A stretch of DNA of 64,000 bases from Thermodesulfobacteriota bacterium. GTDB taxonomy: Bacteria > Desulfobacterota > BSN033 > UBA1163. Location of the stretch: positions 25,120-89,119 of the forward strand of contig JBEKWN010000001.1 in the NCBI GenBank assembly GCA_049513055.1. Direction: 5' to 3'. Shown piece by piece: positions 1 through 64,000 of this stretch. Position numbers and translations under genes: made by a program. The notes under the pieces are model-generated. The model worked only from the letters and a program-made list of their open reading frames with translations, ran no database searches and was not told the DNA's origin. The first letter of the stretch is position 1. Each line of letters opens with the position of its first letter.

Positions 1-1
1 G

Positions 2-1921
2 TTTGTCGTTGACGATGCCATTGTCGTTCTTGAGAACATCACCCGGTACATGGAAAAGGGGGTACTGCCCCGAGAGGCAGCGTTGATGGGGTCACGGGAG
101 ATCGCCTTCACCGTCCTCTCGATGAGCGCCTCCCTGGTTGCAGTCTTCATCCCCATCCTCTTAATGGGGGGGATGGTAGGCCGTCTGTTTCGCGAGTTTG
201 CTGTAACACTCTCTGTGGCAGTGGCTATCTCGCTGGTTTTATCGCTCACGACAACCCCTATGATGTGCGCCACGCTTCTTAAGCCTGAGAAAACCGATGG
301 ACACGGATTTCTGTATAGAGCGAGTGAGCGGATTTTCAACGGGATGCGTCAGCGCTACGATGTGACTCTCCGCTGGGCACTGCGCCACCCCCGGTTTATG
401 CTCATTCTGACTCTGGTCACGGTCTTAGTCAATGTCGGTCTCTTTATTGTCATTCCGAAAGGCTTCTTCCCGGAGCAAGACACCGGACGCCTCAGCGCTA
501 CCATTCAGGCGGAGCAGGATATATCGTTTCAGGCCATGAAGGATAAGTTTACGCAAGTGGTGGACATTATCAGGAGTGATCCTGAAGTTGATTACGTAGC
601 TGCCTTTACTGGCGGAGGAGGAGGCGGCACCACGACGAATACCGGACGGATGTTCATTACGCTAAAACCGTTTGAGCACCGGAAAGCCACCGCAGGGCAG
701 GTGATCGCGCGGCTGCGAAGGAAGCTCGCCCAAGTGCCGGGTGCGCCGACATATTTTCAGCCAGTGCAGGATTTGCGGATCGGAGGAAGGATAGGCGCTG
801 CATTATATCAATACACACTCCAGGGAGACAACCTGACAGAGCTTAACGCATGGGCTCCGCGTGTGCTTCAGCGGATGCGCAGCTTGCCTCAACTGGTTGA
901 TGTAAGCAGCGATCAACAGAACAAGGGGCTCCAAGCCTCGGTGGTGATCGACCGCAGCACTGCCTCCCGGCTGGGCATCACGCCGCAGCTCATCGATGAC
1001 ACCCTGTACGACGCCTTCGGCCAGCGGCAGGTGTCGATCACTTACACGCTCTTAAACCAATACCACGTGGTGATGGAGGTCGAGCCGAGCTTCTGGCAAC
1101 GCCCCGAAACGCTGCGGAATATTTATGTGAACTCTCCTACCGGGGCCATGGTTCCGCTCAGCGCATTCGCTCGTTTCGAACGAACATCGACTTCACTCGC
1201 AGTGAACCACCAGAGTCAGTTTCCGTCGGTGACGATCTCGTTCAATTTACTGCCAGGAGTCGCGCTCGGGGATGGTGTAAACACAATCAAGACGGCCACG
1301 CAGCAGATGGGGCTCCCTTCCAGTATCCGGTCAAGCTTCTCAGGTACGGCCCAGGCCTTCCAGGCCTCGCTGGCTGACGAACCGCTTTTAATCCTGGCAG
1401 CGCTCGTGACGGTCTACATCGTCCTCGGGGTACTCTATGAGAGCTACATCCACCCGATCACCATCCTGTCCACACTGCCCTCGGCAGGTGTAGGAGCCGT
1501 GCTCGCCCTCTTGGCCTTTCGCACGGAGCTTAGCGTCATCGCCGTGATCGGCATCATTCTTTTAATCGGCATCGTGAAGAAGAACGGCATCATGATGGTC
1601 GATTTTGCACTGGAAGCAGAGCGCAAGGAGGGCAAAAGCCCTGTCGACGCGATCTATCAGGCCAGTCTCCTGCGATTCCGGCCAATTATGATGACAACGA
1701 TGGCGGCGCTGCTCGGGGCGCTTCCTCTGGCGTTGGGCAGAGGGGTGGGTTCTGAGCTTCGCCGGCCGCTCGGCATCTCCATCGTTGGTGGCCTCATTTT
1801 CAGCCAGATGCTCACCCTCTTTACCACGCCGGTCATTTATCTCTACCTTGATCGTTTCAGGCTTTGGCTTAAAGGCAAGAGGGGAGCGCACAAAACGACA
1901 CCTATGATCCGAGAGTATTGA
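2..1921 (+). CDS. Efflux RND transporter permease subunit (HAE1/AcrB-MdtB family), C-terminal part; 5' end truncated by window edge
   Basis: Reading frame is open from window start (FVVDDAIVVLENITRY...), typical RND periplasmic and TM segments, TGA stop 1919-1921; GC-rich. Confidence 0.85.
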   Translation, partial: FVVDDAIVVLENITRYMEKGVLPREAALMGSREIAFTVLSMSASLVAVFIPILLMGGMVGRLFREFAVTLSVAVAISLVLSLTTTPMMCATLLKPEKTDGHGFLYRASERIFNGMRQRYDVTLRWALRHPRFMLILTLVTVLVNVGLFIVIPKGFFPEQDTGRLSATIQAEQDISFQAMKDKFTQVVDIIRSDPEVDYVAAFTGGGGGGTTTNTGRMFITLKPFEHRKATAGQVIARLRRKLAQVPGAPTYFQPVQDLRIGGRIGAALYQYTLQGDNLTELNAWAPRVLQRMRSLPQLVDVSSDQQNKGLQASVVIDRSTASRLGITPQLIDDTLYDAFGQRQVSITYTLLNQYHVVMEVEPSFWQRPETLRNIYVNSPTGAMVPLSAFARFERTSTSLAVNHQSQFPSVTISFNLLPGVALGDGVNTIKTATQQMGLPSSIRSSFSGTAQAFQASLADEPLLILAALVTVYIVLGVLYESYIHPITILSTLPSAGVGAVLALLAFRTELSVIAVIGIILLIGIVKKNGIMMVDFALEAERKEGKSPVDAIYQASLLRFRPIMMTTMAALLGALPLALGRGVGSELRRPLGISIVGGLIFSQMLTLFTTPVIYLYLDRFRLWLKGKRGAHKTTPMIREY

Positions 1922-2000
1922 GGTGACTGCGATGCTTCATTCGTGGAACATATCTATCGAACAAATCCGGGATGGCCACCGAATTGGAAAAGAGGGTTCG

Positions 2001-3482
2001 ATGATCCGCCTAAAAGTAAGTTTTCGTGGGTGGACTTGCCGATCCATGCTTGTGGCACTCGCAGGGGCGCTTACTCTCCTGACCGCTTGTACGGTCGGCC
2101 CGAATTACGTCAGGCCCACAGCCGAGGTACCGGGAGTTTACAAGGAGATGGAGGGCTGGAAGGTGGCACAGCCCAAGGACCATCTCGTCCGGGGAGCATG
2201 GTGGGAGATCTTCAATGATCCTCAGTTGAATGCGTTCGAAGAGCAGGCCAATATCTCGAACCAGAGCGTGATGGTGGCGGAGGCGCAGTTTCGGCAGGCC
2301 CGAGCGCTGGTTCAGGCGGCTCGAGCAGCCTACTTTCCGACGGTCACGGTGGGGGCGTCATTTACACGCTCCCGTAGATCGGCTAATGTTGGCGGAGGAA
2401 CGGGCGCCACCACGGGCGCTACATCTGATTACCTGCTGCTTGCTGACGCGTCCTGGGAACCGGACCTCTGGGGACGGGTTCGCCGCACCGTGGAAGCCAG
2501 CAAGGCAAGCGCCCAGGCGAGTGCAGCAGACCTTGAATCCACCCGCTTGCTGGTTCAAGCCGAACTTGCACAGAACTATTTTCAGCTGCGCACACTCGAT
2601 GCACAGAAGCAGCTCCTGGATACGACAGTCATCGCCTTCCAAAAATCCCTCGAACTGACAAAGAACCGGTATGCGGCAGGCGTGGCCTCCAAAGGAGATG
2701 TGCTCCTGGCCGAAACCCAACTTAAGACCACTCAGGCTCAGGCGATCGACATCGGCGTACTGCGTGCGCAATTGGAGCATGCAATCGCGTTGCTCGTAGG
2801 AAGACAGGCATCTCTCTTTTCCATTCCTGTTGCTCCTCTTGGCCTGGTTCCGCCTACCATACCCGTCGGCATCCCATCAGAACTCCTCGAACGCAGGCCT
2901 GATATCGCTGGCGCCGAGCGGCGGATTGCAGCGGCGAATGCCCAAATCGGAGTGGCGGTGGCCGCCTATTATCCAACCGTCACGCTGAGCGCATCAGGCG
3001 GCTTTGAATCCTCAAATTTATCCAAGTGGTTGACGTGGCCGAGCCGCTTCTGGTCGGTTGGACCAGGGGTCTCGGAGACCGTGTTCGACGGGGGTTTGAG
3101 GCGGGCTCAGACCGCGGCGGCGCGCGCAGCCTACGACGCAAATGTAGCATCCTATCGTGAGACCGTGCTCACCGGATTTCAGGAGGTAGAAGACAACCTG
3201 GCCGCGCTACGCATCCTGGAGGAAGAGGCCAAGGTGCAGGAAGAGGCGGTGAGCGCAGCCCGGCAAGCGTTGACGGTAGCCATCAACCAATATAAAGCGG
3301 GGACGGTTAATTACCTCACTGTCATAGTGGCCCAGGCTGCAGCGCTGAACATCGAAACAAATGAACTTGGCATCCTCGGTCGCCAGATGACTGCCGGCGT
3401 ACTTCTCATAAAAGCTCTTGGCGGTGGCTGGGACGTATCCGCCCTACCTTCAGTCATAGGACCTTGGTGGCCAGTACCATAA
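2001..3482 (+). CDS. RND efflux system outer-membrane lipoprotein, NodT/OprM (TolC-like) family
   Basis: Lipobox LLTAC after basic N-region, TolC-like repeated helical halves, starts within 100 bp of permease stop; alternative starts GTG 1923 / ATG 2046. Confidence 0.85.
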   Translation: MIRLKVSFRGWTCRSMLVALAGALTLLTACTVGPNYVRPTAEVPGVYKEMEGWKVAQPKDHLVRGAWWEIFNDPQLNAFEEQANISNQSVMVAEAQFRQARALVQAARAAYFPTVTVGASFTRSRRSANVGGGTGATTGATSDYLLLADASWEPDLWGRVRRTVEASKASAQASAADLESTRLLVQAELAQNYFQLRTLDAQKQLLDTTVIAFQKSLELTKNRYAAGVASKGDVLLAETQLKTTQAQAIDIGVLRAQLEHAIALLVGRQASLFSIPVAPLGLVPPTIPVGIPSELLERRPDIAGAERRIAAANAQIGVAVAAYYPTVTLSASGGFESSNLSKWLTWPSRFWSVGPGVSETVFDGGLRRAQTAAARAAYDANVASYRETVLTGFQEVEDNLAALRILEEEAKVQEEAVSAARQALTVAINQYKAGTVNYLTVIVAQAAALNIETNELGILGRQMTAGVLLIKALGGGWDVSALPSVIGPWWPVP

Positions 3483-3525
3483 GTATCAGCAGTCTATTGA
3501 GAGATTAGGCTGCCAACGAGCAAGG

Positions 3526-3855
3526 ATGGATCAGTATCGGCGCGAATGCAATATCAAGATGTTGTGGGCACTAGCCCTGCTCGGGATCGCTTATAGTAGT
3601 TTGCTCTTTTACCAGCGGACGCTAACCGATATGAATAACGTAGATGGTATCATCGGTGTGCTGCTCGGTCTTTACATCTGCTCACATCCAGCTGCCAATG
3701 TGGTGGATATGCTTTTCTTCAGGCGAAGTGCTCGAGGTCAGTTTTCATCAAGGCAGTCCGCTATATTGTGGCTGGCGCTAAATATGCTGGTCCTCCTGAT
3801 CGGGTGGATCGTCATTTTTGTCGGGACGACACGATTTGTCAGTAGAGCAGATTAG
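3526..3855 (+). CDS. Small hypothetical membrane protein (about 3 TM helices)
   Basis: ORF with hydrophobic helices; no recognisable family. Confidence 0.35.
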   Translation: MDQYRRECNIKMLWALALLGIAYSSLLFYQRTLTDMNNVDGIIGVLLGLYICSHPAANVVDMLFFRRSARGQFSSRQSAILWLALNMLVLLIGWIVIFVGTTRFVSRAD

Positions 3856-3913
3856 AGCGGTTTCCTTGTGGATATACACCACCAAAAGGATTTGGAAAAT
3901 AAGGAACTACAAA

Positions 3914-4165
3914 ATGAAATTTAATAAATCCCGTCCTGATGGTGCAAATAGCTTGAAGTTGATCTTTCGTGTACTATCCCATAAAAATTATCGTCTCTTC
4001 TTTGGCGGACAAAGTATTTCTCTGATTGGCACCTGGATGCAACAAATTGCCCTGAATTGGCTGGTATACCGGTTGACCGATTCAGCCTTATTATTAGGTG
4101 TTGTTGGCTTCATAAGTCGAATCCCAACAGTCTCCAACCAATACCATAAAGGAGAGTGGGAATAA
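3914..4165 (+). pseudogene. N-terminal fragment of an MFS transporter (EntS-like), truncated after ~75 aa
   Basis: MKFNKSRPDGANSLKLIFRVLSHKNYRLFFGGQSISLIGTWMQQIALNWLVYRL is a typical MFS TM1 region; ORF ends after 84 aa with no further TM segments. Confidence 0.5.
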
Positions 4166-4677
4166 TGGATGTTTTTACTGCCATTAGCCAAAGAAGCAGT
4201 GTGAGAGCATACAAAAATACTGATATCGGAGAGGAGAAACTAAAAAAGATATTGGAAGCAGCAAGGCTTTCGCCTTCTTCGAGCAACCACCAGGAATGAA
4301 AATTTATCGTTGTTAAGAACAAGGAAACAAGGAAAAACCTGGCCAACGCTGCCTTCGGACAGTCTTTTATCGGAGAAGCACCGGTCGTCATTGTCGCTTG
4401 TGCTACGGAATCGAAGTCAATCATGACCTGCGGTCAACCCGCTTATACGGTGGATATATCCATCGCCTGTGCGTTTATGATCCTACAGGCTTATGAACTG
4501 GGCTTGGGAACGTGTTGGATCGGCGCTTTCAAGGAGGATAAGGTTAAGAAAATTCTGAAGATTCCAGAACACGTTCGGGTTCTGGCTATGACTCCGTTGG
4601 GATACCCAAATCAACCACCCTCACAACAGTTCAGAAAGAGCTTGGACCAAATAGTCTGCTTTGAGAAGTATGAATGA
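4165..4677 (+). pseudogene. Nitroreductase-family protein interrupted by in-frame TGA (4297-4299) at the conserved Trp of the NxQxWxF motif
   Basis: Translation [20 protein letters not shown]...[26 protein letters not shown]...CWIGAFKED reads through one TGA in the same frame; TGA is used as a true stop elsewhere in the window. Confidence 0.6.
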
Positions 4678-4928
4678 AAAGGAGACTGGCTTTCCCCTCG
4701 CTTCGTAGGTAAACTCATCAAAAAAAAAATAAATCCATATTCAGCTATCAATGACCAAAAGCAAGGTCAGAAATGGCTCTGCTTTTTTGTGCACATTTCC
4801 ACCAGTAATCGTTAACTTTCAATGTTATTTTGGAATGAAGACTTGAAGGTGAGGGCGCCAATCAAAAGTTAACCTGGTAGGATCTACCAATTCACTTTTA
4901 CCTTTTACATTTTAAAAGGCGAAGTCTT

Positions 4929-5498
4929 TTAGCCTCCTTTTTCCCAATAGAGTAGCTTTTTGATCCTCTCCAACAACGTTGGCCGGACATCGGGATTTTT
5001 TATCCGAGTCACTTTCCTCCAATCCCTCCAATCGCCCAAAAGGTCATAATAGAGACTGGCGCAGGCCCTTTGATAAAATATTTCTGAATTGGGATTCACT
5101 TTCTGGAGGCAGGTTTGAAGTTCTCTAAAAACATGGTCCCTTTCTTCTTCATCCTCGGTGTGAAACATGAGAACTTTGGTAGATTTTGAGGTTTGGCTTG
5201 AACCGAATTTCCCTTTCACATAGTGATCTCCAAGGAAATTTTCTTCATACTCTCTTAAAACTTCCAAACACTCTTCTCGATCCTTCAAAACCGCCACTAC
5301 CTTCCAGCAGTGATAAGCCTCCTTCAATTCAATCTCTTCTTTCCAGGCCTGCAGTTGCTGATAGAGGTTGGTAATACAGGGGACACACCGGCTGTATATA
5401 TTTCCTTTCGTGACCCGCAGTTTCGGATCGCTCTCAAAACTGACCCAATTATCTCTGGAATCCCTCCAGACTCTTTTGTCAAGAAAGATTTTTTTCAT
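4929..5498 (-). CDS. Hypothetical protein with CxxC motif (thiol-oxidoreductase-like?)
   Basis: 189-aa ORF with CVPC motif; family uncertain. Confidence 0.4.
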   Translation of the reverse strand: MKKIFLDKRVWRDSRDNWVSFESDPKLRVTKGNIYSRCVPCITNLYQQLQAWKEEIELKEAYHCWKVVAVLKDREECLEVLREYEENFLGDHYVKGKFGSSQTSKSTKVLMFHTEDEEERDHVFRELQTCLQKVNPNSEIFYQRACASLYYDLLGDWRDWRKVTRIKNPDVRPTLLERIKKLLYWEKGG

Positions 5499-5576
5499 TC
5501 CTCTTATCTTGACCTGACATCTTTTTGTCTTGATCGCATTTATAAATTATCATACCATAACCCAAAATAGAACCCA

Positions 5577-6857
5577 ATGGAGGGAATTGAATTGATACAA
5601 AAAACAATCGTACTTGTATCAACCTTAGATACGAAAGGTTCCGAAGCAGCTTTTTTAAAAGGTCTTATCCAAGCAAGAAGGCATCGGGTCATTCTTTTGG
5701 ACACGAACACTGGGGGTGAGGCCTCCCTTTCTCCTGATATCTCTGCGAGAGAGGTGGCGAAAGCAGCAGGATGGGATATTGAAGAGATCAAGAAGATGAA
5801 GGATACAGAGAAAGCCTCCTCGATTATGATTCAAGGGGCCATCAAAAAAGTCAAAACTCTTTTAGATAAAAAAGAACTCGACGGGATTCTTTCTTTCGGA
5901 GGTGCCTCCAATACCGCGATCGCCACAACGATTATGAAGTCCCTTCCCTTTGGGATCCCCAAAGTCATGCTCTCCAGCACAGCTGCCATGCCTGCTTATG
6001 CCGGAGGATATTTTGGTACCAAAGATATCGCCATGATCCATTCGGTGGTGGACATTGCGGGATTTAATCCACTGGTCAAAGATGTATTGAAGAGGGCTGC
6101 CGGGGCAATCTGTGGAATGGTGGAAATGGGTGAAGGGCTTTCCTTCCTTCCCAGTGTGGCGAGAAAAAAAGATTTGATTGCCTTGACGGAATTCAAATTC
6201 TCAGAAGAATGCTGTTCCCATGTCAGGCGTCTTTTAGAAGAAAAGGGATTTGAAGTGATCCCCTTTCACGCCCAGGGGAGCGGGGACAGGGCGATGGAGG
6301 ATTTAATTGGAGAGGGATTCTTCCAAGGGGTAATGGATATTGTTCCTGCGGGAGTAGGAGAAGAACTCCTGGGAGGAAACCGGGCTGCAGGTCCGAATCG
6401 TTTGGAAAGTGCTGGGGAAAAAGGAAACCCCCAGTTAATTACCCCTTGCGGATTTGATATGCTCAGTTGTGGCCCATTGGAGAGAGGGGATCGCGGAGAT
6501 CCTCTTTGGGTTTCAAAGGATATTAAAAATCGAAAACTCTTCATTCCTGACGCATTCCGGGTTCAAGCCCGCACCAATGCTCAAGAACTGAGGGAGATTG
6601 CAAAAGAAGTGGCCAGAAAATTAAATCGATCAAAAGGACCTGTCACCATTCTCATTCCGTTAAAGGGATGGTCTTCTCTCGACAAGGAAGGAATGCCTCT
6701 CTATGATCCAGAGGCAGATCAGGCTTTCATTCATGAATTAAAGATCCACATCGACCCCAAAATAAAAGTCATTGAGCTCGACCTCCACCTCAATACCCGT
6801 GAATTTGCAGAGGAGGCCGTGAATCAATTTATGAAGCTTTACAAAAGAGAGCCCTGA
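5577..6857 (+). CDS. UPF0261 / Tm-1-like family protein
   Basis: N-terminal TIVLVSTLDTKGSE nucleotide-binding-like motif and overall ~420 aa architecture typical of UPF0261; possible TTG start at 5592 with GGAGGG RBS. Confidence 0.65.
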   Translation: MEGIELIQKTIVLVSTLDTKGSEAAFLKGLIQARRHRVILLDTNTGGEASLSPDISAREVAKAAGWDIEEIKKMKDTEKASSIMIQGAIKKVKTLLDKKELDGILSFGGASNTAIATTIMKSLPFGIPKVMLSSTAAMPAYAGGYFGTKDIAMIHSVVDIAGFNPLVKDVLKRAAGAICGMVEMGEGLSFLPSVARKKDLIALTEFKFSEECCSHVRRLLEEKGFEVIPFHAQGSGDRAMEDLIGEGFFQGVMDIVPAGVGEELLGGNRAAGPNRLESAGEKGNPQLITPCGFDMLSCGPLERGDRGDPLWVSKDIKNRKLFIPDAFRVQARTNAQELREIAKEVARKLNRSKGPVTILIPLKGWSSLDKEGMPLYDPEADQAFIHELKIHIDPKIKVIELDLHLNTREFAEEAVNQFMKLYKREP

Positions 6858-6971
6858 AAAACTACGATAGGCTCTCTTGATTACACCGATTTTAAAAAAT
6901 GATTAAGCAGATTTCCTTTATTTCCAATACATTTCTAATCTGTGTAATCATTTCATAATCTATGTAATCAG

Positions 6972-6997
6972 AGATTTCTGGACTTATTCAGAAATCT
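6972..6997. terminator. Perfect 9-bp-stem hairpin AGATTTCTG-N8-CAGAAATCT between convergent genes (candidate bidirectional terminator); element repeated at 10059-10087
   Basis: Inverted repeat read directly; lies between stop of 5577-6857(+) and stop of LysR(-). Confidence 0.35.
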
Positions 6998-7014
6998 ACA
7001 AGACAAAGAAATCT

Positions 7015-7932
7015 TTATGAAGTGGCCATGGCACTTGGCAGGACCGATTCTTTTTTTAACTCCTTCACCATTTTCAGAAAGGCTTGGCTCGGAGGGGAGA
7101 GAGATTTTTCACCATGGTAAATGATATCGGTAAAGAAAATAATGTTACCCTCTTCAATGGGTATGACTTTTAAGGTCCCCTCCTCCAGTTCCTCCTTGAT
7201 ATCGGGTTCAAACATGAAAGACACCCCTTTGTTCTGCTTCACATAGCCCACAATAAAGTCCAGACTGCTTGCTTCAATAATCACCGATGGCCAGATCCCA
7301 TATTCCTGAAATTTTCTCAGAATGGCCGTTCTGGAACCAGACCCCTTCTCCCTCAAAATTACCGGTTCACCATTCAATTCTCTCAGGGAGATACTCTTTC
7401 GTTGTGAAAACCTATGTTCTGGCGAAGCAACCAGAACAAACTCTACCGTTGAGAAAAAGATGGATTTGATTTTTCGGTCAAGGTTCAGTTGGGAGATAAG
7501 GGCAAGTTCATTCTTCTTCTCAAGGACACTCTTCGCCATATCCTCAGAGTTCCCTTCATCCAAAATCACTTTGATGCGCGGGAATCTCCTTTGAAACTCG
7601 GAGAGCAAGGAAGGCATGATGTAACGAGCATAATTTTTCGTTGTTCCAATTTGAAGCGTTCCTCTCATCAATTTCTTGAAGTCCCTCATTTTCTCATTGG
7701 CATCAGACACGAGATCAAAAATCTTCTCAGCATACTGGTAGAGGAGCTCTCCCGCTTCGGTCAACTGCATTCTTTTCCCTACTTGTTGAATGAGTTTCAA
7801 ATTCAACGACTTTTCCAAGGATTTGACCTGGATGGTGACAGCAGGTTGGGTCACATTCAACTCTTCTGCTGCGCGAGTAAAACTTTTTTTCTTTATAACT
7901 AAATAAAATGCCTCCAGTTGTCTGAGATTCAA
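7015..7932 (-). CDS. LysR-family transcriptional regulator
   Basis: N-terminal HTH MNLRQLEAFYLVIKKKSFTRAAEELNVTQPAVTIQVKSLE, C-terminal substrate-binding domain; TTG start with AGGAGG RBS; divergent from the oxidoreductase operon. Confidence 0.9.
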   Translation of the reverse strand: MNLRQLEAFYLVIKKKSFTRAAEELNVTQPAVTIQVKSLEKSLNLKLIQQVGKRMQLTEAGELLYQYAEKIFDLVSDANEKMRDFKKLMRGTLQIGTTKNYARYIMPSLLSEFQRRFPRIKVILDEGNSEDMAKSVLEKKNELALISQLNLDRKIKSIFFSTVEFVLVASPEHRFSQRKSISLRELNGEPVILREKGSGSRTAILRKFQEYGIWPSVIIEASSLDFIVGYVKQNKGVSFMFEPDIKEELEEGTLKVIPIEEGNIIFFTDIIYHGEKSLSPPSQAFLKMVKELKKESVLPSAMATS

Positions 7933-8319
7933 AAAATCCTCCTAAAAAAATATTGTTTCATCTATGTTGTAATATTAGCGATGTGCTGTAAAATACCATT
8001 TCACTGTCACTCTCTCGGAAGCGGGAGTCCACAATAGGTTGGAAAAACTGGATTCCTGCTTTCCCAAGAATGAAATCTTAAATTTAAGAAAGAAATTTTC
8101 AACAACTGCAGAGGGTAGAATCCCGTTAAGCAGGGCCCTTTAGGCGACTTAAGTCGCCCCTACCCATATTTAGAGTAATAATTTTTACCATTCATCTTCT
8201 ATCTAATATACTTCTCTTGTACTTTGAATTCACAATATTAATGCTTCAAAACCTTTTGAAATATATATGATTTCTGAATTATTATAAGTTTTTTTTATGG
8301 TATTATAAGAATAATTGTA

Positions 8320-8348
8320 TTGACATGTCAATACTGAAAAATATAGTT
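8320..8348 (+). promoter_or_regulatory. Candidate sigma70-type promoter (-35 TTGACA 8320-8325, 17-nt spacer, -10 TATAGT 8343-8348); -35 embedded in 12-bp palindrome TTGACATGTCAA
   Basis: Sequence read directly in the AT-rich LysR/oxidoreductase divergent intergenic region. Confidence 0.3.
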
Positions 8349-8407
8349 TCTAATACACCCTACCTTTTTAACTATGGAAAATCATCAATAGGAAAGGAGA
8401 GAGAGTT

Positions 8408-10024
8408 ATGCCCCAATATGATGGCATTATTATTGGTGGTGGGCCGAATGGACTCACTTTAGGTTGCTACCTTGCCAAAGCAGGGCTAAAGATCCTGATC
8501 CTAGAAAAGAGATACGAAATGGGAGGAGGCCTTTGCTCGGAGATGATTACGATCCCTGGATTTATTCACAATACCCATGCGATCTACCATCCCATGGTGG
8601 ATTATGCACCGGTCTTTCCCGATCTCCAATTGGATCAAACGTATGATCTAAAATATATCCATCCTGAGGTCGTCATGGCCATGCCCTTCTTAGACGGAAG
8701 GAGTCTCTGCATTTACTCTGATGTGGAGAAAACATGCGCTTCATTTGCACAATTTTCTAAAAAAGACGCTGATGCTTATCGAGAGACCTATGAACGCTTC
8801 AAACGCTATACTGATGCCTTTCTCGCACCCGCGACCTATGTGATGGCCAAGCCAGCTTTCGAACAGGTCGTGAAACTCCATTCCAGTCCTCTTGGCCAGG
8901 AAATCAGCGCCCTTTCTGAAAAGAAACCAATCGATATCGTCCATAGCATTTTTGAAAATAATCAAATCAGGACACTAATGCTCTATGCCACCTGTCTGTG
9001 GGGATTGGATTATGATCTGGAGGGGCTGGGTTACCTGGTTCCACTCATGATCAATCGAGCTTCCAACTACCGTCTCTGTGTGGGAGGCTCTCACCATATG
9101 GCAAACCTGATGTCCAAATTCCTTTATAGAAATGGAGGAATGATACTTGGAAGTCAAATCATTAAAAGAATCATTGTGGATAAAGGTGTTGCAAAAGGGG
9201 TTGAATTAGATGATGGAACGGTCTACGAGGCCACTAAGTTTGTTGCCTCAAGCATTGACCACCACCAGACCTTCCTCAAATATATTGGAGAGAAGGATTT
9301 ACCAAAAGATCTTGTCATACGGACAAAGGACTGGAAGTGGGAGAAATGGTCCCTCTTCGATACCCATCTGGCCCTTTTCAATCCACCCCAGTTCACAGCT
9401 GCCTCTTCAAATCCTGACCTCCCAAAGGCTTTTATCTATGTGGTCGGTTTTGAGACAGAGGAGAATCTGATTGAGCATTTCAAGGCTTTGAAAAATGGAG
9501 AGCTTAAATCTTCCGGGTTTAATTGTTGTTTTCCAACATTCTTTGATCCCTCCGAGGCACCTCCGGGAAGGCATACCGGGCTGATCTCAGAACATGCCCC
9601 TTACCGCCTTAAGGACGGAGGCCCTGAGAAATGGTATAAAATCCGTCAGGAACACGCGAAGCAAAACATTAACATACTCAAAAAATATGCTCCTAATATG
9701 ACTGAAGAAAATATCCTCTGGACCTATATCGCCTCCCCACTCGATATCGAAAATAAGTTCTCTGATATGGTTGAAGGATCGATCAAGCAAGGAGGTTATT
9801 TTCCTCTTCAAATGGGATTTCTAAGACCGAACGAATTATGTTCTCAGTACGCGACACCTATTAAAAACCTCTATCTCTGCGGAGCCTGTTGCTTCCCTGG
9901 AGGATTGGTCACTTACGGCCCGGGATATAATGCAGCCAACCGGATTGCAGAAGATCTCGGGATCCAAAAGTGGTGGAAGGAACCGGAGATCGTAACCCAG
10001 GCAAAGGCAAAAGGTCTTTTATGA
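8408..10024 (+). CDS. FAD/NAD(P)-dependent oxidoreductase, phytoene-desaturase (CrtI)/amine-oxidase superfamily (paralog 1)
   Basis: N-terminal dinucleotide-binding motif [31 protein letters not shown], ~540 aa, strong RBS. Confidence 0.8.
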
Positions 10025-10087
10025 GGTTTCTGAAAAACTCTTTATCAGAAACCTCATAGAGATTTCTGGACTTTTTTCAGAAATCTC
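10023..10087 (+). terminator. Two tandem hairpins after the oxidoreductase stop: GAGGTTTCTGA-N11-TCAGAAACCTC and GAGATTTCTG-N9-CAGAAATCTC followed by TTTT, immediately before the next RBS
   Basis: Perfect 11-bp and 10-bp inverted repeats read directly; second followed by T-run. Confidence 0.4.
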
Positions 10088-10104
10088 TTTTCAGGAGGTT
10101 CACC

Positions 10105-10338
10105 ATGAAAGTCAATTCGACAGGTTTGGGCCAGACCACCATGATTGCGTCCTTTACTCAACTCTTTAAAGATCCAGACGGAGGGGAGGCCCTGAAATTA
10201 AAAATCGAGTCTTCAGAACCCATCCACTGGGTCATCACTGCCACCCTGGAAGGAGCGGACCTGAGGAACTTCATCAAGCTCCTCTTAAAACCCTCTATCC
10301 TCTATTACGCCATTTCACTGATGATGAAGAAGAAATAG
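10105..10338 (+). CDS. Small hypothetical protein (77 aa) between the two oxidoreductase paralogs
   Basis: AGGAGG RBS 7 nt upstream of ATG; no family recognised. Confidence 0.4.
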   Translation: MKVNSTGLGQTTMIASFTQLFKDPDGGEALKLKIESSEPIHWVITATLEGADLRNFIKLLLKPSILYYAISLMMKKK

Positions 10339-10353
10339 AAAAGGAGGAAACCC

Positions 10354-12018
10354 ATGCCAGATACAAGTTATGATGCGATTATCGTTGGTGGGGGACACCA
10401 CGGGACGATCATTGCCTGTTATTTACAACATGCAGGCCTTAAAACAGTGATCTTCGAACGTCAACATGAATTAGGAGGAGGTGCCTGTGGGGAAGAGCTT
10501 CCCTTGCCCGGATTTATCCAGAATACATGTGCCCACTTCACCCGATTCTGGACCCATCCTGCCTATACCGATTTCAATCTGAGGGAATATGGCTTGAAAT
10601 ATATTTTCCCAGACCAGAACGAAGGTATGGTTTATCCAGATGGGACCTGTTTTGTCGGGTATTCTGCGTTCCGTGTCGACCCTTTAACGGGGAAAGAAGA
10701 GTACTCCGAGGAAAATGTCAAGAAGACCTACAACGAGATCGCCCGCTTCTCAAAAACGGACGCAGAGACCTATCTCGATCTCCTGGGAAAATATCAGAGA
10801 AAGTGGAGGGCTGCCTTTCGAGAATACCGTTATAGTCCTCCCACACCCTGGGGAGTTAAGAATGCCCTCGAAAAGCTCTGCGATGATCCCGTAGACGGAA
10901 TCGATCCGGTTTATCAATTCATGACAGGTTCCCAGATCGCTATGGACCTTTTTGAAAGTCCTGAACTCCAGTGTCTTTTCATGAGAGCTATTGAAACCTC
11001 CACTGGCTGCTTCCCTGGGGATGTCATTGGTCTCTATGTCTTTGTCCATGTGATCGGGCTCACCCTCTCCTTTGAATCGGCTTCTATTGTCTATGGTGGA
11101 ACTCATACTATCACACACGCCCTCCAGAGAGCCTTCAGTGCCATGGGAGGGGAGTTCTGTGTGGAGACAGAAATAGATAAAGTAATCATTGAGAATGGAA
11201 GGGCCAAAGGGGTCAAACTCTCGAATGGAATAGAAGTCGAAGCAAAACAGGTGGTGATTAGTGATTTAGGAGTTCCCCAGACGATATTCAGGCTTTTGGG
11301 AGAAAATTATGTCACCCCAAAAGTGGCCAGGCGTATAAGAAACATCCGTTATGACCGTGCCCAGATTTACTGGGGAAATATGGCAATGCATGAGCTTCCA
11401 AAATATAAAGCAGCTTCCTTCAATTCAGATATAGGTCTTCAGCCGCGGCTCTATATGGGAGAGAAGGACCCTGAATACCTCTCCTGGAAATATCAGGCAG
11501 ACATCTTCACAAAAGGGTTTCCTGAAAAATGGTACATCCTTGCAGCCCCGGACAGTATCTGGGACAAGACCCGGGCACCGGAAGGGAAACACACCATTCT
11601 ATTAGAAGAATTTGCGCCTCCATTACACCTCTATAACGAGAAACAGTGGCTCAAAATGAAAAAAGAGGTGGAAGATTTGATGTTGAAGCAATGGCAGATC
11701 TACGCTCCCAACATGACTCGTGACAATGTGATCGAGGCCTTTATCACCACGCCTTATGATACAAACATGAGACATCCCGATATGATCGAGGGCGGGTGGG
11801 TAGAAGGAGCCATGATTGCTTCCCAAAACGACCGATTCAGACCTATCCCAGACCTTTCGAGTTATCGTATTCCTTTCCTTAAAAATATGTACATCTGCTC
11901 CTCCAACATGCATTCTGGTGGTGGTATTGCTCGAGGCTCCAGTTATAATTGCTTCAAGGTCATTGTAGAAGACTTCAAGCTGGACAAGATCTGGGAGAAG
12001 AAAGGAAGAACTTATTAA
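10354..12018 (+). CDS. FAD/NAD(P)-dependent oxidoreductase, CrtI/amine-oxidase superfamily (paralog 2)
   Basis: YDAIIVGGGHHGTIIACYLQHAGLKTVIFERQHELGGG dinucleotide-binding motif; same overall architecture as 8408-10024. Confidence 0.8.
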   Translation: MPDTSYDAIIVGGGHHGTIIACYLQHAGLKTVIFERQHELGGGACGEELPLPGFIQNTCAHFTRFWTHPAYTDFNLREYGLKYIFPDQNEGMVYPDGTCFVGYSAFRVDPLTGKEEYSEENVKKTYNEIARFSKTDAETYLDLLGKYQRKWRAAFREYRYSPPTPWGVKNALEKLCDDPVDGIDPVYQFMTGSQIAMDLFESPELQCLFMRAIETSTGCFPGDVIGLYVFVHVIGLTLSFESASIVYGGTHTITHALQRAFSAMGGEFCVETEIDKVIIENGRAKGVKLSNGIEVEAKQVVISDLGVPQTIFRLLGENYVTPKVARRIRNIRYDRAQIYWGNMAMHELPKYKAASFNSDIGLQPRLYMGEKDPEYLSWKYQADIFTKGFPEKWYILAAPDSIWDKTRAPEGKHTILLEEFAPPLHLYNEKQWLKMKKEVEDLMLKQWQIYAPNMTRDNVIEAFITTPYDTNMRHPDMIEGGWVEGAMIASQNDRFRPIPDLSSYRIPFLKNMYICSSNMHSGGGIARGSSYNCFKVIVEDFKLDKIWEKKGRTY

Positions 12019-12031
12019 AGCGAGGAGGAAT

Positions 12032-12785
12032 CATGAGACTCAAAGATAAAGTGGCAATCGTGACAGGGGCCGCCAAGGGCTTGGGAAGGGAATTCTCCAT
12101 TGGTATGGCAAAAGAGGGGGCCAAGATCATGGCAGTTACCCGAAAGGATCTTGCCAATTTGGAGAAGACGGTAAAGGAGATTGAAGCCTCTGGAGGAGTG
12201 GCGAAAGCTTTCCAGGCAGATGTCTCCATCGAAAAGGATGCCATCAAGATCGCTGAGGAAACATTTAGGGTCTTTGGCAGGATCGACATCTTAGTTAATT
12301 GCGCAGCCATCTACGATGGATTGGTTCGAAAATCCTTCACGGAAGTAGATCCCAATGAATGGGACCAGGTGATGGCTGTGAACGTCAAAGGTCCCTGGCT
12401 CTGCTCAAGGGCGGTATTCCCTTATATGAAACAACAAGGAAAAGGGAAGATTGTCAACCTCTCTTCCGAAGTATTTTTCACGGGGTCTCATGGCTTTATT
12501 CACTACGTGTCTTCAAAGGGAGGGGTGATCGGATTGACGCGAGCCCTTGCCATTGAATTAGGCCCTCATAACATTAACATTAATGCCGTAGCCCCGGGAT
12601 TTACGGATACAGAAGCAAGCCGCCATCTCACCGATGTCACCAAATACGATGTCTCTAAAACCCCCTTGAAGCGACTGGAGCAGCCCAATGATCTTCTGGG
12701 AGCGGTCATCTTCCTCGCATCAAATGAAAGCGATTTCATCACTGGTCAGACCATTTTGGTCGATGGCGGGAGGGCCATGCATTAA
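12032..12785 (+). CDS. Short-chain dehydrogenase/reductase (SDR, FabG-like)
   Basis: TGAAKGLG cofactor motif, YxxxK active-site pattern, ~250 aa, GAGGAGG RBS. Confidence 0.85.
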
Positions 12786-13022
12786 TCCTTTTATCCCCCA
12801 TCATGCCTTCGGCATGGTGGCCTTGAATCCAATACGAACACTCAGGCGTTCAGACTTTTTCGATCGTCACTTTCATGGATGCAGCTTTCGCTGTTGAAAA
12901 GTTTTTTCTATTCTATTCTTCACATAGAATTTCTAAATATCTCAGGGAACCTTTTCGTGGGGGATCTTTCCCGGACAAGATTCCTTTGAGTCGGAAAATT
13001 TTTCGATCGGAGGCCTTAAAAC

Positions 13023-15662
13023 ATGCAGGAGATAAATTTCATCTTGAATGGAGCCCCTCGAAGAGTCATCGTTGATCCTCAAAAAAGTTTGCTGAAAGTG
13101 ATTCGAGAAGATCTAAGGTTGACAGGTACTAAGGAAGCATGCTCTGCCGGTCATTGCGGCACCTGTGCTGTGCTAGTGGATGGTGAAGTGGTTCTCGCCT
13201 GTAGATATCCTGTGGCCAAAGTCCAGGGCAAAGAGGTAACGACCATCGAAGGCATTGGCACTCTCAGGAATCCTCATCCACTTCAATTGGCCTTTGCAAA
13301 GACGGGAGCCATTCAGTGTGGCTTTTGCACACCGGGGATGATCGTCCGGACGAAGTCCCTTTTGGATGGAAATCCTAAGCCCAAAAGGGAAGAGATCAAA
13401 AAGGCTATTCAGCCTCATCTTTGTCGTTGTACGGGCTACCAGAAGATCTTTGAGGCTGTAGAACTCGCTGCCTCTTATATGCGAGGGGAAACGAAATCAA
13501 TTGAATTAAAATTAGAAGGAAAGGACACCATTGGCCAACCCGTGACACGAAAGGACGCCCTCGAGAAGGCAACAGGAACCATCCTCTATGCGGGTGACCT
13601 CACTGTGGACGGATGTGCCCATATCAAAGTTCTGAGAAGTCCTCATCACCATGCCAAAATCTTACACATCGACAAGACCGAAGCAGAAACCATACCCGGT
13701 GTGTTAGCCGTGCTCACAGCTGAGGATGTGAAAGGGACCAACATCCTGAAGATGGCTGGAGATGATCAACCCATCTTAGGCGTGGGTAAGGTCCGTTTCA
13801 TCGGTGATCCTGTCGCAGCAGTTGTGGCAACCTCTGAGGAAATTGCTTCTCATGCCATAGAGAAGATCGAGGTGACCTATGAACCCTTAGAACCAATACT
13901 TACCCCAGAGGAGGCATTGAAAGAGGGGGCGATAAGGGTCCATGACGATCGTTCAAACCTCTTTTTTGAACAACCCATCATCCATGGCGACGTTGAAAGG
14001 GGTTTTTCAGAGTCGGAGGTAGCCATTGAGCGAACCTACACAACACAAACCGTTGAACATGCCTACTTAGAAAACGACTCCGGCGTTGCTTTTATCCACG
14101 AAAATGGCCAACTGGTCATCCTATCCCCAAGTCAGAACATTCACGCTCACCGCAAGACCATCGCAGAAGCCCTCGGTCTCAATGTGGAAAAGGTCCGGGT
14201 GATCCAAACTCCCATGGGCGGGGCATTTGGCGGAAAACTGGATGTTTCCGTAGGTGGAATCCTTGGACTGGCTGCCTTGAAGCTTAAAAGGCCGGTGAAG
14301 CTTGCCTATACGAGGAGTGAAACCTTTGCGGCTACCCCAAAACGTCACCCCTTCTTCATGAAGGTGAAAGTGGGGGCCAAAAAAGACGGAACGTTGATGG
14401 CATTAGATTTTGATCTCACAGCAGATGGCGGGGCATATAAGTCTTTTAGCAATAGTGTGACTCAACGAGGCCTTATCCATTCCCAGGGACCTTACCGATT
14501 CACCAATGCCCATGTCTACGGGAAAGCTGTTTATACGAATACAGCTTTCAAAGGTGCGATGAGAGGTTTTGGCGTACCCCAAGTCGCCTTTGCCATTGAG
14601 TCGATCCTTGATGAACTGGCATCGGAACTGAAAATAGATCCCTTAGCCATAAGGGTGAAAAACGGTTTTGTGAAAGGGGATACGACAATCTGCGGCCAGG
14701 TATTAGACCACGCTATTGGTTTTCGGGAGTGTATGGAGACCCTAAAGCCTCTTTATGAGAAAGCATTAAAAGAGGCTAAAAAGAGCACAACGGATGAGAT
14801 CAAAAGGGGAGTGGGTTTAGGAGGGGTTTGGTTCGGTCCGGGCCGAAGCGCCCCAGATCAATCTGAGGCATGGGCAGAACTTTTACCTGATGACACCTTA
14901 CAGGTTTGGATCGGAGCAGCGGACATGGGACAAGGTACGGACACGATGTTCTGGCAAATTGCTACAGACACAATAGGATTTCCCCTGGAGAGAGTCAAAG
15001 TCTGTACAACAGATACTGAGATCACACCGGACGGAAACTTTTCCGCTGGAAGCCGGCAGACCTATGTCTCAGGGAGAGCCGTCCAGATGGCCGTGGAAGA
15101 ATTGAAAAAGGCCATGGATGAAAACGGTGTTAAGACGTATAGCGAGATGAAGGCAAAGGGCTTGCCTACTCTTTATAAAGCAATCAACAAACCTGTGACT
15201 TCGAGGCCTGATCCGAAGACTGGCCAGGGAGTTCCTTGGGAGACCTATTCTTTCGGAATCCAAATGGCTGAAGTGGCTGTGGAAGTAAAAACGGGTAGGG
15301 TGAATGTCCTCAAGATAATCTCTGTCCATGATCTCGGAACTGTGATCAATCGCCTCAATGTAGAGGGCCAACTCCACGGAGGCATCTGTATGGGTCTTGG
15401 ATATGCCCTCATGGAAGAGTTTATTTACAATAAGACCGATAGCTTTGCCAAATTTAAGATACCTAGAGCGAAAGACATGCCTGACATGGAAGTGATCACC
15501 CTCAATATCCCCAGGAAGAAAGGACCCTTTGGTGCTTCCGGCACCGCAGAATATGCAGATGTCCCAACTGCACCGGCTATTGCAAATGCTATCTACAATG
15601 CCTGTGGTGTCCGTATCCGGGATTTACCGATCACTCCCGAGAAGATCAGGCAATCTCTGTAG
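13023..15662 (+). CDS. Molybdopterin aldehyde oxidoreductase of xanthine-dehydrogenase family with fused N-terminal 2x[2Fe-2S] domains, no FAD domain (D. gigas Mop-like)
   Basis: CSAGHCGTCAV plant-type and QCGFCTPG...CRCTGY second 2Fe-2S motifs, MGGAFGGK MoCo-domain motif, C-terminal catalytic Glu region; 879 aa. Confidence 0.85.
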   Translation: MQEINFILNGAPRRVIVDPQKSLLKVIREDLRLTGTKEACSAGHCGTCAVLVDGEVVLACRYPVAKVQGKEVTTIEGIGTLRNPHPLQLAFAKTGAIQCGFCTPGMIVRTKSLLDGNPKPKREEIKKAIQPHLCRCTGYQKIFEAVELAASYMRGETKSIELKLEGKDTIGQPVTRKDALEKATGTILYAGDLTVDGCAHIKVLRSPHHHAKILHIDKTEAETIPGVLAVLTAEDVKGTNILKMAGDDQPILGVGKVRFIGDPVAAVVATSEEIASHAIEKIEVTYEPLEPILTPEEALKEGAIRVHDDRSNLFFEQPIIHGDVERGFSESEVAIERTYTTQTVEHAYLENDSGVAFIHENGQLVILSPSQNIHAHRKTIAEALGLNVEKVRVIQTPMGGAFGGKLDVSVGGILGLAALKLKRPVKLAYTRSETFAATPKRHPFFMKVKVGAKKDGTLMALDFDLTADGGAYKSFSNSVTQRGLIHSQGPYRFTNAHVYGKAVYTNTAFKGAMRGFGVPQVAFAIESILDELASELKIDPLAIRVKNGFVKGDTTICGQVLDHAIGFRECMETLKPLYEKALKEAKKSTTDEIKRGVGLGGVWFGPGRSAPDQSEAWAELLPDDTLQVWIGAADMGQGTDTMFWQIATDTIGFPLERVKVCTTDTEITPDGNFSAGSRQTYVSGRAVQMAVEELKKAMDENGVKTYSEMKAKGLPTLYKAINKPVTSRPDPKTGQGVPWETYSFGIQMAEVAVEVKTGRVNVLKIISVHDLGTVINRLNVEGQLHGGICMGLGYALMEEFIYNKTDSFAKFKIPRAKDMPDMEVITLNIPRKKGPFGASGTAEYADVPTAPAIANAIYNACGVRIRDLPITPEKIRQSL

Positions 15663-16046
15663 CCTCTTTAAGGAGGGGGGGATTTTTGCAACGAAGCCAA
15701 TAGAGGTTTGATCTCTAACAAGATTATCGCTGCAATGATTTGTCGAAGTTAAAATGCAATCCAATAGCTTTCAGTATAGGGTGAATATCGGAAACTTCAT
15801 TGTGAAAATTGAAACTTAAAAAACTACTTGATTTCTTCATTTCCTGTCGGTATAGTTCTGTCTATTCGACAGGTCGTAAGCCATTTTATAACAATTTATT
15901 TTCTTAAATGAAGAGGGTCATGAATATGACCTGGTGAAAGGAGGGGGTGTGTATGGAAGGATAACCTTCATTATCAATACACCAGAGGATGGTGGGGAAT
16001 TGAGAATCTTTCAAGAGGAGTCCAATAAGCATTCAGGAGGTGAAAA

Positions 16047-17732
16047 ATGAAAATTTATGATGTGGTACCAGGATTTGAGTTTGATGAGAAGTATGATTTA
16101 GAGCAATCGCCGGCTTGGTTTCTCGACGCCACCCACTCTGTCCCCCCGTGGACACCCATGTTCGGGTGGTTCTGGATCAATTTCTGCCGACACGGAATGC
16201 AGTATGGCGCTGAGACCCTCTCCCTTCCCACTGTGAAAGGATGGGACTGGCGCTTTAAAGATGGAGGTGGCTATCTAACCCTCCTCATGGTCGATTCCGA
16301 TAAAGAAAAGGCGGAAAGGGAGAAGAAGTTTAGAGAAGCCATTAGGCCCTTTGTGGAGAATTATGATGGTCTTTGGGGTGGTTACGTTAAGGAGATCCTG
16401 AAAAGATATGATAATTTGAAAGTCCTCGACGTCAACACTGCTTCGAATATCAAACTTCTTGAAAACTTCGAGGAGGTCATCGATACTTGTCGAAGAATGT
16501 GGGAAATCCATATGCACATGATGTATGGGACTTATACGCCCTATGTCCTATTTGAGCAACTCTGCATGCAGTTGTTGAACATCGATGATACCCATCCCAC
16601 TTTCCACAAGTTAGTGGCCGGCTTTGACAACGAAAGTTTTCGAGTAGACCGTAGGCTCTGGGAGTTCTCCAAGAAAGCAAAGGATATGGGTCTTGAGAGC
16701 CTCTTCATGGGGACTCCTTCAAAACAGATGAAGGCCAAATTGGGGGAGAGTGATAAAGGAAAGAAATATTTGAAAGAGTTTGATGAATTCCTTGATAAAG
16801 AAGCCGGCTGGAGGATGGAACGAATGGCTGAGATTAATGTCCCCACCTGGCAAGAGGATCCTACCCCAGGTTTTGAAACGGTAAAGATGTATCTTAAGAA
16901 AGGTGGGGATTTCGACTTAGATAAAGACCGTAAGAAGATTGAAAAGGAAAGGAAAGATGCAGAAAAAGAGGTCTTGGCTAAGATCGCTCCCGAGCAGAAG
17001 GGTTGGTTCTCCATGCTGATGAAAGTGGCTCAGAATTGCAGCCGTTTCAGTGAGGAGCACAATCATTATCTCGATCTCTACACCCACGCGTTGATGAGAA
17101 GATCCTGTATGGGATTGGGAAATCGATTCGCTAAATGTGGAGCGATTAACCAACCCGAGGATATTTTCTTCCTCATGCCTGATGAGGTGAGAAAGGCTGG
17201 GATTAATCCTGATAAACTCAATCTCAAACCCATCGTCCAACGTCGACGGAAAGAATGGGAAGAATGGAATCAAAGAGGTAATCCCCCTGCTATCTTTAAA
17301 GAAGGGTTTACTTTGGAGCAGGCGATCGGAGGATTAGTCCAATCTCTTGATCCAATCGCCCTCAAAGTAGTGGTGGGAAGCATGCCCGTACCAAAGCCTG
17401 AACTCAAGGCAGACCTCTTGGGAACCTGCGGATCTTCAGGCATGGCGGAAGGGGTTGCTCGAGTAGTCCTCAGAGATGAAGACCTACCGACCATCCAGAA
17501 AGGAGATATTCTTGTAGCAATGAGCACTTCTCCAGCCTGGACGCCCGTGTTTAGTATGATCAGCGGGGTCGTGGTGGATAGAGGGGCGAGCCTCTCCCAT
17601 GCCGCTATTGTTGGAAGGGAGTATGGAATCCCTGTTGTGATGAATGTGTTTACCGGCACCCAGGTGATCAAGTCAGGTCAAAGGATCCGGGTAGACGGAA
17701 ACTTGGGAGCCGTTTACATCCTGGACAAATAA
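16047..17732 (+). CDS. PEP-utilising enzyme family protein with C-terminal phosphohistidine mobile domain (split pyruvate,water-dikinase-like enzyme, subunit A; phenylphosphate-synthase-alpha-like)
   Basis: C-terminal GASLSHAAIVGREYGIPVV phosphohistidine domain motif; 561 aa; translationally coupled to next gene. Confidence 0.7.
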   Translation: MKIYDVVPGFEFDEKYDLEQSPAWFLDATHSVPPWTPMFGWFWINFCRHGMQYGAETLSLPTVKGWDWRFKDGGGYLTLLMVDSDKEKAEREKKFREAIRPFVENYDGLWGGYVKEILKRYDNLKVLDVNTASNIKLLENFEEVIDTCRRMWEIHMHMMYGTYTPYVLFEQLCMQLLNIDDTHPTFHKLVAGFDNESFRVDRRLWEFSKKAKDMGLESLFMGTPSKQMKAKLGESDKGKKYLKEFDEFLDKEAGWRMERMAEINVPTWQEDPTPGFETVKMYLKKGGDFDLDKDRKKIEKERKDAEKEVLAKIAPEQKGWFSMLMKVAQNCSRFSEEHNHYLDLYTHALMRRSCMGLGNRFAKCGAINQPEDIFFLMPDEVRKAGINPDKLNLKPIVQRRRKEWEEWNQRGNPPAIFKEGFTLEQAIGGLVQSLDPIALKVVVGSMPVPKPELKADLLGTCGSSGMAEGVARVVLRDEDLPTIQKGDILVAMSTSPAWTPVFSMISGVVVDRGASLSHAAIVGREYGIPVVMNVFTGTQVIKSGQRIRVDGNLGAVYILDK

Positions 17733-17733
17733 G

Positions 17734-18789
17734 ATGCCTCCAAGAAAAACGACGCAAAATATCATCTGGTTCAAAGACTGTTCAGGGAAGAACTTTCCTC
17801 AAGTAGGGGGTAAAAATGCAAATTTAGGTGAGATGTTTAAACTCGGCCTCCGAGTCCCACCTGGATTTGCCGTCACCACGTATGCCTTTGACACTTTTAT
17901 AGAGAGAGGGAGGGTTCGAAACGAAATTGTGAGAACCCTCTCTCAAATTCCCTTTGAGGATATCAAAGCCTTGGAGGAAGCAGGTCTTCAGATTCGAGAT
18001 CTTATCGAATCTACCCCCATTCCTAAAAATATTGTTAAAGAGATCAAAGAAGCTTATAAAAAATTAGGCGACCTCTGTGGAGTGGCGGATCTCCCCGTTG
18101 CCGTCCGATCCAGTGCCACTTCCGAAGATCTGAAGACGGCCAGCTTCGCCGGACAGCATGAATCTTACCTCTGGGTTAGAGGTAAAGAGGAAGTGATCCA
18201 ACACATATTGAAATGCTGGGCAAGCCTGTTTACAAATCGTGCCATCGCTTATCGAAATCAGATCGGGTGGCCTCATGATAAAGTGACCATTAGTGTTGGA
18301 GTTCAGAAGATGGTCAATGCCAAATGTGCGGGAGTGATGTTCACGATTGATCCGGTGGTCGGAGATCCAGAGAAGATAGTCATTGAAGGCAATTGGGGAT
18401 TGGGCGAGAGCGTGGTCAAAGGAGAGGTCTCTCCAGACCACTTCCTGGTGGATAAAAAATCGCTCGAGATTTTAGAGAAGATGATCTCTCCGAAAACCCT
18501 CTGCTATGAGTTGGTAGAAGATAAGGTCATCTGTATCGAACCTACCCTCGAAAGGCAGAATGAGCCATGCATCGATGATGAAGCATTGATGGAACTGGTC
18601 CGGCTCGGTAAAATCGCAGAAGCCCATTATCAATCGGCTCAGGATTTGGAGTGGGCCATCGATGTTGATCTCCCCTTCCCTGAGAATGTTTTTCTTGTCC
18701 AGACCCGGCCCGTGACAAGTGCGGGGAAACCAAAACAGAGCAATACGGATATCATTATCGATATGATGTCCTCCCTTTTCAGAAGATAA
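17734..18789 (+). CDS. PEP synthase/pyruvate phosphate dikinase N-terminal ATP-grasp nucleotide-binding domain protein (split enzyme subunit B; phenylphosphate-synthase-beta-like)
   Basis: FPQVGGKNANLGEM motif typical of PPDK_N domain; 351 aa; start 1 nt after previous stop. Confidence 0.7.
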   Translation: MPPRKTTQNIIWFKDCSGKNFPQVGGKNANLGEMFKLGLRVPPGFAVTTYAFDTFIERGRVRNEIVRTLSQIPFEDIKALEEAGLQIRDLIESTPIPKNIVKEIKEAYKKLGDLCGVADLPVAVRSSATSEDLKTASFAGQHESYLWVRGKEEVIQHILKCWASLFTNRAIAYRNQIGWPHDKVTISVGVQKMVNAKCAGVMFTIDPVVGDPEKIVIEGNWGLGESVVKGEVSPDHFLVDKKSLEILEKMISPKTLCYELVEDKVICIEPTLERQNEPCIDDEALMELVRLGKIAEAHYQSAQDLEWAIDVDLPFPENVFLVQTRPVTSAGKPKQSNTDIIIDMMSSLFRR

Positions 18790-18836
18790 GCGGGCTCTTC
18801 TTCCTCTCCGGTCATGAAAGGGAATTGGAGGAACCT

Positions 18837-19157
18837 ATGTATGTCCGAATGACCTTTTTCAAATTAAAAATAGGCAAGATGCAGGAGTTACGCGAGACTT
18901 ACAATAAGGAGGTTGTTTTAGCTCACAAAGGCCATAAGGGAATTCGCTTCGTCCATCTCCTTGAGTCTTTAGACAATAAAGACGAAGGGATTTCTATCAC
19001 CGCATGGGATACCAAGGCAGATGTCGAGGCCTATGAGAAGAGCGGAGACTACGAAAAACTGGTTGCGAAATTCAAGGACATGTATGCCGAGGAACCGTTG
19101 CTTAAATCCTATGAGGTGACCGCCAGCTCTGATCCCATCATCCTTCGTATATTTTAA
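18837..19157 (+). CDS. ABM (antibiotic biosynthesis monooxygenase)/Dabb-fold small protein
   Basis: ~105 aa, alternating beta-alpha pattern; GGAGG RBS before ATG 18837 (ORF track start 18825 is TTG). Confidence 0.45.
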   Translation: MYVRMTFFKLKIGKMQELRETYNKEVVLAHKGHKGIRFVHLLESLDNKDEGISITAWDTKADVEAYEKSGDYEKLVAKFKDMYAEEPLLKSYEVTASSDPIILRIF

Positions 19158-19174
19158 CCCACTGGGAGGGAAAG

Positions 19175-19834
19175 ATGATCTTTTTATTTAATCAACACTG
19201 GGACATTATCCCCGGGAAAGAAGAAGAATACACAAAATTTGCCATCAATCATTACATTCCTACCATGAAAAAGATCGGTATCAATCCGGTAGGAGGATTT
19301 TATGTGGTAGTGGGGGAAGGTCCCGGGGTCATCTCGGTGGGGACAGTGGATTCGTTACAAAAACTCCAAAAGGCCATGGAAACAGAAGAGTATGAGAAGG
19401 TAACGGCTCAGGTCCAGTGTTATGTCTTCAATTATTGTAGCAGAATTCTTAAGCCCACAGGGAGGGTGAAAACAGATAAATATACGATTCAATTAAGGGT
19501 ATGGAAATTTAACCAATATTTTAATATCATCCCTGGGAAAGAGAAAGAATACTCGGAGTTTATCACAAAGGATCATCTCCCGACCATAGAAAAACTGGGT
19601 ATCAAGATGACGGGCGGATGGCAGGTAGTGGTAGGCTCTGGTCCTTATATCGTTGCAGAAGGAACCGCGACAAGTATTGTCGATATTGCCAAGGCCCTTG
19701 AAAGTGAGGAATACAAACGAATCACAAAGATATTGACATCCAAGTATGTGACTGACTATAGCAGCCGCATCCTCGCTCCAACTGGCCGTATCGAACTTCC
19801 TTATCTTCTGGAAAAAATGATGAAGGGATTTTAG
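19175..19834 (+). CDS. Protein made of two tandem ~100-aa ABM/Dabb-like repeats
   Basis: Internal duplication visible: HWDIIPGKEEEYTKF...SRILKPTGR vs YFNIIPGKEKEYSEF...SRILAPTGR. Confidence 0.5.
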   Translation: MIFLFNQHWDIIPGKEEEYTKFAINHYIPTMKKIGINPVGGFYVVVGEGPGVISVGTVDSLQKLQKAMETEEYEKVTAQVQCYVFNYCSRILKPTGRVKTDKYTIQLRVWKFNQYFNIIPGKEKEYSEFITKDHLPTIEKLGIKMTGGWQVVVGSGPYIVAEGTATSIVDIAKALESEEYKRITKILTSKYVTDYSSRILAPTGRIELPYLLEKMMKGF

Positions 19835-19865
19835 AGTTCAGAGTTGAAAATCTAAAGTTGTAGGG

Positions 19866-20462
19866 ATGAAACGGATTTATCAGAAAATTTTTGAGCGGGC
19901 GAAACCCTTCCTCCGTACTCGAAAAAACCTCATTCACACAAAGATTGCCCTCCGGTATGCCTTAAAGCTTCTAAATCACGAAAAAGGGGAAGAAGAAATT
20001 GCTATCCCTGCAATCATTCTTCACGATGTGGGCTGGAAGACCGTCCCTGAAAACTTACACCTGACTGCTTTTGGTCCAAACCCATCTAATCCTAAATTGG
20101 CAAGAGTTCATGAAGTAGAAGGAGCAAAAATAGCTAAAGCCATTTTGGAGAAATTACATTATCCTCCTGCAAACGTAAAAGAGATCTATCAAATCATCCA
20201 AGGACACGATTCAAGAAAAAGACCCATCTCTTGGAATGATCGAATTGTTAAGGATGCGGATAAACTGACCCGTTATTCTCGAAAGGGTATGACCATTGAT
20301 TTGGGTCGGTTCCAGGTTCCAACGGGAATTCATATCAATTTTTTAGAAGGGAAGGTCGAAGAATGGTTCCTCCTCCTCACCTCTCAGAAGTTGGCTAGAG
20401 AAGAAATAAACAGAAGAAGAAAAGAGATGATTGCAGTTGACAAAACCTCTTTGACTTTCTAA
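19866..20462 (+). CDS. HD-domain phosphohydrolase
   Basis: H...HD motif (ILHDVGW) and downstream D; 198 aa. Confidence 0.65.
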   Translation: MKRIYQKIFERAKPFLRTRKNLIHTKIALRYALKLLNHEKGEEEIAIPAIILHDVGWKTVPENLHLTAFGPNPSNPKLARVHEVEGAKIAKAILEKLHYPPANVKEIYQIIQGHDSRKRPISWNDRIVKDADKLTRYSRKGMTIDLGRFQVPTGIHINFLEGKVEEWFLLLTSQKLAREEINRRRKEMIAVDKTSLTF

Positions 20463-20478
20463 AATCGGAACCAATCCA

Positions 20479-20904
20479 ATGAAAAGATTTTTGGTTGAAA
20501 TTTCAAAAGGTAGATTCAAAATTCACGGCCTTGTCCAAGAGTTGGGCCAAGACATCCTGGTTTCCATCTGGGGAGGAATCCGACCTCACATCGGTGCTGT
20601 GGGAATGGCCATCCCGAGATCCAGCTTGAAGAATCAAAAAAAGTGGAGCGCCACCTCTTCCAATTTTACTTTCGTCGGCCATAAAGAGGATACCTTGGTA
20701 AAAAAGATTTCAGAAAGGTTGGCAGCTCGATTGAGAAGAAATGTGGTGGTCACCGCAGGTGTCCACTGGGATGGGATCACTTCCAAAGAGATTAAGATTA
20801 TCCAAAATCTCACACAAAAAATATCAGACCAGATTCAAAAAAAAATCCTGTCTGCTGGCAGGCAGGGGAGAAGACAAAATGAAGACCCTAAAAAAAAGGC
20901 CTGA
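20479..20904 (+). CDS. Hypothetical protein (141 aa)
   Basis: ORF in operon context; family not recognised. Confidence 0.35.
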   Translation: MKRFLVEISKGRFKIHGLVQELGQDILVSIWGGIRPHIGAVGMAIPRSSLKNQKKWSATSSNFTFVGHKEDTLVKKISERLAARLRRNVVVTAGVHWDGITSKEIKIIQNLTQKISDQIQKKILSAGRQGRRQNEDPKKKA

Positions 20905-22228
20905 TTTCTACTGGAATCCGATTGTGGAGACTCTCCCATTGGAAAGATTGAGAGAACTTCAGGCCAGAAAATTTAAAAAAATTCTGGAGTGGGCTTACGA
21001 GAGATCAAAGTTTCATCGAAAGCTTTATCAGGAGGCAGGGCTTGAACCGGGTGATATCAAATCCTATGAAGATATAGCCAAAGTGCCTAAGGTGGAAAAG
21101 TCAATGATGAGAGATATCCAGAGAAAGGATCCCTTCCCTTATGGAGATGCTCTCTGTGTTCCTTTGGAAGAGGTCACGGAATTTCGGCAGACCAGTGGAA
21201 CAACCGGAACTCCAGTCTATCAACCTGATACCTGGCAGGACTGGGAATGGTGGTCTGAATCCTGGGCTTACCTCCTCTATGCACAAGGTTATCGAAAAAC
21301 GGACCGAGTATTCCTTCCCTTCGGATATAATATTTTTGTCGCCTTCTGGGCAGGTCATTATGCGGCTGAAAAGATCGGTTGTGAAGTCGTCCCAGGCGGA
21401 GTCCTCGATACAGAGGCTCGTATTCTTAAAATCCAGGAACTTCGGGCCACCGCCATGATGGCCACCCCGACTTATGTATTAGGAATGGCCGATACCGCTA
21501 AGAAGAAGCTGGGCATTGATCCAGCTCGAGATCTCACCATCAGAAAGATCACCTGCGCAGGCGAGCCAGGTGCAAGCATTCCATCTACCAAGCAGAGAAT
21601 GGAAGAGGCCTGGGGGGCGAAGGTCTATGATCATGTGGGGGCTACAGAGATCGGGGCTTGGGGCTTTGAATGCACGGCCCAACCCGGCGGCCTTCATGTC
21701 AACGAAGCCCTCTTTCTCACTCAGTTAGAGGATATTGAAACAGGAGAGATGATTGAAGAACCGGGGCGAAAGGGGAAGATTGTCATTACCGCCCTTGACC
21801 GGATCGCCCAGCCCTGCATTCGATTCGACTCCAAGGATGTGGCAGAATGGTCGAAAGAACCCTGTCCCTGTGGAAGAACATTCCGCATCATTCAGGGAGG
21901 GGTCGTTGGAAGGGCAGATGACATTACAAAAATCAAAGGTGTTTTGCTCGCTCCTTCAGCCATTGAAGAAGTGGTTCGCTCTATTAAATGGCTGAGTAAT
22001 GAATTTGAGGCGGTGGTCACGAAGAAAGGAGATCTTGACGACATCACACTCAAGATCGAAATTTTACCAGGAGAGGAAAAAAATCGTGAGGCCATCCTCA
22101 CCCAACTGAAGGATCAACTACGATTAAAAACGAACCTGGGTTACAACATCGAAGTTCATCCATTCAATTCCTTGCCTCGTTACGAGGTGAAGGCCAAACG
22201 ATTTAAAGATCTGCGGAAACATGGATAG
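20879..22228 (+). CDS. Phenylacetate-CoA ligase (PaaK)/coenzyme F390 synthetase family adenylate-forming enzyme
   Basis: N-terminal PaaK-type region (YWNPIVETLPLERLRELQ...), AMP-binding core TSGTTGTP; start taken at ATG 20879 rather than upstream ORF-track start. Confidence 0.75.
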   Translation: MKTLKKRPDFYWNPIVETLPLERLRELQARKFKKILEWAYERSKFHRKLYQEAGLEPGDIKSYEDIAKVPKVEKSMMRDIQRKDPFPYGDALCVPLEEVTEFRQTSGTTGTPVYQPDTWQDWEWWSESWAYLLYAQGYRKTDRVFLPFGYNIFVAFWAGHYAAEKIGCEVVPGGVLDTEARILKIQELRATAMMATPTYVLGMADTAKKKLGIDPARDLTIRKITCAGEPGASIPSTKQRMEEAWGAKVYDHVGATEIGAWGFECTAQPGGLHVNEALFLTQLEDIETGEMIEEPGRKGKIVITALDRIAQPCIRFDSKDVAEWSKEPCPCGRTFRIIQGGVVGRADDITKIKGVLLAPSAIEEVVRSIKWLSNEFEAVVTKKGDLDDITLKIEILPGEEKNREAILTQLKDQLRLKTNLGYNIEVHPFNSLPRYEVKAKRFKDLRKHG

Positions 22229-22242
22229 GACATGGGGGAATT

Positions 22243-22422
22243 ATGAACCGAAGAGAAATAAGGAAAATCGATACACGAATCAAAGTGATCAAGAAAGCGG
22301 CTCAAGAACTAAAAGAACTCTCGGCCGGGATACCAGCCATCGACCGGAACACAGTACGAATCCTTGCATCGGTGAAGATGCTGGAGATTAACATCAGTGA
22401 TGTGAAAGATCTAGTCTAAAAG
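22243..22422 (+). CDS. Small hypothetical protein (59 aa)
   Basis: Uninterrupted ORF MNRREIRKIDTRIKVIKKAAQELKELSAGIPAIDRNTVRILASVKMLEINISDVKDLV below ORF-track cutoff. Confidence 0.3.
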
Positions 22423-22483
22423 TGGGTGTCGATCTTTTAAAGGATCGATCTCAAGAAAATCCTTCCCAAAATTTGAACCCCTT

Positions 22484-23458
22484 TTAATAAGTACGTGTCA
22501 CAGTCTTCTTGGAAGTCACAAACCTCCGTACCCTCGCCGCCATCTCTACCAATCCTCCGGGCAGAAGCAAAACCACCAAAATGAAGAGGACTCCGAAGAT
22601 GAAGACATGGAGCTGTGGGAAGGTTCGTACAAACAACTCTTTAAAGATTGCATAAAAGAAGGCCCCAATAATTGGACCCACAATGGTGCCGACTCCTCCC
22701 ACAAAGGTGATGAGAAGGGAATCAAAGGTCCAGATCGGACTAAAGGGGAGGTCATGATAATAACTGACATGGTAAAAGGCGAACGCCCCTCCTGCTAACC
22801 CAGCGAAGAAGGAGCTGATGAACAAGGCAATGATTTTCTGCCTGAAGGTATTCACCCCCGAAGCCTTGGCGGCTTCTTCATCCTCCCGTACAGCCACCAT
22901 GCCTAATCCCAACTTAGAATGACTGATCCAATAGACAACGGCGACAGTGATGGCAGCCAAGATCAAAAAGAGATAATAACGGGGGATCAGGTTGTATGTG
23001 GTGATGTAATCCCCGGGTAGATCCGCTACTGTGGGAAGGACATTGCCAATCGTGATCTTTAATATTTGCCCCAGACCAAGAGTGCCGATGGCGAAATAAA
23101 TTCCTTTTAAGCGGAGAGCAGGATGACCGATGATCAGAGCAAACACCACAGCCACGACCCCTCCGGTTAGAAAGGCCAAAAAGAACGGAGTCCCCTTCAC
23201 CCATAAAACCCGTGTGGTGATTGCTCCTAACCCAAAGAAGGCAGCGTGTCCCAAACTCACCTGTCCTGCATAGCCAGCCAGGATATTCCAACTCTGGGCT
23301 AAGCAAATATATAAGAAGATAAGGATCATTAAATTGATAAGATCATTTCTTTTTGTCAGCAATGGGACGAGGGCGAGAAAGATGGCAATCCCTAAACTTA
23401 AGAAAAGGGTCTTCCGATGGCTGGGCAATGGATCCTCCTTAACCAATGCTTTTACCAA
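22484..23458 (-). CDS. livM: Branched-chain amino acid-type ABC transporter permease (LivM-like)
   Basis: Multi-TM permease, Liv family layout with neighbouring LivH/F/G. Confidence 0.8.
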   Translation of the reverse strand: MVKALVKEDPLPSHRKTLFLSLGIAIFLALVPLLTKRNDLINLMILIFLYICLAQSWNILAGYAGQVSLGHAAFFGLGAITTRVLWVKGTPFFLAFLTGGVVAVVFALIIGHPALRLKGIYFAIGTLGLGQILKITIGNVLPTVADLPGDYITTYNLIPRYYLFLILAAITVAVVYWISHSKLGLGMVAVREDEEAAKASGVNTFRQKIIALFISSFFAGLAGGAFAFYHVSYYHDLPFSPIWTFDSLLITFVGGVGTIVGPIIGAFFYAIFKELFVRTFPQLHVFIFGVLFILVVLLLPGGLVEMAARVRRFVTSKKTVTRTY

Positions 23459-24320
23459 ACAATCCCTGAGGTCTGAACTCTAACACTAAGAGAAAGATTA
23501 CCAGGCCGACGACTTCCATGTAGGGACCGACAAACAATGTACTGACCGACTCAACTGCTCCTAATAGCACCCCGGCCACAAAAGCCCCTCCAATGTTCCC
23601 CAATCCGGCTAACACCACAACGATGAGGGCCTTCAGCGTCCATTCCAGACCCATGGCTGGATGAATGGCATAACCGACGCTCACGATAGTACCAGCCATC
23701 GCCGCCAACGTGGCCCCTAAGGCAAAAGAGATCATAGAGGTCTTCTCGATATTGATCCCCATCAAAGCAGCAGACTCCCAATTCTCCGTGGTCGCCCGGA
23801 TGGCCTTACCGAAATAGGTCTTGGTGAGAAACTGTTGAAGGGCAAGAATGACAATGGTGGCCAGGACCAATCCCGAAAAACGGATAAAGGGAAAACGAAG
23901 TCCTAATAAACTGAACCCCCATCCTGAATAGATGACACTCACACTCCTCTCATCAGCAGTCCAGAGCCGGATGGCAAGATTTTGGAAGACCAGGGAGAGG
24001 CCGAAACCAATGAGCAAAGAATTTTTTATCTTCACCTCTTCATGAAGTTTGGCCAGTGGAGAAAAGAGCCCTTTGTAAAGACCCATTCCTATCAGGAAGA
24101 GAACAAACGCTGACGGAAGTAAGGAGAGAAAAGGATCAATATGATAGAGGGAGAAGAACCAGAAGGTCACATATCCTCCCAGCATCAGCAACTCCCCATG
24201 GGCGACATTCAACATCTTCATCACCCCGAAGACGAGGGAAAGCCCTACAGCTGCCAGCCCATAAAGGCCCCCGACAAAGATGCCGAAAATTAAACTCTGG
24301 GCGAGCACTTGCCAATTCAT
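23439..24320 (-). CDS. livH: Branched-chain amino acid-type ABC transporter permease (LivH-like)
   Basis: ~290 aa, 8-10 TM, operon context. Confidence 0.8.
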   Translation of the reverse strand: MNWQVLAQSLIFGIFVGGLYGLAAVGLSLVFGVMKMLNVAHGELLMLGGYVTFWFFSLYHIDPFLSLLPSAFVLFLIGMGLYKGLFSPLAKLHEEVKIKNSLLIGFGLSLVFQNLAIRLWTADERSVSVIYSGWGFSLLGLRFPFIRFSGLVLATIVILALQQFLTKTYFGKAIRATTENWESAALMGINIEKTSMISFALGATLAAMAGTIVSVGYAIHPAMGLEWTLKALIVVVLAGLGNIGGAFVAGVLLGAVESVSTLFVGPYMEVVGLVIFLLVLEFRPQGLFGKSIG

Positions 24321-24333
24321 GGTTTATGATCCC

Positions 24334-25047
24334 TTAGACCGATTCCGTACCAAGATAAGCCTCTCGGATATGTTGATCGTTAAGCATGTTCCGGCTATCA
24401 CCCTGCTTTACAATTCGTCCGTTCTCGACGACATAAGCACGATTGGCCAATTCCAAGGCCATTCGAACGTTTTGTTCGATCAGAAGAATGGTCACCCCAG
24501 AATGGTTAATCTGCCCGATCACCTCATAAATCACCTTCGACAAAAGAGGGGAGAGCCCCCAAGAGGGTTCGTCAAAGAGGAGAAGTCTCGGTTTGGACAT
24601 CATTCCTCTTCCAATGGCCAGCATCTGTTGCTCCCCTCCACTTAGAGTTCCGGCTGCCTGTTTCTTTCTATTCTTTAAGATAGGAAATAGCTTATAAACC
24701 TGTTCAATAGTTTCTTCCCTACAACTACGGCCTTTGGCTGTAAAGGCTCCCAATTCTAAATTCTCTAAGGTGCTCATTCCGGGAAAGAGTCCCCTTCCCT
24801 CCGGAACCAGGCTGATTCCCATTTCCACCCTTTTATGGATGGGCACCTTTCCCATCGCCAGGCCTTCAAACCTAATCTCTCCGGCAAAAGACCTTAACAG
24901 CCCAGTGATGGTCTTGAGGGTCGTCGTCTTTCCAGCGCCATTGGGGCCTATGAGCGCCACAATCTCTTTCTCTCCGACCTTAAAGGAGATATCCCAGAGT
25001 GCCTGAAGGTCTCCATAGGAGACATTTACCTTTTCTATTTCCAACAT
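24334..25047 (-). CDS. livF: ABC transporter ATP-binding protein (LivF-like)
   Basis: Walker A GPNGAGKTT, signature LSGGEQQ. Confidence 0.9.
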   Translation of the reverse strand: MLEIEKVNVSYGDLQALWDISFKVGEKEIVALIGPNGAGKTTTLKTITGLLRSFAGEIRFEGLAMGKVPIHKRVEMGISLVPEGRGLFPGMSTLENLELGAFTAKGRSCREETIEQVYKLFPILKNRKKQAAGTLSGGEQQMLAIGRGMMSKPRLLLFDEPSWGLSPLLSKVIYEVIGQINHSGVTILLIEQNVRMALELANRAYVVENGRIVKQGDSRNMLNDQHIREAYLGTESV

Positions 25048-25051
25048 AGGA

Positions 25052-25771
25052 TTACTTTCCTAAGTATGCCTCGATGACTTGCTGATTCTTTACCACTTCT
25101 TTTGGAGGACCTTCAGCGATCTTCATTCCCACATTGAGTACCATGACTCGGTCAGAGATTCCTAAAACCGCCTTCATGATATGTTCAACCATAATTACCG
25201 TGATTCCTGAGCCCTTTATCTTTCTTACTAATTCCATCGCAATCTCTGTTTCAGCCGAATTCAAACCAGCCATCAGTTCATCCAACAAGAGCAATTGGGG
25301 ATGTGCGGCTAAAGCCCTCGCCAATTCCAATCTCTTACGCTCAGCCATCGTAAGTTGAGAGGCAAGGACCTCACTCTTATTCCCCAAGCCAACAAAGTTG
25401 AGAATTTCAACCACTTCTTCTTTCGCTTTTCTGATATTGGACGCAGGATCTTTTCCGTAGGCACGGCCCACCATAACATTTTGAAGGGTAGTTAATTGGT
25501 GAAAGGGCTTGACCAGTTGAAAGATACGGGCGATTCCTTGTCTACAAACTTGATGGGGAGGAAGGCCTGTGATATCCTTCTCCATAAAAGTCACTTTCCC
25601 TTTATTGGCTTTCAGGAAACCGGTGATGACATTAAAGAGAGTGGTTTTGCCCGACCCGTTGGGGCCGATGACACCAAATATCTCCCCCTGATGAATCTCA
25701 AAATTCACTTCACAGAGGGCCATCAATCCCCCGAAGGATTTAACTATTTTCTCTACCTGTAAAAGGGACAT
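25052..25771 (-). CDS. livG: ABC transporter ATP-binding protein (LivG-like)
   Basis: Walker A GPNGSGKTT, ABC signature, LivG-type insert. Confidence 0.9.
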   Translation of the reverse strand: MSLLQVEKIVKSFGGLMALCEVNFEIHQGEIFGVIGPNGSGKTTLFNVITGFLKANKGKVTFMEKDITGLPPHQVCRQGIARIFQLVKPFHQLTTLQNVMVGRAYGKDPASNIRKAKEEVVEILNFVGLGNKSEVLASQLTMAERKRLELARALAAHPQLLLLDELMAGLNSAETEIAMELVRKIKGSGITVIMVEHIMKAVLGISDRVMVLNVGMKIAEGPPKEVVKNQQVIEAYLGK

Positions 25772-25895
25772 CTTGGACTGCTTTTCCTTAGATTAAGGAT
25801 GAGTGAGAAAAATATTTTTTATTAACATTGAAGCTCCCCGCCTAAAGAGGGGAGCTTCAATGAAAGATGATCCACTTATCAGTTTCTAATGAGTA

Positions 25896-27119
25896 TTACC
25901 TTTCCGACCATTTAGGCATGGGATAAACTAATGGGGCGGTAACATACTCTTTCGGGAATACGACTTCTTGCTTCCCCTTTTGCCACTGGACGCCGAAGAA
26001 GACAACTACTCCTGTTCCATCGGGTCGAAACTTAAGAGGACCTATAACGGTCATCATATTCACAGCAGCAATGGCGTCGCGAATCTTTTCTCGGTCTAAA
26101 GTGCCTGCCCTTTCAATCGCATTGGCCAACGCCTGGACACAGGCATAGGCCGGACCTGTTATCACATCGGCTGGCCGATTGAACTTCTTCATATGGCTTT
26201 CATTCAGTTCTTTGACTCCTGGTAATTTAAGCCCATAACACCAGCCCGGACCTAAAACAACATAATCGCCGTCTTTTCCCAATGCATTTCCCCACGCCAT
26301 GGGATCAGGTGCTCGGTAGGCAAAATAGAATTTGGGATTGTAATCGAGTTCCTTCAACTGTTTTGTCATGGTAATCCCCTCAGGAGTAGTGGGACCGGTT
26401 AACAGTATCTCTGCCCCGGCTGCCTTGGCTTCCATGATAAGGGGTGAAAAGTCCTTCATCTCTCGAGGTTGGTCTCTATAAAGGGGTTCTCCATAACCAC
26501 GTTTGACAGCTTGCTCCTTCCACATATCACCCAATTCCATTCCAACAGGTGCCTTTTCCATGAAGATGGCTACCTTTTTAGGTCTCTGTGCGGCGGGGAT
26601 GGAATCCAAGATATCAAAGACTGCCTTAGCACAGTCGGGTGATTTGGGGAAGGGAGAAAAGTTGTATTTATATCCCTTCTGGTGGATGCTGTAAAGATAA
26701 CTGGCCACCATAAAAAGCGGAACTTTATTTTTTTCTGCAATGGGAGCCTGAGCCGCGTGCATAGGGCTTGAAAACCCTCCCAAGTAGGCCACCACATCGT
26801 GGGTCGTATAGAGGGCCTCCATTCTGCTCACAGTCAGAGTAAAATTCGATTCATCATCCAAGAGAATAAGTTCTAAAGGAATTTTTTTATTGAATTCTTT
26901 AACAAAGACACCACCCTTTGCATTAATATGTTCTATGGCGATCTCATATCCGGCTTTGCACATGGCTCCTCCCGAACCAAACGGACCTGTCAGGGAACAC
27001 GAAGAGCCAACTTTAATGGTTTTAGGAGCCTCTTTAGCAGGGGCAGCAAAACCCCAGGAAGACAGTCCCGCCACTGTAAATACGCCTACCAGTAAGATCA
27101 CAAACAACTTTTTTTCCAT
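25896..27119 (-). CDS. ABC transporter periplasmic substrate-binding protein, Leu/Ile/Val-binding family (type I PBP); substrate likely an organic acid or aromatic acid
   Basis: Signal peptide, ~400 aa, LivK-family size and position at head of the transporter operon. Confidence 0.8.
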   Translation of the reverse strand: MEKKLFVILLVGVFTVAGLSSWGFAAPAKEAPKTIKVGSSCSLTGPFGSGGAMCKAGYEIAIEHINAKGGVFVKEFNKKIPLELILLDDESNFTLTVSRMEALYTTHDVVAYLGGFSSPMHAAQAPIAEKNKVPLFMVASYLYSIHQKGYKYNFSPFPKSPDCAKAVFDILDSIPAAQRPKKVAIFMEKAPVGMELGDMWKEQAVKRGYGEPLYRDQPREMKDFSPLIMEAKAAGAEILLTGPTTPEGITMTKQLKELDYNPKFYFAYRAPDPMAWGNALGKDGDYVVLGPGWCYGLKLPGVKELNESHMKKFNRPADVITGPAYACVQALANAIERAGTLDREKIRDAIAAVNMMTVIGPLKFRPDGTGVVVFFGVQWQKGKQEVVFPKEYVTAPLVYPMPKWSER

Positions 27120-27397
27120 CGTCGCTCCTCCCTTCTTGTGGTTTTAGAGTATAAGAAAAAAATGATCTTCTTGCCTACCCTATATGGGAAAATACCTCGC
27201 CTCCTTTCCAGCTATGTGTCTGGTTAGACATCATATATTTCCAGATAAATTTTGTCAAACAATTCATAAAAAATCTGTAAATGAAACCCTATTTGAATGG
27301 AGTTAATATCGAAGTGGAGTGGGGATATTGCATGGAACAACTGAGCGATCGTTGTTTTAGATGTCTGCAGTTTAAAAATGAGAGGGATCCAATGGTA

Positions 27398-28603
27398 TTA
27401 AAGTCTTATTCCTCTCGGAACCACGACAATCCCTGAGGCGGTCACCGTGAATCGCTTCGCATCCTCATCCAGATTGTAACCAATCTCCATCCCTGGAGGG
27501 ATCTGAACCTCTTTGTCGATGATCGTCTTCCGGATCTTCGCATTCCTTCCAACATCCACCCCTTCCAGGAGGATAGAATCCTCGATCTCCGCAAAGCTAT
27601 GAACCGTTACATTGGGGGAGAGGATCGATCGCTTGACGTTTCCACCGCTGATAATGCTACCATTTGAAATGATCGAATTGAGAGCTGTCCCCACTCTCCC
27701 CGCTTCGATCCAGACAGTTTTCGCAGGTGGTGAGGTGGGTTGATAGGTCAGGATGGGCCATTGGGGATCGTAGAGATTGAGTTGAGGGGTGACAGAGATC
27801 AAGTCCATGTTCGCCTCATAGTAGGCATCGATCGTTCCCACATCCCTCCAATATCCCGTGCCTCCGCAATCTCCTTGTTTGAAATCGAATGCGAAAATTT
27901 GATCTTTTCCAATCATCATTGGAATGATATCTTTGCCAAAATCGTGGCTCGAGTCAGATCGAGCATCCTCAATCAATCGTCTCACCAACACCTCAGTATT
28001 GAAGACATAGATTCCCATGGAGGCCAGAATTCCTCCAGGGTCTCCAGGAATGGTCTTGGGGTCTTCGGGTTTCTCTTGAAAACCAATCATTCGCCAATCT
28101 CTGTCCACCTCGATTACGCCAAATTCTCTGGAAAGCTTTCGATCCATCCGAATTGCAGCGACCGTCAGATCCGCCCCTCTCTCCAAGTGGAAGGCAATCA
28201 TCTTCCGATAGTCCATTGTATAGATGTGGTCGCCAGAGAGGATTAAGACCAAGTCAGGCCTTTCCACTTGTAAGGTATAAATGTTTTGAAAAATCGCATT
28301 TGCGGTCCCTTGATACCAATGCTCATCAATTCTCTGCTGGGCCGGAACAGCCTCGATGAACTCTCCCAAAGGGGATGAAAGGATGTTCCAACCCAATTGG
28401 ATGTGACGGTGGAGGGAGTTCGATTTATATTGGGTGAGGGCATAGATGCGGCGGATGCCAGAATTGAGGCAGTTGGAGAGGGTGAAGTCAATGATCCGAT
28501 AAATGGCACCGAAAGGCACAGCAGGTTTGGCTCGATCCCGAGTCAGGGGATAGAGCCTTTCCCCTCGGCCCCCTGCTAAGATCATGGCCAGAACTTTCTT
28601 CAC
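27398..28603 (-). CDS. glgC: Glucose-1-phosphate adenylyltransferase
   Basis: MILAGGRGERLYPLTRDRAKPAVPFG N-terminal nucleotidyltransferase motif and C-terminal left-handed beta-helix region. Confidence 0.85.
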   Translation of the reverse strand: MKKVLAMILAGGRGERLYPLTRDRAKPAVPFGAIYRIIDFTLSNCLNSGIRRIYALTQYKSNSLHRHIQLGWNILSSPLGEFIEAVPAQQRIDEHWYQGTANAIFQNIYTLQVERPDLVLILSGDHIYTMDYRKMIAFHLERGADLTVAAIRMDRKLSREFGVIEVDRDWRMIGFQEKPEDPKTIPGDPGGILASMGIYVFNTEVLVRRLIEDARSDSSHDFGKDIIPMMIGKDQIFAFDFKQGDCGGTGYWRDVGTIDAYYEANMDLISVTPQLNLYDPQWPILTYQPTSPPAKTVWIEAGRVGTALNSIISNGSIISGGNVKRSILSPNVTVHSFAEIEDSILLEGVDVGRNAKIRKTIIDKEVQIPPGMEIGYNLDEDAKRFTVTASGIVVVPRGIRL

Positions 28604-28968
28604 TGGGCTTTACCCTTTTCTAAAAGTTCTCGGATCTTCTTTTTTAATTCAGTGAGATCGGCGGACTTCGTCACATAGGCATCGGCTGCCCAACTCATAA
28701 AATCCTGCCGATACCCTGAGTAAGAGGTATTAAGGATGATGGGGATCTTCCTCTCCTTGCTGACAATTCGGCCCAAAGCCTCCATCCCATCCATCACGGG
28801 CATGACAATGTCGAGAATGATCAGATCAGGCTTCCCTGTCTCCATCCGTTGAATGGCTTCTCTTCCATTCCCGGCGGTAAGAACCTCATACCCCTCCGAC
28901 TTCAACTCCTCCTCATATAGGAGTCTCAGGCTCTCTTCATCTTCAACGACCAAAATTTTTTTCTTCAT
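28600..28968 (-). CDS. Single-domain response regulator (CheY-like receiver)
   Basis: ILVVEDEE...DLIILDIVMP receiver motifs; 4-bp overlap with glgC. Confidence 0.8.
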   Translation of the reverse strand: MKKKILVVEDEESLRLLYEEELKSEGYEVLTAGNGREAIQRMETGKPDLIILDIVMPVMDGMEALGRIVSKERKIPIILNTSYSGYRQDFMSWAADAYVTKSADLTELKKKIRELLEKGKAQ

Positions 28969-29064
28969 AGGATTATTATTGATAATCTCTTGGGAAAAAA
29001 CAACTTTTTTTTAAATGGGACCTATCTTTTGGTTCTAAACTCTTTACTACGAATTCTTAACTTT

Positions 29065-29301
29065 TTATCTTCTTTCCACCTTCTTTCTTTGTTCAATGGC
29101 CAGTTTACATTCGGCGCAGATGAACCGGGGGAGAGTATGGGGATAGGTGATTCGTTCCTCTCCGAATCCCCAATCAATAATATCCCTCACCAATAACTCT
29201 TCCTTAAACGCATGCCCCAGGCAGAGTCCCATCCCGCAGACGATGCAAATCGCCACGGCATCCTTATCCACTCCCTGCTTTGCACACACATAACACTTCA
29301 T
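29065..29301 (-). CDS. Small Cys-rich protein (DUF2180-like zinc-ribbon?)
   Basis: MKCYVCAKQ...AICIVCGMGLCLGH...CAEC pattern. Confidence 0.35.
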   Translation of the reverse strand: MKCYVCAKQGVDKDAVAICIVCGMGLCLGHAFKEELLVRDIIDWGFGEERITYPHTLPRFICAECKLAIEQRKKVERR

Positions 29302-29436
29302 GGCGGTTCCTCCTGTTTGATGTAAATAAACCTACAGTTAATTTTTACCATGGAAATGGCTAAAAATCAAAAAAGAGAATAAAACATTCAGGAGAGATAA
29401 AGTGACAACGGAGTCTCATTCAATATATGATTGCTT

Positions 29437-30423
29437 CTATTTCATAAGCGAAAATATTTGAATTCGGCTATTGCCCCGATCTGCTATAAAAACCTCTCCC
29501 TTTTCGTTGATGGACATTTGTGATGGAAAATTAAGGAGTCCTTCGTTCCATCCCGCGCTGAGCTGCCGTCCCAGATAAGACCCATCCTGTCCAAGAATAA
29601 CGATGCCACCTCCGTTTTCGTCCACGAGATAAATGATCCCGCGGCTATCTGTGCTGATATTCGTAGGAAAATCTAAATATTCTCTCAGGCTCCTTGTGAG
29701 TGGGGCGAAGCTATTGGAGTCTTTTGCTGCTGAAAAAACCATGGCTTTGACGCAGTCGACCAACAAGACACTGCCTTTCGGATCAACCGCCAGGTCTGAG
29801 AAGAAACCATACTCTTGAGGGAAAGGGATCTGTTTCTGGTATTTCCCTTCCGGGTTGAGGATGAGGACACGGGCCGAGAATATATCGAGGAGGTAGATGT
29901 TATTATTAGCGTCTATCTTAACGCTCCTGGGAATAAAGGCCGATGGGGCGGGCACCCCTTCAGCGTCCACATAGCCCTTTAAGGCTCCTTCGGGCGTTAG
30001 TCTTACAACACGACGTCTTTTCCCGTCAAGGGCGAAGATCTCTCCCTTGGAGTTGAGTTGAACCCTGATGGGATTGGATAGCTGAGGAATCTTGATCTCG
30101 CTCCCGCCTTTTAAGTTCTTCCCTTCCAAGGTATATCGGAGAAGGCGATCGTTTCCAGTGTCTCCAATGACCAGGACAGATTTGTCATTGCAAGCAACCC
30201 CTTCCGGTTGTTTGATCCCTCCACCTCTGTCATCAAAATAGATAGATTGAAGATACTTAAACTTCACCGTCTCAGCACTGAAAGACTTCAATGGGAGAAA
30301 GAAAATGCTGATTAATAAAATAATTAGGCTGGAATAACGGAATAGTGGAATAATGGAATGTTGGGCCCAATATTCCAATCTTCCAATATTCCAACTTTCC
30401 ACTTTTTTGAACGACTTTTGCAT
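29437..30423 (-). CDS. NHL-repeat beta-propeller protein, secreted
   Basis: Repeated NHL-type blades (e.g. DRGNSRIQIFS, GIIYLVDENGGGIVIL); N-terminal hydrophobic signal. Confidence 0.7.
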   Translation of the reverse strand: MQKSFKKVESWNIGRLEYWAQHSIIPLFRYSSLIILLISIFFLPLKSFSAETVKFKYLQSIYFDDRGGGIKQPEGVACNDKSVLVIGDTGNDRLLRYTLEGKNLKGGSEIKIPQLSNPIRVQLNSKGEIFALDGKRRRVVRLTPEGALKGYVDAEGVPAPSAFIPRSVKIDANNNIYLLDIFSARVLILNPEGKYQKQIPFPQEYGFFSDLAVDPKGSVLLVDCVKAMVFSAAKDSNSFAPLTRSLREYLDFPTNISTDSRGIIYLVDENGGGIVILGQDGSYLGRQLSAGWNEGLLNFPSQMSINEKGEVFIADRGNSRIQIFSLMK

Positions 30424-30429
30424 GTTCCT

Positions 30430-31770
30430 TTACCTCTTGTATTGTTTATGACACTGAACGCAAAGATCCGTAACCGTTGGGAACGGAATCAGATATCGGT
30501 ATCCTGTTCCATGAGACCTATGACAACTCAGACAGTCCATCCTAAGATTCTTATTTCTTGAGTCTGCTACCTTCTCGCCCATCGGATGGCTTGTATGTTT
30601 TAACCAGTCATGGCAGGTTCCACAGAGTTCTATCATTGAGGGTTGCTTCAAAAGGAAGACGCTGTCCGAAGCATGGGAGGTATGACAGGCTTCACAATTT
30701 CCTTCCTGGATAGGATTGTGTGTGAGTGCACCCTTCATTACATTGTCTTTTGCAGCAGCTTTTTCCTGCCTTTCTTTCTCCGCAAGTCTCGTTTGCAACC
30801 CCATCGTGTCTTGATGGCACTTTCCACAAAGGCTTTTCATTTCTCCCATGAGGAGGTTCTTCCGTGGGGAGGCATGAGGTTCATGACAGTTCAAGCAACC
30901 CACTTTGTCTACTAAAGGCCAGTGTATCCTATTTTTGCTAAATGTATCGTTCATCATACTGCTGTGGCATCCCCGGCATAGCTCAAACCCCGCCCTCTTG
31001 GTTTTCAGTGCGTCGGCAGAAGTGGAGGCTTCATGGCACTGACCACACATTTTATTGGCAACCGGCTGATGCACATTATCAAACAATATACCCGCTTTAT
31101 CAGAGCCATGAGCATTGTGGCAGGAGGAACAGTCCGCCTTTGCCACAGGATAATTCATGTGTTGCTTGACAAAGTTTGGCTGGTCTGTCTTATGGCAGGT
31201 CACGCAGAGAACAACCAGATCATTTTTCAGAAGATATTTCGCTTTGGTGGAAGCATGTGGATCATGGCAGTTAATACAGCCTTTCTCTACAGGATTATGC
31301 TTGAATTTTGCTTTTGCAACGGTCTCCCCTATATTCTTGTGACAGTCGAAACAGAGATCATTTCCAGCCTTTAGAAGAACAAATTTGTTATTTGAGGCGT
31401 GGGGATCATGGCACTTTACGCAATTACCTTCCGTCACTACTTTATGACTGCTTTTAGGATTCTTAGGTACAATTCCTTCATGACACTTGTTGCAGATTTT
31501 GTTTGGGTCCGCATCCAGCAACTTTCCATGGGAAGAGGTATGAGGGTTATGGCATTCTGAACATTCCCCTGATTTCACAGGGGTATGGATAAATTGGTTT
31601 TTGAGCTTTTCTTTAAAATTGTCATGACAACTCAGACACAACTTTCCCTTTGCATCAGGTTTCAGTTTGAATTTGTTCTGAGCGTAGGAAAGTGAAAATA
31701 TCAAAAGAGACATGAACAAAATTGGTAAGAAGAGCCACTTCAACCTTAATTTCATAGATAGTCCTTTCAC
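30430..31770 (-). CDS. Multiheme c-type cytochrome, 16 CxxCH motifs
   Basis: 16 CxxCH counted in translation, doubled-CxxCH repeat units (C..CH.PH.S...LC..CH), signal peptide; probable start at internal Met 31755. Confidence 0.85.
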   Translation of the reverse strand: MKGLSMKLRLKWLFLPILFMSLLIFSLSYAQNKFKLKPDAKGKLCLSCHDNFKEKLKNQFIHTPVKSGECSECHNPHTSSHGKLLDADPNKICNKCHEGIVPKNPKSSHKVVTEGNCVKCHDPHASNNKFVLLKAGNDLCFDCHKNIGETVAKAKFKHNPVEKGCINCHDPHASTKAKYLLKNDLVVLCVTCHKTDQPNFVKQHMNYPVAKADCSSCHNAHGSDKAGILFDNVHQPVANKMCGQCHEASTSADALKTKRAGFELCRGCHSSMMNDTFSKNRIHWPLVDKVGCLNCHEPHASPRKNLLMGEMKSLCGKCHQDTMGLQTRLAEKERQEKAAAKDNVMKGALTHNPIQEGNCEACHTSHASDSVFLLKQPSMIELCGTCHDWLKHTSHPMGEKVADSRNKNLRMDCLSCHRSHGTGYRYLIPFPTVTDLCVQCHKQYKR

Positions 31771-31780
31771 TTTACTCTTT

Positions 31781-31804
31781 GCGCTATGCTCTATGCCCTC
31801 TGCG
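31781..31804. repeat. GC-rich 9-bp-periodic short repeat element (GCGCTATGC/TCTATGCCC units), copy 1
   Basis: gcgctatgctctatgccctctgcg in 37-bp gap between the two big cytochrome genes. Confidence 0.6.
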
Positions 31805-31807
31805 TTT

Positions 31808-33799
31808 TTATTTAGTTACAATGTGGCAGTCCTCACAGGATCTTCCCGCAAACGGAGGATGAACGACATCTTTGAAGAACTTCGGATCTTTTGAAGCATG
31901 GGGATCATGGCAATTCCTGCAATTCATGACCGAAGCTTCAATACCGATGTGGGCTTTGTCAAACGTGGCCTTCTTATAATCGTGGCATTCCCCGCAGAGC
32001 GGTTGAATCCGCTGATTCAGTAGGATCGGCTCTGCTGAAAAATGAGGCTTGTGGCACCTCTCGCAGTCTCTTGAGGCTGGTTGATGGGCTTTCTCTTTTT
32101 CCATCCTTACCTTCAGGTCTTTATGGCAAGTGAGACAGAGATCAGGGCTCTTTGCTAAAAGGAGCTTGTCTAATTTTGTCTTGTGAGGACTGTGGCACTT
32201 TGTGCATTCCCCATCGACAACTGGTAAGTGTTTGCTTTTGGCTGTGCCAATCTCTTTGCTCAAATCCGGATGGCAGGATAAACAGAGGGGCCCCTGTTTA
32301 TCGACAATCATCCCTTTCACATTGCTTGCATGAGCATTATGACAGGTGAGGCATTCCCCTTCTGCAAAAGGGTTATGGTTCGTGCCGTTCGTCTCCGCTT
32401 TCATGAGATCACCATGACACGAGGCACACATTTTTGCACCCACAAATCTCAGTATATTCTTCTCATTGGACCCGTGGGAACTATGGCAGGCATCACACTT
32501 AGCGTCCATCACTGGACGATGTGTGTAAGTTTTCAAAAACTTCGCTTCTGCATCCGTATGGCATGCATAACAAACCCGGTCCATCCTTTCCTTGATGATG
32601 TTTTTCATATTCGAGCCATGGGGATTATGGCATGAGTTGCATTCTCCCTCAGAAAAAGGAGGATGAGGCACTTTAGGTTTTACCTCTTTCGTTTTCGTAT
32701 GGCAGGAAAAGCAGAGCTCTTCATTCTTCATGTTCAAAAGATTCTTGTTCTTGGCTGCATGGGGTGGATGGCAGGAAAGGCATCCCTTCGCACTGGTCAC
32801 GGGAGTATGCTTAAATCCCACTTTCTCGCTCTGCTCTTTATGACAATCGAAACAGAGATCATTCATCTTTTTCAGTTCAAGCTTCAGATACTCGGAAGTG
32901 TGTGGGTTGTGGCATGTTAAACACTCCCCTTCTTTAAAGGGGCTATGTTCCACAGTGCCGCCAACTTTCAACTTTGAAGCATCGTGACAATTGTAGCAGA
33001 GCTTACTCCCTGTTTCAGTAGTGCCAAAAGGTTTTGGATCCGAAGCTGGCTTATGGCATGCATCACATTGAGCCAAGACAACAGGGTCATGAGCACTCGT
33101 TTTCAGGAGTTTTGCTTGCAATGAAGAATGTGGATTATGGCAGACGGAACAGATGGCTTGATTCACGGGATAATTGGCGTGAGCTTTTCTAAAGGATGGC
33201 TTGCTGATGTCATGACAGCCAAGACAGAGAGGAGTCTCTGCCTTCACCAAAAGGTCTTTTTGGTCAGAACTGTGGGAGAAATGGCACGTTGTACAACCTT
33301 TTGTCCCCACTTTATGGGCTACCTTCTTTTCATAACCCTCCTTTTTGTGACATTGATAGCAAGCTTCATTACCCTCTGCTTTCAACAAGTGACTGGATTG
33401 AGAAGCATGAGGATTATGGCACTGAATGCATTTTCCTCTTTTTAACGCCGTATGCACATTGGCTTTATTCATCCCAATCTTTTCTTTGCTATGGCATGGA
33501 TAGCAGATTTCATTTCCCTCTTTCTTAAGAAGCAGCTTGGGCACTAAGCCGTGCCGGAGATGGCAATCTTCGCATTTTCTCTCCTTCACTACTACGTGAA
33601 CATCTTTCATTCCCAGATACTTCTCAACAAACTTCTTGTGGCAGTCGAGGCATTCCCTACGGGCAAATTTCTTTCCCGAAGTTGGAGCACCTCCTAACGT
33701 CCTCGTCGCCGGTGCTTGGGCACAGGCATAGAGGATGGCTCCAATCATGATGAGAAAGATGACGAACAGAATGGCTTTGTGCTCTTTTAAGAAAGACAT
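31808..33799 (-). CDS. Multiheme c-type cytochrome, 26 CxxCH motifs, probable lipoprotein/secreted
   Basis: 26 CxxCH counted; regular doubled-CxxCH repeats; N-terminal signal ending AILYAC. Confidence 0.85.
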   Translation of the reverse strand: MSFLKEHKAILFVIFLIMIGAILYACAQAPATRTLGGAPTSGKKFARRECLDCHKKFVEKYLGMKDVHVVVKERKCEDCHLRHGLVPKLLLKKEGNEICYPCHSKEKIGMNKANVHTALKRGKCIQCHNPHASQSSHLLKAEGNEACYQCHKKEGYEKKVAHKVGTKGCTTCHFSHSSDQKDLLVKAETPLCLGCHDISKPSFRKAHANYPVNQAICSVCHNPHSSLQAKLLKTSAHDPVVLAQCDACHKPASDPKPFGTTETGSKLCYNCHDASKLKVGGTVEHSPFKEGECLTCHNPHTSEYLKLELKKMNDLCFDCHKEQSEKVGFKHTPVTSAKGCLSCHPPHAAKNKNLLNMKNEELCFSCHTKTKEVKPKVPHPPFSEGECNSCHNPHGSNMKNIIKERMDRVCYACHTDAEAKFLKTYTHRPVMDAKCDACHSSHGSNEKNILRFVGAKMCASCHGDLMKAETNGTNHNPFAEGECLTCHNAHASNVKGMIVDKQGPLCLSCHPDLSKEIGTAKSKHLPVVDGECTKCHSPHKTKLDKLLLAKSPDLCLTCHKDLKVRMEKEKAHQPASRDCERCHKPHFSAEPILLNQRIQPLCGECHDYKKATFDKAHIGIEASVMNCRNCHDPHASKDPKFFKDVVHPPFAGRSCEDCHIVTK

Positions 33800-33820
33800 A
33801 TATTCACCCTTTTAAACCAG

Positions 33821-33844
33821 GCATAGTGCAGAGCGCATAGGGGA
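33821..33844. repeat. Repeat element copy 2 (GCATAGTGC/GCAGAGCGC units)
   Basis: gcatagtgcagagcgcataggggg just upstream of the 26-heme cytochrome start. Confidence 0.6.
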
Positions 33845-33864
33845 TAGAGTAATTAGCTTTGCCA

Positions 33865-35514
33865 TTAATAGGTCAGGTAAACCTTCACATCCGAAACAGC
33901 TCTCAGTTTCTCTGCCCACTCCTCCACGGCTTTTTTAAGCTTATCATCAAAGACTATTCCGGCAATTTTCTTCTTTGCCTCCTCAAAGGGCTGAGGTTTC
34001 GCAGGAATCACATCCTGTATGGCCAGCGCATAGAAATAACCTTCAACACTTTCATATAACCTAAAATCACCAGGTCTTACCCCTGAAATAGATTTACGAA
34101 CTCCTTCAGGTAAATCTTTCGTAGTGAGAAATTTCCCTTCAAAGTTCAAGATGTCTTTACTATTACTCTTATCGATTTGGCCTTCTGCATTTTCCGTCAG
34201 CCACTGAAAGTCCGTACCTTTCCTGAGTTTCTCGAGCGCCGTTTCGGCAAACTCTCTTTTTGCAAAGACGAGGCTGTTGATCTTCATCATTTCCGGCATG
34301 GTATATTCTTTAATGTGATCATTGTAATACGTTTTAAGCTCCTCCTCCTTAAGCTCGATATCTGGGACGACCACTTTTTGAATAAATGCCCCGAAGATCA
34401 CAGAATTCTCATATTCTTTAACCCTGTTCTTATAGGTTTCCGTTTTGTCGATTCTAAGCCTAAGGGCTTCTTTCCTGAATACCCTTTTGTGCAGCATCTC
34501 GTTTAAGGCAGGAATTTTTCTTTCATTCAAATTTTTGCTTTCTATTGCCCTTTCGACCCCATGATAAAGCTGCTGCCTGAGATTATCGGTCAATTCTCCG
34601 ACCGTGATAGGCTTTTCTCCTTGTATCTCTGCGATGACCCGTTTATCCTCAAGAAGTTTTTGGAACCCTGGTTCCTTGGCCTCAAAGTCGATGTCGTCAA
34701 AAACCTTCTTATTCAATTTCACATACTTCTTGATCAGAGCATCATTATAATTCTCTAAAACTCCTTTCTTTTTCAAAACCAGAGCTTCGCGTTTTGCCAT
34801 TTCCCTGGCCTCTTCGCTTTCAGAATACCGAATGTCTTCAACTTTTAATACGGCAAAACCGGATCCCACGGGGATGATAGGGCTCACGGAGCCCGCCTCC
34901 ATCTTAGAAACTGTTTCAGCAACCTGCGGCAACAAGTCTTTTCGGCTCAAATAGTTACTTTCTTCGCCTCCCTTTGCGGCTCCATCCGAAACGACCTTTC
35001 GGGCCACTTCATCGAAACTCTTGCCTTCCTTGATCTCCTCCTCCATCTTCTTCGCGGAATCTTCCTTTTCGAATATGACGGATTTAATCTTCCATTCTTT
35101 TGCTAACTCCTTATAAATCTTTTCAATCTCTTTTTGGTCAGCCTTCACATCTTTCAACTGCCTTTCCGCCAATAACTCCCTGAGTGTGATGCGAGAGAAT
35201 ACATCTACCATATTTTTCACTTCGGGCAACTCATCAAGGCCGATCTTTCTGGCCTCTTGGATAATGAGTTTTGTATTGATCAAGCGCCTCAACAGTTCAG
35301 ACTCCGTACCTTTTTTCCCCTCGGCAGACTTGCTCCCCTTTAAAGAAGAGACCTCCTGGTTGAACTCCTGCAGAGTAATTGGTTCATCATTAACCATGGC
35401 AACTATTTTTTTGCCTTTCATTAATGGCAATTTCTGCTCCGATGCAAATACAGTTGCTTCGATAAGCAAGAAAATAACTAAGACTATTTTTGGTATCAAA
35501 GAAAGATATTTCAT
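33865..35514 (-). CDS. SurA/PpiD-like periplasmic chaperone with parvulin-type PPIase domain(s)
   Basis: Signal peptide MKYLSLIPKIVLVIFLLIEATVFA, SurA_N-like region, rotamase-like segment (PIIPVGSGFAVLKVED); start moved to internal Met so the intergenic repeat is not translated. Confidence 0.5.
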   Translation of the reverse strand: MKYLSLIPKIVLVIFLLIEATVFASEQKLPLMKGKKIVAMVNDEPITLQEFNQEVSSLKGSKSAEGKKGTESELLRRLINTKLIIQEARKIGLDELPEVKNMVDVFSRITLRELLAERQLKDVKADQKEIEKIYKELAKEWKIKSVIFEKEDSAKKMEEEIKEGKSFDEVARKVVSDGAAKGGEESNYLSRKDLLPQVAETVSKMEAGSVSPIIPVGSGFAVLKVEDIRYSESEEAREMAKREALVLKKKGVLENYNDALIKKYVKLNKKVFDDIDFEAKEPGFQKLLEDKRVIAEIQGEKPITVGELTDNLRQQLYHGVERAIESKNLNERKIPALNEMLHKRVFRKEALRLRIDKTETYKNRVKEYENSVIFGAFIQKVVVPDIELKEEELKTYYNDHIKEYTMPEMMKINSLVFAKREFAETALEKLRKGTDFQWLTENAEGQIDKSNSKDILNFEGKFLTTKDLPEGVRKSISGVRPGDFRLYESVEGYFYALAIQDVIPAKPQPFEEAKKKIAGIVFDDKLKKAVEEWAEKLRAVSDVKVYLTY

Positions 35515-35538
35515 CTCACTCCTTTTTCTATACACCAG

Positions 35539-35561
35539 GCGCTCTGCTCTATGCCCTATGC
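35539..35561. repeat. Repeat element copy 3
   Basis: gcgctctgctctatgccctatgc. Confidence 0.6.
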
Positions 35562-35567
35562 TTTCTA

Positions 35568-36659
35568 TCACTTGGCCATCATTTTCCCTATTGACTGAAC
35601 CATCTGGGAAGCCATGGCATGGGCGGTATTGACCCTCCCCCAGTCAAAAAAGAAGACGCCATCGTCCCCCGTATTATAACTGGTGGAACTCCAGACAACC
35701 TCTCTGCTCTTCCTTTCGATCACCTCTGCGGTAAAATCAACTTTCGGTTTTCCAAAACTGCCTTGGTAATCCTGATAATCGAGCACCTGTCCAGTCACGA
35801 CAAGATCGACATTCAACATTGCAAAAATGGCACCAGCGTCAGCCAGAGAAACCCCTTGATCCATGATAATTCTCAAATTGAGAAGCTGCTGTCTCACAAT
35901 ACCTGGTTCAATCACATCGAACTGTTCGAATTCTTTCAAATGCTTGACAAAATGGAGGGATACGATCTCCGCTCCATATTTCCTCTCGCTCCTGTTGAAA
36001 AAGGGGACAACCGCCACAGTGTATTTCCTCTTCCCTTCTATCACGGGTGAACGGAAAGATATCTTTGGTCGAAATTTCCTTTTCACAGACAGCCCTTTGT
36101 TCTCCTTCTGGCCGGAAAGACTTTCTCTTAGAGAGTCTAGCAAACGGTTCAGAGCCTTTTTTTGAAGCGTCTTAGGGTCTTCGATTAAACCTAAACCAAG
36201 AATACCCGGTGAATCATCGCCGGCCAATCCCACATCGTCGATCCACAGTATGGTAGGATTATCTCCGCTGGAAACGAGCCTCAAGGTCAATGCAATTTTG
36301 GGCGGATTCGTTTCATTATAGAGTTCGAGAGAAGTGATGAGCACGGCTTGACAGTCGATCTCATCCTTGAATTCTTTTGCCGTTATCTTATCGATACCTC
36401 CGGTGTAACGAATGCGATGCTTCGCCATAAATTTCTCGAGAGCATCCTCCTGAAGCACATCGATTCCCCTTGCCTTTAAACCATCCATAAGAGCTCCTCT
36501 TATCTCTTTAAGGGGCGACGCAGTTCCACTAAGGTTCTCCATTGGCAGGACGGCAATGAGGAATCGTTCTCCCATTCCGGGAAGATTTTCTTTCGTCGCC
36601 TCTTTCCCGGTTGCGCATCCGATAAGGAAAAGAAGCCCCGCAAAGAAAACAATTGTCAT
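35568..36659 (-). CDS. Lipoprotein with two LpoB/CsgG/TolB-N-like domains
   Basis: Lipobox LFLIGC; repeated modules FLIAVLPMENLSG... and YTVAVVPFFNRSE...VDLVVTGQV; start taken at MTIVFF to avoid overlap. Confidence 0.5.
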   Translation of the reverse strand: MTIVFFAGLLFLIGCATGKEATKENLPGMGERFLIAVLPMENLSGTASPLKEIRGALMDGLKARGIDVLQEDALEKFMAKHRIRYTGGIDKITAKEFKDEIDCQAVLITSLELYNETNPPKIALTLRLVSSGDNPTILWIDDVGLAGDDSPGILGLGLIEDPKTLQKKALNRLLDSLRESLSGQKENKGLSVKRKFRPKISFRSPVIEGKRKYTVAVVPFFNRSERKYGAEIVSLHFVKHLKEFEQFDVIEPGIVRQQLLNLRIIMDQGVSLADAGAIFAMLNVDLVVTGQVLDYQDYQGSFGKPKVDFTAEVIERKSREVVWSSTSYNTGDDGVFFFDWGRVNTAHAMASQMVQSIGKMMAK

Positions 36660-36660
36660 T

Positions 36661-37233
36661 TTATTTAAAAAGCTTGTTAACGAGATCATTCACAGCCTTG
36701 TCAGTAATGTCATTCATGGGCCTGCCACCCCCACCCAAGAGGCGATCCCAGATGCTGATCCCGCCTTTCGTCGTGGACGCAGTCCATACCACCTTCCCGG
36801 TCGTCCCCTCCATCATCTGGAGACTGACGGATATAATATTTGCAGAACTGGTACCTGACCTCACCTCACCATACTCTTTAACCACCCCCGTTACAACGGC
36901 CTGGGCTTTGATAAGTCCCGACAATTTTACGACCTCTTCTTGAGAAGGAGCAGCAGGATTCTGGATCTCTGCCCTGGCAATCCCTCTTGCAACCTCGCCA
37001 ATGGGGAGTACATATACAGCACCTGTGGATAATAGCTTGTTGATAAAGACATCTCTCACCCGTTCGCCAGCAATATTATCCCTTGTAAAGTTTAGGAAAG
37101 GCATGGCGGCAATGGTCTGTATCGCCCCGAAATCCATGTTTGGATCACGGTATATATTAGTTGTGGCACAAGCTGATACAAAGACGGGAACCAAAAACAA
37201 CAGAATTTTTAATAGACTGAAAGGTTTCTTCAT
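36661..37233 (-). CDS. Lipoprotein with one LpoB/CsgG/TolB-N-like domain
   Basis: Lipobox VFVSAC; IAAMPFLNFT...AQAVVTGVVKEYGE motif resembling previous gene. Confidence 0.5.
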   Translation of the reverse strand: MKKPFSLLKILLFLVPVFVSACATTNIYRDPNMDFGAIQTIAAMPFLNFTRDNIAGERVRDVFINKLLSTGAVYVLPIGEVARGIARAEIQNPAAPSQEEVVKLSGLIKAQAVVTGVVKEYGEVRSGTSSANIISVSLQMMEGTTGKVVWTASTTKGGISIWDRLLGGGGRPMNDITDKAVNDLVNKLFK

Positions 37234-37335
37234 AACCGACAGGACTCCCCCCCTTTTCCCAAAAAAAAATTAGATTGTGTGAAAATCGTCATTGAATTTC
37301 AATATCTAATACTTTTCCTATCTTGTCAATATCGC

Positions 37336-39507
37336 TCATAAAAATATCTTCAAATTAGCACTGAAACCGTTCGAATCCGATTTTTCCAATTTAGACGAAG
37401 TATGGATATACTGATAAGACAGGTCTAAGAAGGAACGGCTCGTTATATTCCATCTCACGCTTGGGGTTATCAGTCTGTTCTTCTGGTTATTTTCGGACAA
37501 TATGCTCTCATTATAGGAAAAATTAAATTGAAGCGTCCCTTCCGGAAAAGGTGACCAGTTGAGCCCGTAATTCTGGGTCGTCTGAATCTTCTGACCTTTT
37601 TGCGCTAATATTTCCCATGAGGTAAAGATATATAACGTTTCAAAAGGACGGTAGGCTACACTCAAGTCTCCCCTCCTTGCAGAAGTAGAAGTAGACGGCA
37701 GACCGCCACCAGATTGGTTTGTCGTTGTATCAGAGTAAATCAGAGTTATTGTCGTGGTTCTGTGGGGAACGATATTTGCGCCGAAATTGATGACGGTGTT
37801 GTTCTGCTTTTGACCTGTCTCTAAGGTCGAAAAATTGTACCCCCCACCGAGATTAATATCGATCCCTTTGTACAATGTTGCATTGTTTTGCAGAAAGATT
37901 GAATTATTCTTTGTTGATTTCCCACCAATCTCTTCTATGCGTCCACTATAGATGAGATTGTGCCGAAGGGTTGTCAACGGAGTGGCAACGATTGAGGCAT
38001 TGTATACGTAGGCCCACCTTTTCTTCCCCTCTTCAGTGCCATCTTCTCTTGCTACTCTCGCGCTCCCTGAAAAGATGGGATTAAACCTGTGATTCACTGA
38101 CAACCCGTTCGAAACAGTGTACGTGGTCTGACCAAGGTCTGTTTTGTCGAGGAAATAAGAGAACTCATAAAAAAGCGTGGGGATATCCAAAATCCTTGTT
38201 CTTGAATCGATGTTAAGAATATGGGTAAGTTTCGTGGTTCTGCCTTTCACCTGTTCCGCAGGCTTCTTTATAAATGCCTGCAACTCTGTGATGAAAATGT
38301 TTGGAAAACTTATTGCCCCGCTGACAAAATTTTGAAGGGGGAGGGTCACCACCTTTATATATCTTGTCGTTACTGGATTTATGAAGTTGATTTCAAAACG
38401 GTTTTGGAATTGTCCGGGAGAAACAGTAACGCCTAAAACTTGCGTCCAATTCAGGTTATCTGAACTTGTCCATACTTGGATATTTGAAAAAAAGAAGGTT
38501 AAAATGTTCGTTGCTGCAGAAAGGTCCCTATCAACCCACAGGAAGAGGCTGTTTACCTGTGTTGAAACCAAAAAATCGAGGCCTACCTGCCTTAGGCTCG
38601 TCGTATCTCCACCAAGAGGAGGAAGTCCAATATTGATGCCGGCGCTTGTAGTGGTATTCCCGTCAATGAGAGCTGGATTGGAATCAAGTGTTATGGGACT
38701 AGCCGTAATATTAATAATAGAAAGCCCTGCAAAAGGAGAAATTTGGGAGCTTACCGTTCCTCCTTTGCCTGTTGCAGTGGTATTGGTTTCTTCATAAGTG
38801 ATGTTGTAACTCCCGTTAAAAGAAACCCGGTTGTTAAAAAACATATCCGAGTAAGTAATTCTTCCGGTGTTCAGGTAATCTTTCGTGTCCACTCCGTTCA
38901 ATTTGTCTTTTGTATCGGTATACGTACCTTGATATCTGACATCGAGGTTCTTATACGTATATCTGGCGCTCAATAAACCATAGTCAGTGGTGGTATCCTG
39001 AATACTATGTTTTTCATCAAAGAGATTAGTTCGGGTAAGCCGCACATCGATGACCGGAAGTCCCTCGGGCCTCCAGCCTAAAATGACATTGTAGTCCTCA
39101 TTCACAGTAGTAACACCGGGGGAACCTGAAGTTTTCACTGTTTCCTGCCTTCTGTCATAACCGATTCCAGCCGTATAGAGGGGGGTGTTGAGCGTAAGGT
39201 TGATATAGGGACGCAGGTCGGTCGTATCCGATTTCGTTCTCATTCCATCAGTTTTGTCCCAGGAAATATTCTTTTCAACAACGACGCCAGCATCCAATCT
39301 CAAATTAGGAAAGATGTTTGTGTTTACCGTAAGGGTCACTCGAGGATTGAAATTATTCGTTACTGTTTTGGTAGTCACCCCCGTCGCATCTGTTGTCTTC
39401 GTAGATAAAAAATTATAGTTTAACTCTAAGAGGCCGCTTACGCCTTGAAGGAGTCCCTGTGCACTCGCCATGCCCGGTAACAACACCAAGACCAGCAAGA
39501 TAAGCAT
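37336..39507 (-). CDS. Predicted large outer-membrane beta-barrel protein (~720 aa)
   Basis: Signal peptide MLILLVLVLLPGMASA, Thr/Asn/Ser/Tyr-rich alternating amphipathic strands throughout, no TM helices; start moved from 39540 to Met at 39507. Confidence 0.45.
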   Translation of the reverse strand: MLILLVLVLLPGMASAQGLLQGVSGLLELNYNFLSTKTTDATGVTTKTVTNNFNPRVTLTVNTNIFPNLRLDAGVVVEKNISWDKTDGMRTKSDTTDLRPYINLTLNTPLYTAGIGYDRRQETVKTSGSPGVTTVNEDYNVILGWRPEGLPVIDVRLTRTNLFDEKHSIQDTTTDYGLLSARYTYKNLDVRYQGTYTDTKDKLNGVDTKDYLNTGRITYSDMFFNNRVSFNGSYNITYEETNTTATGKGGTVSSQISPFAGLSIINITASPITLDSNPALIDGNTTTSAGINIGLPPLGGDTTSLRQVGLDFLVSTQVNSLFLWVDRDLSAATNILTFFFSNIQVWTSSDNLNWTQVLGVTVSPGQFQNRFEINFINPVTTRYIKVVTLPLQNFVSGAISFPNIFITELQAFIKKPAEQVKGRTTKLTHILNIDSRTRILDIPTLFYEFSYFLDKTDLGQTTYTVSNGLSVNHRFNPIFSGSARVAREDGTEEGKKRWAYVYNASIVATPLTTLRHNLIYSGRIEEIGGKSTKNNSIFLQNNATLYKGIDINLGGGYNFSTLETGQKQNNTVINFGANIVPHRTTTITLIYSDTTTNQSGGGLPSTSTSARRGDLSVAYRPFETLYIFTSWEILAQKGQKIQTTQNYGLNWSPFPEGTLQFNFSYNESILSENNQKNRLITPSVRWNITSRSFLDLSYQYIHTSSKLEKSDSNGFSANLKIFL

Positions 39508-39508
39508 G

Positions 39509-39525
39509 GCGCATAGCGCAGAGCG
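39509..39525. repeat. Repeat element copy 4
   Basis: gcgcatagcgcagagcg immediately 5' of the chosen start of the beta-barrel gene. Confidence 0.55.
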
Positions 39526-39648
39526 TAGATCGTATTTCATCCAGAAAGCCCTTATAGCTATGTGACTTGGTAGAAAAAGTGGAATAGGATGCTTCGGATT
39601 GAACGCCTAACCAAATTTAACCGCTTTGAGTTATTCAAATTTTTCTCA

Positions 39649-39679
39649 CGCTATGCGCTAAGCGCTCTGCGCTATGCGT
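39649..39679. repeat. Repeat element copy 5
   Basis: cgctatgcgctaagcgctctgcgctatgcg abutting the stop of 39681-41099(-). Confidence 0.6.
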
Positions 39680-39680
39680 G

Positions 39681-41099
39681 TTACCGTTCTCCCATCATCG
39701 TCACCCAGTACGGGCTCTCCCCCACATCGACGATGAAAACCATCTTTTTACTGATAAGATTGGAACCCATTAAAGTTTTCATTCCAGGATTTATCATGAC
39801 AAGGTTATTCTCTTGGCCATCGATGGTCATATAGCTTATGCCTCCACCCGTATTGATAAAATCCACAGGGACGAATGAAAAAGGGTTATACGCCTCCACC
39901 ACCGTATCGTTTTTTCTCCCGAGATAGACGAGATCCGTGTTCGTTTCGACCTTTATAGACTCCATCCCCATCCTTACTTGAAACCTTCTTGCCACCGAGA
40001 GAGAAAGAGGATCTATAGCACTCACGTAAGAAGACCACTCATGAATGACATAAATTTTATCACCGTTTCTGTTAAACTGACCTCTCAAAGGACTTGGATC
40101 TGTCCCTATGGTAGCCAAAAGCATTTTGTTCGGAATATCGATAACAGAGACAGTGCTGGCCATGGTATTGAAGACATAAGCTCTCCTCCCTGTAGAATCT
40201 ATCAAGACCGAATTCGGCCCGTTTCCAACCTTGAGTCTGTTCACCTCTATTAGAGAACTGGTATCGATGAAACTCACGGTATTCGACCCTGGATTCACGG
40301 TAAGAAGAAGTCTGTTATCAGGGGTAAGGGCAAGCTCCTGAGGATGATCTCCGGTATTCAGGCGAATCCTGTCGATAACGTCTTCTGCAACCACGTCCAC
40401 AATAGCAATTGCGTCATCTCCTGAGAGTGCCACATAGCCTCTCCTCAATTTTTGGTCGAGGGCCATTCCCATGGGTTTTCTCCCGGTTGCGATGATGGCC
40501 ACGGCGAGCCCCGCCTGTTTGTCAAAAACTGTGATATTGCTGGAACCGGGGTTAGTAACGTATCCTGCAAGATTTGAAAGAGGCTTGCCAGGAATAGACA
40601 TGGAGAATACAGGACTGAAGCTGAAGCCACCTTTTATTGATTCAGGATATTTAAACCTCGCTGAAATAAGGTACGCCTTCTTTCTTGCCACATTAAATGA
40701 AAAGTCAATTTTTACCGGCTCTTCAGGAGATCGAAGGGTAGCTTCTCCCTCTTCCACTTTTAAGACAGCACTTTGAACCAGAAATGAAAGTCCACTATAT
40801 GAGCCTTGAGGCAGCCTGCCTGAAGCAAGAAGTCGCTGCCTTTTCATATCAGGGCCTTTCAACTGGTGCAGGGAAACATCAAGCGCGAATTCCCGACCAT
40901 CGCTGCTTACGGCAAAAACTTTCTCAAGGGTGAATCTGAGCCTGTCTGCCTCTTGAGGGAGAGGTTGGATATAAAGGTAGATTTCTCCTTCTTCTTCAAG
41001 GGGTGGCCTCACTGTTGAGATTGCTGCTTGGCAACCCACGATTACGAAAAGAACGCAGAGGGCATAGAGTATAGCGCATAGCGTTTTCTTAAAGGTCAT
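39681..41099 (-). CDS. YVTN-family beta-propeller lipoprotein
   Basis: Lipobox VIVGCQAA; YVTN-type repeats (GYVTNPGSSNITVFD, YVALSGDDAIAIVDV etc.). Confidence 0.6.
   Translation of the reverse strand: MTFKKTLCAILYALCVLFVIVGCQAAISTVRPPLEEEGEIYLYIQPLPQEADRLRFTLEKVFAVSSDGREFALDVSLHQLKGPDMKRQRLLASGRLPQGSYSGLSFLVQSAVLKVEEGEATLRSPEEPVKIDFSFNVARKKAYLISARFKYPESIKGGFSFSPVFSMSIPGKPLSNLAGYVTNPGSSNITVFDKQAGLAVAIIATGRKPMGMALDQKLRRGYVALSGDDAIAIVDVVAEDVIDRIRLNTGDHPQELALTPDNRLLLTVNPGSNTVSFIDTSSLIEVNRLKVGNGPNSVLIDSTGRRAYVFNTMASTVSVIDIPNKMLLATIGTDPSPLRGQFNRNGDKIYVIHEWSSYVSAIDPLSLSVARRFQVRMGMESIKVETNTDLVYLGRKNDTVVEAYNPFSFVPVDFINTGGGISYMTIDGQENNLVMINPGMKTLMGSNLISKKMVFIVDVGESPYWVTMMGER
41055..41083. repeat. Repeat element copy 6, overlapping codons of the signal peptide of 39681-41099
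   Basis: gcagagggcatagagtatagcgcatagcg. Confidence 0.55.
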
Positions 41100-41289
41100 T
41101 TTACAGCACCTCCATCTGTTGATAAACTCCCTTTGGTGGAACCAGCCAGATTTTGCGAGAAACCGAACCCTAAGACTATTAAATCTTATAACTCTTCCAA
41201 ATTCAACTACAAAAAAAGAGGGCTGACATTTTTGCCAGCCCTCTTGGCATTCTACGTCGAGACAGGATATCTCGACATTTCAGCACGCA

Positions 41290-42612
41290 TTAGTCTTTTA
41301 CGTGGCACTTGTTGCAGAGAGACCTCTGAAATGTCGCGTACATGCTCGGAGGCCTACCATACATTGCCGCCGGATACTCGGTTTTATTATATATGCTAGT
41401 TGCAGTAGCTGAGACAGGATAGGCACTACTTTCGGTAATAAATTCAAAGTCGTTGTCCCATCTGGTCATGTGGTCAAATCCGGTTGCATGCGCCCTGTGG
41501 CAGGAGAGGCACATCACGTTTTCAGATCCTCCATTTGGTCCCCCTATCACTGAGCCATCGCTCACTGCGTGCTTAGCGAGAGCTACCCGGTCCGAAGTAT
41601 GCTCCTCATAAGGCACCATTGAGGTGTATGAGTTAGCTGACGTACCGCTCAGGTCGCCCGACTTTACATACATGTTGTAGTTAGTGTATGCATCCACTAT
41701 ACTACCCTTCAACACGGCGGCGTTACTTGCCGGGTGAATCAAATTTGAACTTAAGCTATCGTTGTGAATTGCTGTATGGCAATTCGTACACCATTCTGAC
41801 ATGCCCTGACCATAAGCAACCCTGGTATCAGTGGAGGTCTCTTGCCTGTTGTACGAGCTGGGCGCCACAGCAAAAGGCGGATCGTAATTAAAGGCAGGAC
41901 CACCAGCATAAGACTTCGGCAAATAGCTTTTACCACCCAGCAGTCGGTATACACCCACGGTATCTGTTCCGGTTGGTATAGCGCCAGTAGAACCGGACCC
42001 TATAATAGGACCGGGAGTCGATCCTGCTCCGCCCCGGTATACGAGCGTACCACTGGCGTTTATTCTGGCGGATGGATGCGGATCGTGACAACTGATGCAG
42101 CTAAGGTTGTTTGCTGAGTAAGTACCGCCAGGGGCGGTGTGTAGCGTACTATCTGGTAATGCCAACCCCGAAAAATCTGTGGCGACAACGTTATGGCCGT
42201 GTCTCTCGCCGAGAACTGCTGCCGTATGCATATCACTCGTAGCGGTGTAAGTAAATGTCAGCCAAGCGAAGTCTCCACCCGGAGTATAGTTAGCAGGAAC
42301 CTGTGTCCCTTGTTTGGCGTCGCTGGTAAACACGTGGTAGCTGCTAGCACTGGCCGCCTTGCTTGCGTGGCAGAACAGACAGGTGGAACTCTGGTCAGTT
42401 CCTATGAGAAGGGACTGATTACCCGTGTATTGAGCAGCCTTCCCACTTAACCCTTTCTGTGCAGCCTTTACACCTCCAACGGAGTTGTGCATGGTATGGC
42501 ATCCATCGCATGTTGCAACGCCGCCTTCATGGAAGGCATATGCCATTCCGCTTAAACCAATAGTTACCAGGGCTGCAGCCATGATAACCAAACTTAACTT
42601 CACTGCTTTCAT
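41290..42612 (-). CDS. OmcS-family hexaheme c-type cytochrome (homolog of the Geobacter nanowire-forming cytochrome OmcS)
   Basis: Signal peptide then FHEGGVATCDGCHTMHNS; 6 CxxCH; matches OmcS across length including RVAYGQGMSEWCTNCHT, CLSCHRAHATGFD and C-terminal QRSLCNKCHVKD. Confidence 0.85.
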   Translation of the reverse strand: MKAVKLSLVIMAAALVTIGLSGMAYAFHEGGVATCDGCHTMHNSVGGVKAAQKGLSGKAAQYTGNQSLLIGTDQSSTCLFCHASKAASASSYHVFTSDAKQGTQVPANYTPGGDFAWLTFTYTATSDMHTAAVLGERHGHNVVATDFSGLALPDSTLHTAPGGTYSANNLSCISCHDPHPSARINASGTLVYRGGAGSTPGPIIGSGSTGAIPTGTDTVGVYRLLGGKSYLPKSYAGGPAFNYDPPFAVAPSSYNRQETSTDTRVAYGQGMSEWCTNCHTAIHNDSLSSNLIHPASNAAVLKGSIVDAYTNYNMYVKSGDLSGTSANSYTSMVPYEEHTSDRVALAKHAVSDGSVIGGPNGGSENVMCLSCHRAHATGFDHMTRWDNDFEFITESSAYPVSATATSIYNKTEYPAAMYGRPPSMYATFQRSLCNKCHVKD

Positions 42613-42774
42613 TTCATCCTCCTAATTAGTTTTTTGATTTTTTGTTTTTACTTTCTTTACGTTACCTTTTACTGCTTACTTATAACTATTCTTGATTGCC
42701 CTTCAACCACCTCCTCCACCATTTTCTATTTTCCCCCGCATAACAACCCCCCTATTAATCCAACTACGCAAAAC

Positions 42775-42812
42775 GCATAGGGCATAGCGCAGAGCGCAGA
42801 GCGCAGAGCGCC
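42775..42812. repeat. Repeat element copy 7 (includes GCAGAGCGC x3)
   Basis: gcatagggcatagcgcagagcgcagagcgcagagcgcc between OmcS-like gene and NHL gene. Confidence 0.6.
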
Positions 42813-42834
42813 TAGCCCTTTTTATAAAAAGGAA

Positions 42835-43806
42835 TCAGTCGTACTTCACCTGGAAAACGCTGACTCCTCTCCTTGCACTCTGGCTCACGTAAATCCTTCC
42901 CATATTATCTACGGTTAATTCCATGGGTGCGATCAAATTACCGGGCCCATATCCGCGGTAGCCAAATTCTTTTAGGAACTTGAAATCCTTATCAAAGACC
43001 ATGACCACGCTTCTTAATGTGTCAGTCAGATACAAATATCCTTTATCATCAGATGCAATGCCTCCAACGATATTAAATTTCCCCGGAGCGCTTCCCCTTT
43101 GGCCAAAAGATACTATTTTGCGATCAGGGGAGAGTTTGAAAGCTTGAAAAATCGTAGGAATAGTAAAAAAGATATTTCCTTCCTTATCCACATTGAAGCC
43201 TACGATGCCCGTATCGGCCCTTTTCTTTTCATCAAAATGGAGAAGAGCAGCCAGGTCGTAGCCATCCAGATAAGCACCGCTCATATCGGTCACTGCAACC
43301 CTCATCTGACCTTTGTCGATCAGATAGAGGCGACCTTCTCTATAAATGATGCTGCTTGGCGAGATCCTGGAGAAATCGGAAGGAAGATTTTGTGGTTCGA
43401 ATCTCGATATAACCTCTCCCCTGTAATTGCAGCGGATAATCGAATAACTTTTTCCTTTTACATCATGTTTGTAAGAGAGCAGAAGAATGTTTCCATCCTT
43501 ATCAACGGCGAGGTGAGCTATATTAATATTTCCAAGGTCGCTGTCCTCGCCGAAATTGTAAATTTCCATTCCATTTTCATTAAATATCCTCACAGACCGG
43601 TCCGACCCGTCGCACACATACACCTCGTTCGTTTCCTTATCAAGAGCAAGTTCTACCCAGCTGTAAGGTATTGCACCCGTAAAGCTTGAGAGGTTGTAAA
43701 GATATGATGCCTTTACGGGTTGTCCCTCTACAATTCCGGAAGAAAGAACCAAAAAAGCAATTGCGATTAGGATCAATAACTGTTTTGCCGGGTATCTCAT
43801 ATTCAT
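42835..43806 (-). CDS. NHL-repeat beta-propeller protein, secreted
   Basis: Signal peptide; NHL-like blades (YVCDGSDRSVRIFN, YLYLTDTLRSVVMVFD, GRIYVSQSARRGVSVFQV). Confidence 0.65.
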   Translation of the reverse strand: MNMRYPAKQLLILIAIAFLVLSSGIVEGQPVKASYLYNLSSFTGAIPYSWVELALDKETNEVYVCDGSDRSVRIFNENGMEIYNFGEDSDLGNINIAHLAVDKDGNILLLSYKHDVKGKSYSIIRCNYRGEVISRFEPQNLPSDFSRISPSSIIYREGRLYLIDKGQMRVAVTDMSGAYLDGYDLAALLHFDEKKRADTGIVGFNVDKEGNIFFTIPTIFQAFKLSPDRKIVSFGQRGSAPGKFNIVGGIASDDKGYLYLTDTLRSVVMVFDKDFKFLKEFGYRGYGPGNLIAPMELTVDNMGRIYVSQSARRGVSVFQVKYD

Positions 43807-44031
43807 AACTCTTTGCTATTTCTATAGAGCAAGCCCCATGCCAAAACTCTTCGAATCGTTGCCGCAAAAACCTTTTAAAAATAGAAGAGAAAAGCTTTTA
43901 AATTCAATATATTAGATGAGGCAAAAAAAGGGGTACGAAGCTATTGATTTGTAGTCCATGTGAAAGTAGGTGCTTATTAGCGTAATATCCCGCACCTCTG
44001 TGGATTCTCCCACAATGATATTGTTAAAACC

Positions 44032-44060
44032 GCAAAGTGCAGAGCCCATGGGGCATAGCG
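44032..44060. repeat. Repeat element copy 8
   Basis: gcaaagtgcagagcccatggggcatagcg. Confidence 0.5.
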
Positions 44061-44210
44061 AAATTCTTAAAGCTAAGAGCGTGGAAGGAATTAGAATTCA
44101 ATTAAGAATGTGGAGTTTTAGAGAAAAAACGAGATATGAATCTTAGCGAACGAGGGGATTGCGAGATATAGCTTTTGAGATTTTAGATTCTAAAGTTTTA
44201 AAGTTTGAAC

Positions 44211-44238
44211 TCTATGCTCTATGCCCTATGCGCTATGA
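44211..44238. repeat. Repeat element copy 9
   Basis: tctatgctctatgccctatgcgctatga just 3' of the response-regulator gene. Confidence 0.6.
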
Positions 44239-44249
44239 GGTTCTTGGGA

Positions 44250-45626
44250 TTACGATTCAAGAATAGCGAACTTCTGCATTCGGTACCGGAGGGCGTCCCG
44301 ACTGATGTCTAAAAGTTTGGCGGCTTTGGTTTGATTGCCGTTGGTTATCTTAAGTGCCTGCCTCACCAGGGCTTCTTCTACTTTTTCCATCGAAATTCCT
44401 TCTGGTGGAATTCGAATGCCTTCGATCACTCCCCCCCGTTTCGATGCTTGGCCAAGAATCTCTATGGGCAGATGCTCCATGAGGAGAGTATCTTCTTCAA
44501 TAAGGATCATTGCCCTTTCAATCACATTTTTCAATTCTCGTACATTACCTGGCCAATTATAATTCCTGAGGAAGTCCTCTACTCCTTTTGAAATTTTTTT
44601 GACATTCTTATGGAATTCCTCGTTATATTTTTGCATGAAGTATTTCGTCAGGGGAAGAATATCACTCGGCCTCTCACGAAGGGGAGGAATTCTAATTGAG
44701 GCGACATTAATCCTGTAAAAAAGGTCTTCCCGGAATTTGCCTTCCTCCTTTAATTTAAGCAGATCCTTGTTGGTTGCCGTTACAATTCTTACATCCACTT
44801 GAATATCTTTTAACCCACCCATTCTACGAAAAGTCTTTTGCTCTACCAATCTCAAGATTTTTCCTTGTAGGTTCAGGTTCATGTCCCCGATCTCATCCAA
44901 AAACAACGTCCCTCTATCTGCTATTTCAAGAAGTCCCTTTTTCACTTCTTTGGCATCAGTGAAGGCTCCCTTCTCGTGACCGCAAAGTTCATTCTCCAGC
45001 ATCTGTTCCGGGAAGTTGGCACAATTGACTGTAATAAAGGGCATATTCTGCCTTTTACTCCGCTCATGGGTGAGGTGAGCGATCACTTCTTTTCCTGTAC
45101 CACTTTCCCCTTGAATCAGCACTGTTGCCGTTTCACTTTGGGCAATCTTTTCAGAAATCTGAAGAACTCTTCCCATCTCCTGACTCACTGCGATAATGTT
45201 ATCAAAACCATACCAATTTCTCTTTTCCCTTCTGAGATGTCTGACCTCCCTCTTGAGTTGCGAGGCTTCCAATGCCTTCTGGATGGATAAGTGAACCTTA
45301 CTAAAGTCAAAAGGTTTGGTGATATAGTCAAAGGCTCCTAATCTCATTGCTTTAACCACCTTCTCAACCTCGTCAAACGCGGTGATCATGATAGGAATAA
45401 TACCCTCATCTATCTTAAGTGCTTTCTCAAGGACTTCATAGCCATCCATCCCGGGCAGTTTGATATCGAGAAGAGCTAAATCCGGTGCTCCCTCCTTCAC
45501 TTTTTCCAGTGCCTCCTCACCCGTTTCCGCAAGGAGAACTTCGTAACCCTCCTTCTCCAAATTTTGTTGGAGGGTCCACCGGATCAAATATTCATCATCA
45601 ACCACTAAGATTCTGGCTTCAGACAT
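44250..45626 (-). CDS. Sigma-54-dependent Fis-family response regulator (NtrC-like)
   Basis: Receiver domain, AAA+ sigma54-interaction domain (GESGTGKE, GAFTDA), C-terminal HTH. Confidence 0.9.
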   Translation of the reverse strand: MSEARILVVDDEYLIRWTLQQNLEKEGYEVLLAETGEEALEKVKEGAPDLALLDIKLPGMDGYEVLEKALKIDEGIIPIMITAFDEVEKVVKAMRLGAFDYITKPFDFSKVHLSIQKALEASQLKREVRHLRREKRNWYGFDNIIAVSQEMGRVLQISEKIAQSETATVLIQGESGTGKEVIAHLTHERSKRQNMPFITVNCANFPEQMLENELCGHEKGAFTDAKEVKKGLLEIADRGTLFLDEIGDMNLNLQGKILRLVEQKTFRRMGGLKDIQVDVRIVTATNKDLLKLKEEGKFREDLFYRINVASIRIPPLRERPSDILPLTKYFMQKYNEEFHKNVKKISKGVEDFLRNYNWPGNVRELKNVIERAMILIEEDTLLMEHLPIEILGQASKRGGVIEGIRIPPEGISMEKVEEALVRQALKITNGNQTKAAKLLDISRDALRYRMQKFAILES

Positions 45627-45689
45627 TGTTTACACCAAAATCCGTGACCGTGTTGCGTGTCGCGTGCCCGGACACGGAAACGATTTTTA

Positions 45690-47198
45690 TTAATTGATGG
45701 CCGGGAGGGTAATGATAAATTTCGTTCCCACATTGACCTGGCTTTCCACCTCTATCTTTCCGCCTTGTTGTTCCACGATATTTTTGGTGATGGATAAGCC
45801 CAAACCGGTCCCATCCGAACGGGTTGAGAAGAAGGGATTGAAAATCTTAGGTAAGTTTTCTCCTGTGATCCCAACACCTGTATCCTCAAAGACGATCTGG
45901 ACTTCTTGAACCTCTTTCCCATCGTCTTTCCTCTGAGGAAGTGCAACCGTCGAGACGGTGAACGTTCCACCTTTGGGCATTGCCTTCTGGGCATTGAGGA
46001 TGATATTTAAAAAGGCCTGCTCCATAGAACTTGGATCGATCATCGTCTTAGGAAGGGATGAAACAAATCTCTTTTCAATTTTAAAATCCTCCGACCTTCC
46101 GCGTTGTGTCATAAAGAAAGATAGAACTTTATCGACCAGTTGATTGATATCTATCGGCAAATAATTTTTGGGAACAGGCTTAGCAAAGTTAAGTAGATCC
46201 TTTACAAGTCGTTCCAGCTTGTAAATCTGTTTTTGAATCTCATCGGTTACTTGTGTTCGAGGATCCTCTTTGGGGAATCCCTCCGCCATGATTTGAATAG
46301 CTCCTTGAATGCCTGCCAAAGGATTCCTAATCTCATGAGCGATTCCAGAAGCCAGCTCGCCAATAGAGGCCATTCGATCAGCCCTCTGAATCAGTTCCTG
46401 ATGATATTGCTCCGCCTCTTGCTTCGCCAAATTGAGCTTCTCGATCATGATGTTGAGATTCTCAGCCAGACGTCCCATTTCATCTCTGCTCTTAACATTC
46501 ACTCTAACACTTAAATCGCCCTCTTCCGCTTTTTTCATCGTCTCGGTCAACTTCTTGATCGGGACATTGATGAATCTCAAAAAGAGGAAACCCAGTACAA
46601 AGGATAAGAATGCAATGGTAATGATGGCAAGGATAATCGAGTGGATCTGGACTTTGTAAATCATGTCGTGCATCTCTCTCATGGATTCGGCCACAACCAG
46701 TACCCCGATCACCTGGTTCTTTTTATCATGGCATTGAAAACATTCCGGTCTGTTTTGGATCGGATTGACGTAATAATAAACGGCCTCATGGACTATTTTC
46801 CCGGCATTATTCTGCAAAACCTCCTCTTTTTCAAAATATCTATTTTTCAAATAGAAGTCTACATTTTCAACTTTCTTATTTAACTCTCCTTCATAGGTGG
46901 TTGCCATGATGGTCCCATCCGGTCGGAAGACATGGATCTTCCAGATTCCTTTGTAAGTTGCGAAGTTCTGCAGGACCCGATGGATTTCAAAATGTCTTCC
47001 TTTTTCCATCGCCCGGATGACATTTTTTTCGATAAATTCCGAAACAATTTTTGCTTTCTCCTGGGTCAGTCTTTCGATACTGCCTTCGTGAAGCGCTGTA
47101 TTCCAATAGACATTAAAGGAAATGGCAAAGATCAAGATGAGACTGGTGACCAAGACGACCTTAAAGAATAAAGAGGTTTTTCTTAGGATGGACCACAT
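45690..47198 (-). CDS. Sensor histidine kinase with periplasmic sensor domain carrying a CxxCH heme-c motif
   Basis: Two TM helices flanking ~150-aa periplasmic domain containing ECFQCHD; HisKA (ELASGIAHEIRNPL) and HATPase_c motifs. Confidence 0.85.
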   Translation of the reverse strand: MWSILRKTSLFFKVVLVTSLILIFAISFNVYWNTALHEGSIERLTQEKAKIVSEFIEKNVIRAMEKGRHFEIHRVLQNFATYKGIWKIHVFRPDGTIMATTYEGELNKKVENVDFYLKNRYFEKEEVLQNNAGKIVHEAVYYYVNPIQNRPECFQCHDKKNQVIGVLVVAESMREMHDMIYKVQIHSIILAIITIAFLSFVLGFLFLRFINVPIKKLTETMKKAEEGDLSVRVNVKSRDEMGRLAENLNIMIEKLNLAKQEAEQYHQELIQRADRMASIGELASGIAHEIRNPLAGIQGAIQIMAEGFPKEDPRTQVTDEIQKQIYKLERLVKDLLNFAKPVPKNYLPIDINQLVDKVLSFFMTQRGRSEDFKIEKRFVSSLPKTMIDPSSMEQAFLNIILNAQKAMPKGGTFTVSTVALPQRKDDGKEVQEVQIVFEDTGVGITGENLPKIFNPFFSTRSDGTGLGLSITKNIVEQQGGKIEVESQVNVGTKFIITLPAIN

Positions 47199-47383
47199 CG
47201 ACTATCCCAAAAACTTAATGATTATTCAAAAATACCCAAATATAATATTTAGAAGGGATACTAACAATTTATACCTTTTTGTTCTCCAAAAATCAATAAT
47301 AGCATCCCCCGAAGTTATGTTTCGAGAAAATGCTCTAAGGTGTCGAAATTTAATAAAGTAGAGGGATATTTTGCTTTTTTGTC

Positions 47384-47677
47384 CTATGAAGAGTCTTTCG
47401 AGGAAATAATTGGACGAAGATCAGTTTTAGAAGCAGAATAAAGTTTAAAAACCTTACAAGTTTTACAATCCTTTTTGATGCCAAGCAGGATCTCACATTT
47501 CGTATAAGCAATCTCCCAACAGGGCCTGTCCCGATAGAGGTAGGCAGGGCAATCAACATAAACATATTTGGAACAATCTAAGATAATCCAGCATGGTTTT
47601 TTCCCTTCCCAAAAATCTGACAATCTTATTTCCCCCGATATGCACCCCCATTTTAGTTCAATCTCTAAGAAAAGCAA
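47384..47677 (-). CDS. Small Cys-rich hypothetical protein (8 Cys in 97 aa) upstream of the sensor kinase
   Basis: ORF only; Cys spacing CWIILDC...CPAY...CWEIAYTKC...CKTCK; no family recognised. Confidence 0.3.
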   Translation of the reverse strand: MLFLEIELKWGCISGEIRLSDFWEGKKPCWIILDCSKYVYVDCPAYLYRDRPCWEIAYTKCEILLGIKKDCKTCKVFKLYSASKTDLRPIISSKDSS

Positions 47678-47787
47678 TATAAAAGATTAACCCTTGATCT
47701 GTTGAAGATTTTTCAAGGCGATAAAGAAGTCAAAGAAAGTTTATGATGTGTAGGGAAATGAATTTTCGGAACTACGAATTAATATTT

Positions 47788-48246
47788 TTAGGGATAACTC
47801 CTTTTGTCTTCTTCAATTATTGCAGTCACTTCTCGGGTAGTACTGTACTTCCCAAAGGTCTCCCTCGCTTGCCCCTTACCCAGATAAGGCCGCTGAATTT
47901 TAATCCAGTGCTTCGAAGTCATGATGTCGGCTGCGTTGTCGAAGATAAAATAAGCTTCCTTGATCTCCTGTCCAGAAAAGAGTTTTATAGCTCTTCCTGC
48001 TCTACCTGGAATCCTATATTCTCTCGCAATGCCGCTATAAAAAGCAACGACACTCTCAAAGGGATCACTGGTCGTAAAAACGATTTCTTTTGAAGCCTTT
48101 GAGATATTACTCCCTGGCTCTGGCTGTTTTACCTCGTAAACACCGTCCACCTTGGCTCCAGGGTAAACCTGAAATGATCTCGCAGAGGCGACTACTGGCA
48201 AAGTTAGCAACATCGTAAAGGCTAAAATGCATATTCCTTTCTTCAT
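47788..48246 (-). CDS. Secreted hypothetical protein
   Basis: Signal peptide MKKGICILAFTMLLTLPVVASA; 152 aa. Confidence 0.4.
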   Translation of the reverse strand: MKKGICILAFTMLLTLPVVASARSFQVYPGAKVDGVYEVKQPEPGSNISKASKEIVFTTSDPFESVVAFYSGIAREYRIPGRAGRAIKLFSGQEIKEAYFIFDNAADIMTSKHWIKIQRPYLGKGQARETFGKYSTTREVTAIIEEDKRSYP

Positions 48247-48814
48247 CTCTAGCCTCCGTCTTATCTCTCAAGCTTATTTTGACCCGACCATGACACTTCG
48301 TCAAGACTCTAAGCTTTTTTGGCCATATGGCTTAGGAGCGTTCCCCCAGTATTGCACGGAATAAGCAATCGGGATTGCGTAAATTTACTCACTTATCTGT
48401 GGGAAATTCCATAATTTAAGGATTTTGATTTTTCTCCAAATCCTCAAAAATGAAGGAAAAGTTTGATTACCTTTAGAAATTAATGGGTTACTGTTTAGAT
48501 TTTAAATATATATTGGCTGCTGTTTAAGGTATACATTTTGCTTGTAAGATGGTGTCAAATCTTAACTGGGTGGCTCAAATCGAGGCGCTTAACCGTGATT
48601 CCTGGAAAATTTGTCAACTTCGTTGCCAGGTTAGAGAACTTTAAGAAAAAGGAATAAAGAAGGTAACCCACGATGTTGATGTATGAGGTGTTTTACAGGG
48701 ATTATAGAAACAGACAGACGGAGAAAATAGCTATATTGGTTGAAAGGAGAAGGGATCCGAGTAGACAAAATGGGTTAAAGTGGGCGAGAAGAATGTTTGA
48801 AAAAATGATCGGGG

Positions 48815-49504
48815 ATGCCCACTGTCTTTTCGTTATGCCCAGGGAGGAGAACATCAACATTGGATAAAATCGTAACGCGTTTAGTTGTTATAGTCCTTCT
48901 GTCTTTGGCTCTTAGCAGTTCTATATTTGCCACGAGTTCATCTCCGGTCATAGGTGGAAAACTTCCTATCATCAGCCTTCCAATCCCTAAAAATTCATAT
49001 GAAAAAATCTATTTAGGACTTTCAGGGGAGGGTTTTTTTAAAATTTCCCAAATCAAGGCTAAAGGTGTGCTGATTAAGATTTTTAACCTTTATTGCCCTA
49101 TCTGCCAAAGTACCGCATCAGCCATGGCGGAAATATATCATCGAATTGAAAATAATCCGGATCTCAAAAATAAAATAAAATTGATCGGTATTGGGGCAGG
49201 GAATAATCTTTTAGAAATAGAGTTCTTTAAGCAGAACTATAATATCCCCTTTCCGATCTTCCCGGATGAAAATTTTAAAATTCACCAGGCCTTAGGAGAA
49301 GTCAGAACTCCATTTTTTATCGCCCTCAAAATGGAGAAAGATGGCTCTCATGAGATTGTTCACACCCATCTGGGTGGGCTCACTAACGCAAGGGCATTTT
49401 TAGATTTAATGGTTGAGGCTTATGGAATTAAACAAGAGGATTTGCTGATAAAAGAAGCTATCTCATCACCCAAAGAGTCTCGATCAGATAATGAATTGAA
49501 ATAA
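48815..49504 (+). CDS. Thioredoxin-fold thiol-disulfide oxidoreductase (TlpA/ResA-like), membrane-anchored
   Basis: N-terminal TM anchor, CPIC active-site motif; start uncertain (ATG 48815 or TTG 48857). Confidence 0.6.
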   Translation: MPTVFSLCPGRRTSTLDKIVTRLVVIVLLSLALSSSIFATSSSPVIGGKLPIISLPIPKNSYEKIYLGLSGEGFFKISQIKAKGVLIKIFNLYCPICQSTASAMAEIYHRIENNPDLKNKIKLIGIGAGNNLLEIEFFKQNYNIPFPIFPDENFKIHQALGEVRTPFFIALKMEKDGSHEIVHTHLGGLTNARAFLDLMVEAYGIKQEDLLIKEAISSPKESRSDNELK

Positions 49505-49890
49505 TGGCCATTCGAAGGAGCGCAGGCATTCAATCTTATAAGATCTTAATCGCTGATGATGAATTTTTGATCCGGTGGTCCCTCACTCAGGCCCTATCTC
49601 AGGAGGGTTACGATGTCATTTCGGTTGAGGATGGAAGGAAGGCCGTCGAGGCCGCCCAAGCACAGCACTTTGACTTCATCATCACAGACCTGATCATGCC
49701 AGAATTGGATGGATGGAAAGTATTGGAAATGACCAGGCAGACTCAGTCTCCACCTCGGGTCATCATCATTACTGCCAGAGGAAGTGAGGATACCGGAGGG
49801 ATAGCTAAAACGAAAGGGGCCTGGGCTTATGTCGAGAAACCCTACATCATTGATAAAATCAAAGAGATTTTAAACTCCTCCACCTTTTAA
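49504..49890 (+). CDS. Single-domain response regulator (CheY-like receiver)
   Basis: ILIADDE...FIITDLIMPELDG motifs; start overlaps previous stop (ATAATGG). Confidence 0.8.
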   Translation: MAIRRSAGIQSYKILIADDEFLIRWSLTQALSQEGYDVISVEDGRKAVEAAQAQHFDFIITDLIMPELDGWKVLEMTRQTQSPPRVIIITARGSEDTGGIAKTKGAWAYVEKPYIIDKIKEILNSSTF

Positions 49891-50073
49891 CCATCTCCTC
49901 AAAATTTTCCTGTCGACGTCCACAGAAAACCTAAATCCTTACATGAGGGGTTGGAAATCATCTTCCATTTGATTAATCCGTCTGTTTAAGATAAAATTTT
50001 AAAGATAAAAGGAGAATCTTAGATGAAAAAAGAGACTGTTATCCTGATCGTTGTCATTGCATAAAAGACGGCC

Positions 50074-50574
50074 ATGGTCCAGAAACCCCAAATGGCTCCA
50101 CCAGGTGCCCCAGTACCGGCCTCTCCCGGTCGTGATTCTATTGAAGTTGCTTCTAAGATCCAAACTTTGAAGGAGATCGTCAAAAAAGACCCTAAAAACC
50201 TTCCGGCCTGGGTGGAATTAGGAAACCTTTATTTCGATACGGACCAACCCAAAGAGGCTATTGATGCTTACAGCCATTATCTTGCCGTCAAACCTGATAA
50301 CCCGGATGTCAGGACAGATATGGGGATCATGTATAGAAAATTAGGGCAATTTGATAAAGCCCTCGAAGAGTTCAGAAAGGCAGCCCAAAACGATCCAAAG
50401 CATGTCAACAGTCGATATAATATTGGCCTTGTCCTCCTTCATGACAAACAGGATATTAAGGACGCTATCAAGGCATGGGAAGAATATTTAAAAGTAGATC
50501 CTAATAGTGAAAGAGCCCAGCGAATAAGAGCCCAGATCGAGAAGATGAAAGCAATGCCTGCACCAACCAAATAA
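50074..50574 (+). CDS. TPR-repeat protein; an in-frame TAA (50062-50064) separates it from an upstream signal-anchor-like mini-ORF with strong RBS
   Basis: Three or more TPR units (AWVELGNLYFDTDQPKEAIDAY...); same frame as ATG 50023. Confidence 0.65.
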   Translation: MVQKPQMAPPGAPVPASPGRDSIEVASKIQTLKEIVKKDPKNLPAWVELGNLYFDTDQPKEAIDAYSHYLAVKPDNPDVRTDMGIMYRKLGQFDKALEEFRKAAQNDPKHVNSRYNIGLVLLHDKQDIKDAIKAWEEYLKVDPNSERAQRIRAQIEKMKAMPAPTK

Positions 50575-50610
50575 GCTGAATGCTCAAAGCTGAAAGCAAT
50601 AAAATAATAA

Positions 50611-50640
50611 CGCTATGCTCTATGCACTTTGCGCTCTGCG
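50611..50640. repeat. Repeat element copy 10
   Basis: cgctatgctctatgcactttgcgctctgcg downstream of TPR gene. Confidence 0.6.
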
Positions 50641-50652
50641 GTTATAGGGGCC

Positions 50653-50808
50653 ATGAAAGAAGAAAAAGAAGACGAACTCCAAGAAGCAAAAGAGTTGTTT
50701 AAGGAAGGTTTAAAAAAGATCTTCCAGGCTACTAAAAAGGTTTCTGAGAAGGTTATGGAAGGCTTTCGAGAAGGATATGCCAAAGATGTCACCAAAAAAG
50801 AAAAATAA
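50653..50808 (+). CDS. Possible small Lys/Glu-rich protein (51 aa)
   Basis: Uninterrupted short ORF MKEEKEDELQEAKELFKEGLKKIFQATKKV...; below ORF-track cutoff; weak. Confidence 0.2.
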   Translation: MKEEKEDELQEAKELFKEGLKKIFQATKKVSEKVMEGFREGYAKDVTKKEK

Positions 50809-50896
50809 TTATGAGTTCGCTTCGCTCACAGGCTTAGGTTAAGGTTCAGGTTAAGATTTTTTTATCAACCTTAACCTTAGTCTTAACCTTGTCCTT

Positions 50897-52354
50897 TCAG
50901 CCTTTCATCACTCCCACTTGAACATTTCTGAACCTTGCTGGCGCGGTCCCATGCCCCACATGAGCCACTTGCCCAGGCTCTCCCTTTCCACAATTTGGCG
51001 TTCCCCACATTTTCCAGTGATCTTGATTTCCAATGGCATCACAAGAATTCCAAAACTTTGGAGTAATCCCTGTATAAGTGGGATTCTTGACCATCTCACC
51101 AAGTTTGCCACCTTTAATCTCCCAGCCAATCTCAGTTCCAAATTGGAAATTGATCCTCTTGTCATCGATCGACCAACTTCGGTTGGTCGTTAAGAAAAGC
51201 CCTTCCTCCGTATCAGCGATCATTTGTTCTAATGTCCACTCCCCGGGTTCCAGATTGATGTTGGTCATCCGGATCAGGGGAATTCGATTCCAGCCATCTG
51301 CTCTCATCGTCCCATTGCTTTCTTTCCCCAGATGGTGGGCCGTCTCCCTCGATGTTAAAAGGTTGACCAAGATCCCGTGAGAGATAATGGGGACTCTTTG
51401 AGCTTTCATCCCTTCATCATCATAACCGAAAGTTCCCAATCCACCGGGATAGGTAGCATCGGCAACGATATTCACCAATTCTGAACCATATTTAAAATGA
51501 CCCACCATCTCCGGTTTCAAGAAACTGGTGCCGGCATAACTGGCCTCGGTCCCGAGAATTCGATCGAGTTCAATGGGATGGCCAATGGATTCATGAATCT
51601 GAAGGGCCAACTGTGAACTATCCAATATCAGTGTAGCGGTTTTTGAAGGACAGGGTTTTGCCGTAAGGAGTTGCCAAGCTTCCTCAGCCACCCTCTCTGC
51701 CTGATCCTGAAGGGCTAATTTTTCAATCCACTCATAACCCTGAGTGGCAAAATTCCCCCGAAAAGAGTTGGGATAGGATCGGACCTGGACCTCGCTTCCC
51801 TCAATGGCTGTGGCTGAAATGCCTGTCCCGCACTCCACAATCTCCTGCTCGATATAAGAACCTTCAGTGGAAGCAAATGTCTTCTCTGTTTTATAAGAAC
51901 CCAAAAAGGCTTCTGAAATCCTCACCTTCTTATTTCTACGTATGATCTCATCGGCTTTAAGGAGAAGATTAAGTTTTGTTTCAGGAGCCACATCAAATGG
52001 ATCAATAGCAATTGTGGTTTTATATCTATCTACTACAGGAGAAATGGATTGGAAAACGATCTCTTTCCCTCTGACCTTTGAACTGGCTTTGGCAATTTTT
52101 AATGCCTTGCCAAAAACTGTCTCCATCTCCCTCTTAGTCACTTTTGAGCTGCAGGCAAATCCCCAGGCACCTTGGAAAAGGACTCTGATCCCGAAGCCGA
52201 AATCCTCATCATGGATCAAAGCCTCCACTTTCCCATTCTTCACCTCGATCTCTTCATCCTGGCGGTGAACGTTTCGAATATCGGCGTACTCCACACCTTT
52301 CAATTTTGCGAGATCGAGAATATTTTGGATAAGATCCTTCATCGCTATCTCCAT
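50897..52354 (-). CDS. tldD: TldD-family metalloprotease
   Basis: HESIGHPIE (HExxxH) motif, ~485 aa, paired with PmbA/TldE-like gene. Confidence 0.85.
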   Translation of the reverse strand: MEIAMKDLIQNILDLAKLKGVEYADIRNVHRQDEEIEVKNGKVEALIHDEDFGFGIRVLFQGAWGFACSSKVTKREMETVFGKALKIAKASSKVRGKEIVFQSISPVVDRYKTTIAIDPFDVAPETKLNLLLKADEIIRRNKKVRISEAFLGSYKTEKTFASTEGSYIEQEIVECGTGISATAIEGSEVQVRSYPNSFRGNFATQGYEWIEKLALQDQAERVAEEAWQLLTAKPCPSKTATLILDSSQLALQIHESIGHPIELDRILGTEASYAGTSFLKPEMVGHFKYGSELVNIVADATYPGGLGTFGYDDEGMKAQRVPIISHGILVNLLTSRETAHHLGKESNGTMRADGWNRIPLIRMTNINLEPGEWTLEQMIADTEEGLFLTTNRSWSIDDKRINFQFGTEIGWEIKGGKLGEMVKNPTYTGITPKFWNSCDAIGNQDHWKMWGTPNCGKGEPGQVAHVGHGTAPARFRNVQVGVMKG

Positions 52355-52450
52355 ATCAAAATGAAACTCGTAGGGGCGGCTCTCTGCGGCCGCCTGCTTC
52401 GGGAGCCCACAGAGGGGCTCCCCTACACTCTTTATGTGGAAACAAGCTTT

Positions 52451-53806
52451 CTACAGCGACGAGACTCCTGAGAAATTGAATCCATCTATTTTGACAGCAG
52501 GAACGACGGTACCTGTGATAAAACGCCTTGAGTAGACCGTTCCTTCAGAGCAAATTCTTCGATTCTTGGATATGGCGGTCACTTGAGAAAGAGCCCTTAG
52601 AATAGATTCTGTAAACCTAAGATTCTTGATCGGCCTTTTGATCTCCCCTCCTTCAATCAAAAAAGTCCCATCCCGGGTCATCCCAGTGATGACGGCTTTC
52701 ATCGGTTCCACTACATTGGTATAATGGAATCGGGTCACATAAATTCCTTTTCGAACAGACTTGACCATCTCCTCCAGGGAGGATTCCCCTTCCTTCATAA
52801 AAAGGTTGATGGGAATGGGACCTGCCGTATTGGGTGCGATCAAGGCATGCCCGGTGGAGTTCTTCCCTTCTCGTCCGGCTGTGAAGGAGTCATAAGTGAC
52901 CTCTTTTGCCACCCCTCTGTCAAAAAAGGTGACCCATTTCTTCGGAATGCCTTCGAAGTCGAAAGGAACTTTCAATCCTTCTGGGTCAAGACCGTCATCG
53001 TAAATTGTCACCTTTTCATTCACCATTTTTTCCCCAAACCGATTAGAGAAAAAACTTCGTCCTTCTTGTACAGCCAGGGCATGAAAACCCAAATAGCCCA
53101 GAAAGGACAAGAGTTCACTCACTGCATAAGGTTCTAAAATAACCTCATACTCTCCTGGTTCAATCTGAATCGGTTCTTCCCCGGATGTCTTTCTGATCGC
53201 CTCTTGGGTTAAAGAATCAACATCTAATTGATCAGGGTCCCTTGCGACGAAACTCGCATAACCCGAACTCTTCTCATTTTCTACAATCAGATGGAGAAAC
53301 AGATCAGAAAATTTCTGATAAGCTTCCACTCCGAGTGAATTGACCACTGCTAATTCCACCTCTCCATTCGAAAAGGCGCCAGAGACTTTGAGTTCTCTTC
53401 CCCTTACAGAGGTTAAGATGCCTTTGATCATCTTCGCCTTCCGAATTGGGGTGAGGCGGCTAATATTTTCAGAAAAGGTCTCGATCTCGGGAATGGGTTT
53501 CGGCCCTGGCAAAGAAATAAATTCATCGTTTGGTTGTTGAACCCTGGCAAGAGAAATTGCTTTCCGAAGAGATCTTTTTACTGAAGACGGCAGAAAAATA
53601 TTGGTGGTGACCACCGCAATCTTTCTCCCCAAAACCACTCGGAGGATGAGCGTCTGGTTTCTCTCGGCCACATGTTGGTGAATGGCAGAGTCGGCAAAAC
53701 GGGTGAGGGAAGAATCTTCTGTCAAGAGGATTGCTTCTGTCTGATCCGCAGGGGACTCTTGAACCACGTTTTTTAATAAACGGAGGGCAGATTCCTTTTC
53801 GATCAT
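52451..53806 (-). CDS. TldE/PmbA-family protein (partner of TldD)
   Basis: ~450 aa TldD/PmbA fold without HExxxH; adjacent to tldD. Confidence 0.75.
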   Translation of the reverse strand: MIEKESALRLLKNVVQESPADQTEAILLTEDSSLTRFADSAIHQHVAERNQTLILRVVLGRKIAVVTTNIFLPSSVKRSLRKAISLARVQQPNDEFISLPGPKPIPEIETFSENISRLTPIRKAKMIKGILTSVRGRELKVSGAFSNGEVELAVVNSLGVEAYQKFSDLFLHLIVENEKSSGYASFVARDPDQLDVDSLTQEAIRKTSGEEPIQIEPGEYEVILEPYAVSELLSFLGYLGFHALAVQEGRSFFSNRFGEKMVNEKVTIYDDGLDPEGLKVPFDFEGIPKKWVTFFDRGVAKEVTYDSFTAGREGKNSTGHALIAPNTAGPIPINLFMKEGESSLEEMVKSVRKGIYVTRFHYTNVVEPMKAVITGMTRDGTFLIEGGEIKRPIKNLRFTESILRALSQVTAISKNRRICSEGTVYSRRFITGTVVPAVKIDGFNFSGVSSL

Positions 53807-53810
53807 CTGA

Positions 53811-54200
53811 TCACCCCTCTCTCCTCTTCCGATAATCTAAAACAGCCGCATGGATGGCTTTCTCTGCCAGGATGGAGCAATGGACCTTGGTCGGTGGAAG
53901 TCCACCGAGGGCTTCGGCGATCACCTGATCTGAAATCATAAGAACCTCTTCAATCGTTTTTCCTTTGATCATCTCTGTAGTGATGCTCGAAGAAGCGATG
54001 GCAGCCCCACACCCAAAGGTCAGAAACGTCGCATCGATGATCCGATCCGTATCCACTTTGATAAAGAGCCGCATGGTATCACCACAGGCAGGATTCTGAG
54101 CTTCTCCGACTCCATCGGGGTTCTCCATCTCGCCCATATTCCTCGGATGCCTCAAATGGTCAATCACAACCTTGCCATAAGAACCTATTTCTTCGCCCAT
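53811..54200 (-). CDS. IscU/NifU-N-like Fe-S cluster scaffold protein
   Basis: YGKVVIDHLRHPRNMGEMENPDGVGEAQNPACGDTMRLFIKV matches IscU N-terminal signature; start taken at internal Met (upstream ORF extension overlaps next gene). Confidence 0.7.
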   Translation of the reverse strand: MGEEIGSYGKVVIDHLRHPRNMGEMENPDGVGEAQNPACGDTMRLFIKVDTDRIIDATFLTFGCGAAIASSSITTEMIKGKTIEEVLMISDQVIAEALGGLPPTKVHCSILAEKAIHAAVLDYRKRREG

Positions 54201-54202
54201 CC

Positions 54203-55387
54203 TTAACCACCTAAAACCTTCCGGGCAAATTCTTTTCCCAATTGAATCGCACTTTTCAATTCTTCGGGATCTGGAACAAATTGAACAGGAAGTTCCTTTT
54301 CCCAAATCTCGAATTTCTCCTGCTCGAGAGCCTTTCTCATCTCCTTGATCGCTCCTCCACCCCATCCATGCGATCCAAAGAGGCCGAAGATTTTCCCTTT
54401 CGGTTTCAGTCCCTTCATATAGGTTAGAAAATCTCCCATCGTGGGAAACATCCCGTTATTCAAAGTGGGGGATCCCAAAAGGATACCCTTTGCTTCCAAC
54501 ATCTCATCGATGATGTCGCTCCGATGATTGGATCGAAGATGAAGAAGCCTTGCCTCGGCTCCCTCCTCAATCAAGCCTTTGAGGATAGCCTTGGCAATGC
54601 TCTCCGTACTTCCCCACATCGTATCATAGATGACGAGTATTTTATTCCCGACCTTCCCCTGACTCCAATCCACATAGGCCTGAATGATTCGGCTGGGATC
54701 CTTTCTCCAGATAAGACCATGGCTGGGTGCAATCATACCGATGGGGATTCCCATCTTTACCACTTCGTCGACTTTTTTCAAAATGAGTGGCGCCAGAGGC
54801 CAGAGGATATTGGCATAATATTTTGCAGCGTGTTTCATTATCACATCCCCTACCTCATCTTCAAATCTTTGAGAAGAGGCAATATGCTGGCCAAAAGCAT
54901 CATTCGGCAAAAGAAGCTGATCTTCTTTGATATAGGTGAACATGCTATCCGGCCAGTGAAGCATTGGAGCCTCCACAAAGGTGAGGGTCCGATGACCGAT
55001 GGAAAATGTTTCTCCACTCTTCACGATCTTAAATTTCAGCGATTTCTTATAATGTTTTGTCAGACCCTTCTGGCCCCTCTCAGAGGTGATCACAATAGGG
55101 TTTCCAATCCGTTCGACAATCTGAGTGAGCGAACCGGAGTGGTCCATCTCCACGTGGTTCGAAACAACCACATCAATTTTTGACGGATCGATGATCTCTG
55201 ATATGCGTCCTAACATCTCGAGATAGAACGGAGCCTTTACCGTATCCACAAGAACATTTTTCTCATCCAATATCAAATAGGCATTATAAGTTGTCCCATA
55301 AGGAGTGGAATAGCCGTGGAAGTCTCTTATATTCCAATCAATCGCTCCAACCCAATAAATACCTTTTTTCAACTCCACCTTCTCCAT
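54203..55387 (-). CDS. Flavodiiron protein (rubredoxin:oxygen/NO oxidoreductase type; metallo-beta-lactamase + flavodoxin domains)
   Basis: HVEMDHSG di-iron site motif in beta-lactamase-like domain, C-terminal flavodoxin-like domain, ~394 aa. Confidence 0.85.
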   Translation of the reverse strand: MEKVELKKGIYWVGAIDWNIRDFHGYSTPYGTTYNAYLILDEKNVLVDTVKAPFYLEMLGRISEIIDPSKIDVVVSNHVEMDHSGSLTQIVERIGNPIVITSERGQKGLTKHYKKSLKFKIVKSGETFSIGHRTLTFVEAPMLHWPDSMFTYIKEDQLLLPNDAFGQHIASSQRFEDEVGDVIMKHAAKYYANILWPLAPLILKKVDEVVKMGIPIGMIAPSHGLIWRKDPSRIIQAYVDWSQGKVGNKILVIYDTMWGSTESIAKAILKGLIEEGAEARLLHLRSNHRSDIIDEMLEAKGILLGSPTLNNGMFPTMGDFLTYMKGLKPKGKIFGLFGSHGWGGGAIKEMRKALEQEKFEIWEKELPVQFVPDPEELKSAIQLGKEFARKVLGG

Positions 55388-55690
55388 CTGAACCCTCCAT
55401 TTTCTCTAAAAGTTTTATATCTCTAATAAATAATGAATTTTCAGACAAAAATCAATGAAGATCAGCTTTTAAACCAAAAATGAAGGCCATTCAAACCAGA
55501 AGGTTTGGGGGGCCTTTTAAGAAGTAATCCTTATAGAGGGGGTATTATTTTTTTAGCATGAATTCAAAGATAACATTTTCTTTTTATTTCAATAAATTAT
55601 GGACTGTATTTTTTATGACCCTATTGTATTAAATCCACACTAAAATTATAGTCCGGAGTTCGTAGTGAAAAATTAAAACTAAAATTTCCT

Positions 55691-55729
55691 TCACCCCACC
55701 CTCTCCCCCAAGGGGAGAGGGTGGGGTGA
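55691..55729 (-). terminator. Rho-independent terminator: 18-bp perfect stem (TCACCCCACCCTCTCCCC / GGGGAGAGGGTGGGGTGA), 3-nt loop, T-rich tail on minus strand
   Basis: Inverted repeat read directly, 15 bp downstream of stop of 55744-56484(-). Confidence 0.6.
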
Positions 55730-55743
55730 AAAGGCGAACTTTT

Positions 55744-56484
55744 CTATCTCGGCCGCCCCACTGCTCCAAGATAGACAGAAATTTCGTTCCTTCCATCCAC
55801 ACCAATTACACGGTCTACCTCTTCATCAAAGAAGGCACCCACCGTGCAGCAACCAAGGTTCAATGCTGTAGCAGCTAAATATAAAGTCTGACCGATATGT
55901 CCCACATCCATGTAGATGTAACGATAAGCTCTCTCCCGATATTTCCACTTCGATCGTTCAACAATGGCCGTCCAGACAAAAACGCACGAAGCCTCTTCGA
56001 GCATCTCCTGACCCAATCCAGCTTGACAAAGCTCAGGACCCAAATGACCTTCCTTCAAAAGAATGAGTTGGGCCCCTTTCACATTGTAATGATAGAGTCC
56101 TGGTGGAATTTCTTCAACTCGGTTCACCACAAGATAAGTCTCAATCGGGTAAAGGGCACCGGCAGAGGGCGAAGCCCTGAATTCAAATCCCAATGCCCTC
56201 AAAGTGATCCCTTGGGTAGCCCAGATCAATTGGGAAAGTTCAGGGAAGGTAATAGACTGGTTAGAAAATTCCCTGATGGATCGCCTTTGAGCGATCGTCT
56301 CCCAAAGGGATTTTCCACCCTTTTGTTCAAGAGGACGAATGGGAAAATGTTTTAATGCATAAGCAAATTCTTTATAGGGAGAAGGTTGATGTGCCCAATC
56401 GAGCCCACCTTGCGGCATTGCCTCTCTTCGATATTTCGTCTCTTGATGATACAGGTCACCGATCCCTTCTCTTCTTCGATCCAT
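55744..56484 (-). CDS. SagB/ThcOx-type dehydrogenase (nitroreductase superfamily)
   Basis: ~246 aa; Tyr/Gly-rich nitroreductase-fold segments (SAGALYPIETYLV, VGHIGQTLYLAATALNLGCCTVGAF). Confidence 0.65.
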   Translation of the reverse strand: MDRRREGIGDLYHQETKYRREAMPQGGLDWAHQPSPYKEFAYALKHFPIRPLEQKGGKSLWETIAQRRSIREFSNQSITFPELSQLIWATQGITLRALGFEFRASPSAGALYPIETYLVVNRVEEIPPGLYHYNVKGAQLILLKEGHLGPELCQAGLGQEMLEEASCVFVWTAIVERSKWKYRERAYRYIYMDVGHIGQTLYLAATALNLGCCTVGAFFDEEVDRVIGVDGRNEISVYLGAVGRPR

Positions 56485-56647
56485 GGAGCACCTCCTTAAA
56501 ATCTAATTAATAAAAATCGGCTTAAAAAGCAATGAATATCTATGTGTCAAAAAAAAGGCCTGAAAATCATCATCAAAAGCTTTACAAATAACCAACGACG
56601 CACTAACATAGTAGAAAAGTTTTATTGGATGGGGGGAATAGGTATCC

Positions 56648-57754
56648 GTGGAAGAGAACGAAGGCAAACCAAACAACTGGAGAAAAAAGATCGTTGCTTT
56701 TATAATATTTCCCCTCCTGATTGTTATTGGAGCGGTGGTGCTCTTTTTTTATAGAGAATATAAAGCAACCCACATCTCAACCGATGATGCTTTTGTCGAT
56801 GGGAGAATCCACGTCATTGCTTCGAAGATCCCGGGAACCGTTAAAGTTCTTTATGTCAACGACAATCAGTCCGTAAAGAAAAACGATTCTATTCTTGAGA
56901 TCGATCCGGCGGATTATGATGTCCGAGTTAAGGATACCCAGGCTGGGCTTGAGACCGAGAAGGAAAGACTATCTGAAATCCGGAACAGAGTGGAAACCGT
57001 TAAAAAGCAACTGACTGAGATCATGGCTTCACTAGAAGCGGCCCGGGCTAACCTCGAACTCCAGAAGGCCAATCTCGACTTGGCAAAAGTAGACTATCAA
57101 AGGGCTGAATCCCTTTTTAAAAAAGAGGTGATTCCAAAACAACAATATGACAGCGCAAAAACCAGGTATGAGGTGGCTGTTGCTCAGGTGAAGGCCACAC
57201 AGGATCAGGTCAAACAAGTTGAGGCATCTCTTGAAACGCAGAAGTCACTGATCAAACAGACAGAATCAGGTCTACCTACGCAGGAGGCCCAGGTTCGGCA
57301 GAGAGAGGCTGTCTTGAAAGGGGCAGAACTGAATCTGAGTTATACAAAGATTTATTCACCGACGGACGGTTACATCACAAAGCGAACGGTGGAGATTGGG
57401 AATCAGATTCAAGCCGGCCAGCCCCTCATGGCCGTTGTTCCTCTTTCTCAGAAAGATATCTGGATCACTGCTAACTATAAAGAGACTCAACTGGAGAGGG
57501 TAAAACCTGGACAGAAGGTAGAAATAAAGGTGGACACCTTTCCGGGAAAGAAATTCTACGGAAGAGTGGAGAGCCTCATGTCAGGTACAGGTGCTGTTTT
57601 CTCCCTCTTACCACCCGAGAATGCAACAGGAAACTATGTCAAGATAGTCCAGCGAATACCCATCAAAATTATTCTTGATCAAGGCACAGATCCTTCCCAT
57701 AACTTAAGGATCGGGATGTCTGTGGTTCCCACGGTTTTGGTTAATTCCAAATGA
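56648..57754 (+). CDS. HlyD-family membrane fusion protein (EmrA-like)
   Basis: N-terminal TM anchor, long coiled-coil, C-terminal beta-barrel domain; GTG start. Confidence 0.85.
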   Translation: MEENEGKPNNWRKKIVAFIIFPLLIVIGAVVLFFYREYKATHISTDDAFVDGRIHVIASKIPGTVKVLYVNDNQSVKKNDSILEIDPADYDVRVKDTQAGLETEKERLSEIRNRVETVKKQLTEIMASLEAARANLELQKANLDLAKVDYQRAESLFKKEVIPKQQYDSAKTRYEVAVAQVKATQDQVKQVEASLETQKSLIKQTESGLPTQEAQVRQREAVLKGAELNLSYTKIYSPTDGYITKRTVEIGNQIQAGQPLMAVVPLSQKDIWITANYKETQLERVKPGQKVEIKVDTFPGKKFYGRVESLMSGTGAVFSLLPPENATGNYVKIVQRIPIKIILDQGTDPSHNLRIGMSVVPTVLVNSK

Positions 57755-57761
57755 GACGTAA

Positions 57762-59417
57762 GTGGGTATGAACAGGTGGATTGTTGCCATCACAGTCATG
57801 CTTCCTACCCTCATCGAGATCGTGGACACATCGGTCGTCAACGTCTCTCTCGATCATATCCGCGGAAGCCTCTCCGCAGGGATTGATGAATCCACCTGGA
57901 CGATTACCTCTTATCTTGTATCCAACGCCATTATCATCCCTATCACCGGATGGCTGAGCAGGCTCTTTGGAAGAAAACATTATCTCATCTTCTCTATCTC
58001 CCTTTTTACATTCAGTTCCTTTATGTGCGGCTCTTCATGGAATCTCCAGAGCCTTGTATTTTTCAGAGTCCTCCAAGGTTTGGGGGGCGGCGCCCTTCAG
58101 CCCATCTCTCAGGCCATTCTTCTGGAAACATTTCCCCCCCATCAGCATGGGATGGCCATGGCGATCTTCGGCGTCGGCATCATGTTCGGACCCATTATTG
58201 GCCCGCTACTTGGAGGATGGGTTACAGACAACTGGTCCTGGAACTGGATATTCTACATCAACGTCCCCATAGGAATCATCTCAATCCTGATGACCCTGTT
58301 TTTTATCATCGACCCCCCTTACATGCAGCGAATAAAAATGAAGATTGATTACTGGGGGCTTTTATTTTTAGTGATTGGCCTGGGATGTCTTCAGATCGTC
58401 CTTGACAAAGGAGAGAGGGAAGACTGGTTTTCATCCGGCTTCATCACCTGGATGAGCTATATCTCTATCTCCTCTTTGATCATGTTTATCCTGGTAGAGT
58501 TTTTTGCAGAGAATCCTATCGTTAATCTGCGGACTTTTAAAAACCTTTCATTCAGCACAGGAAATATCATCATGTTTTTCGTTTTCTTCAACCTCTTTGG
58601 GAGCATTGTACTGTTGCCCATTTTCCTCCAGACGTTAATGGGATATACGTCCTTCCTGGCAGGCCTGGCGCTCGGCCCCGGTGGCATTGCCACAATGATC
58701 GCCATGCCCATAGCAGGGAAACTTATAACAAAGATCAATCCAAAGGTGATCCTTGCCTTTGGCATTGCTGTGGCTGGTTATTCAGTCCATATGATGGGAC
58801 AGTTTAATCTTAATGTTGATTTCAATACCGTCTTTTGGCCAAGAGTCGTACTGGGTGTGGGTATGGGTTTTCTCTTTATCCCCCTTACAACGATGACTAT
58901 GTCAAGCATAAGAAAGGAAGAGATGGGAAATGCAACGGGGATATTCAACCTTTTGAGAAACCTTGGAGGTAGCTTTGGCGTTGCCTTTATTACAACCATG
59001 CTTGCCAGAAGGGCTCAGTTTCATCAGGTCCACCTCGTAGAACATCTCACCCCTTTCGATAGAAACTTCCAGATTGCTCTTCCCAATATCTCTCAGATAT
59101 TGCAGGGCAGATGGTTTATCCCTTCCCTTTCTGACCAGGGAAGCTTAGGTGTGATCTATGGTGAGGTGATAAGGCAGGCATCCATGTTGTCATTCAATGA
59201 TGCGAAGCACACGGTCCTGGTCCAGGAATGCATTAATCAGAAAACAACTACAAAAATAACATACTCAAAGAAAAGGAGTGGTGACGGAAACAGTGCGTTT
59301 ACCAAGAGGGCAGGCCATTTGGCCTGCCCTCTTTTATTGTGGGTGCTCATTCCTTTTCCTCTTTTGATAAATAGTCACAAAGGAGCCAAAATTTGGCACA
59401 AAATTGCAATTCATTGA
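57762..59417 (+). CDS. MFS transporter, DHA2 family (EmrB/QacA-like, 14 TMS)
   Basis: Characteristic N-terminus MGMNRWIVAITVMLPTLIEIVDTSVVNVSL and 14 hydrophobic segments. Confidence 0.85.
   Translation: MGMNRWIVAITVMLPTLIEIVDTSVVNVSLDHIRGSLSAGIDESTWTITSYLVSNAIIIPITGWLSRLFGRKHYLIFSISLFTFSSFMCGSSWNLQSLVFFRVLQGLGGGALQPISQAILLETFPPHQHGMAMAIFGVGIMFGPIIGPLLGGWVTDNWSWNWIFYINVPIGIISILMTLFFIIDPPYMQRIKMKIDYWGLLFLVIGLGCLQIVLDKGEREDWFSSGFITWMSYISISSLIMFILVEFFAENPIVNLRTFKNLSFSTGNIIMFFVFFNLFGSIVLLPIFLQTLMGYTSFLAGLALGPGGIATMIAMPIAGKLITKINPKVILAFGIAVAGYSVHMMGQFNLNVDFNTVFWPRVVLGVGMGFLFIPLTTMTMSSIRKEEMGNATGIFNLLRNLGGSFGVAFITTMLARRAQFHQVHLVEHLTPFDRNFQIALPNISQILQGRWFIPSLSDQGSLGVIYGEVIRQASMLSFNDAKHTVLVQECINQKTTTKITYSKKRSGDGNSAFTKRAGHLACPLLLWVLIPFPLLINSHKGAKIWHKIAIH

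Positions 59418-64000: not shown

Follow-up and report, generated by a model that had tools for sequence, protein, structure and literature searches.

The outer-membrane beta-barrel protein and the two lipoproteins encoded side by side in the 64,000-nucleotide stretch of DNA analysed here (the window) are, judged by gene position and protein family, the known OscE/OscF/OscG (OetI) module in a new genome, and we consider it likely that they are the outer-membrane part of a cluster for the biogenesis of OmcS-type cytochrome nanowires and that they export or anchor OmcS filaments. The original prediction had suggested a previously undescribed envelope machine. That suggestion has to be given up, because the OscEFG/OetI module has already been described: the trio holds the OscE, OscF and OscG positions, and the barrel family was named OetI in 2023. 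Homology to known machinery, which had been named as evidence that would count against novelty, was found for all three proteins, to PelC for the lipoproteins and to OetI, and through it probably OscE, for the barrel. The accompanying claim that no annotated family is recognised holds for the Pfam and NCBIfam profiles, in which neither the 734-aa barrel nor the 373-aa lipoprotein found a family, and fails for the literature, where both OscEFG and OetI are on record.

The trio consists of three co-directional open reading frames on the minus strand, and the proteins of the locus are covered by the NCBI records MGA2314801-805. It is part of a larger cluster (Table 1) with the order NHL, OmcS-like, propeller lipoprotein, barrel, lipoprotein, double lipoprotein, PPIase/SurA-like, 26-haem, 16-haem, NHL. 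The OmcS-like protein matches OmcS (PDB 6ef8) over its full length (phmmer, E=1.1e-106), and the trio follows its gene 1.7 kb downstream on the same strand. The OscG-like gene shares 29 nt with the end of the OscF-like gene and 4 nt with the beginning of the PPIase gene, overlaps of stop and start codons that couple the three genes; the protein encoded by the last of them combines a SurA-N domain with two PpiC-type PPIase domains. Ahead of the first gene lies a sigma-54-type promoter-like site, TGGCATGGGGCTTGCT, which carries one mismatch and belongs to a class of sites whose count over the whole window is not above chance; it adjoins a gene for an NtrC-type activator (44250-45626), and its position is its sole support.

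Table 1. Features of the cluster in the window, listed from the highest position downwards.
Feature	Position	Strand	Details
Sigma-54-type promoter-like site TGGCATGGGGCTTGCT	43828..43843	-	About 22 nt upstream of first gene
NHL-repeat beta-propeller protein, first cluster gene	42835..43806	-	Pfam NHL, SBBP, DUF5128
OmcS-family hexahaem cytochrome, presumed cargo/filament subunit	41290..42612	-	6 CXXCH motifs
OscD-like beta-propeller lipoprotein, 472 aa	39681..41099	-	Pfam YNCE-like propeller, NCBIfam beta_rpt_yvtn
OscE/OetI-family outer-membrane beta-barrel, 734 aa	37336..39540	-	~28 strands, signal peptide, ASA|QG cleavage site
CBM32/discoidin (F5/8 type C)-like jelly-roll insert of barrel, aa 259-430	38251..38766	-	Separates strands 11 and 12
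OscF-like lipoprotein, 190 aa	36661..37233	-	One PelC-like module; Cys22 lipidation site (FVSA-C22)
OscG-like lipoprotein, 373 aa	35568..36689	-	Two PelC-like modules in tandem; Cys25 (LIG-C25)
OscH-like periplasmic chaperone	33865..35571	-	SurA_N_2 4.9e-12, Rotamase_2 1.6e-26, Rotamase 2.7e-9 (Pfam)
26-haem c-type cytochrome, OscI position	31808..33799	-	26 CXXCH motifs
16-haem c-type cytochrome, OscJ position	30430..31770	-	16 CXXCH motifs
NHL-repeat beta-propeller protein, last cluster gene	29437..30423	-	Pfam NHL 6e-15

The description of the omcS-companion (osc) cluster of G. sulfurreducens comes from Shen et al. 2025 (Cell Chem Biol 32:239), as cited in PMC13194489 and bioRxiv 10.1101/2025.10.22.684050, and secretion of OmcS nanowires was proposed there as the task of its OscEFG proteins (via PMC13194489). 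According to PMC13194489, which gives the locus tags oscC=GSU2501, oscI=GSU2495 and oscJ=GSU2494, OscH serves in folding, OscE/F/G in secretion and OscD in morphology, and the osc map of that paper has the same D, E, F, G, H, I, J gene order as the window. An OscD superposition reported in the same source covers 473 aligned residues, which fits the 472-aa propeller lipoprotein of the window. As in the OscEFG region of G. sulfurreducens (GSU2499-2497), a large barrel, a small lipoprotein and a larger lipoprotein are preceded by a D-type propeller lipoprotein and followed by an H-type PPIase, with an OmcS-family gene upstream. The two clusters differ in that the window has a single OmcS-like gene, whereas G. 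sulfurreducens has omcS/omcT/oscC paralogues, and in that the window locus comes from an uncultured Thermodesulfobacteriota MAG and is known from genes alone. OetI, for its part, was introduced as the porin component of OetABI (Murali et al. 2023, PLoS Biol, PMC10553843), and the 734-aa barrel belongs to the same family, which is read there as sheathing an electron conduit; the sole lipoprotein mentioned in that work is the OetB cytochrome. From end to end the barrel shares 39% identity with WP_129126949.1 of Geomonas oryzae, which is itself one of the leaves of the OetI tree in that paper. On the same tree stands WP_010943136.1 of G. sulfurreducens; its accession number is lower by five than that of OmcS (WP_010943141.1), an offset by which it would correspond to GSU2499, that is, to oscE. 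The 'OetI conduit' and the 'OscE secretion channel' of two separate papers probably denote one protein family.

The expectation of a Thr/Asn-rich outer-membrane beta-barrel was borne out by the composition of the protein (12.5% Thr, 8.6% Asn) and by a high-confidence structure model (pLDDT 89.6) that, apart from the signal peptide and a single short helix within the insert, is all-beta. The protein begins with a cleavable signal peptide and ends in ...KIFL; a 723-aa form starting at the internal Met12 (39507) is likewise on record. In the model, 11 strands are followed by a 170-aa jelly-roll insert and then by 17 further strands, and if strand 1 begins in the periplasm, the insert would be an extracellular loop. 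This CBM32-like insert is the most conserved part of the barrel. When the model was compared with solved barrels, MtrB (6r2q_B) ranked first both by TM-score (0.33-0.36) and by the number of residues aligned; the likeness is generic, and TonB receptors, ushers and LptD match about as well. Neither Pfam nor the model revealed a TPR domain in the barrel.

A repeated module shared by the two lipoproteins, part of the original prediction, was supported by motifs, by profiles and by the structure model of the 373-aa protein. The 190-aa protein carries the motifs AAMPFLNFT and VVTG, and the 373-aa protein AVLPMENLS, AVVPFFNRS and VVTG, with module bounds at about aa 41-195 and 205-373. In profile-profile comparisons (hhalign), the 190-aa protein matched the C-terminal half of the 373-aa protein with 97% probability (E=6e-11) and the N-terminal half with 73% probability (E=3e-5), and the two halves matched each other over 137 columns (E=2e-4); the AF2 model of the larger protein (pLDDT 78.7, pTM 0.79) shows the tandem modules with one and the same order of secondary-structure elements. 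The lipobox Cys of the 190-aa protein is at least 90% conserved among homologues, and the family consensus of the 373-aa protein keeps 'GCA' at the corresponding position. The predicted LpoB/TolB-N/CsgG-type fold was likewise upheld by Foldseek, Pfam and PDB searches, with PelC as the best match of both lipoproteins by structure and by sequence. In the Foldseek search with the 373-aa model, PelC structures (5t0z/5t10/5t11/9h80) came out best (E about 1e-8, target TM 0.68-0.81), followed by GNA1162, LpoB, FlgT, TolB and CsgG, the last with a weak match (E about 4e-4, TM 0.2-0.36). By sequence, the 190-aa protein found PelC 9h80_C in the PDB (E=4.4e-7), as well as 5t11/5t10/5t0z, and this lipoprotein-PelC likeness is remote, at 16-21% identity and a profile E of only 9e-4. 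The 190-aa protein also passes the Pfam models LpoB (3.4e-7, 30.7 bits, cutoff 22.3) and GNA1162-like (PF05643; 4.4e-6, 26.8 bits, gathering threshold 25.9). Its own NCBI record, MGA2314802.1, reads 'GNA1162 family protein', and the homologues of the 373-aa protein are named 'TolB-like protein' by JGI. No statement on a PelC relationship of OscF/OscG was found in the literature searched, which left out Shen et al. 2025.

That the three proteins act as a joint envelope module was put to a check of co-occurrence, which supports it. We recovered 38 related loci from Nitrospirota, Thermodesulfobacteriota (including Geomonas) and Acidobacteriota and screened them for the window's own cluster genes. 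The barrel and the 190-aa lipoprotein are adjacent in all 38; 37 also have the 373-aa lipoprotein, the lone exception ending at a contig edge. An OmcS homologue was detected in 35 loci, the remainder being truncated by their contigs, and in 31 of the 38 an NHL gene precedes the OmcS-like gene. The 26-haem and 16-haem cytochrome genes were each found in 32 loci overall, the 26-haem gene in those that extend far enough; in a minority of loci these genes are found at the far side of the barrel gene or are encoded on the opposite strand. Nearly all loci retain the core order D-E-F-G-H. Identity of the 190-aa protein across the three phyla is 50-74%. With the syntenic Geobacteraceae orthologues (Geomonas, Geomobilimonas) it is 60-62% for the 190-aa protein, 43-48% for the 373-aa protein and 39-41% for the barrel (loci L016, L023, L026 and L027).

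These data bear on three other readings of the trio. Under the OetABI model, the OetI barrel would sheathe the giant multihaem cytochrome or cytochromes encoded downstream and pass electrons, not protein, across the outer membrane to or from the OmcS-like filament, with the PelC-like lipoproteins as accessory stabilisers. The frequent company of the 26-haem and 16-haem genes and the top rank of MtrB among solved barrels speak for such a porin-cytochrome conduit, but the MtrB likeness is generic, and PMC13194489 lists both OscI and OscJ as periplasmic. In MtrCAB and the Geobacter Pcc systems, moreover, the porin gene adjoins the genes for a periplasmic multihaem cytochrome and an extracellular multihaem lipoprotein cytochrome, both seated in or on the barrel, whereas here the 26-/16-haem genes are three genes downstream of the barrel, non-adjacent to it and sometimes displaced or inverted. 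A conduit would also leave the PelC-type modules and the co-translated SurA/PPIase chaperone unexplained, and polymer export is the one role that experiments have defined for such modules among the best structural matches. We therefore regard the conduit as rather unlikely to be the principal function, and note that it and export are not mutually exclusive, because the base of the filament must be wired to the periplasm.

A different cargo would be implied if the lipoproteins were true PelC equivalents and the barrel exported a glycan matrix embedding the cytochromes. PelC is indeed the best PDB match, the barrel insert is CBM32-like and several homologues of the 190-aa protein carry the JGI name 'polysaccharide biosynthesis protein PelC'; yet the search of the cluster genes in the window turned up neither PelA/D/E/F/G nor a glycosyltransferase, the barrel has about 28 strands and no TPR where PelB has 16 strands and a TPR, and it is an OmcS homologue that accompanies the trio, which makes a Pel-like exopolysaccharide pore improbable. 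Hardly credible at all is the reading of the lipoproteins as LpoB-type regulators of peptidoglycan synthases that lie beside an unrelated porin by chance. It draws on the match to the broad Pfam LpoB domain and on the NCBI name 'penicillin-binding protein activator LpoB' of some homologues, but the 190-aa protein scores 19.8 bits against the NCBIfam LpoB equivalog TIGR02722, far from the cutoff of 110.55, no PBP gene was found near the trio, and in all three phyla the lipoproteins are in strict synteny with the barrel and OmcS.

Export or anchoring of OmcS filaments, the reading we prefer, can be set beside several known export systems. PelBC of Pseudomonas aeruginosa is similar in that lipid-anchored PelC-type alpha/beta modules are encoded beside an outer-membrane barrel; its cargo is a cationic glycan, whereas here it is presumably a haem protein polymer. 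Pel has one such lipoprotein and the window two different ones with three modules, and the neighbours here are cytochromes, propellers and a PPIase instead of the other pel genes. CsgG of the curli system is likewise a lipoprotein of the same fold superfamily tied to the export of fibre subunits, but nine CsgG subunits make a 36-strand pore, while here a separate monomeric barrel is predicted. A chaperone-usher pathway (PapC/FimD) was considered and rejected: the barrel model has no usher-type N- or C-terminal periplasmic domains, and no usher Pfam match was obtained. Ushers are 24-strand barrels with a plug and an Ig-like chaperone, whereas the chaperone here is of the SurA/PpiC type and the insert is CBM32-like and probably an extracellular loop; the likeness to ushers is no better than that to TonB-dependent receptors.

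We propose that the OmcS-like hexahaem subunit would leave the cytoplasm through Sec and would receive its haem and fold in the periplasm, aided by the adjacent SurA/PpiC-type chaperone, with OscF and OscG lipid-anchored in the outer membrane's inner leaflet. PelC assembles into a ring of twelve on PelB (PMC12141448), and by analogy the three PelC-like modules of OscF/OscG may build a ring or vestibule at the periplasmic rim of the barrel. The ~28-strand barrel would then offer both the passage through the outer membrane and the anchor point for the subunit or the growing filament, with a conserved insert that may act as a gate, a plug or a surface docking element; passage of a folded 45-kDa hexahaem cargo and the stoichiometry of the assembly are likewise presumptive. 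According to bioRxiv 10.1101/2025.10.22.684050, OmcS is currently hypothesised to be mounted by a porin-like pathway, and most OmcS and OmcE regions contain large barrels. A more specific architecture, which we offer tentatively and think less probable than not, is a hetero-oligomeric PelC-like ring of OscF and OscG (e.g. 4+4, with twelve modules in all) beneath a monomeric barrel whose CBM32-like loop gates or docks the fibre; by analogy, this would be a PelBC-type architecture re-used for a folded, haem-loaded protein polymer. The OscFG ring and the barrel might in addition double as an electrical junction to the 26-/16-haem periplasmic cytochromes.

As a category, the window locus is nothing new, the system being already known. 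What the analysis adds are refinements: that the two lipoproteins amount to three PelC-type modules in total, that the barrel is unusually large with a CBM32-like insert as its most conserved part, and that the module is consistently linked to OmcS homologues in Nitrospirota, Thermodesulfobacteriota and Acidobacteriota. The names 'LpoB', 'PelC', 'TolB-like' and 'hypothetical', under which these proteins stand in databases, are corrected accordingly. The secretion of nanowires is still termed 'unanswered' in bioRxiv 10.1101/2025.10.22.684050, and the leading candidate for the machine by which micrometre-long cytochrome nanowires cross the outer membrane and attach to it is OscEFG/OetI, with its PelC-type modules, its CBM32-like insert and its linkage to OmcS as concrete targets for structural and genetic work.

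The three minus-strand genes encoding a 734-aa barrel and lipoproteins of 190 and 373 aa are probably the known OscEFG/OetI module of an OmcS nanowire cluster, which is widespread and already named; the original prediction, that the trio could be a previously undescribed machine, was not upheld, given synteny with OmcS, the osc gene order and the OetI tree. From 29437 to 43806, every large ORF lies on the minus strand in a single tight cluster (see table), with overlaps of 29 nt between the 190-aa and 373-aa genes and 4 nt between the 373-aa and PPIase genes. Position 39507, originally given as the end of the trio, falls on an internal start (Met12) in the 734-aa ORF, and database records exist for both the 734-aa and the 723-aa forms. 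The proteins of the window are deposited at NCBI (MGA2314801.1 to MGA2314805.1, from a Thermodesulfobacteriota MAG) as 'hypothetical protein', 'GNA1162 family protein' and 'cytochrome C', while homologues in other sources are named 'TolB-like protein', 'PelC' or 'LpoB'.

Genes of the nanowire cluster, in window coordinates
Feature	Position	Strand
NHL-repeat protein, first gene of the cluster	42835-43806	-
Six-haem cytochrome, OmcS-like	41290-42612	-
Beta-propeller lipoprotein, 472 aa, OscD-like	39681-41099	-
Barrel, 734 aa	37336-39540	-
OscF-like lipoprotein, 190 aa	36661-37233	-
OscG-like lipoprotein, 373 aa	35568-36689	-
SurA-N and double PpiC-type PPIase protein	33865-35571	-
Cytochrome, 26 CXXCH motifs	31808-33799	-
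Cytochrome, 16 CXXCH motifs	30430-31770	-
Second NHL protein	29437-30423	-

The six-haem cytochrome aligns over its full span to 6ef8, the nanowire-forming OmcS of known structure (E=1.1e-106), including the mature N-terminus FHxGGVAxCxGCHTMHNS. In G. sulfurreducens the companion genes of omcS form the osc cluster (Shen et al. 2025, Cell Chem Biol 32:239), and, according to papers citing that study, OmcS nanowires are folded by OscH, secreted by OscE, OscF and OscG, and shaped by OscD; matching the osc letters to locus numbers places OscD at GSU2500, OscE-G at GSU2499-2497 and OscH at GSU2496. The order in the window is identical, running from the 472-aa propeller through the barrel, lipoprotein, double lipoprotein and PPIase to the two cytochromes. 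Independently, Murali et al. 2023 (PMC10553843) gave the name OetI to a barrel beside omcS-like genes and cast it as the porin in a putative OetABI conduit, and the OetI tree of that paper contains both WP_129126949.1 from Geomonas oryzae and WP_010943136.1 from G. sulfurreducens. By exact look-up, the former is the barrel orthologue in L023, one of the related loci found in other genomes, and shares 39% identity with the window barrel over its full length. The latter is numbered five below OmcS (WP_010943141.1) and by accession numbering corresponds to GSU2499; in the Geomonas locus, RefSeq numbers track gene order (barrel ...949, double lipoprotein ...947). These tree leaves and the accession numbering thus point to OetI and OscE belonging to the same family, with the window barrel as a member. 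No cross-reference between the two names was found in the accessible literature, and the Tn-seq paper PMC5585712 was without GSU249x data.

With the barrel alignment as query, a scan covering a single genome for each species yielded 38 loci, from which G. sulfurreducens is absent, spanning Nitrospirota/Thermodesulfovibrionia, Thermodesulfobacteriota (with the cultured Geomonas oryzae, G. edaphica, G. azotofigens and Geomobilimonas luticola) and Acidobacteriota. The barrel is followed by the 190-aa lipoprotein in all 38, and the 373-aa lipoprotein is present in 37, the exception being a locus cut by a contig end. The propeller lipoprotein was detected in 37/38 loci, the PPIase in 36/38, and a full-length OmcS homologue, with 40-57% identity to 6ef8, in 35/38; one locus has an OmcS copy fragmented by assembly, and those with no homologue detected are contig-truncated.

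That the 734-aa protein would be a Thr/Asn-rich large beta-barrel was borne out by its composition (12.5% Thr, 8.6% Asn) and by its predicted model (108 sequences, pLDDT 89.6), in which 11 long strands (34-256) are followed by a jelly-roll insert of ~170 aa and then 17 strands (433-733), describing a predicted barrel of roughly 28 strands. A cleavable signal peptide is present, and the last four residues are KIFL. The barrel family is large, with 1297 clusters at 50% identity, 602 of them at E<=1e-30, and uniform in length; the most conserved portion of the barrel is the CBM32-like insert. Neither single-sequence nor profile searches with the barrel returned a match in the PDB. The beta-sandwich in mid-barrel recalls the plug of chaperone-usher ushers, but the protein is not a member of that family.

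Both expected LpoB/CsgG-fold lipoproteins carry lipoprotein signal peptides (FVSA-C22 in the 190-aa protein, LIG-C25 in the 373-aa protein), the lipobox Cys being at least 90% conserved among 190-aa homologues and 'GCA' being retained at this position in the 373-aa family consensus. The proposed repeated module was also recovered, with motifs AAMPFLNFT...VVTG in the shorter protein and AVLPMENLS plus AVVPFFNRS...VVTG in the longer one. Profile-profile comparison aligns the 190-aa protein to both halves of the 373-aa protein, the C-terminal one at 97% probability (E=6e-11) and the N-terminal one at 73% (E=3e-5), and the halves to each other (E=2e-4, 137 columns). In its AlphaFold2 model (88 sequences, pLDDT 78.7, pTM 0.79) the 373-aa protein has two tandem alpha/beta modules with elements in identical order. 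Foldseek matched this model to PelC of Geobacter metallireducens, Paraburkholderia and Pseudomonas (E ~1e-8, target TM 0.68-0.81), and below these to GNA1162, CT253, LpoB, FlgT, TolB and CsgG. The 190-aa protein clears both the Pfam LpoB and GNA1162-like thresholds and in sequence searches hits PelC entries of the PDB (9h80_C, E=4.4e-7), its family profile matching the PDB more weakly than the single sequence; the 373-aa family profile gave no PDB match. PelC is the best fold match for both proteins, and the sole family matched by both among solved structures by sequence. The OscF-like and OscG-like lipoproteins are PelC-module proteins, with one and two copies, respectively.

Variants of this arrangement occur in other loci. 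In a Nitrospirota MAG (L012, 13156-21031), the OscG-like protein carries ~2200 aa of Calx-beta-like repeats between its PelC-like modules; the region appears as a pair of overlapping ORFs, probably a single gene with a frameshift within the repeats, in which case the modules can be non-contiguous. In an Acidobacteriota locus (L028, 12753-15776) the OscF-like and OscG-like genes flank one for a polytopic membrane protein of 1007 aa, whose C-terminal domain is spermidine-synthase-like. Gaps between these genes measure 2-3 kb in L022, L024 and L025, and 1 kb in L015, with L022 and L025 again from Acidobacteriota.

A sigma-54-type -24/-12 element (TGGCATGGGGCTTGCT, 43828-43843, minus strand) is located ~22 nt upstream of the gene that opens the cluster, directly downstream of genes for an NtrC-type sigma-54 activator (44250-45626) and a HAMP histidine kinase (45690-47198). 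Because this putative promoter adjoins these two genes, a two-component system acting through sigma-54 may control the nanowire cluster; across the whole window the motif occurs twice vs 1.5 expected, which is not above chance. Scans for sigma-70 promoters and terminators showed no enrichment vs shuffles. Among terminator-like hairpins in the region, the strongest (41216-41245, minus strand; 13 pairs, 7 G-C, T-run) lies between the OmcS-like and OscD-like genes. Its position would fit partial termination of the kind seen in pilin operons, with the filament subunit kept in excess relative to the assembly genes. Near-tandem short motifs (GCGCTCTGC three times, and CATAGGGCATAGAGCATAGAG) were found at 42790-42830 and 44210-44240 (minus strand), the intergenic spacers on either side of the first NHL gene. 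Outside the cluster, window positions 1-4000 have a G+C of 0.55-0.56 vs 0.40-0.48 elsewhere, code for an outer-membrane efflux protein and, in its C-terminal portion only, an RND pump of AcrB type, and may have been recently acquired.

In the Pel system, the PelB barrel bears on its periplasmic side a ring of twelve PelC copies held by lipid anchors (PMC12141448). By analogy, the three PelC-like modules of OscF and OscG could assemble a ring or vestibule beneath the barrel, to which the neighbouring SurA/PPIase chaperone would hand over folded, haem-loaded OmcS-like subunits; the growing filament would then pass through and be anchored by the barrel, with the conserved CBM32-like insert serving as a gate or docking site.

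The main rival to filament export is a conduit, as in the OetABI proposal, in which the barrel would sheathe the 26- or 16-haem cytochromes. The PelC likeness could also be read as a Pel-like glycan exporter, which is unlikely, as the window cluster is without pel genes and the barrel differs from PelB. An LpoB-type regulator, to which the Pfam LpoB match might point, is similarly unlikely given an LpoB equivalog score of 19.8 vs a cutoff of 110.55. Export and conduit may coexist, because the base of the filament needs wiring to the periplasm.

The recognition of PelC modules in the lipoproteins, and of the CBM32-like insert as the most conserved part of the barrel, are useful by-products of this analysis rather than discoveries of a new system. 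The OetI conduit porin and the OscE secretion channel, two names with different proposed functions, appear to be one protein family.

Follow-up and report, generated by a model that had tools for sequence, protein, structure and literature searches.

A candidate OmcS-type nanowire subunit with a hypervariable centre and its companion gene cluster in an uncultured Thermodesulfobacteriota lineage

Gene content and host of the cluster

The window, that is, the whole 64,000-nucleotide stretch analysed here, contains an 18 kb cluster (29437-47198) surrounding a gene for a hexaheme c-type cytochrome of the OmcS family, hereafter omcS (Table 1). Nine consecutive genes of the window have full-length homologues, arranged in the same order, in the cluster of Geotalea daltonii (41-60% identity), and the genes in the retrieved part of the cluster of sulfurreducens-group Geobacter also have counterparts in the window (41-55% identity). 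In gene order and sizes the window matches the osc cluster of Geobacter (PMC13194489, summarising Shen et al., 2025, Cell Chem Biol 32:239) and, gene for gene, the collinear cluster of Geotalea daltonii FRC-32, with the window, Geobacter and G. daltonii sharing the succession of an NHL-like protein, OmcS, the OscD propeller, OscE (~730 aa), the OscF/OscG lipoproteins, the OscH peptidyl-prolyl isomerase (PPIase) and two large multiheme cytochromes. The osc gene names used here follow that summary, and those of OscF and OscG were assigned by gene order.

Table 1. Features of the omcS cluster, with coordinates in the window.
Feature	Coordinates	Strand	Basis and remarks
Second NHL-repeat protein, cluster end	29437..30423	-	Pfam NHL E=6e-15; conserved there in many loci
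16-heme c-type cytochrome, OscJ position	30430..31770	-	16 CxxCH, Pfam
26-heme c-type cytochrome, OscI position, MtrA-like modules	31808..33799	-	26 CxxCH, Pfam
OscH-like SurA-type peptidyl-prolyl isomerase chaperone, 568 aa	33865..35571	-	Pfam Rotamase_2, SurA_N
OscG-like lipoprotein, 373 aa	35568..36689	-	49% identity to Geotalea 372-aa protein
OscF-like lipoprotein, 190 aa, LpoB/GNA1162-like fold	36661..37233	-	Pfam
OscE-like secreted protein, 734 aa, presumed outer-membrane channel component	37336..39540	-	Homology
OscD-like YVTN/YncE beta-propeller lipoprotein, 472 aa	39681..41099	-	Pfam YNCE, NCBIfam beta_rpt_yvtn
Intrinsic terminator-like hairpin, strong	41216..41245	-	13-bp stem then T run, 45 nt past omcS stop codon
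OmcS-family hexaheme c-type cytochrome, candidate nanowire subunit (omcS)	41290..42612	-	Sequence, fold, ligands
Hypervariable centre of omcS, motifs of hemes 2-4 and intervening loops	41520..42500	-	DNA identity, dS and dN
Longest of nine heptamer (CTATGCG)n arrays	42767..42815	-	TRF; arrays at cluster gene junctions
Secreted NHL-like beta-propeller protein	42835..43806	-	Weak NHL/SBBP/DUF5128 Pfam matches
Candidate sigma-54 (-24/-12) promoter TGGCATGGGGCTTGCT	43828..43843	-	21 nt upstream of NHL-like gene
Sigma-54-dependent response regulator (REC, AAA+ sigma-54 interaction domain, Fis-type HTH)	44250..45626	-	Pfam Sigma54_activat E=3e-63
Sensor histidine kinase (HAMP, HisKA, HATPase)	45690..47198	-	Pfam

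Next to omcS, the first-pass annotation of this DNA had placed an NHL-repeat protein and a sigma-54 two-component system (44250-47198), and both adjoin the gene as described, the latter consisting of the response regulator and the HAMP-containing kinase. The same annotation had likened this neighbourhood to that of Geobacter omcS, and rightly so, as a Geobacter genome encoding an OmcS 94% identical to the solved one carries a kinase, a sigma-54 regulator and an NHL-like protein of 315 aa directly upstream of omcS; an upstream sigma-54 two-component system is thus common to the window and sulfurreducens-group Geobacter. The window's NHL-like protein is 41% identical to this Geobacter neighbour and 49% identical, over its full length, to the corresponding protein of G. 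daltonii. The assembly cluster downstream of omcS, common to the window and Geobacter/Geotalea, went unmentioned in that annotation.

On the downstream side, the OscD-like protein displays 46% full-length identity to the proteins encoded at the same position in Geobacter (492 aa) and Geotalea (474 aa) but, unlike Geobacter OscD, lacks CxxCH motifs. The OscE-like protein is 41-42% identical over its full length to proteins of 739 aa in Geotalea and 718 aa in Geobacter; a PDB sequence search with the 734-aa protein yielded no relative, and its role as a barrel or channel is therefore one that we infer. The OscF-like lipoprotein is 60% identical to its Geotalea counterpart and 55% to the (partial) Geobacter protein, whereas the C-terminal domain of the OscG-like lipoprotein weakly resembles PelC-type ring lipoproteins (PDB 5t0z, E=0.0055; PelC 9h80_C, E=0.07). 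The OscH-like PPIase shares 46% identity with a Geotalea protein of 580 aa at the equivalent position (Geobacter OscH lay beyond the retrieved flank). Of the two large cytochromes, the 26-heme protein is 59% identical to a Geotalea protein of 657 aa and matches 6r2q_A at E=4e-20, and homologues of the 16-heme protein, 44-81% identical, occupy the equivalent position in many loci. OmcT, OscC and the OscB-like spermine-synthase-domain protein, whose genes in G. sulfurreducens lie between omcS and oscD, are absent from the window, where the gap between omcS and the OscD-like gene measures only 190 nt; all three are missing from G. daltonii as well and hence are probably non-essential for this cluster type. 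No PpcA-type triheme cytochrome is encoded within the window, and an Rfam scan of the whole window returned no rRNA or tRNA matches. The architecture of the cluster is retained in relatives from the same lineage.

The first-pass annotation had considered Geobacter an unlikely host given a GC content of ~45%, and this holds. Most of the window has a GC content of 0.43-0.48. Geobacter itself was rejected as the host on three grounds: no species-representative genome encodes an OmcS relative with more than 56% identity, the accessory proteins share 41-60% identity with their Geobacteraceae counterparts, and the named TldD relatives, 89-93% identical, belong to metagenome-assembled genomes (MAGs) of unclassified Thermodesulfobacteriota or Deltaproteobacteria. 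As judged from these sequence comparisons, the host is an uncultured Thermodesulfobacteriota lineage related to Geobacter, with the placement extending to phylum level. The JGI sample series suggests that the lineage may inhabit wetlands or sediments.

The OmcS family comprises thousands of members, with many paralogues per genome and up to six copies in one locus. OmcS homologues and osc clusters outside Geobacter have already been reported to be widespread (PMC10954620, PMC10553843; Shen et al., 2025, cited in PMC13194489), so that the presence of an OmcS/osc locus in another lineage is not new. Of the first-pass description as a candidate nanowire in a different lineage, the OmcS-family identity and the non-Geobacter host stand. 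Homologues of OmcS from syntrophic sulfate reducers and other non-Geobacter bacteria, including Desulfobacterota and Anaeromyxobacter, have been proposed to form wires, but in these reports the gene often resides in oetABI cassettes or the full osc synteny is left undescribed (PMC10553843; PMC10954620). As an OmcS locus, the cluster adds one more uncultured lineage to a long list and by itself matters little. Its practical value is that of a compact reference: the cluster is complete yet minimal, with only one gene for the subunit, an intact series from the OscD-like to the OscJ-like gene, a candidate promoter of the sigma-54 type and a heme-bearing sensor kinase, and it could be transferred whole into an expression host.

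The cytochrome and its heme ligands

The omcS gene starts with ATG and encodes a product of 440 aa with six CxxCH motifs. In a phmmer search against the PDB, the only match at E<=1 was OmcS of Geobacter sulfurreducens (GSU2504; 6EF8/6NEF; E=1.1e-106), and the HMMER alignment pairs query residues 27-440 with chain residues 1-407, i.e. the full length of the protein, far above chance level. The identity to OmcS is ~48-50% (BLASTP). An N-terminal hydrophobic signal with predicted cleavage after AYA26 yields a predicted mature N-terminus, FHEGG, that coincides with residue 1 of the solved mature OmcS chain; the two proteins share the N-terminal pattern FH.GGVA.C.GCHTMHNS and the C-terminal pattern QR.LCNKCH.KD. 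An AlphaFold2 (AF2) model of the 440-aa protein (pLDDT 76.9, pTM 0.79) matched only 6ef8_A in Foldseek (TM 0.78/0.84, E=9e-36, rmsd 3.9 over 419 columns), although residues 21-72 are poorly modelled in the single chain (pLDDT <50). Sequence, predicted fold and heme ligands, including the position of His16 (see below), thus support membership in the OmcS family. Beyond the sequence divergence, the comparison differs in that the host is an uncultured Thermodesulfobacteriota of ~45% GC and that a filament is predicted for the protein from the window. In the copy of the PDB that was searched, no OmcS-family filament structure was found outside G. sulfurreducens, and a structure of OmcE has been presented as the first of a bacterial cytochrome nanowire from outside that species (2025 preprint, 10.1101/2025.10.22.684050).

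Each of the 12 Cys and six proximal His in the CxxCH sites of OmcS has its aligned counterpart in the protein from the window, and the CxxCH columns are 99.6-100% conserved among 229 aligned family members. Exactly 11 His residues are (near-)invariant in the family (99.6-100%; n=229, repeated with n=245), among them those at OmcS positions 2, 110, 147, 257 and 335, which are invariant and present in the protein from the window; a twelfth, His16, is 90% conserved (n=229). His16 of mature OmcS is what we take to be the inter-subunit ligand, binding heme 5 of the adjacent subunit, and Wang et al. reportedly described it in 2019 as a ligand across OmcS subunits. In the solved filament, each subunit provides 11 of its own ligands and receives one, on heme 5, from its neighbour (PMC6584659), a scheme with which the 11 invariant and one 90% conserved His agree; the ligands were assigned here from family invariance combined with this 11+1 statement. 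The protein from the window retains all 12 axial positions, with His16 corresponding to residue 42, so that each heme would have two His ligands, the five distal ones from the same subunit.

These results bear out the first-pass annotation in several respects. It had aligned the product with OmcS from end to end, and the terminal strings that it quoted are exactly those of the HMMER alignment, with the six heme sites in equivalent positions as it had stated. It had further proposed a comparison with OmcS and its paralogues, naming best matches to non-filament multiheme families, or the loss of the inter-subunit His, as findings that would speak against its reading; OmcS is the sole PDB match, and the presumed inter-subunit position is occupied by His. 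Identity to the Geobacter paralogues is, however, only slightly lower than to OmcS itself (49.6% for OmcS, 46.2% for OmcT and 45.9% for OscC).

It is very improbable that this is a multiheme protein of the periplasm, active in electron transfer or catalysis and without relation to extracellular wires. Although Pfam recognizes only generic multiheme motifs in the protein (Paired_CXXCH_1 above its cut-off and others below theirs), the full-length OmcS match, the agreement in fold and the osc synteny argue against such a function, and two His on every heme would leave no free coordination site for catalysis. More consideration is due to a paralogue of the OmcS family that does not polymerise, i.e. 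a monomeric or loosely associated hexaheme cytochrome of the outer surface that delivers electrons to minerals or partners but forms no wire. OmcT, OscC and OmcJ are usually assumed to be such non-wire outer-surface cytochromes, and we know of no demonstrated filament formation by OmcT or OscC. Both of the latter have the full set of six hemes as well as the N-terminal His16 motif, so that the ligand test cannot tell filament formers from close paralogues; the narrow margin between OmcS and these paralogues and the abundance of family members, both within genomes and within loci, point in the same direction. Against this stand the location of the gene, which is the only family member of the cluster and lies at the omcS position between the NHL-like and OscD-like genes, the intact and conserved assembly genes, and the gene ends with hemes 1, 5 and 6, the parts that differ least among alleles. 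Furthermore, His16 is kept here but lost in clearly stand-alone paralogues: osc genes lie downstream of none of the 18 homologues without His16, compared with 48 of the 72 that possess it (Fisher p=9e-8, with shared ancestry not corrected for). We therefore regard a non-polymerising paralogue as unlikely and consider it probable that the cluster represents a complete omcS-companion (osc) system, with the cytochrome as its OmcS-type filament subunit.

Regulation and a proposed route to the filament

In the sensor kinase, one c-type heme motif (CFQCH, residue 153) is present in the periplasmic loop, located between hydrophobic segments at residues ~7-32 and 179-214; kinases adjoining omcS loci of other phyla have equivalent C(F)xCH motifs. 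By contrast, the Geobacter kinase has a dCache sensor domain. Over its AAA+/HTH part, the response regulator shares 41% identity with the one encoded upstream of omcS in Geobacter. The candidate promoter preceding the NHL-like gene deviates from TGGCAC-N5-TTGCW by one mismatch, and the same element occurs upstream of the NHL-like gene in the loci L084, L085, L087, L088, L095, L103, L033, L007 and L111. Across the window, matches to the sigma-54 consensus are at chance level (25 versus 25.6 expected), and the candidate is thus supported by its position and conservation. Scans of the window for sigma-70 promoters and terminators revealed no overall enrichment, with only the 13-bp hairpin after omcS standing out.

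In the scheme that we propose, the periplasmic heme-c sensor kinase and the sigma-54 activator, both of which are observed components, would switch on the -24/-12 promoter before the NHL-like gene and omcS, and the strong terminator past omcS would let the subunit transcript outnumber those of the accessory genes. The pre-protein would be exported by Sec, cleaved after AYA26 and fitted with six covalent hemes of two His each, as the observed motifs suggest. Heme attachment follows the established chemistry of cytochrome c maturation. Judging from the homologous Geobacter system (summary in PMC13194489), the OscH-like PPIase might fold the subunit, its passage through the outer membrane might depend on the OscE-, OscF- and OscG-like proteins, and the form of the filament might be modulated by the OscD-like propeller. 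Subunits would then polymerise head to tail, with His16 ligating heme 5 of the neighbour, to produce a continuous heme chain for extracellular electron transfer, into which the 26- and 16-heme cytochromes would feed electrons from the periplasm. Polymerisation, secretion and conductivity are properties that we infer for the protein by analogy with OmcS.

Divergence of the subunit gene among close relatives

The subunit varies far more among close relatives than do its neighbour genes. When the window is compared with the related contig L084, DNA identity is 94-100% in the flanks and 90-94% at the ends of omcS but drops to 48-85% in the centre of the gene. The centre displays a dS of 0.73 and a dN of 0.27, against a dS of 0.007-0.36 and a dN of 0.005-0.044 in the flanks, whereas the gene ends, with a dS of 0.21-0.26, have the same synonymous divergence as the flanks. 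The ends, of which the N-terminal one holds heme 1 and the C-terminal one hemes 5 and 6, vary least among the alleles. All alleles of the lineage keep every heme ligand, including His16, which is located just inside the variable part and is retained in each. At least a dozen alleles, 39-83% identical to one another, are present in the lineage. A literature search on OmcS hypervariability yielded only papers that, by their titles and abstracts, are unrelated to OmcS variation, a weak sign that the pattern is unreported.

One explanation for this divergence, which we consider rather unlikely, is that different ancient tandem paralogues (OmcS-, OmcT- or OscC-like) have been retained at one position, or that assemblies are chimeric at the conserved ends, without allele exchange or diversifying selection. 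Tandem copies of omcS do exist in the lineage, two each in L033 and L090, with a truncated second copy in L085; some alleles of the lineage are only 44-46% identical to that of the window, i.e. more distant than Geobacter OmcS (48-50%); and all contigs in the comparison are metagenome assemblies. However, given that the ends resemble the flanks in dS and the centre does not, the gene is a mosaic, a structure that simple differential loss would not produce and that calls for recombination or gene conversion. Furthermore, the pattern is seen in each of the 55 pairwise comparisons of 11 contigs, which come from different samples, and the window population is represented by two independent assemblies that are 99.96-99.99% identical, omcS included.

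In the explanation that we consider probable, the centre of the subunit gene is rapidly exchanged or diversified within the lineage, whereas the ends bearing hemes 1, 5 and 6 and all ligands are maintained. A bolder reading, possible though somewhat less likely than not, is that in natural populations omcS behaves like a pilin or flagellin gene, in which the ends and the machinery are constant and the central ~1 kb is swapped by recombination and diversified, giving rise to many co-existing wire 'serotypes' with the heme chain kept. The likeness to type IV pilins and flagellins concerns the pattern of variation only: in these proteins, the ends involved in polymerisation and assembly are conserved and the exposed centre varies strongly among strains through recombination and selection, but their fold and chemistry are unrelated to those of OmcS.

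If omcS indeed varies in the manner of pilins and flagellins, the wires would be under strong frequency-dependent or niche-specific selection, for instance, because phages or predators recognise them or because their surface chemistry and redox properties are tuned to minerals or to partners, and the conserved ends would define the minimal polymerisation interface. If confirmed, the variation would matter more than the locus itself: the alleles would constitute a natural mutagenesis series, presumably served by assembly machinery that is nearly identical throughout, and would thereby reveal the parts of OmcS that tolerate change without loss of assembly, and the variation would raise the question of selection for diversity in an electron-conducting filament.

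The heptamer arrays were considered as recombination breakpoints around omcS, but this was rejected: the breakpoints fall inside the gene, and the arrays therefore do not mark them. The heptamer pattern has 25 matches versus 0.15 expected, and the arrays are confined to the lineage of the window.

The OmcS homologue and its companion genes

The gene that the first-pass annotation had assigned to an OmcS-type cytochrome (Table) starts with ATG, is preceded by AGGAGG and encodes a 440-aa protein with six CxxCH motifs. The assignment was borne out by a phmmer search of all PDB sequences, in which the sole match at E ≤ 1 was OmcS from Geobacter sulfurreducens (6EF8/6NEF; E = 1.1e-106), with residues 27–440 aligned to residues 1–407 of the OmcS chain; the N- and C-terminal strings quoted in the annotation are exactly those of this alignment. 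The signal peptide covers residues 1–26 and its last residues are AYA; predicted cleavage there leaves FHEGG as the mature start, in register with residue 1 of the OmcS chain in the structure. An AlphaFold2 model built from 67 sequences (pLDDT 76.9, pTM 0.79; residues 21–72 poor) had 6ef8_A as its only PDB match in Foldseek (TM 0.78/0.84, E = 9e-36).

The family alignment comprised OmcS (a 407-aa mature reference rebuilt from the PDB alignment), the window protein, 119 database homologues and 108 sequences translated from species-representative genomes; the window protein was represented by the database entry P0001, with one change, A167E, affecting neither Cys nor His. The Cys and His of all six CxxCH motifs are 99.6–100% conserved across the family and all are present in the window protein, in agreement with the equivalent positions noted earlier by eye. 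Outside these motifs, OmcS has 11 His, exactly five of which (2, 110, 147, 257 and 335) are invariant, whereas His16, reportedly the inter-subunit ligand of the filament (Wang et al. 2019), is 90% conserved and the others 2–72%. All 12 His (six in the motifs, the five invariant ones and His16) are kept in the window protein, including the presumed inter-subunit position for which the annotation had proposed a check. The pattern of five invariant His and a 90% conserved His16 beside the CxxCH His agrees with the solved filament, where His provides each of the 12 axial ligands; 11 belong to the subunit that holds the heme, and the one on heme 5 comes from the neighbour (PMC6584659). For homologues whose downstream sequence extends to 6 kb or more, genes of the omcS-companion (osc) cluster lie downstream of 48 of the 72 with His16 and none of the 18 without it (Fisher p = 9e-8, shared ancestry ignored). 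The window protein almost certainly belongs to the OmcS family and probably polymerises in vivo.

For the surrounding genes, the reference was a Geobacter genome in which the protein that NCBI names 'c-type cytochrome OmcS' shares 94% identity with the OmcS of the structure. Its locus encodes, in order, a kinase, a sigma-54 regulator, a 315-aa NHL-like protein, OmcS, OmcT, a 1017-aa spermine-synthase-domain protein (taken to be OscB), a third OmcS-like protein, a propeller, a 718-aa protein and an LpoB-like lipoprotein, as far as which the compared flank reaches; the NHL protein and the sigma-54 two-component system thus adjoin omcS there, as the annotation had stated. The window OmcS homologue is marginally closer to OmcS (49.6% identity) than to OmcT (46.2%) or the third paralogue (45.9%), and identities are 41% for the NHL-like protein, 46% for the propeller, 42% for the counterpart of the 718-aa protein and 55% (partial) for the LpoB-like lipoprotein. 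In Geotalea daltonii FRC-32, gene set and order are identical to those of the window cluster and sizes nearly so, with nine consecutive proteins homologous over their full length (41–60% identity). As summarised in PMC13194489, Shen et al. (2025) place omcS, omcT and oscC in the osc operon, with GSU2501 as oscC, GSU2495 as oscI and GSU2494 as oscJ, and propose roles in folding for OscH, secretion for OscE, OscF and OscG, and filament morphology for OscD. Given the matching gene order, we named the window genes OscD- to OscJ-like, the OscG to OscJ labels being presumptive assignments by order. The best-supported reading of the locus is a wire subunit of the OmcS type accompanied by its own genes for assembly, electron supply and regulation. 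The 26-heme cytochrome matches 6r2q_A (E = 4e-20), labelled 'Cystathionine beta-synthase' in the local PDB table; 6r2q is presumably the Shewanella MtrCAB complex and its chain A the decaheme MtrA, so that the label looks like a table error.

Table. Annotated features of the window
Feature	Coordinates	Strand
AcrB/OEP efflux gene pair	1-4000	
Molybdoenzyme, PEP-utilising/PPDK-like and CoA ligase genes	13023-22228	+
Second NHL protein	29437-30423	-
16-heme cytochrome	30430-31770	-
Heptamer array	31777-31804	
26-heme cytochrome	31808-33799	-
Heptamer array	33827-33847	
SurA-type PPIase	33865-35571	-
Heptamer array	35549-35562	
Lipoprotein, 373 aa	35568-36689	-
Lipoprotein, 190 aa	36661-37233	-
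734-aa secreted protein	37336-39540	-
Heptamer array	39503-39523	
Heptamer array	39651-39678	
YVTN/YncE propeller lipoprotein, 472 aa (OscD-like)	39681-41099	-
Heptamer array	41054-41081	
OmcS homologue	41290-42612	-
Heptamer array	42767-42815	
NHL-like propeller	42835-43806	-
Lower-identity segment of NHL-like gene	43053-43173	-
Candidate sigma-54 site	43843-43828	-
Heptamer array	44212-44239	
Sigma-54 response regulator	44250-45626	-
HAMP histidine kinase	45690-47198	-
Cys-rich ORF, 97 aa	47384-47677	-
Heptamer array	50613-50640	
TldD protease	50897-52354	

Divergence of the subunit gene within the lineage

In L084, an ENA metagenome contig carrying a relative of the locus, the cluster proteins are 91–99% identical to those of the window, whereas the OmcS homologue is merely 67% identical. 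At the DNA level, identity is 94–100% over most of the NHL-like gene, the terminator and the propeller gene, but 48–85% from ~42500 to 41520, with omcS at 90–94% over ~110 nt at its 5′ end and ~230 nt at its 3′ end. Nei–Gojobori estimates for this pair give dS 0.73 and dN 0.27 in the omcS centre, dS 0.21–0.26 and dN about 0.065 at its ends, and dS 0.007–0.36 and dN 0.005–0.044 in five neighbouring genes; dN/dS is about 0.37 in the centre versus about 0.07–0.17 in four neighbours; the remaining one, which encodes the 190-aa lipoprotein, is too similar to give a meaningful ratio. The omcS centre is older in history than its surroundings, implying recombination or gene conversion. Alternatively, the divergence could stem from differential retention of old tandem paralogues, an account favoured by the tandem omcS copies and one truncated copy that exist within the lineage, or from chimeric metagenome assembly; we consider these explanations less likely.

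A propeller-protein scan of metagenome contigs yielded 25 additional loci. OmcS identity was lower than propeller identity in all 55 pairs formed by 11 loci and, in the 29 pairs with propeller identity of at least 85%, ranged from 39 to 83% (median 59%). Some alleles within the lineage are more distant from the window allele than is Geobacter OmcS. Every lineage allele keeps the six CxxCH motifs and all 12 His, and among 13 such alleles conservation is highest in the signal peptide together with heme 1, in the CxxCH motifs and in the C-terminal heme 5/heme 6 regions. The junction in the OmcS filament presumably joins heme 1 and His16 of one subunit to hemes 5 and 6 of the next; the conserved ends of omcS may correspond to the polymerisation interface. 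The hypervariability of the subunit deserves renewed specialist attention.

Other parts of the locus vary as well. A second, smaller dip, in the NHL-like gene, shows 76–82% DNA identity to L084 versus 91–100% around it. The protein it encodes varies more from one lineage locus to another (53–94%) than the propeller does and is most divergent where the OmcS allele is most divergent, a hint of linkage or co-variation. Lineage relatives of the locus on three further contigs (L085, 11408–11971; L090, 1–585 and 619–2103; L033, 9992–12827) carry either a second OmcS-like ORF that is truncated (158 aa, with 40% identity to the N-terminal 116 residues) or two full copies in tandem, so that subunit gene copy number varies too. 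L084, otherwise nearly identical, has two insertions that are absent from the window: a 992-aa spermine-synthase-domain gene on the opposite strand (5165–8143) between the regulator and NHL-like genes, which shares a Pfam domain with the 1017-aa Geobacter gene and is near it in size, and a 23S_rRNA_IVP-family gene (13038–13397) between the OscD- and OscE-like genes.

Regulation and the sensor kinase

A candidate sigma-54 site, TGGCATGGGGCTTGCT, with one mismatch to the consensus, precedes the NHL-like gene by 21 nt; across the whole window, matches of this kind are not more frequent than expected by chance. The element also precedes the NHL-like gene in six lineage relatives and occurs in L033, one Nitrospirota MAG and, in degenerate form, Geobacter; the Geotalea daltonii locus is without it, and the neighbouring regulator there is of the OmpR type. 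A GC-rich hairpin of 13 bp with a run of T behind it lies 45 nt past the omcS stop codon and is consistent with a possible excess of subunit transcript over accessory-gene transcripts.

The kinase carries one CFQCH heme-binding motif (residue 153) in its periplasmic loop, whereas its Geobacter counterpart has a dCache sensor that lacks any heme motif. This single motif is kept across lineage relatives, and one N-terminal C(F)xCH is found in omcS-adjacent kinases from Nitrospirota, Deferrimicrobiaceae, Syntrophales, Desulfobacteraceae and other MAGs. From the sequence, we reasonably infer that the kinase could be a heme-based redox or ligand sensor controlling wire production, and this heme-containing protein, too, merits renewed attention from specialists. 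Just upstream of it, the Cys-rich ORF, to which no domain was assigned, has eight Cys in ~50 residues; its DNA is 74% conserved in L085, in which the same position is annotated with an 80-aa gene.

Host, distribution and other window features

JGI contig Ga0187882_1000150 represents the same population (99.96–99.99% identical to the window). Given one 60-bp indel at 50062/50063, the A167E difference in OmcS and the ~8.5 kb by which, by coordinate arithmetic, the window runs beyond the end of that contig, past 55435, the window is another assembly of this population. An Rfam scan found no rRNA or tRNA within the 64-kb window. Among species-representative genomes, no OmcS relative exceeds 56% identity, and the nearest by accessory genes, with identities of 94% for the regulator, 78% for the kinase and 78–81% for the multiheme cytochromes, is JAPVTA01, an unclassified MAG of the Thermodesulfobacteriota. 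The housekeeping protease TldD has hundreds of metagenomic relatives with 87–99% identity, of which the few taxonomically named are Thermodesulfobacteriota or 'Deltaproteobacteria' MAGs. Collectively, these relatives place the host in the phylum of Geobacter, yet outside Geobacteraceae, consistent with the initial view that it is not Geobacter.

With a cut-off of E ≤ 1e-5, OmcS homologues are present in at least 4,053 database clusters and, among species representatives, are found in Geobacteraceae, Anaeromyxobacter, Nitrospirota, Acidobacteriota, Schekmanbacteria, Desulfobulbaceae, Desulfobacteraceae, Syntrophales and others, with osc genes at many of these loci. Such homologues have been described as widespread (PMC10954620) and proposed as wires in syntrophic sulfate reducers (PMC10553843), and the title of Shen et al. 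2025, as it appears in the reference list of PMC13194489, calls the assembly machinery 'widespread and ancient'. A PDB sequence search found no OmcS-family filament structure from an organism other than G. sulfurreducens, and a 2025 preprint claims its OmcE structure as the first bacterial nanowire structure outside that species. The window locus adds one case to an already described type and is ordinary as a discovery.

Nine tandem arrays of the heptamer CTATGCG or its complement account for 25 pattern matches versus 0.15 expected. Eight lie at gene junctions of the omcS/osc cluster, and the other ~45 kb has just one; two are located within the sequences that encode the signal peptides of the OscD- and OscE-like proteins. 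Orientation alternates, with inverted arrays bracketing several genes and direct arrays bracketing omcS. Arrays recur at equivalent junctions in lineage relatives but are essentially absent from omcS loci of other taxa (1.29 Mb examined). The efflux gene pair has 55–56% GC versus 43–48% in the rest of the window and may be horizontally acquired. The plus-strand genes for a xanthine-dehydrogenase-family molybdoenzyme with 2Fe-2S domains, a split PEP-utilising/PPDK-like pair and a PaaK-like CoA ligase are followed by a branched-chain-type ABC transporter on the minus strand, a set that resembles those of anaerobic aromatic-acid catabolism.
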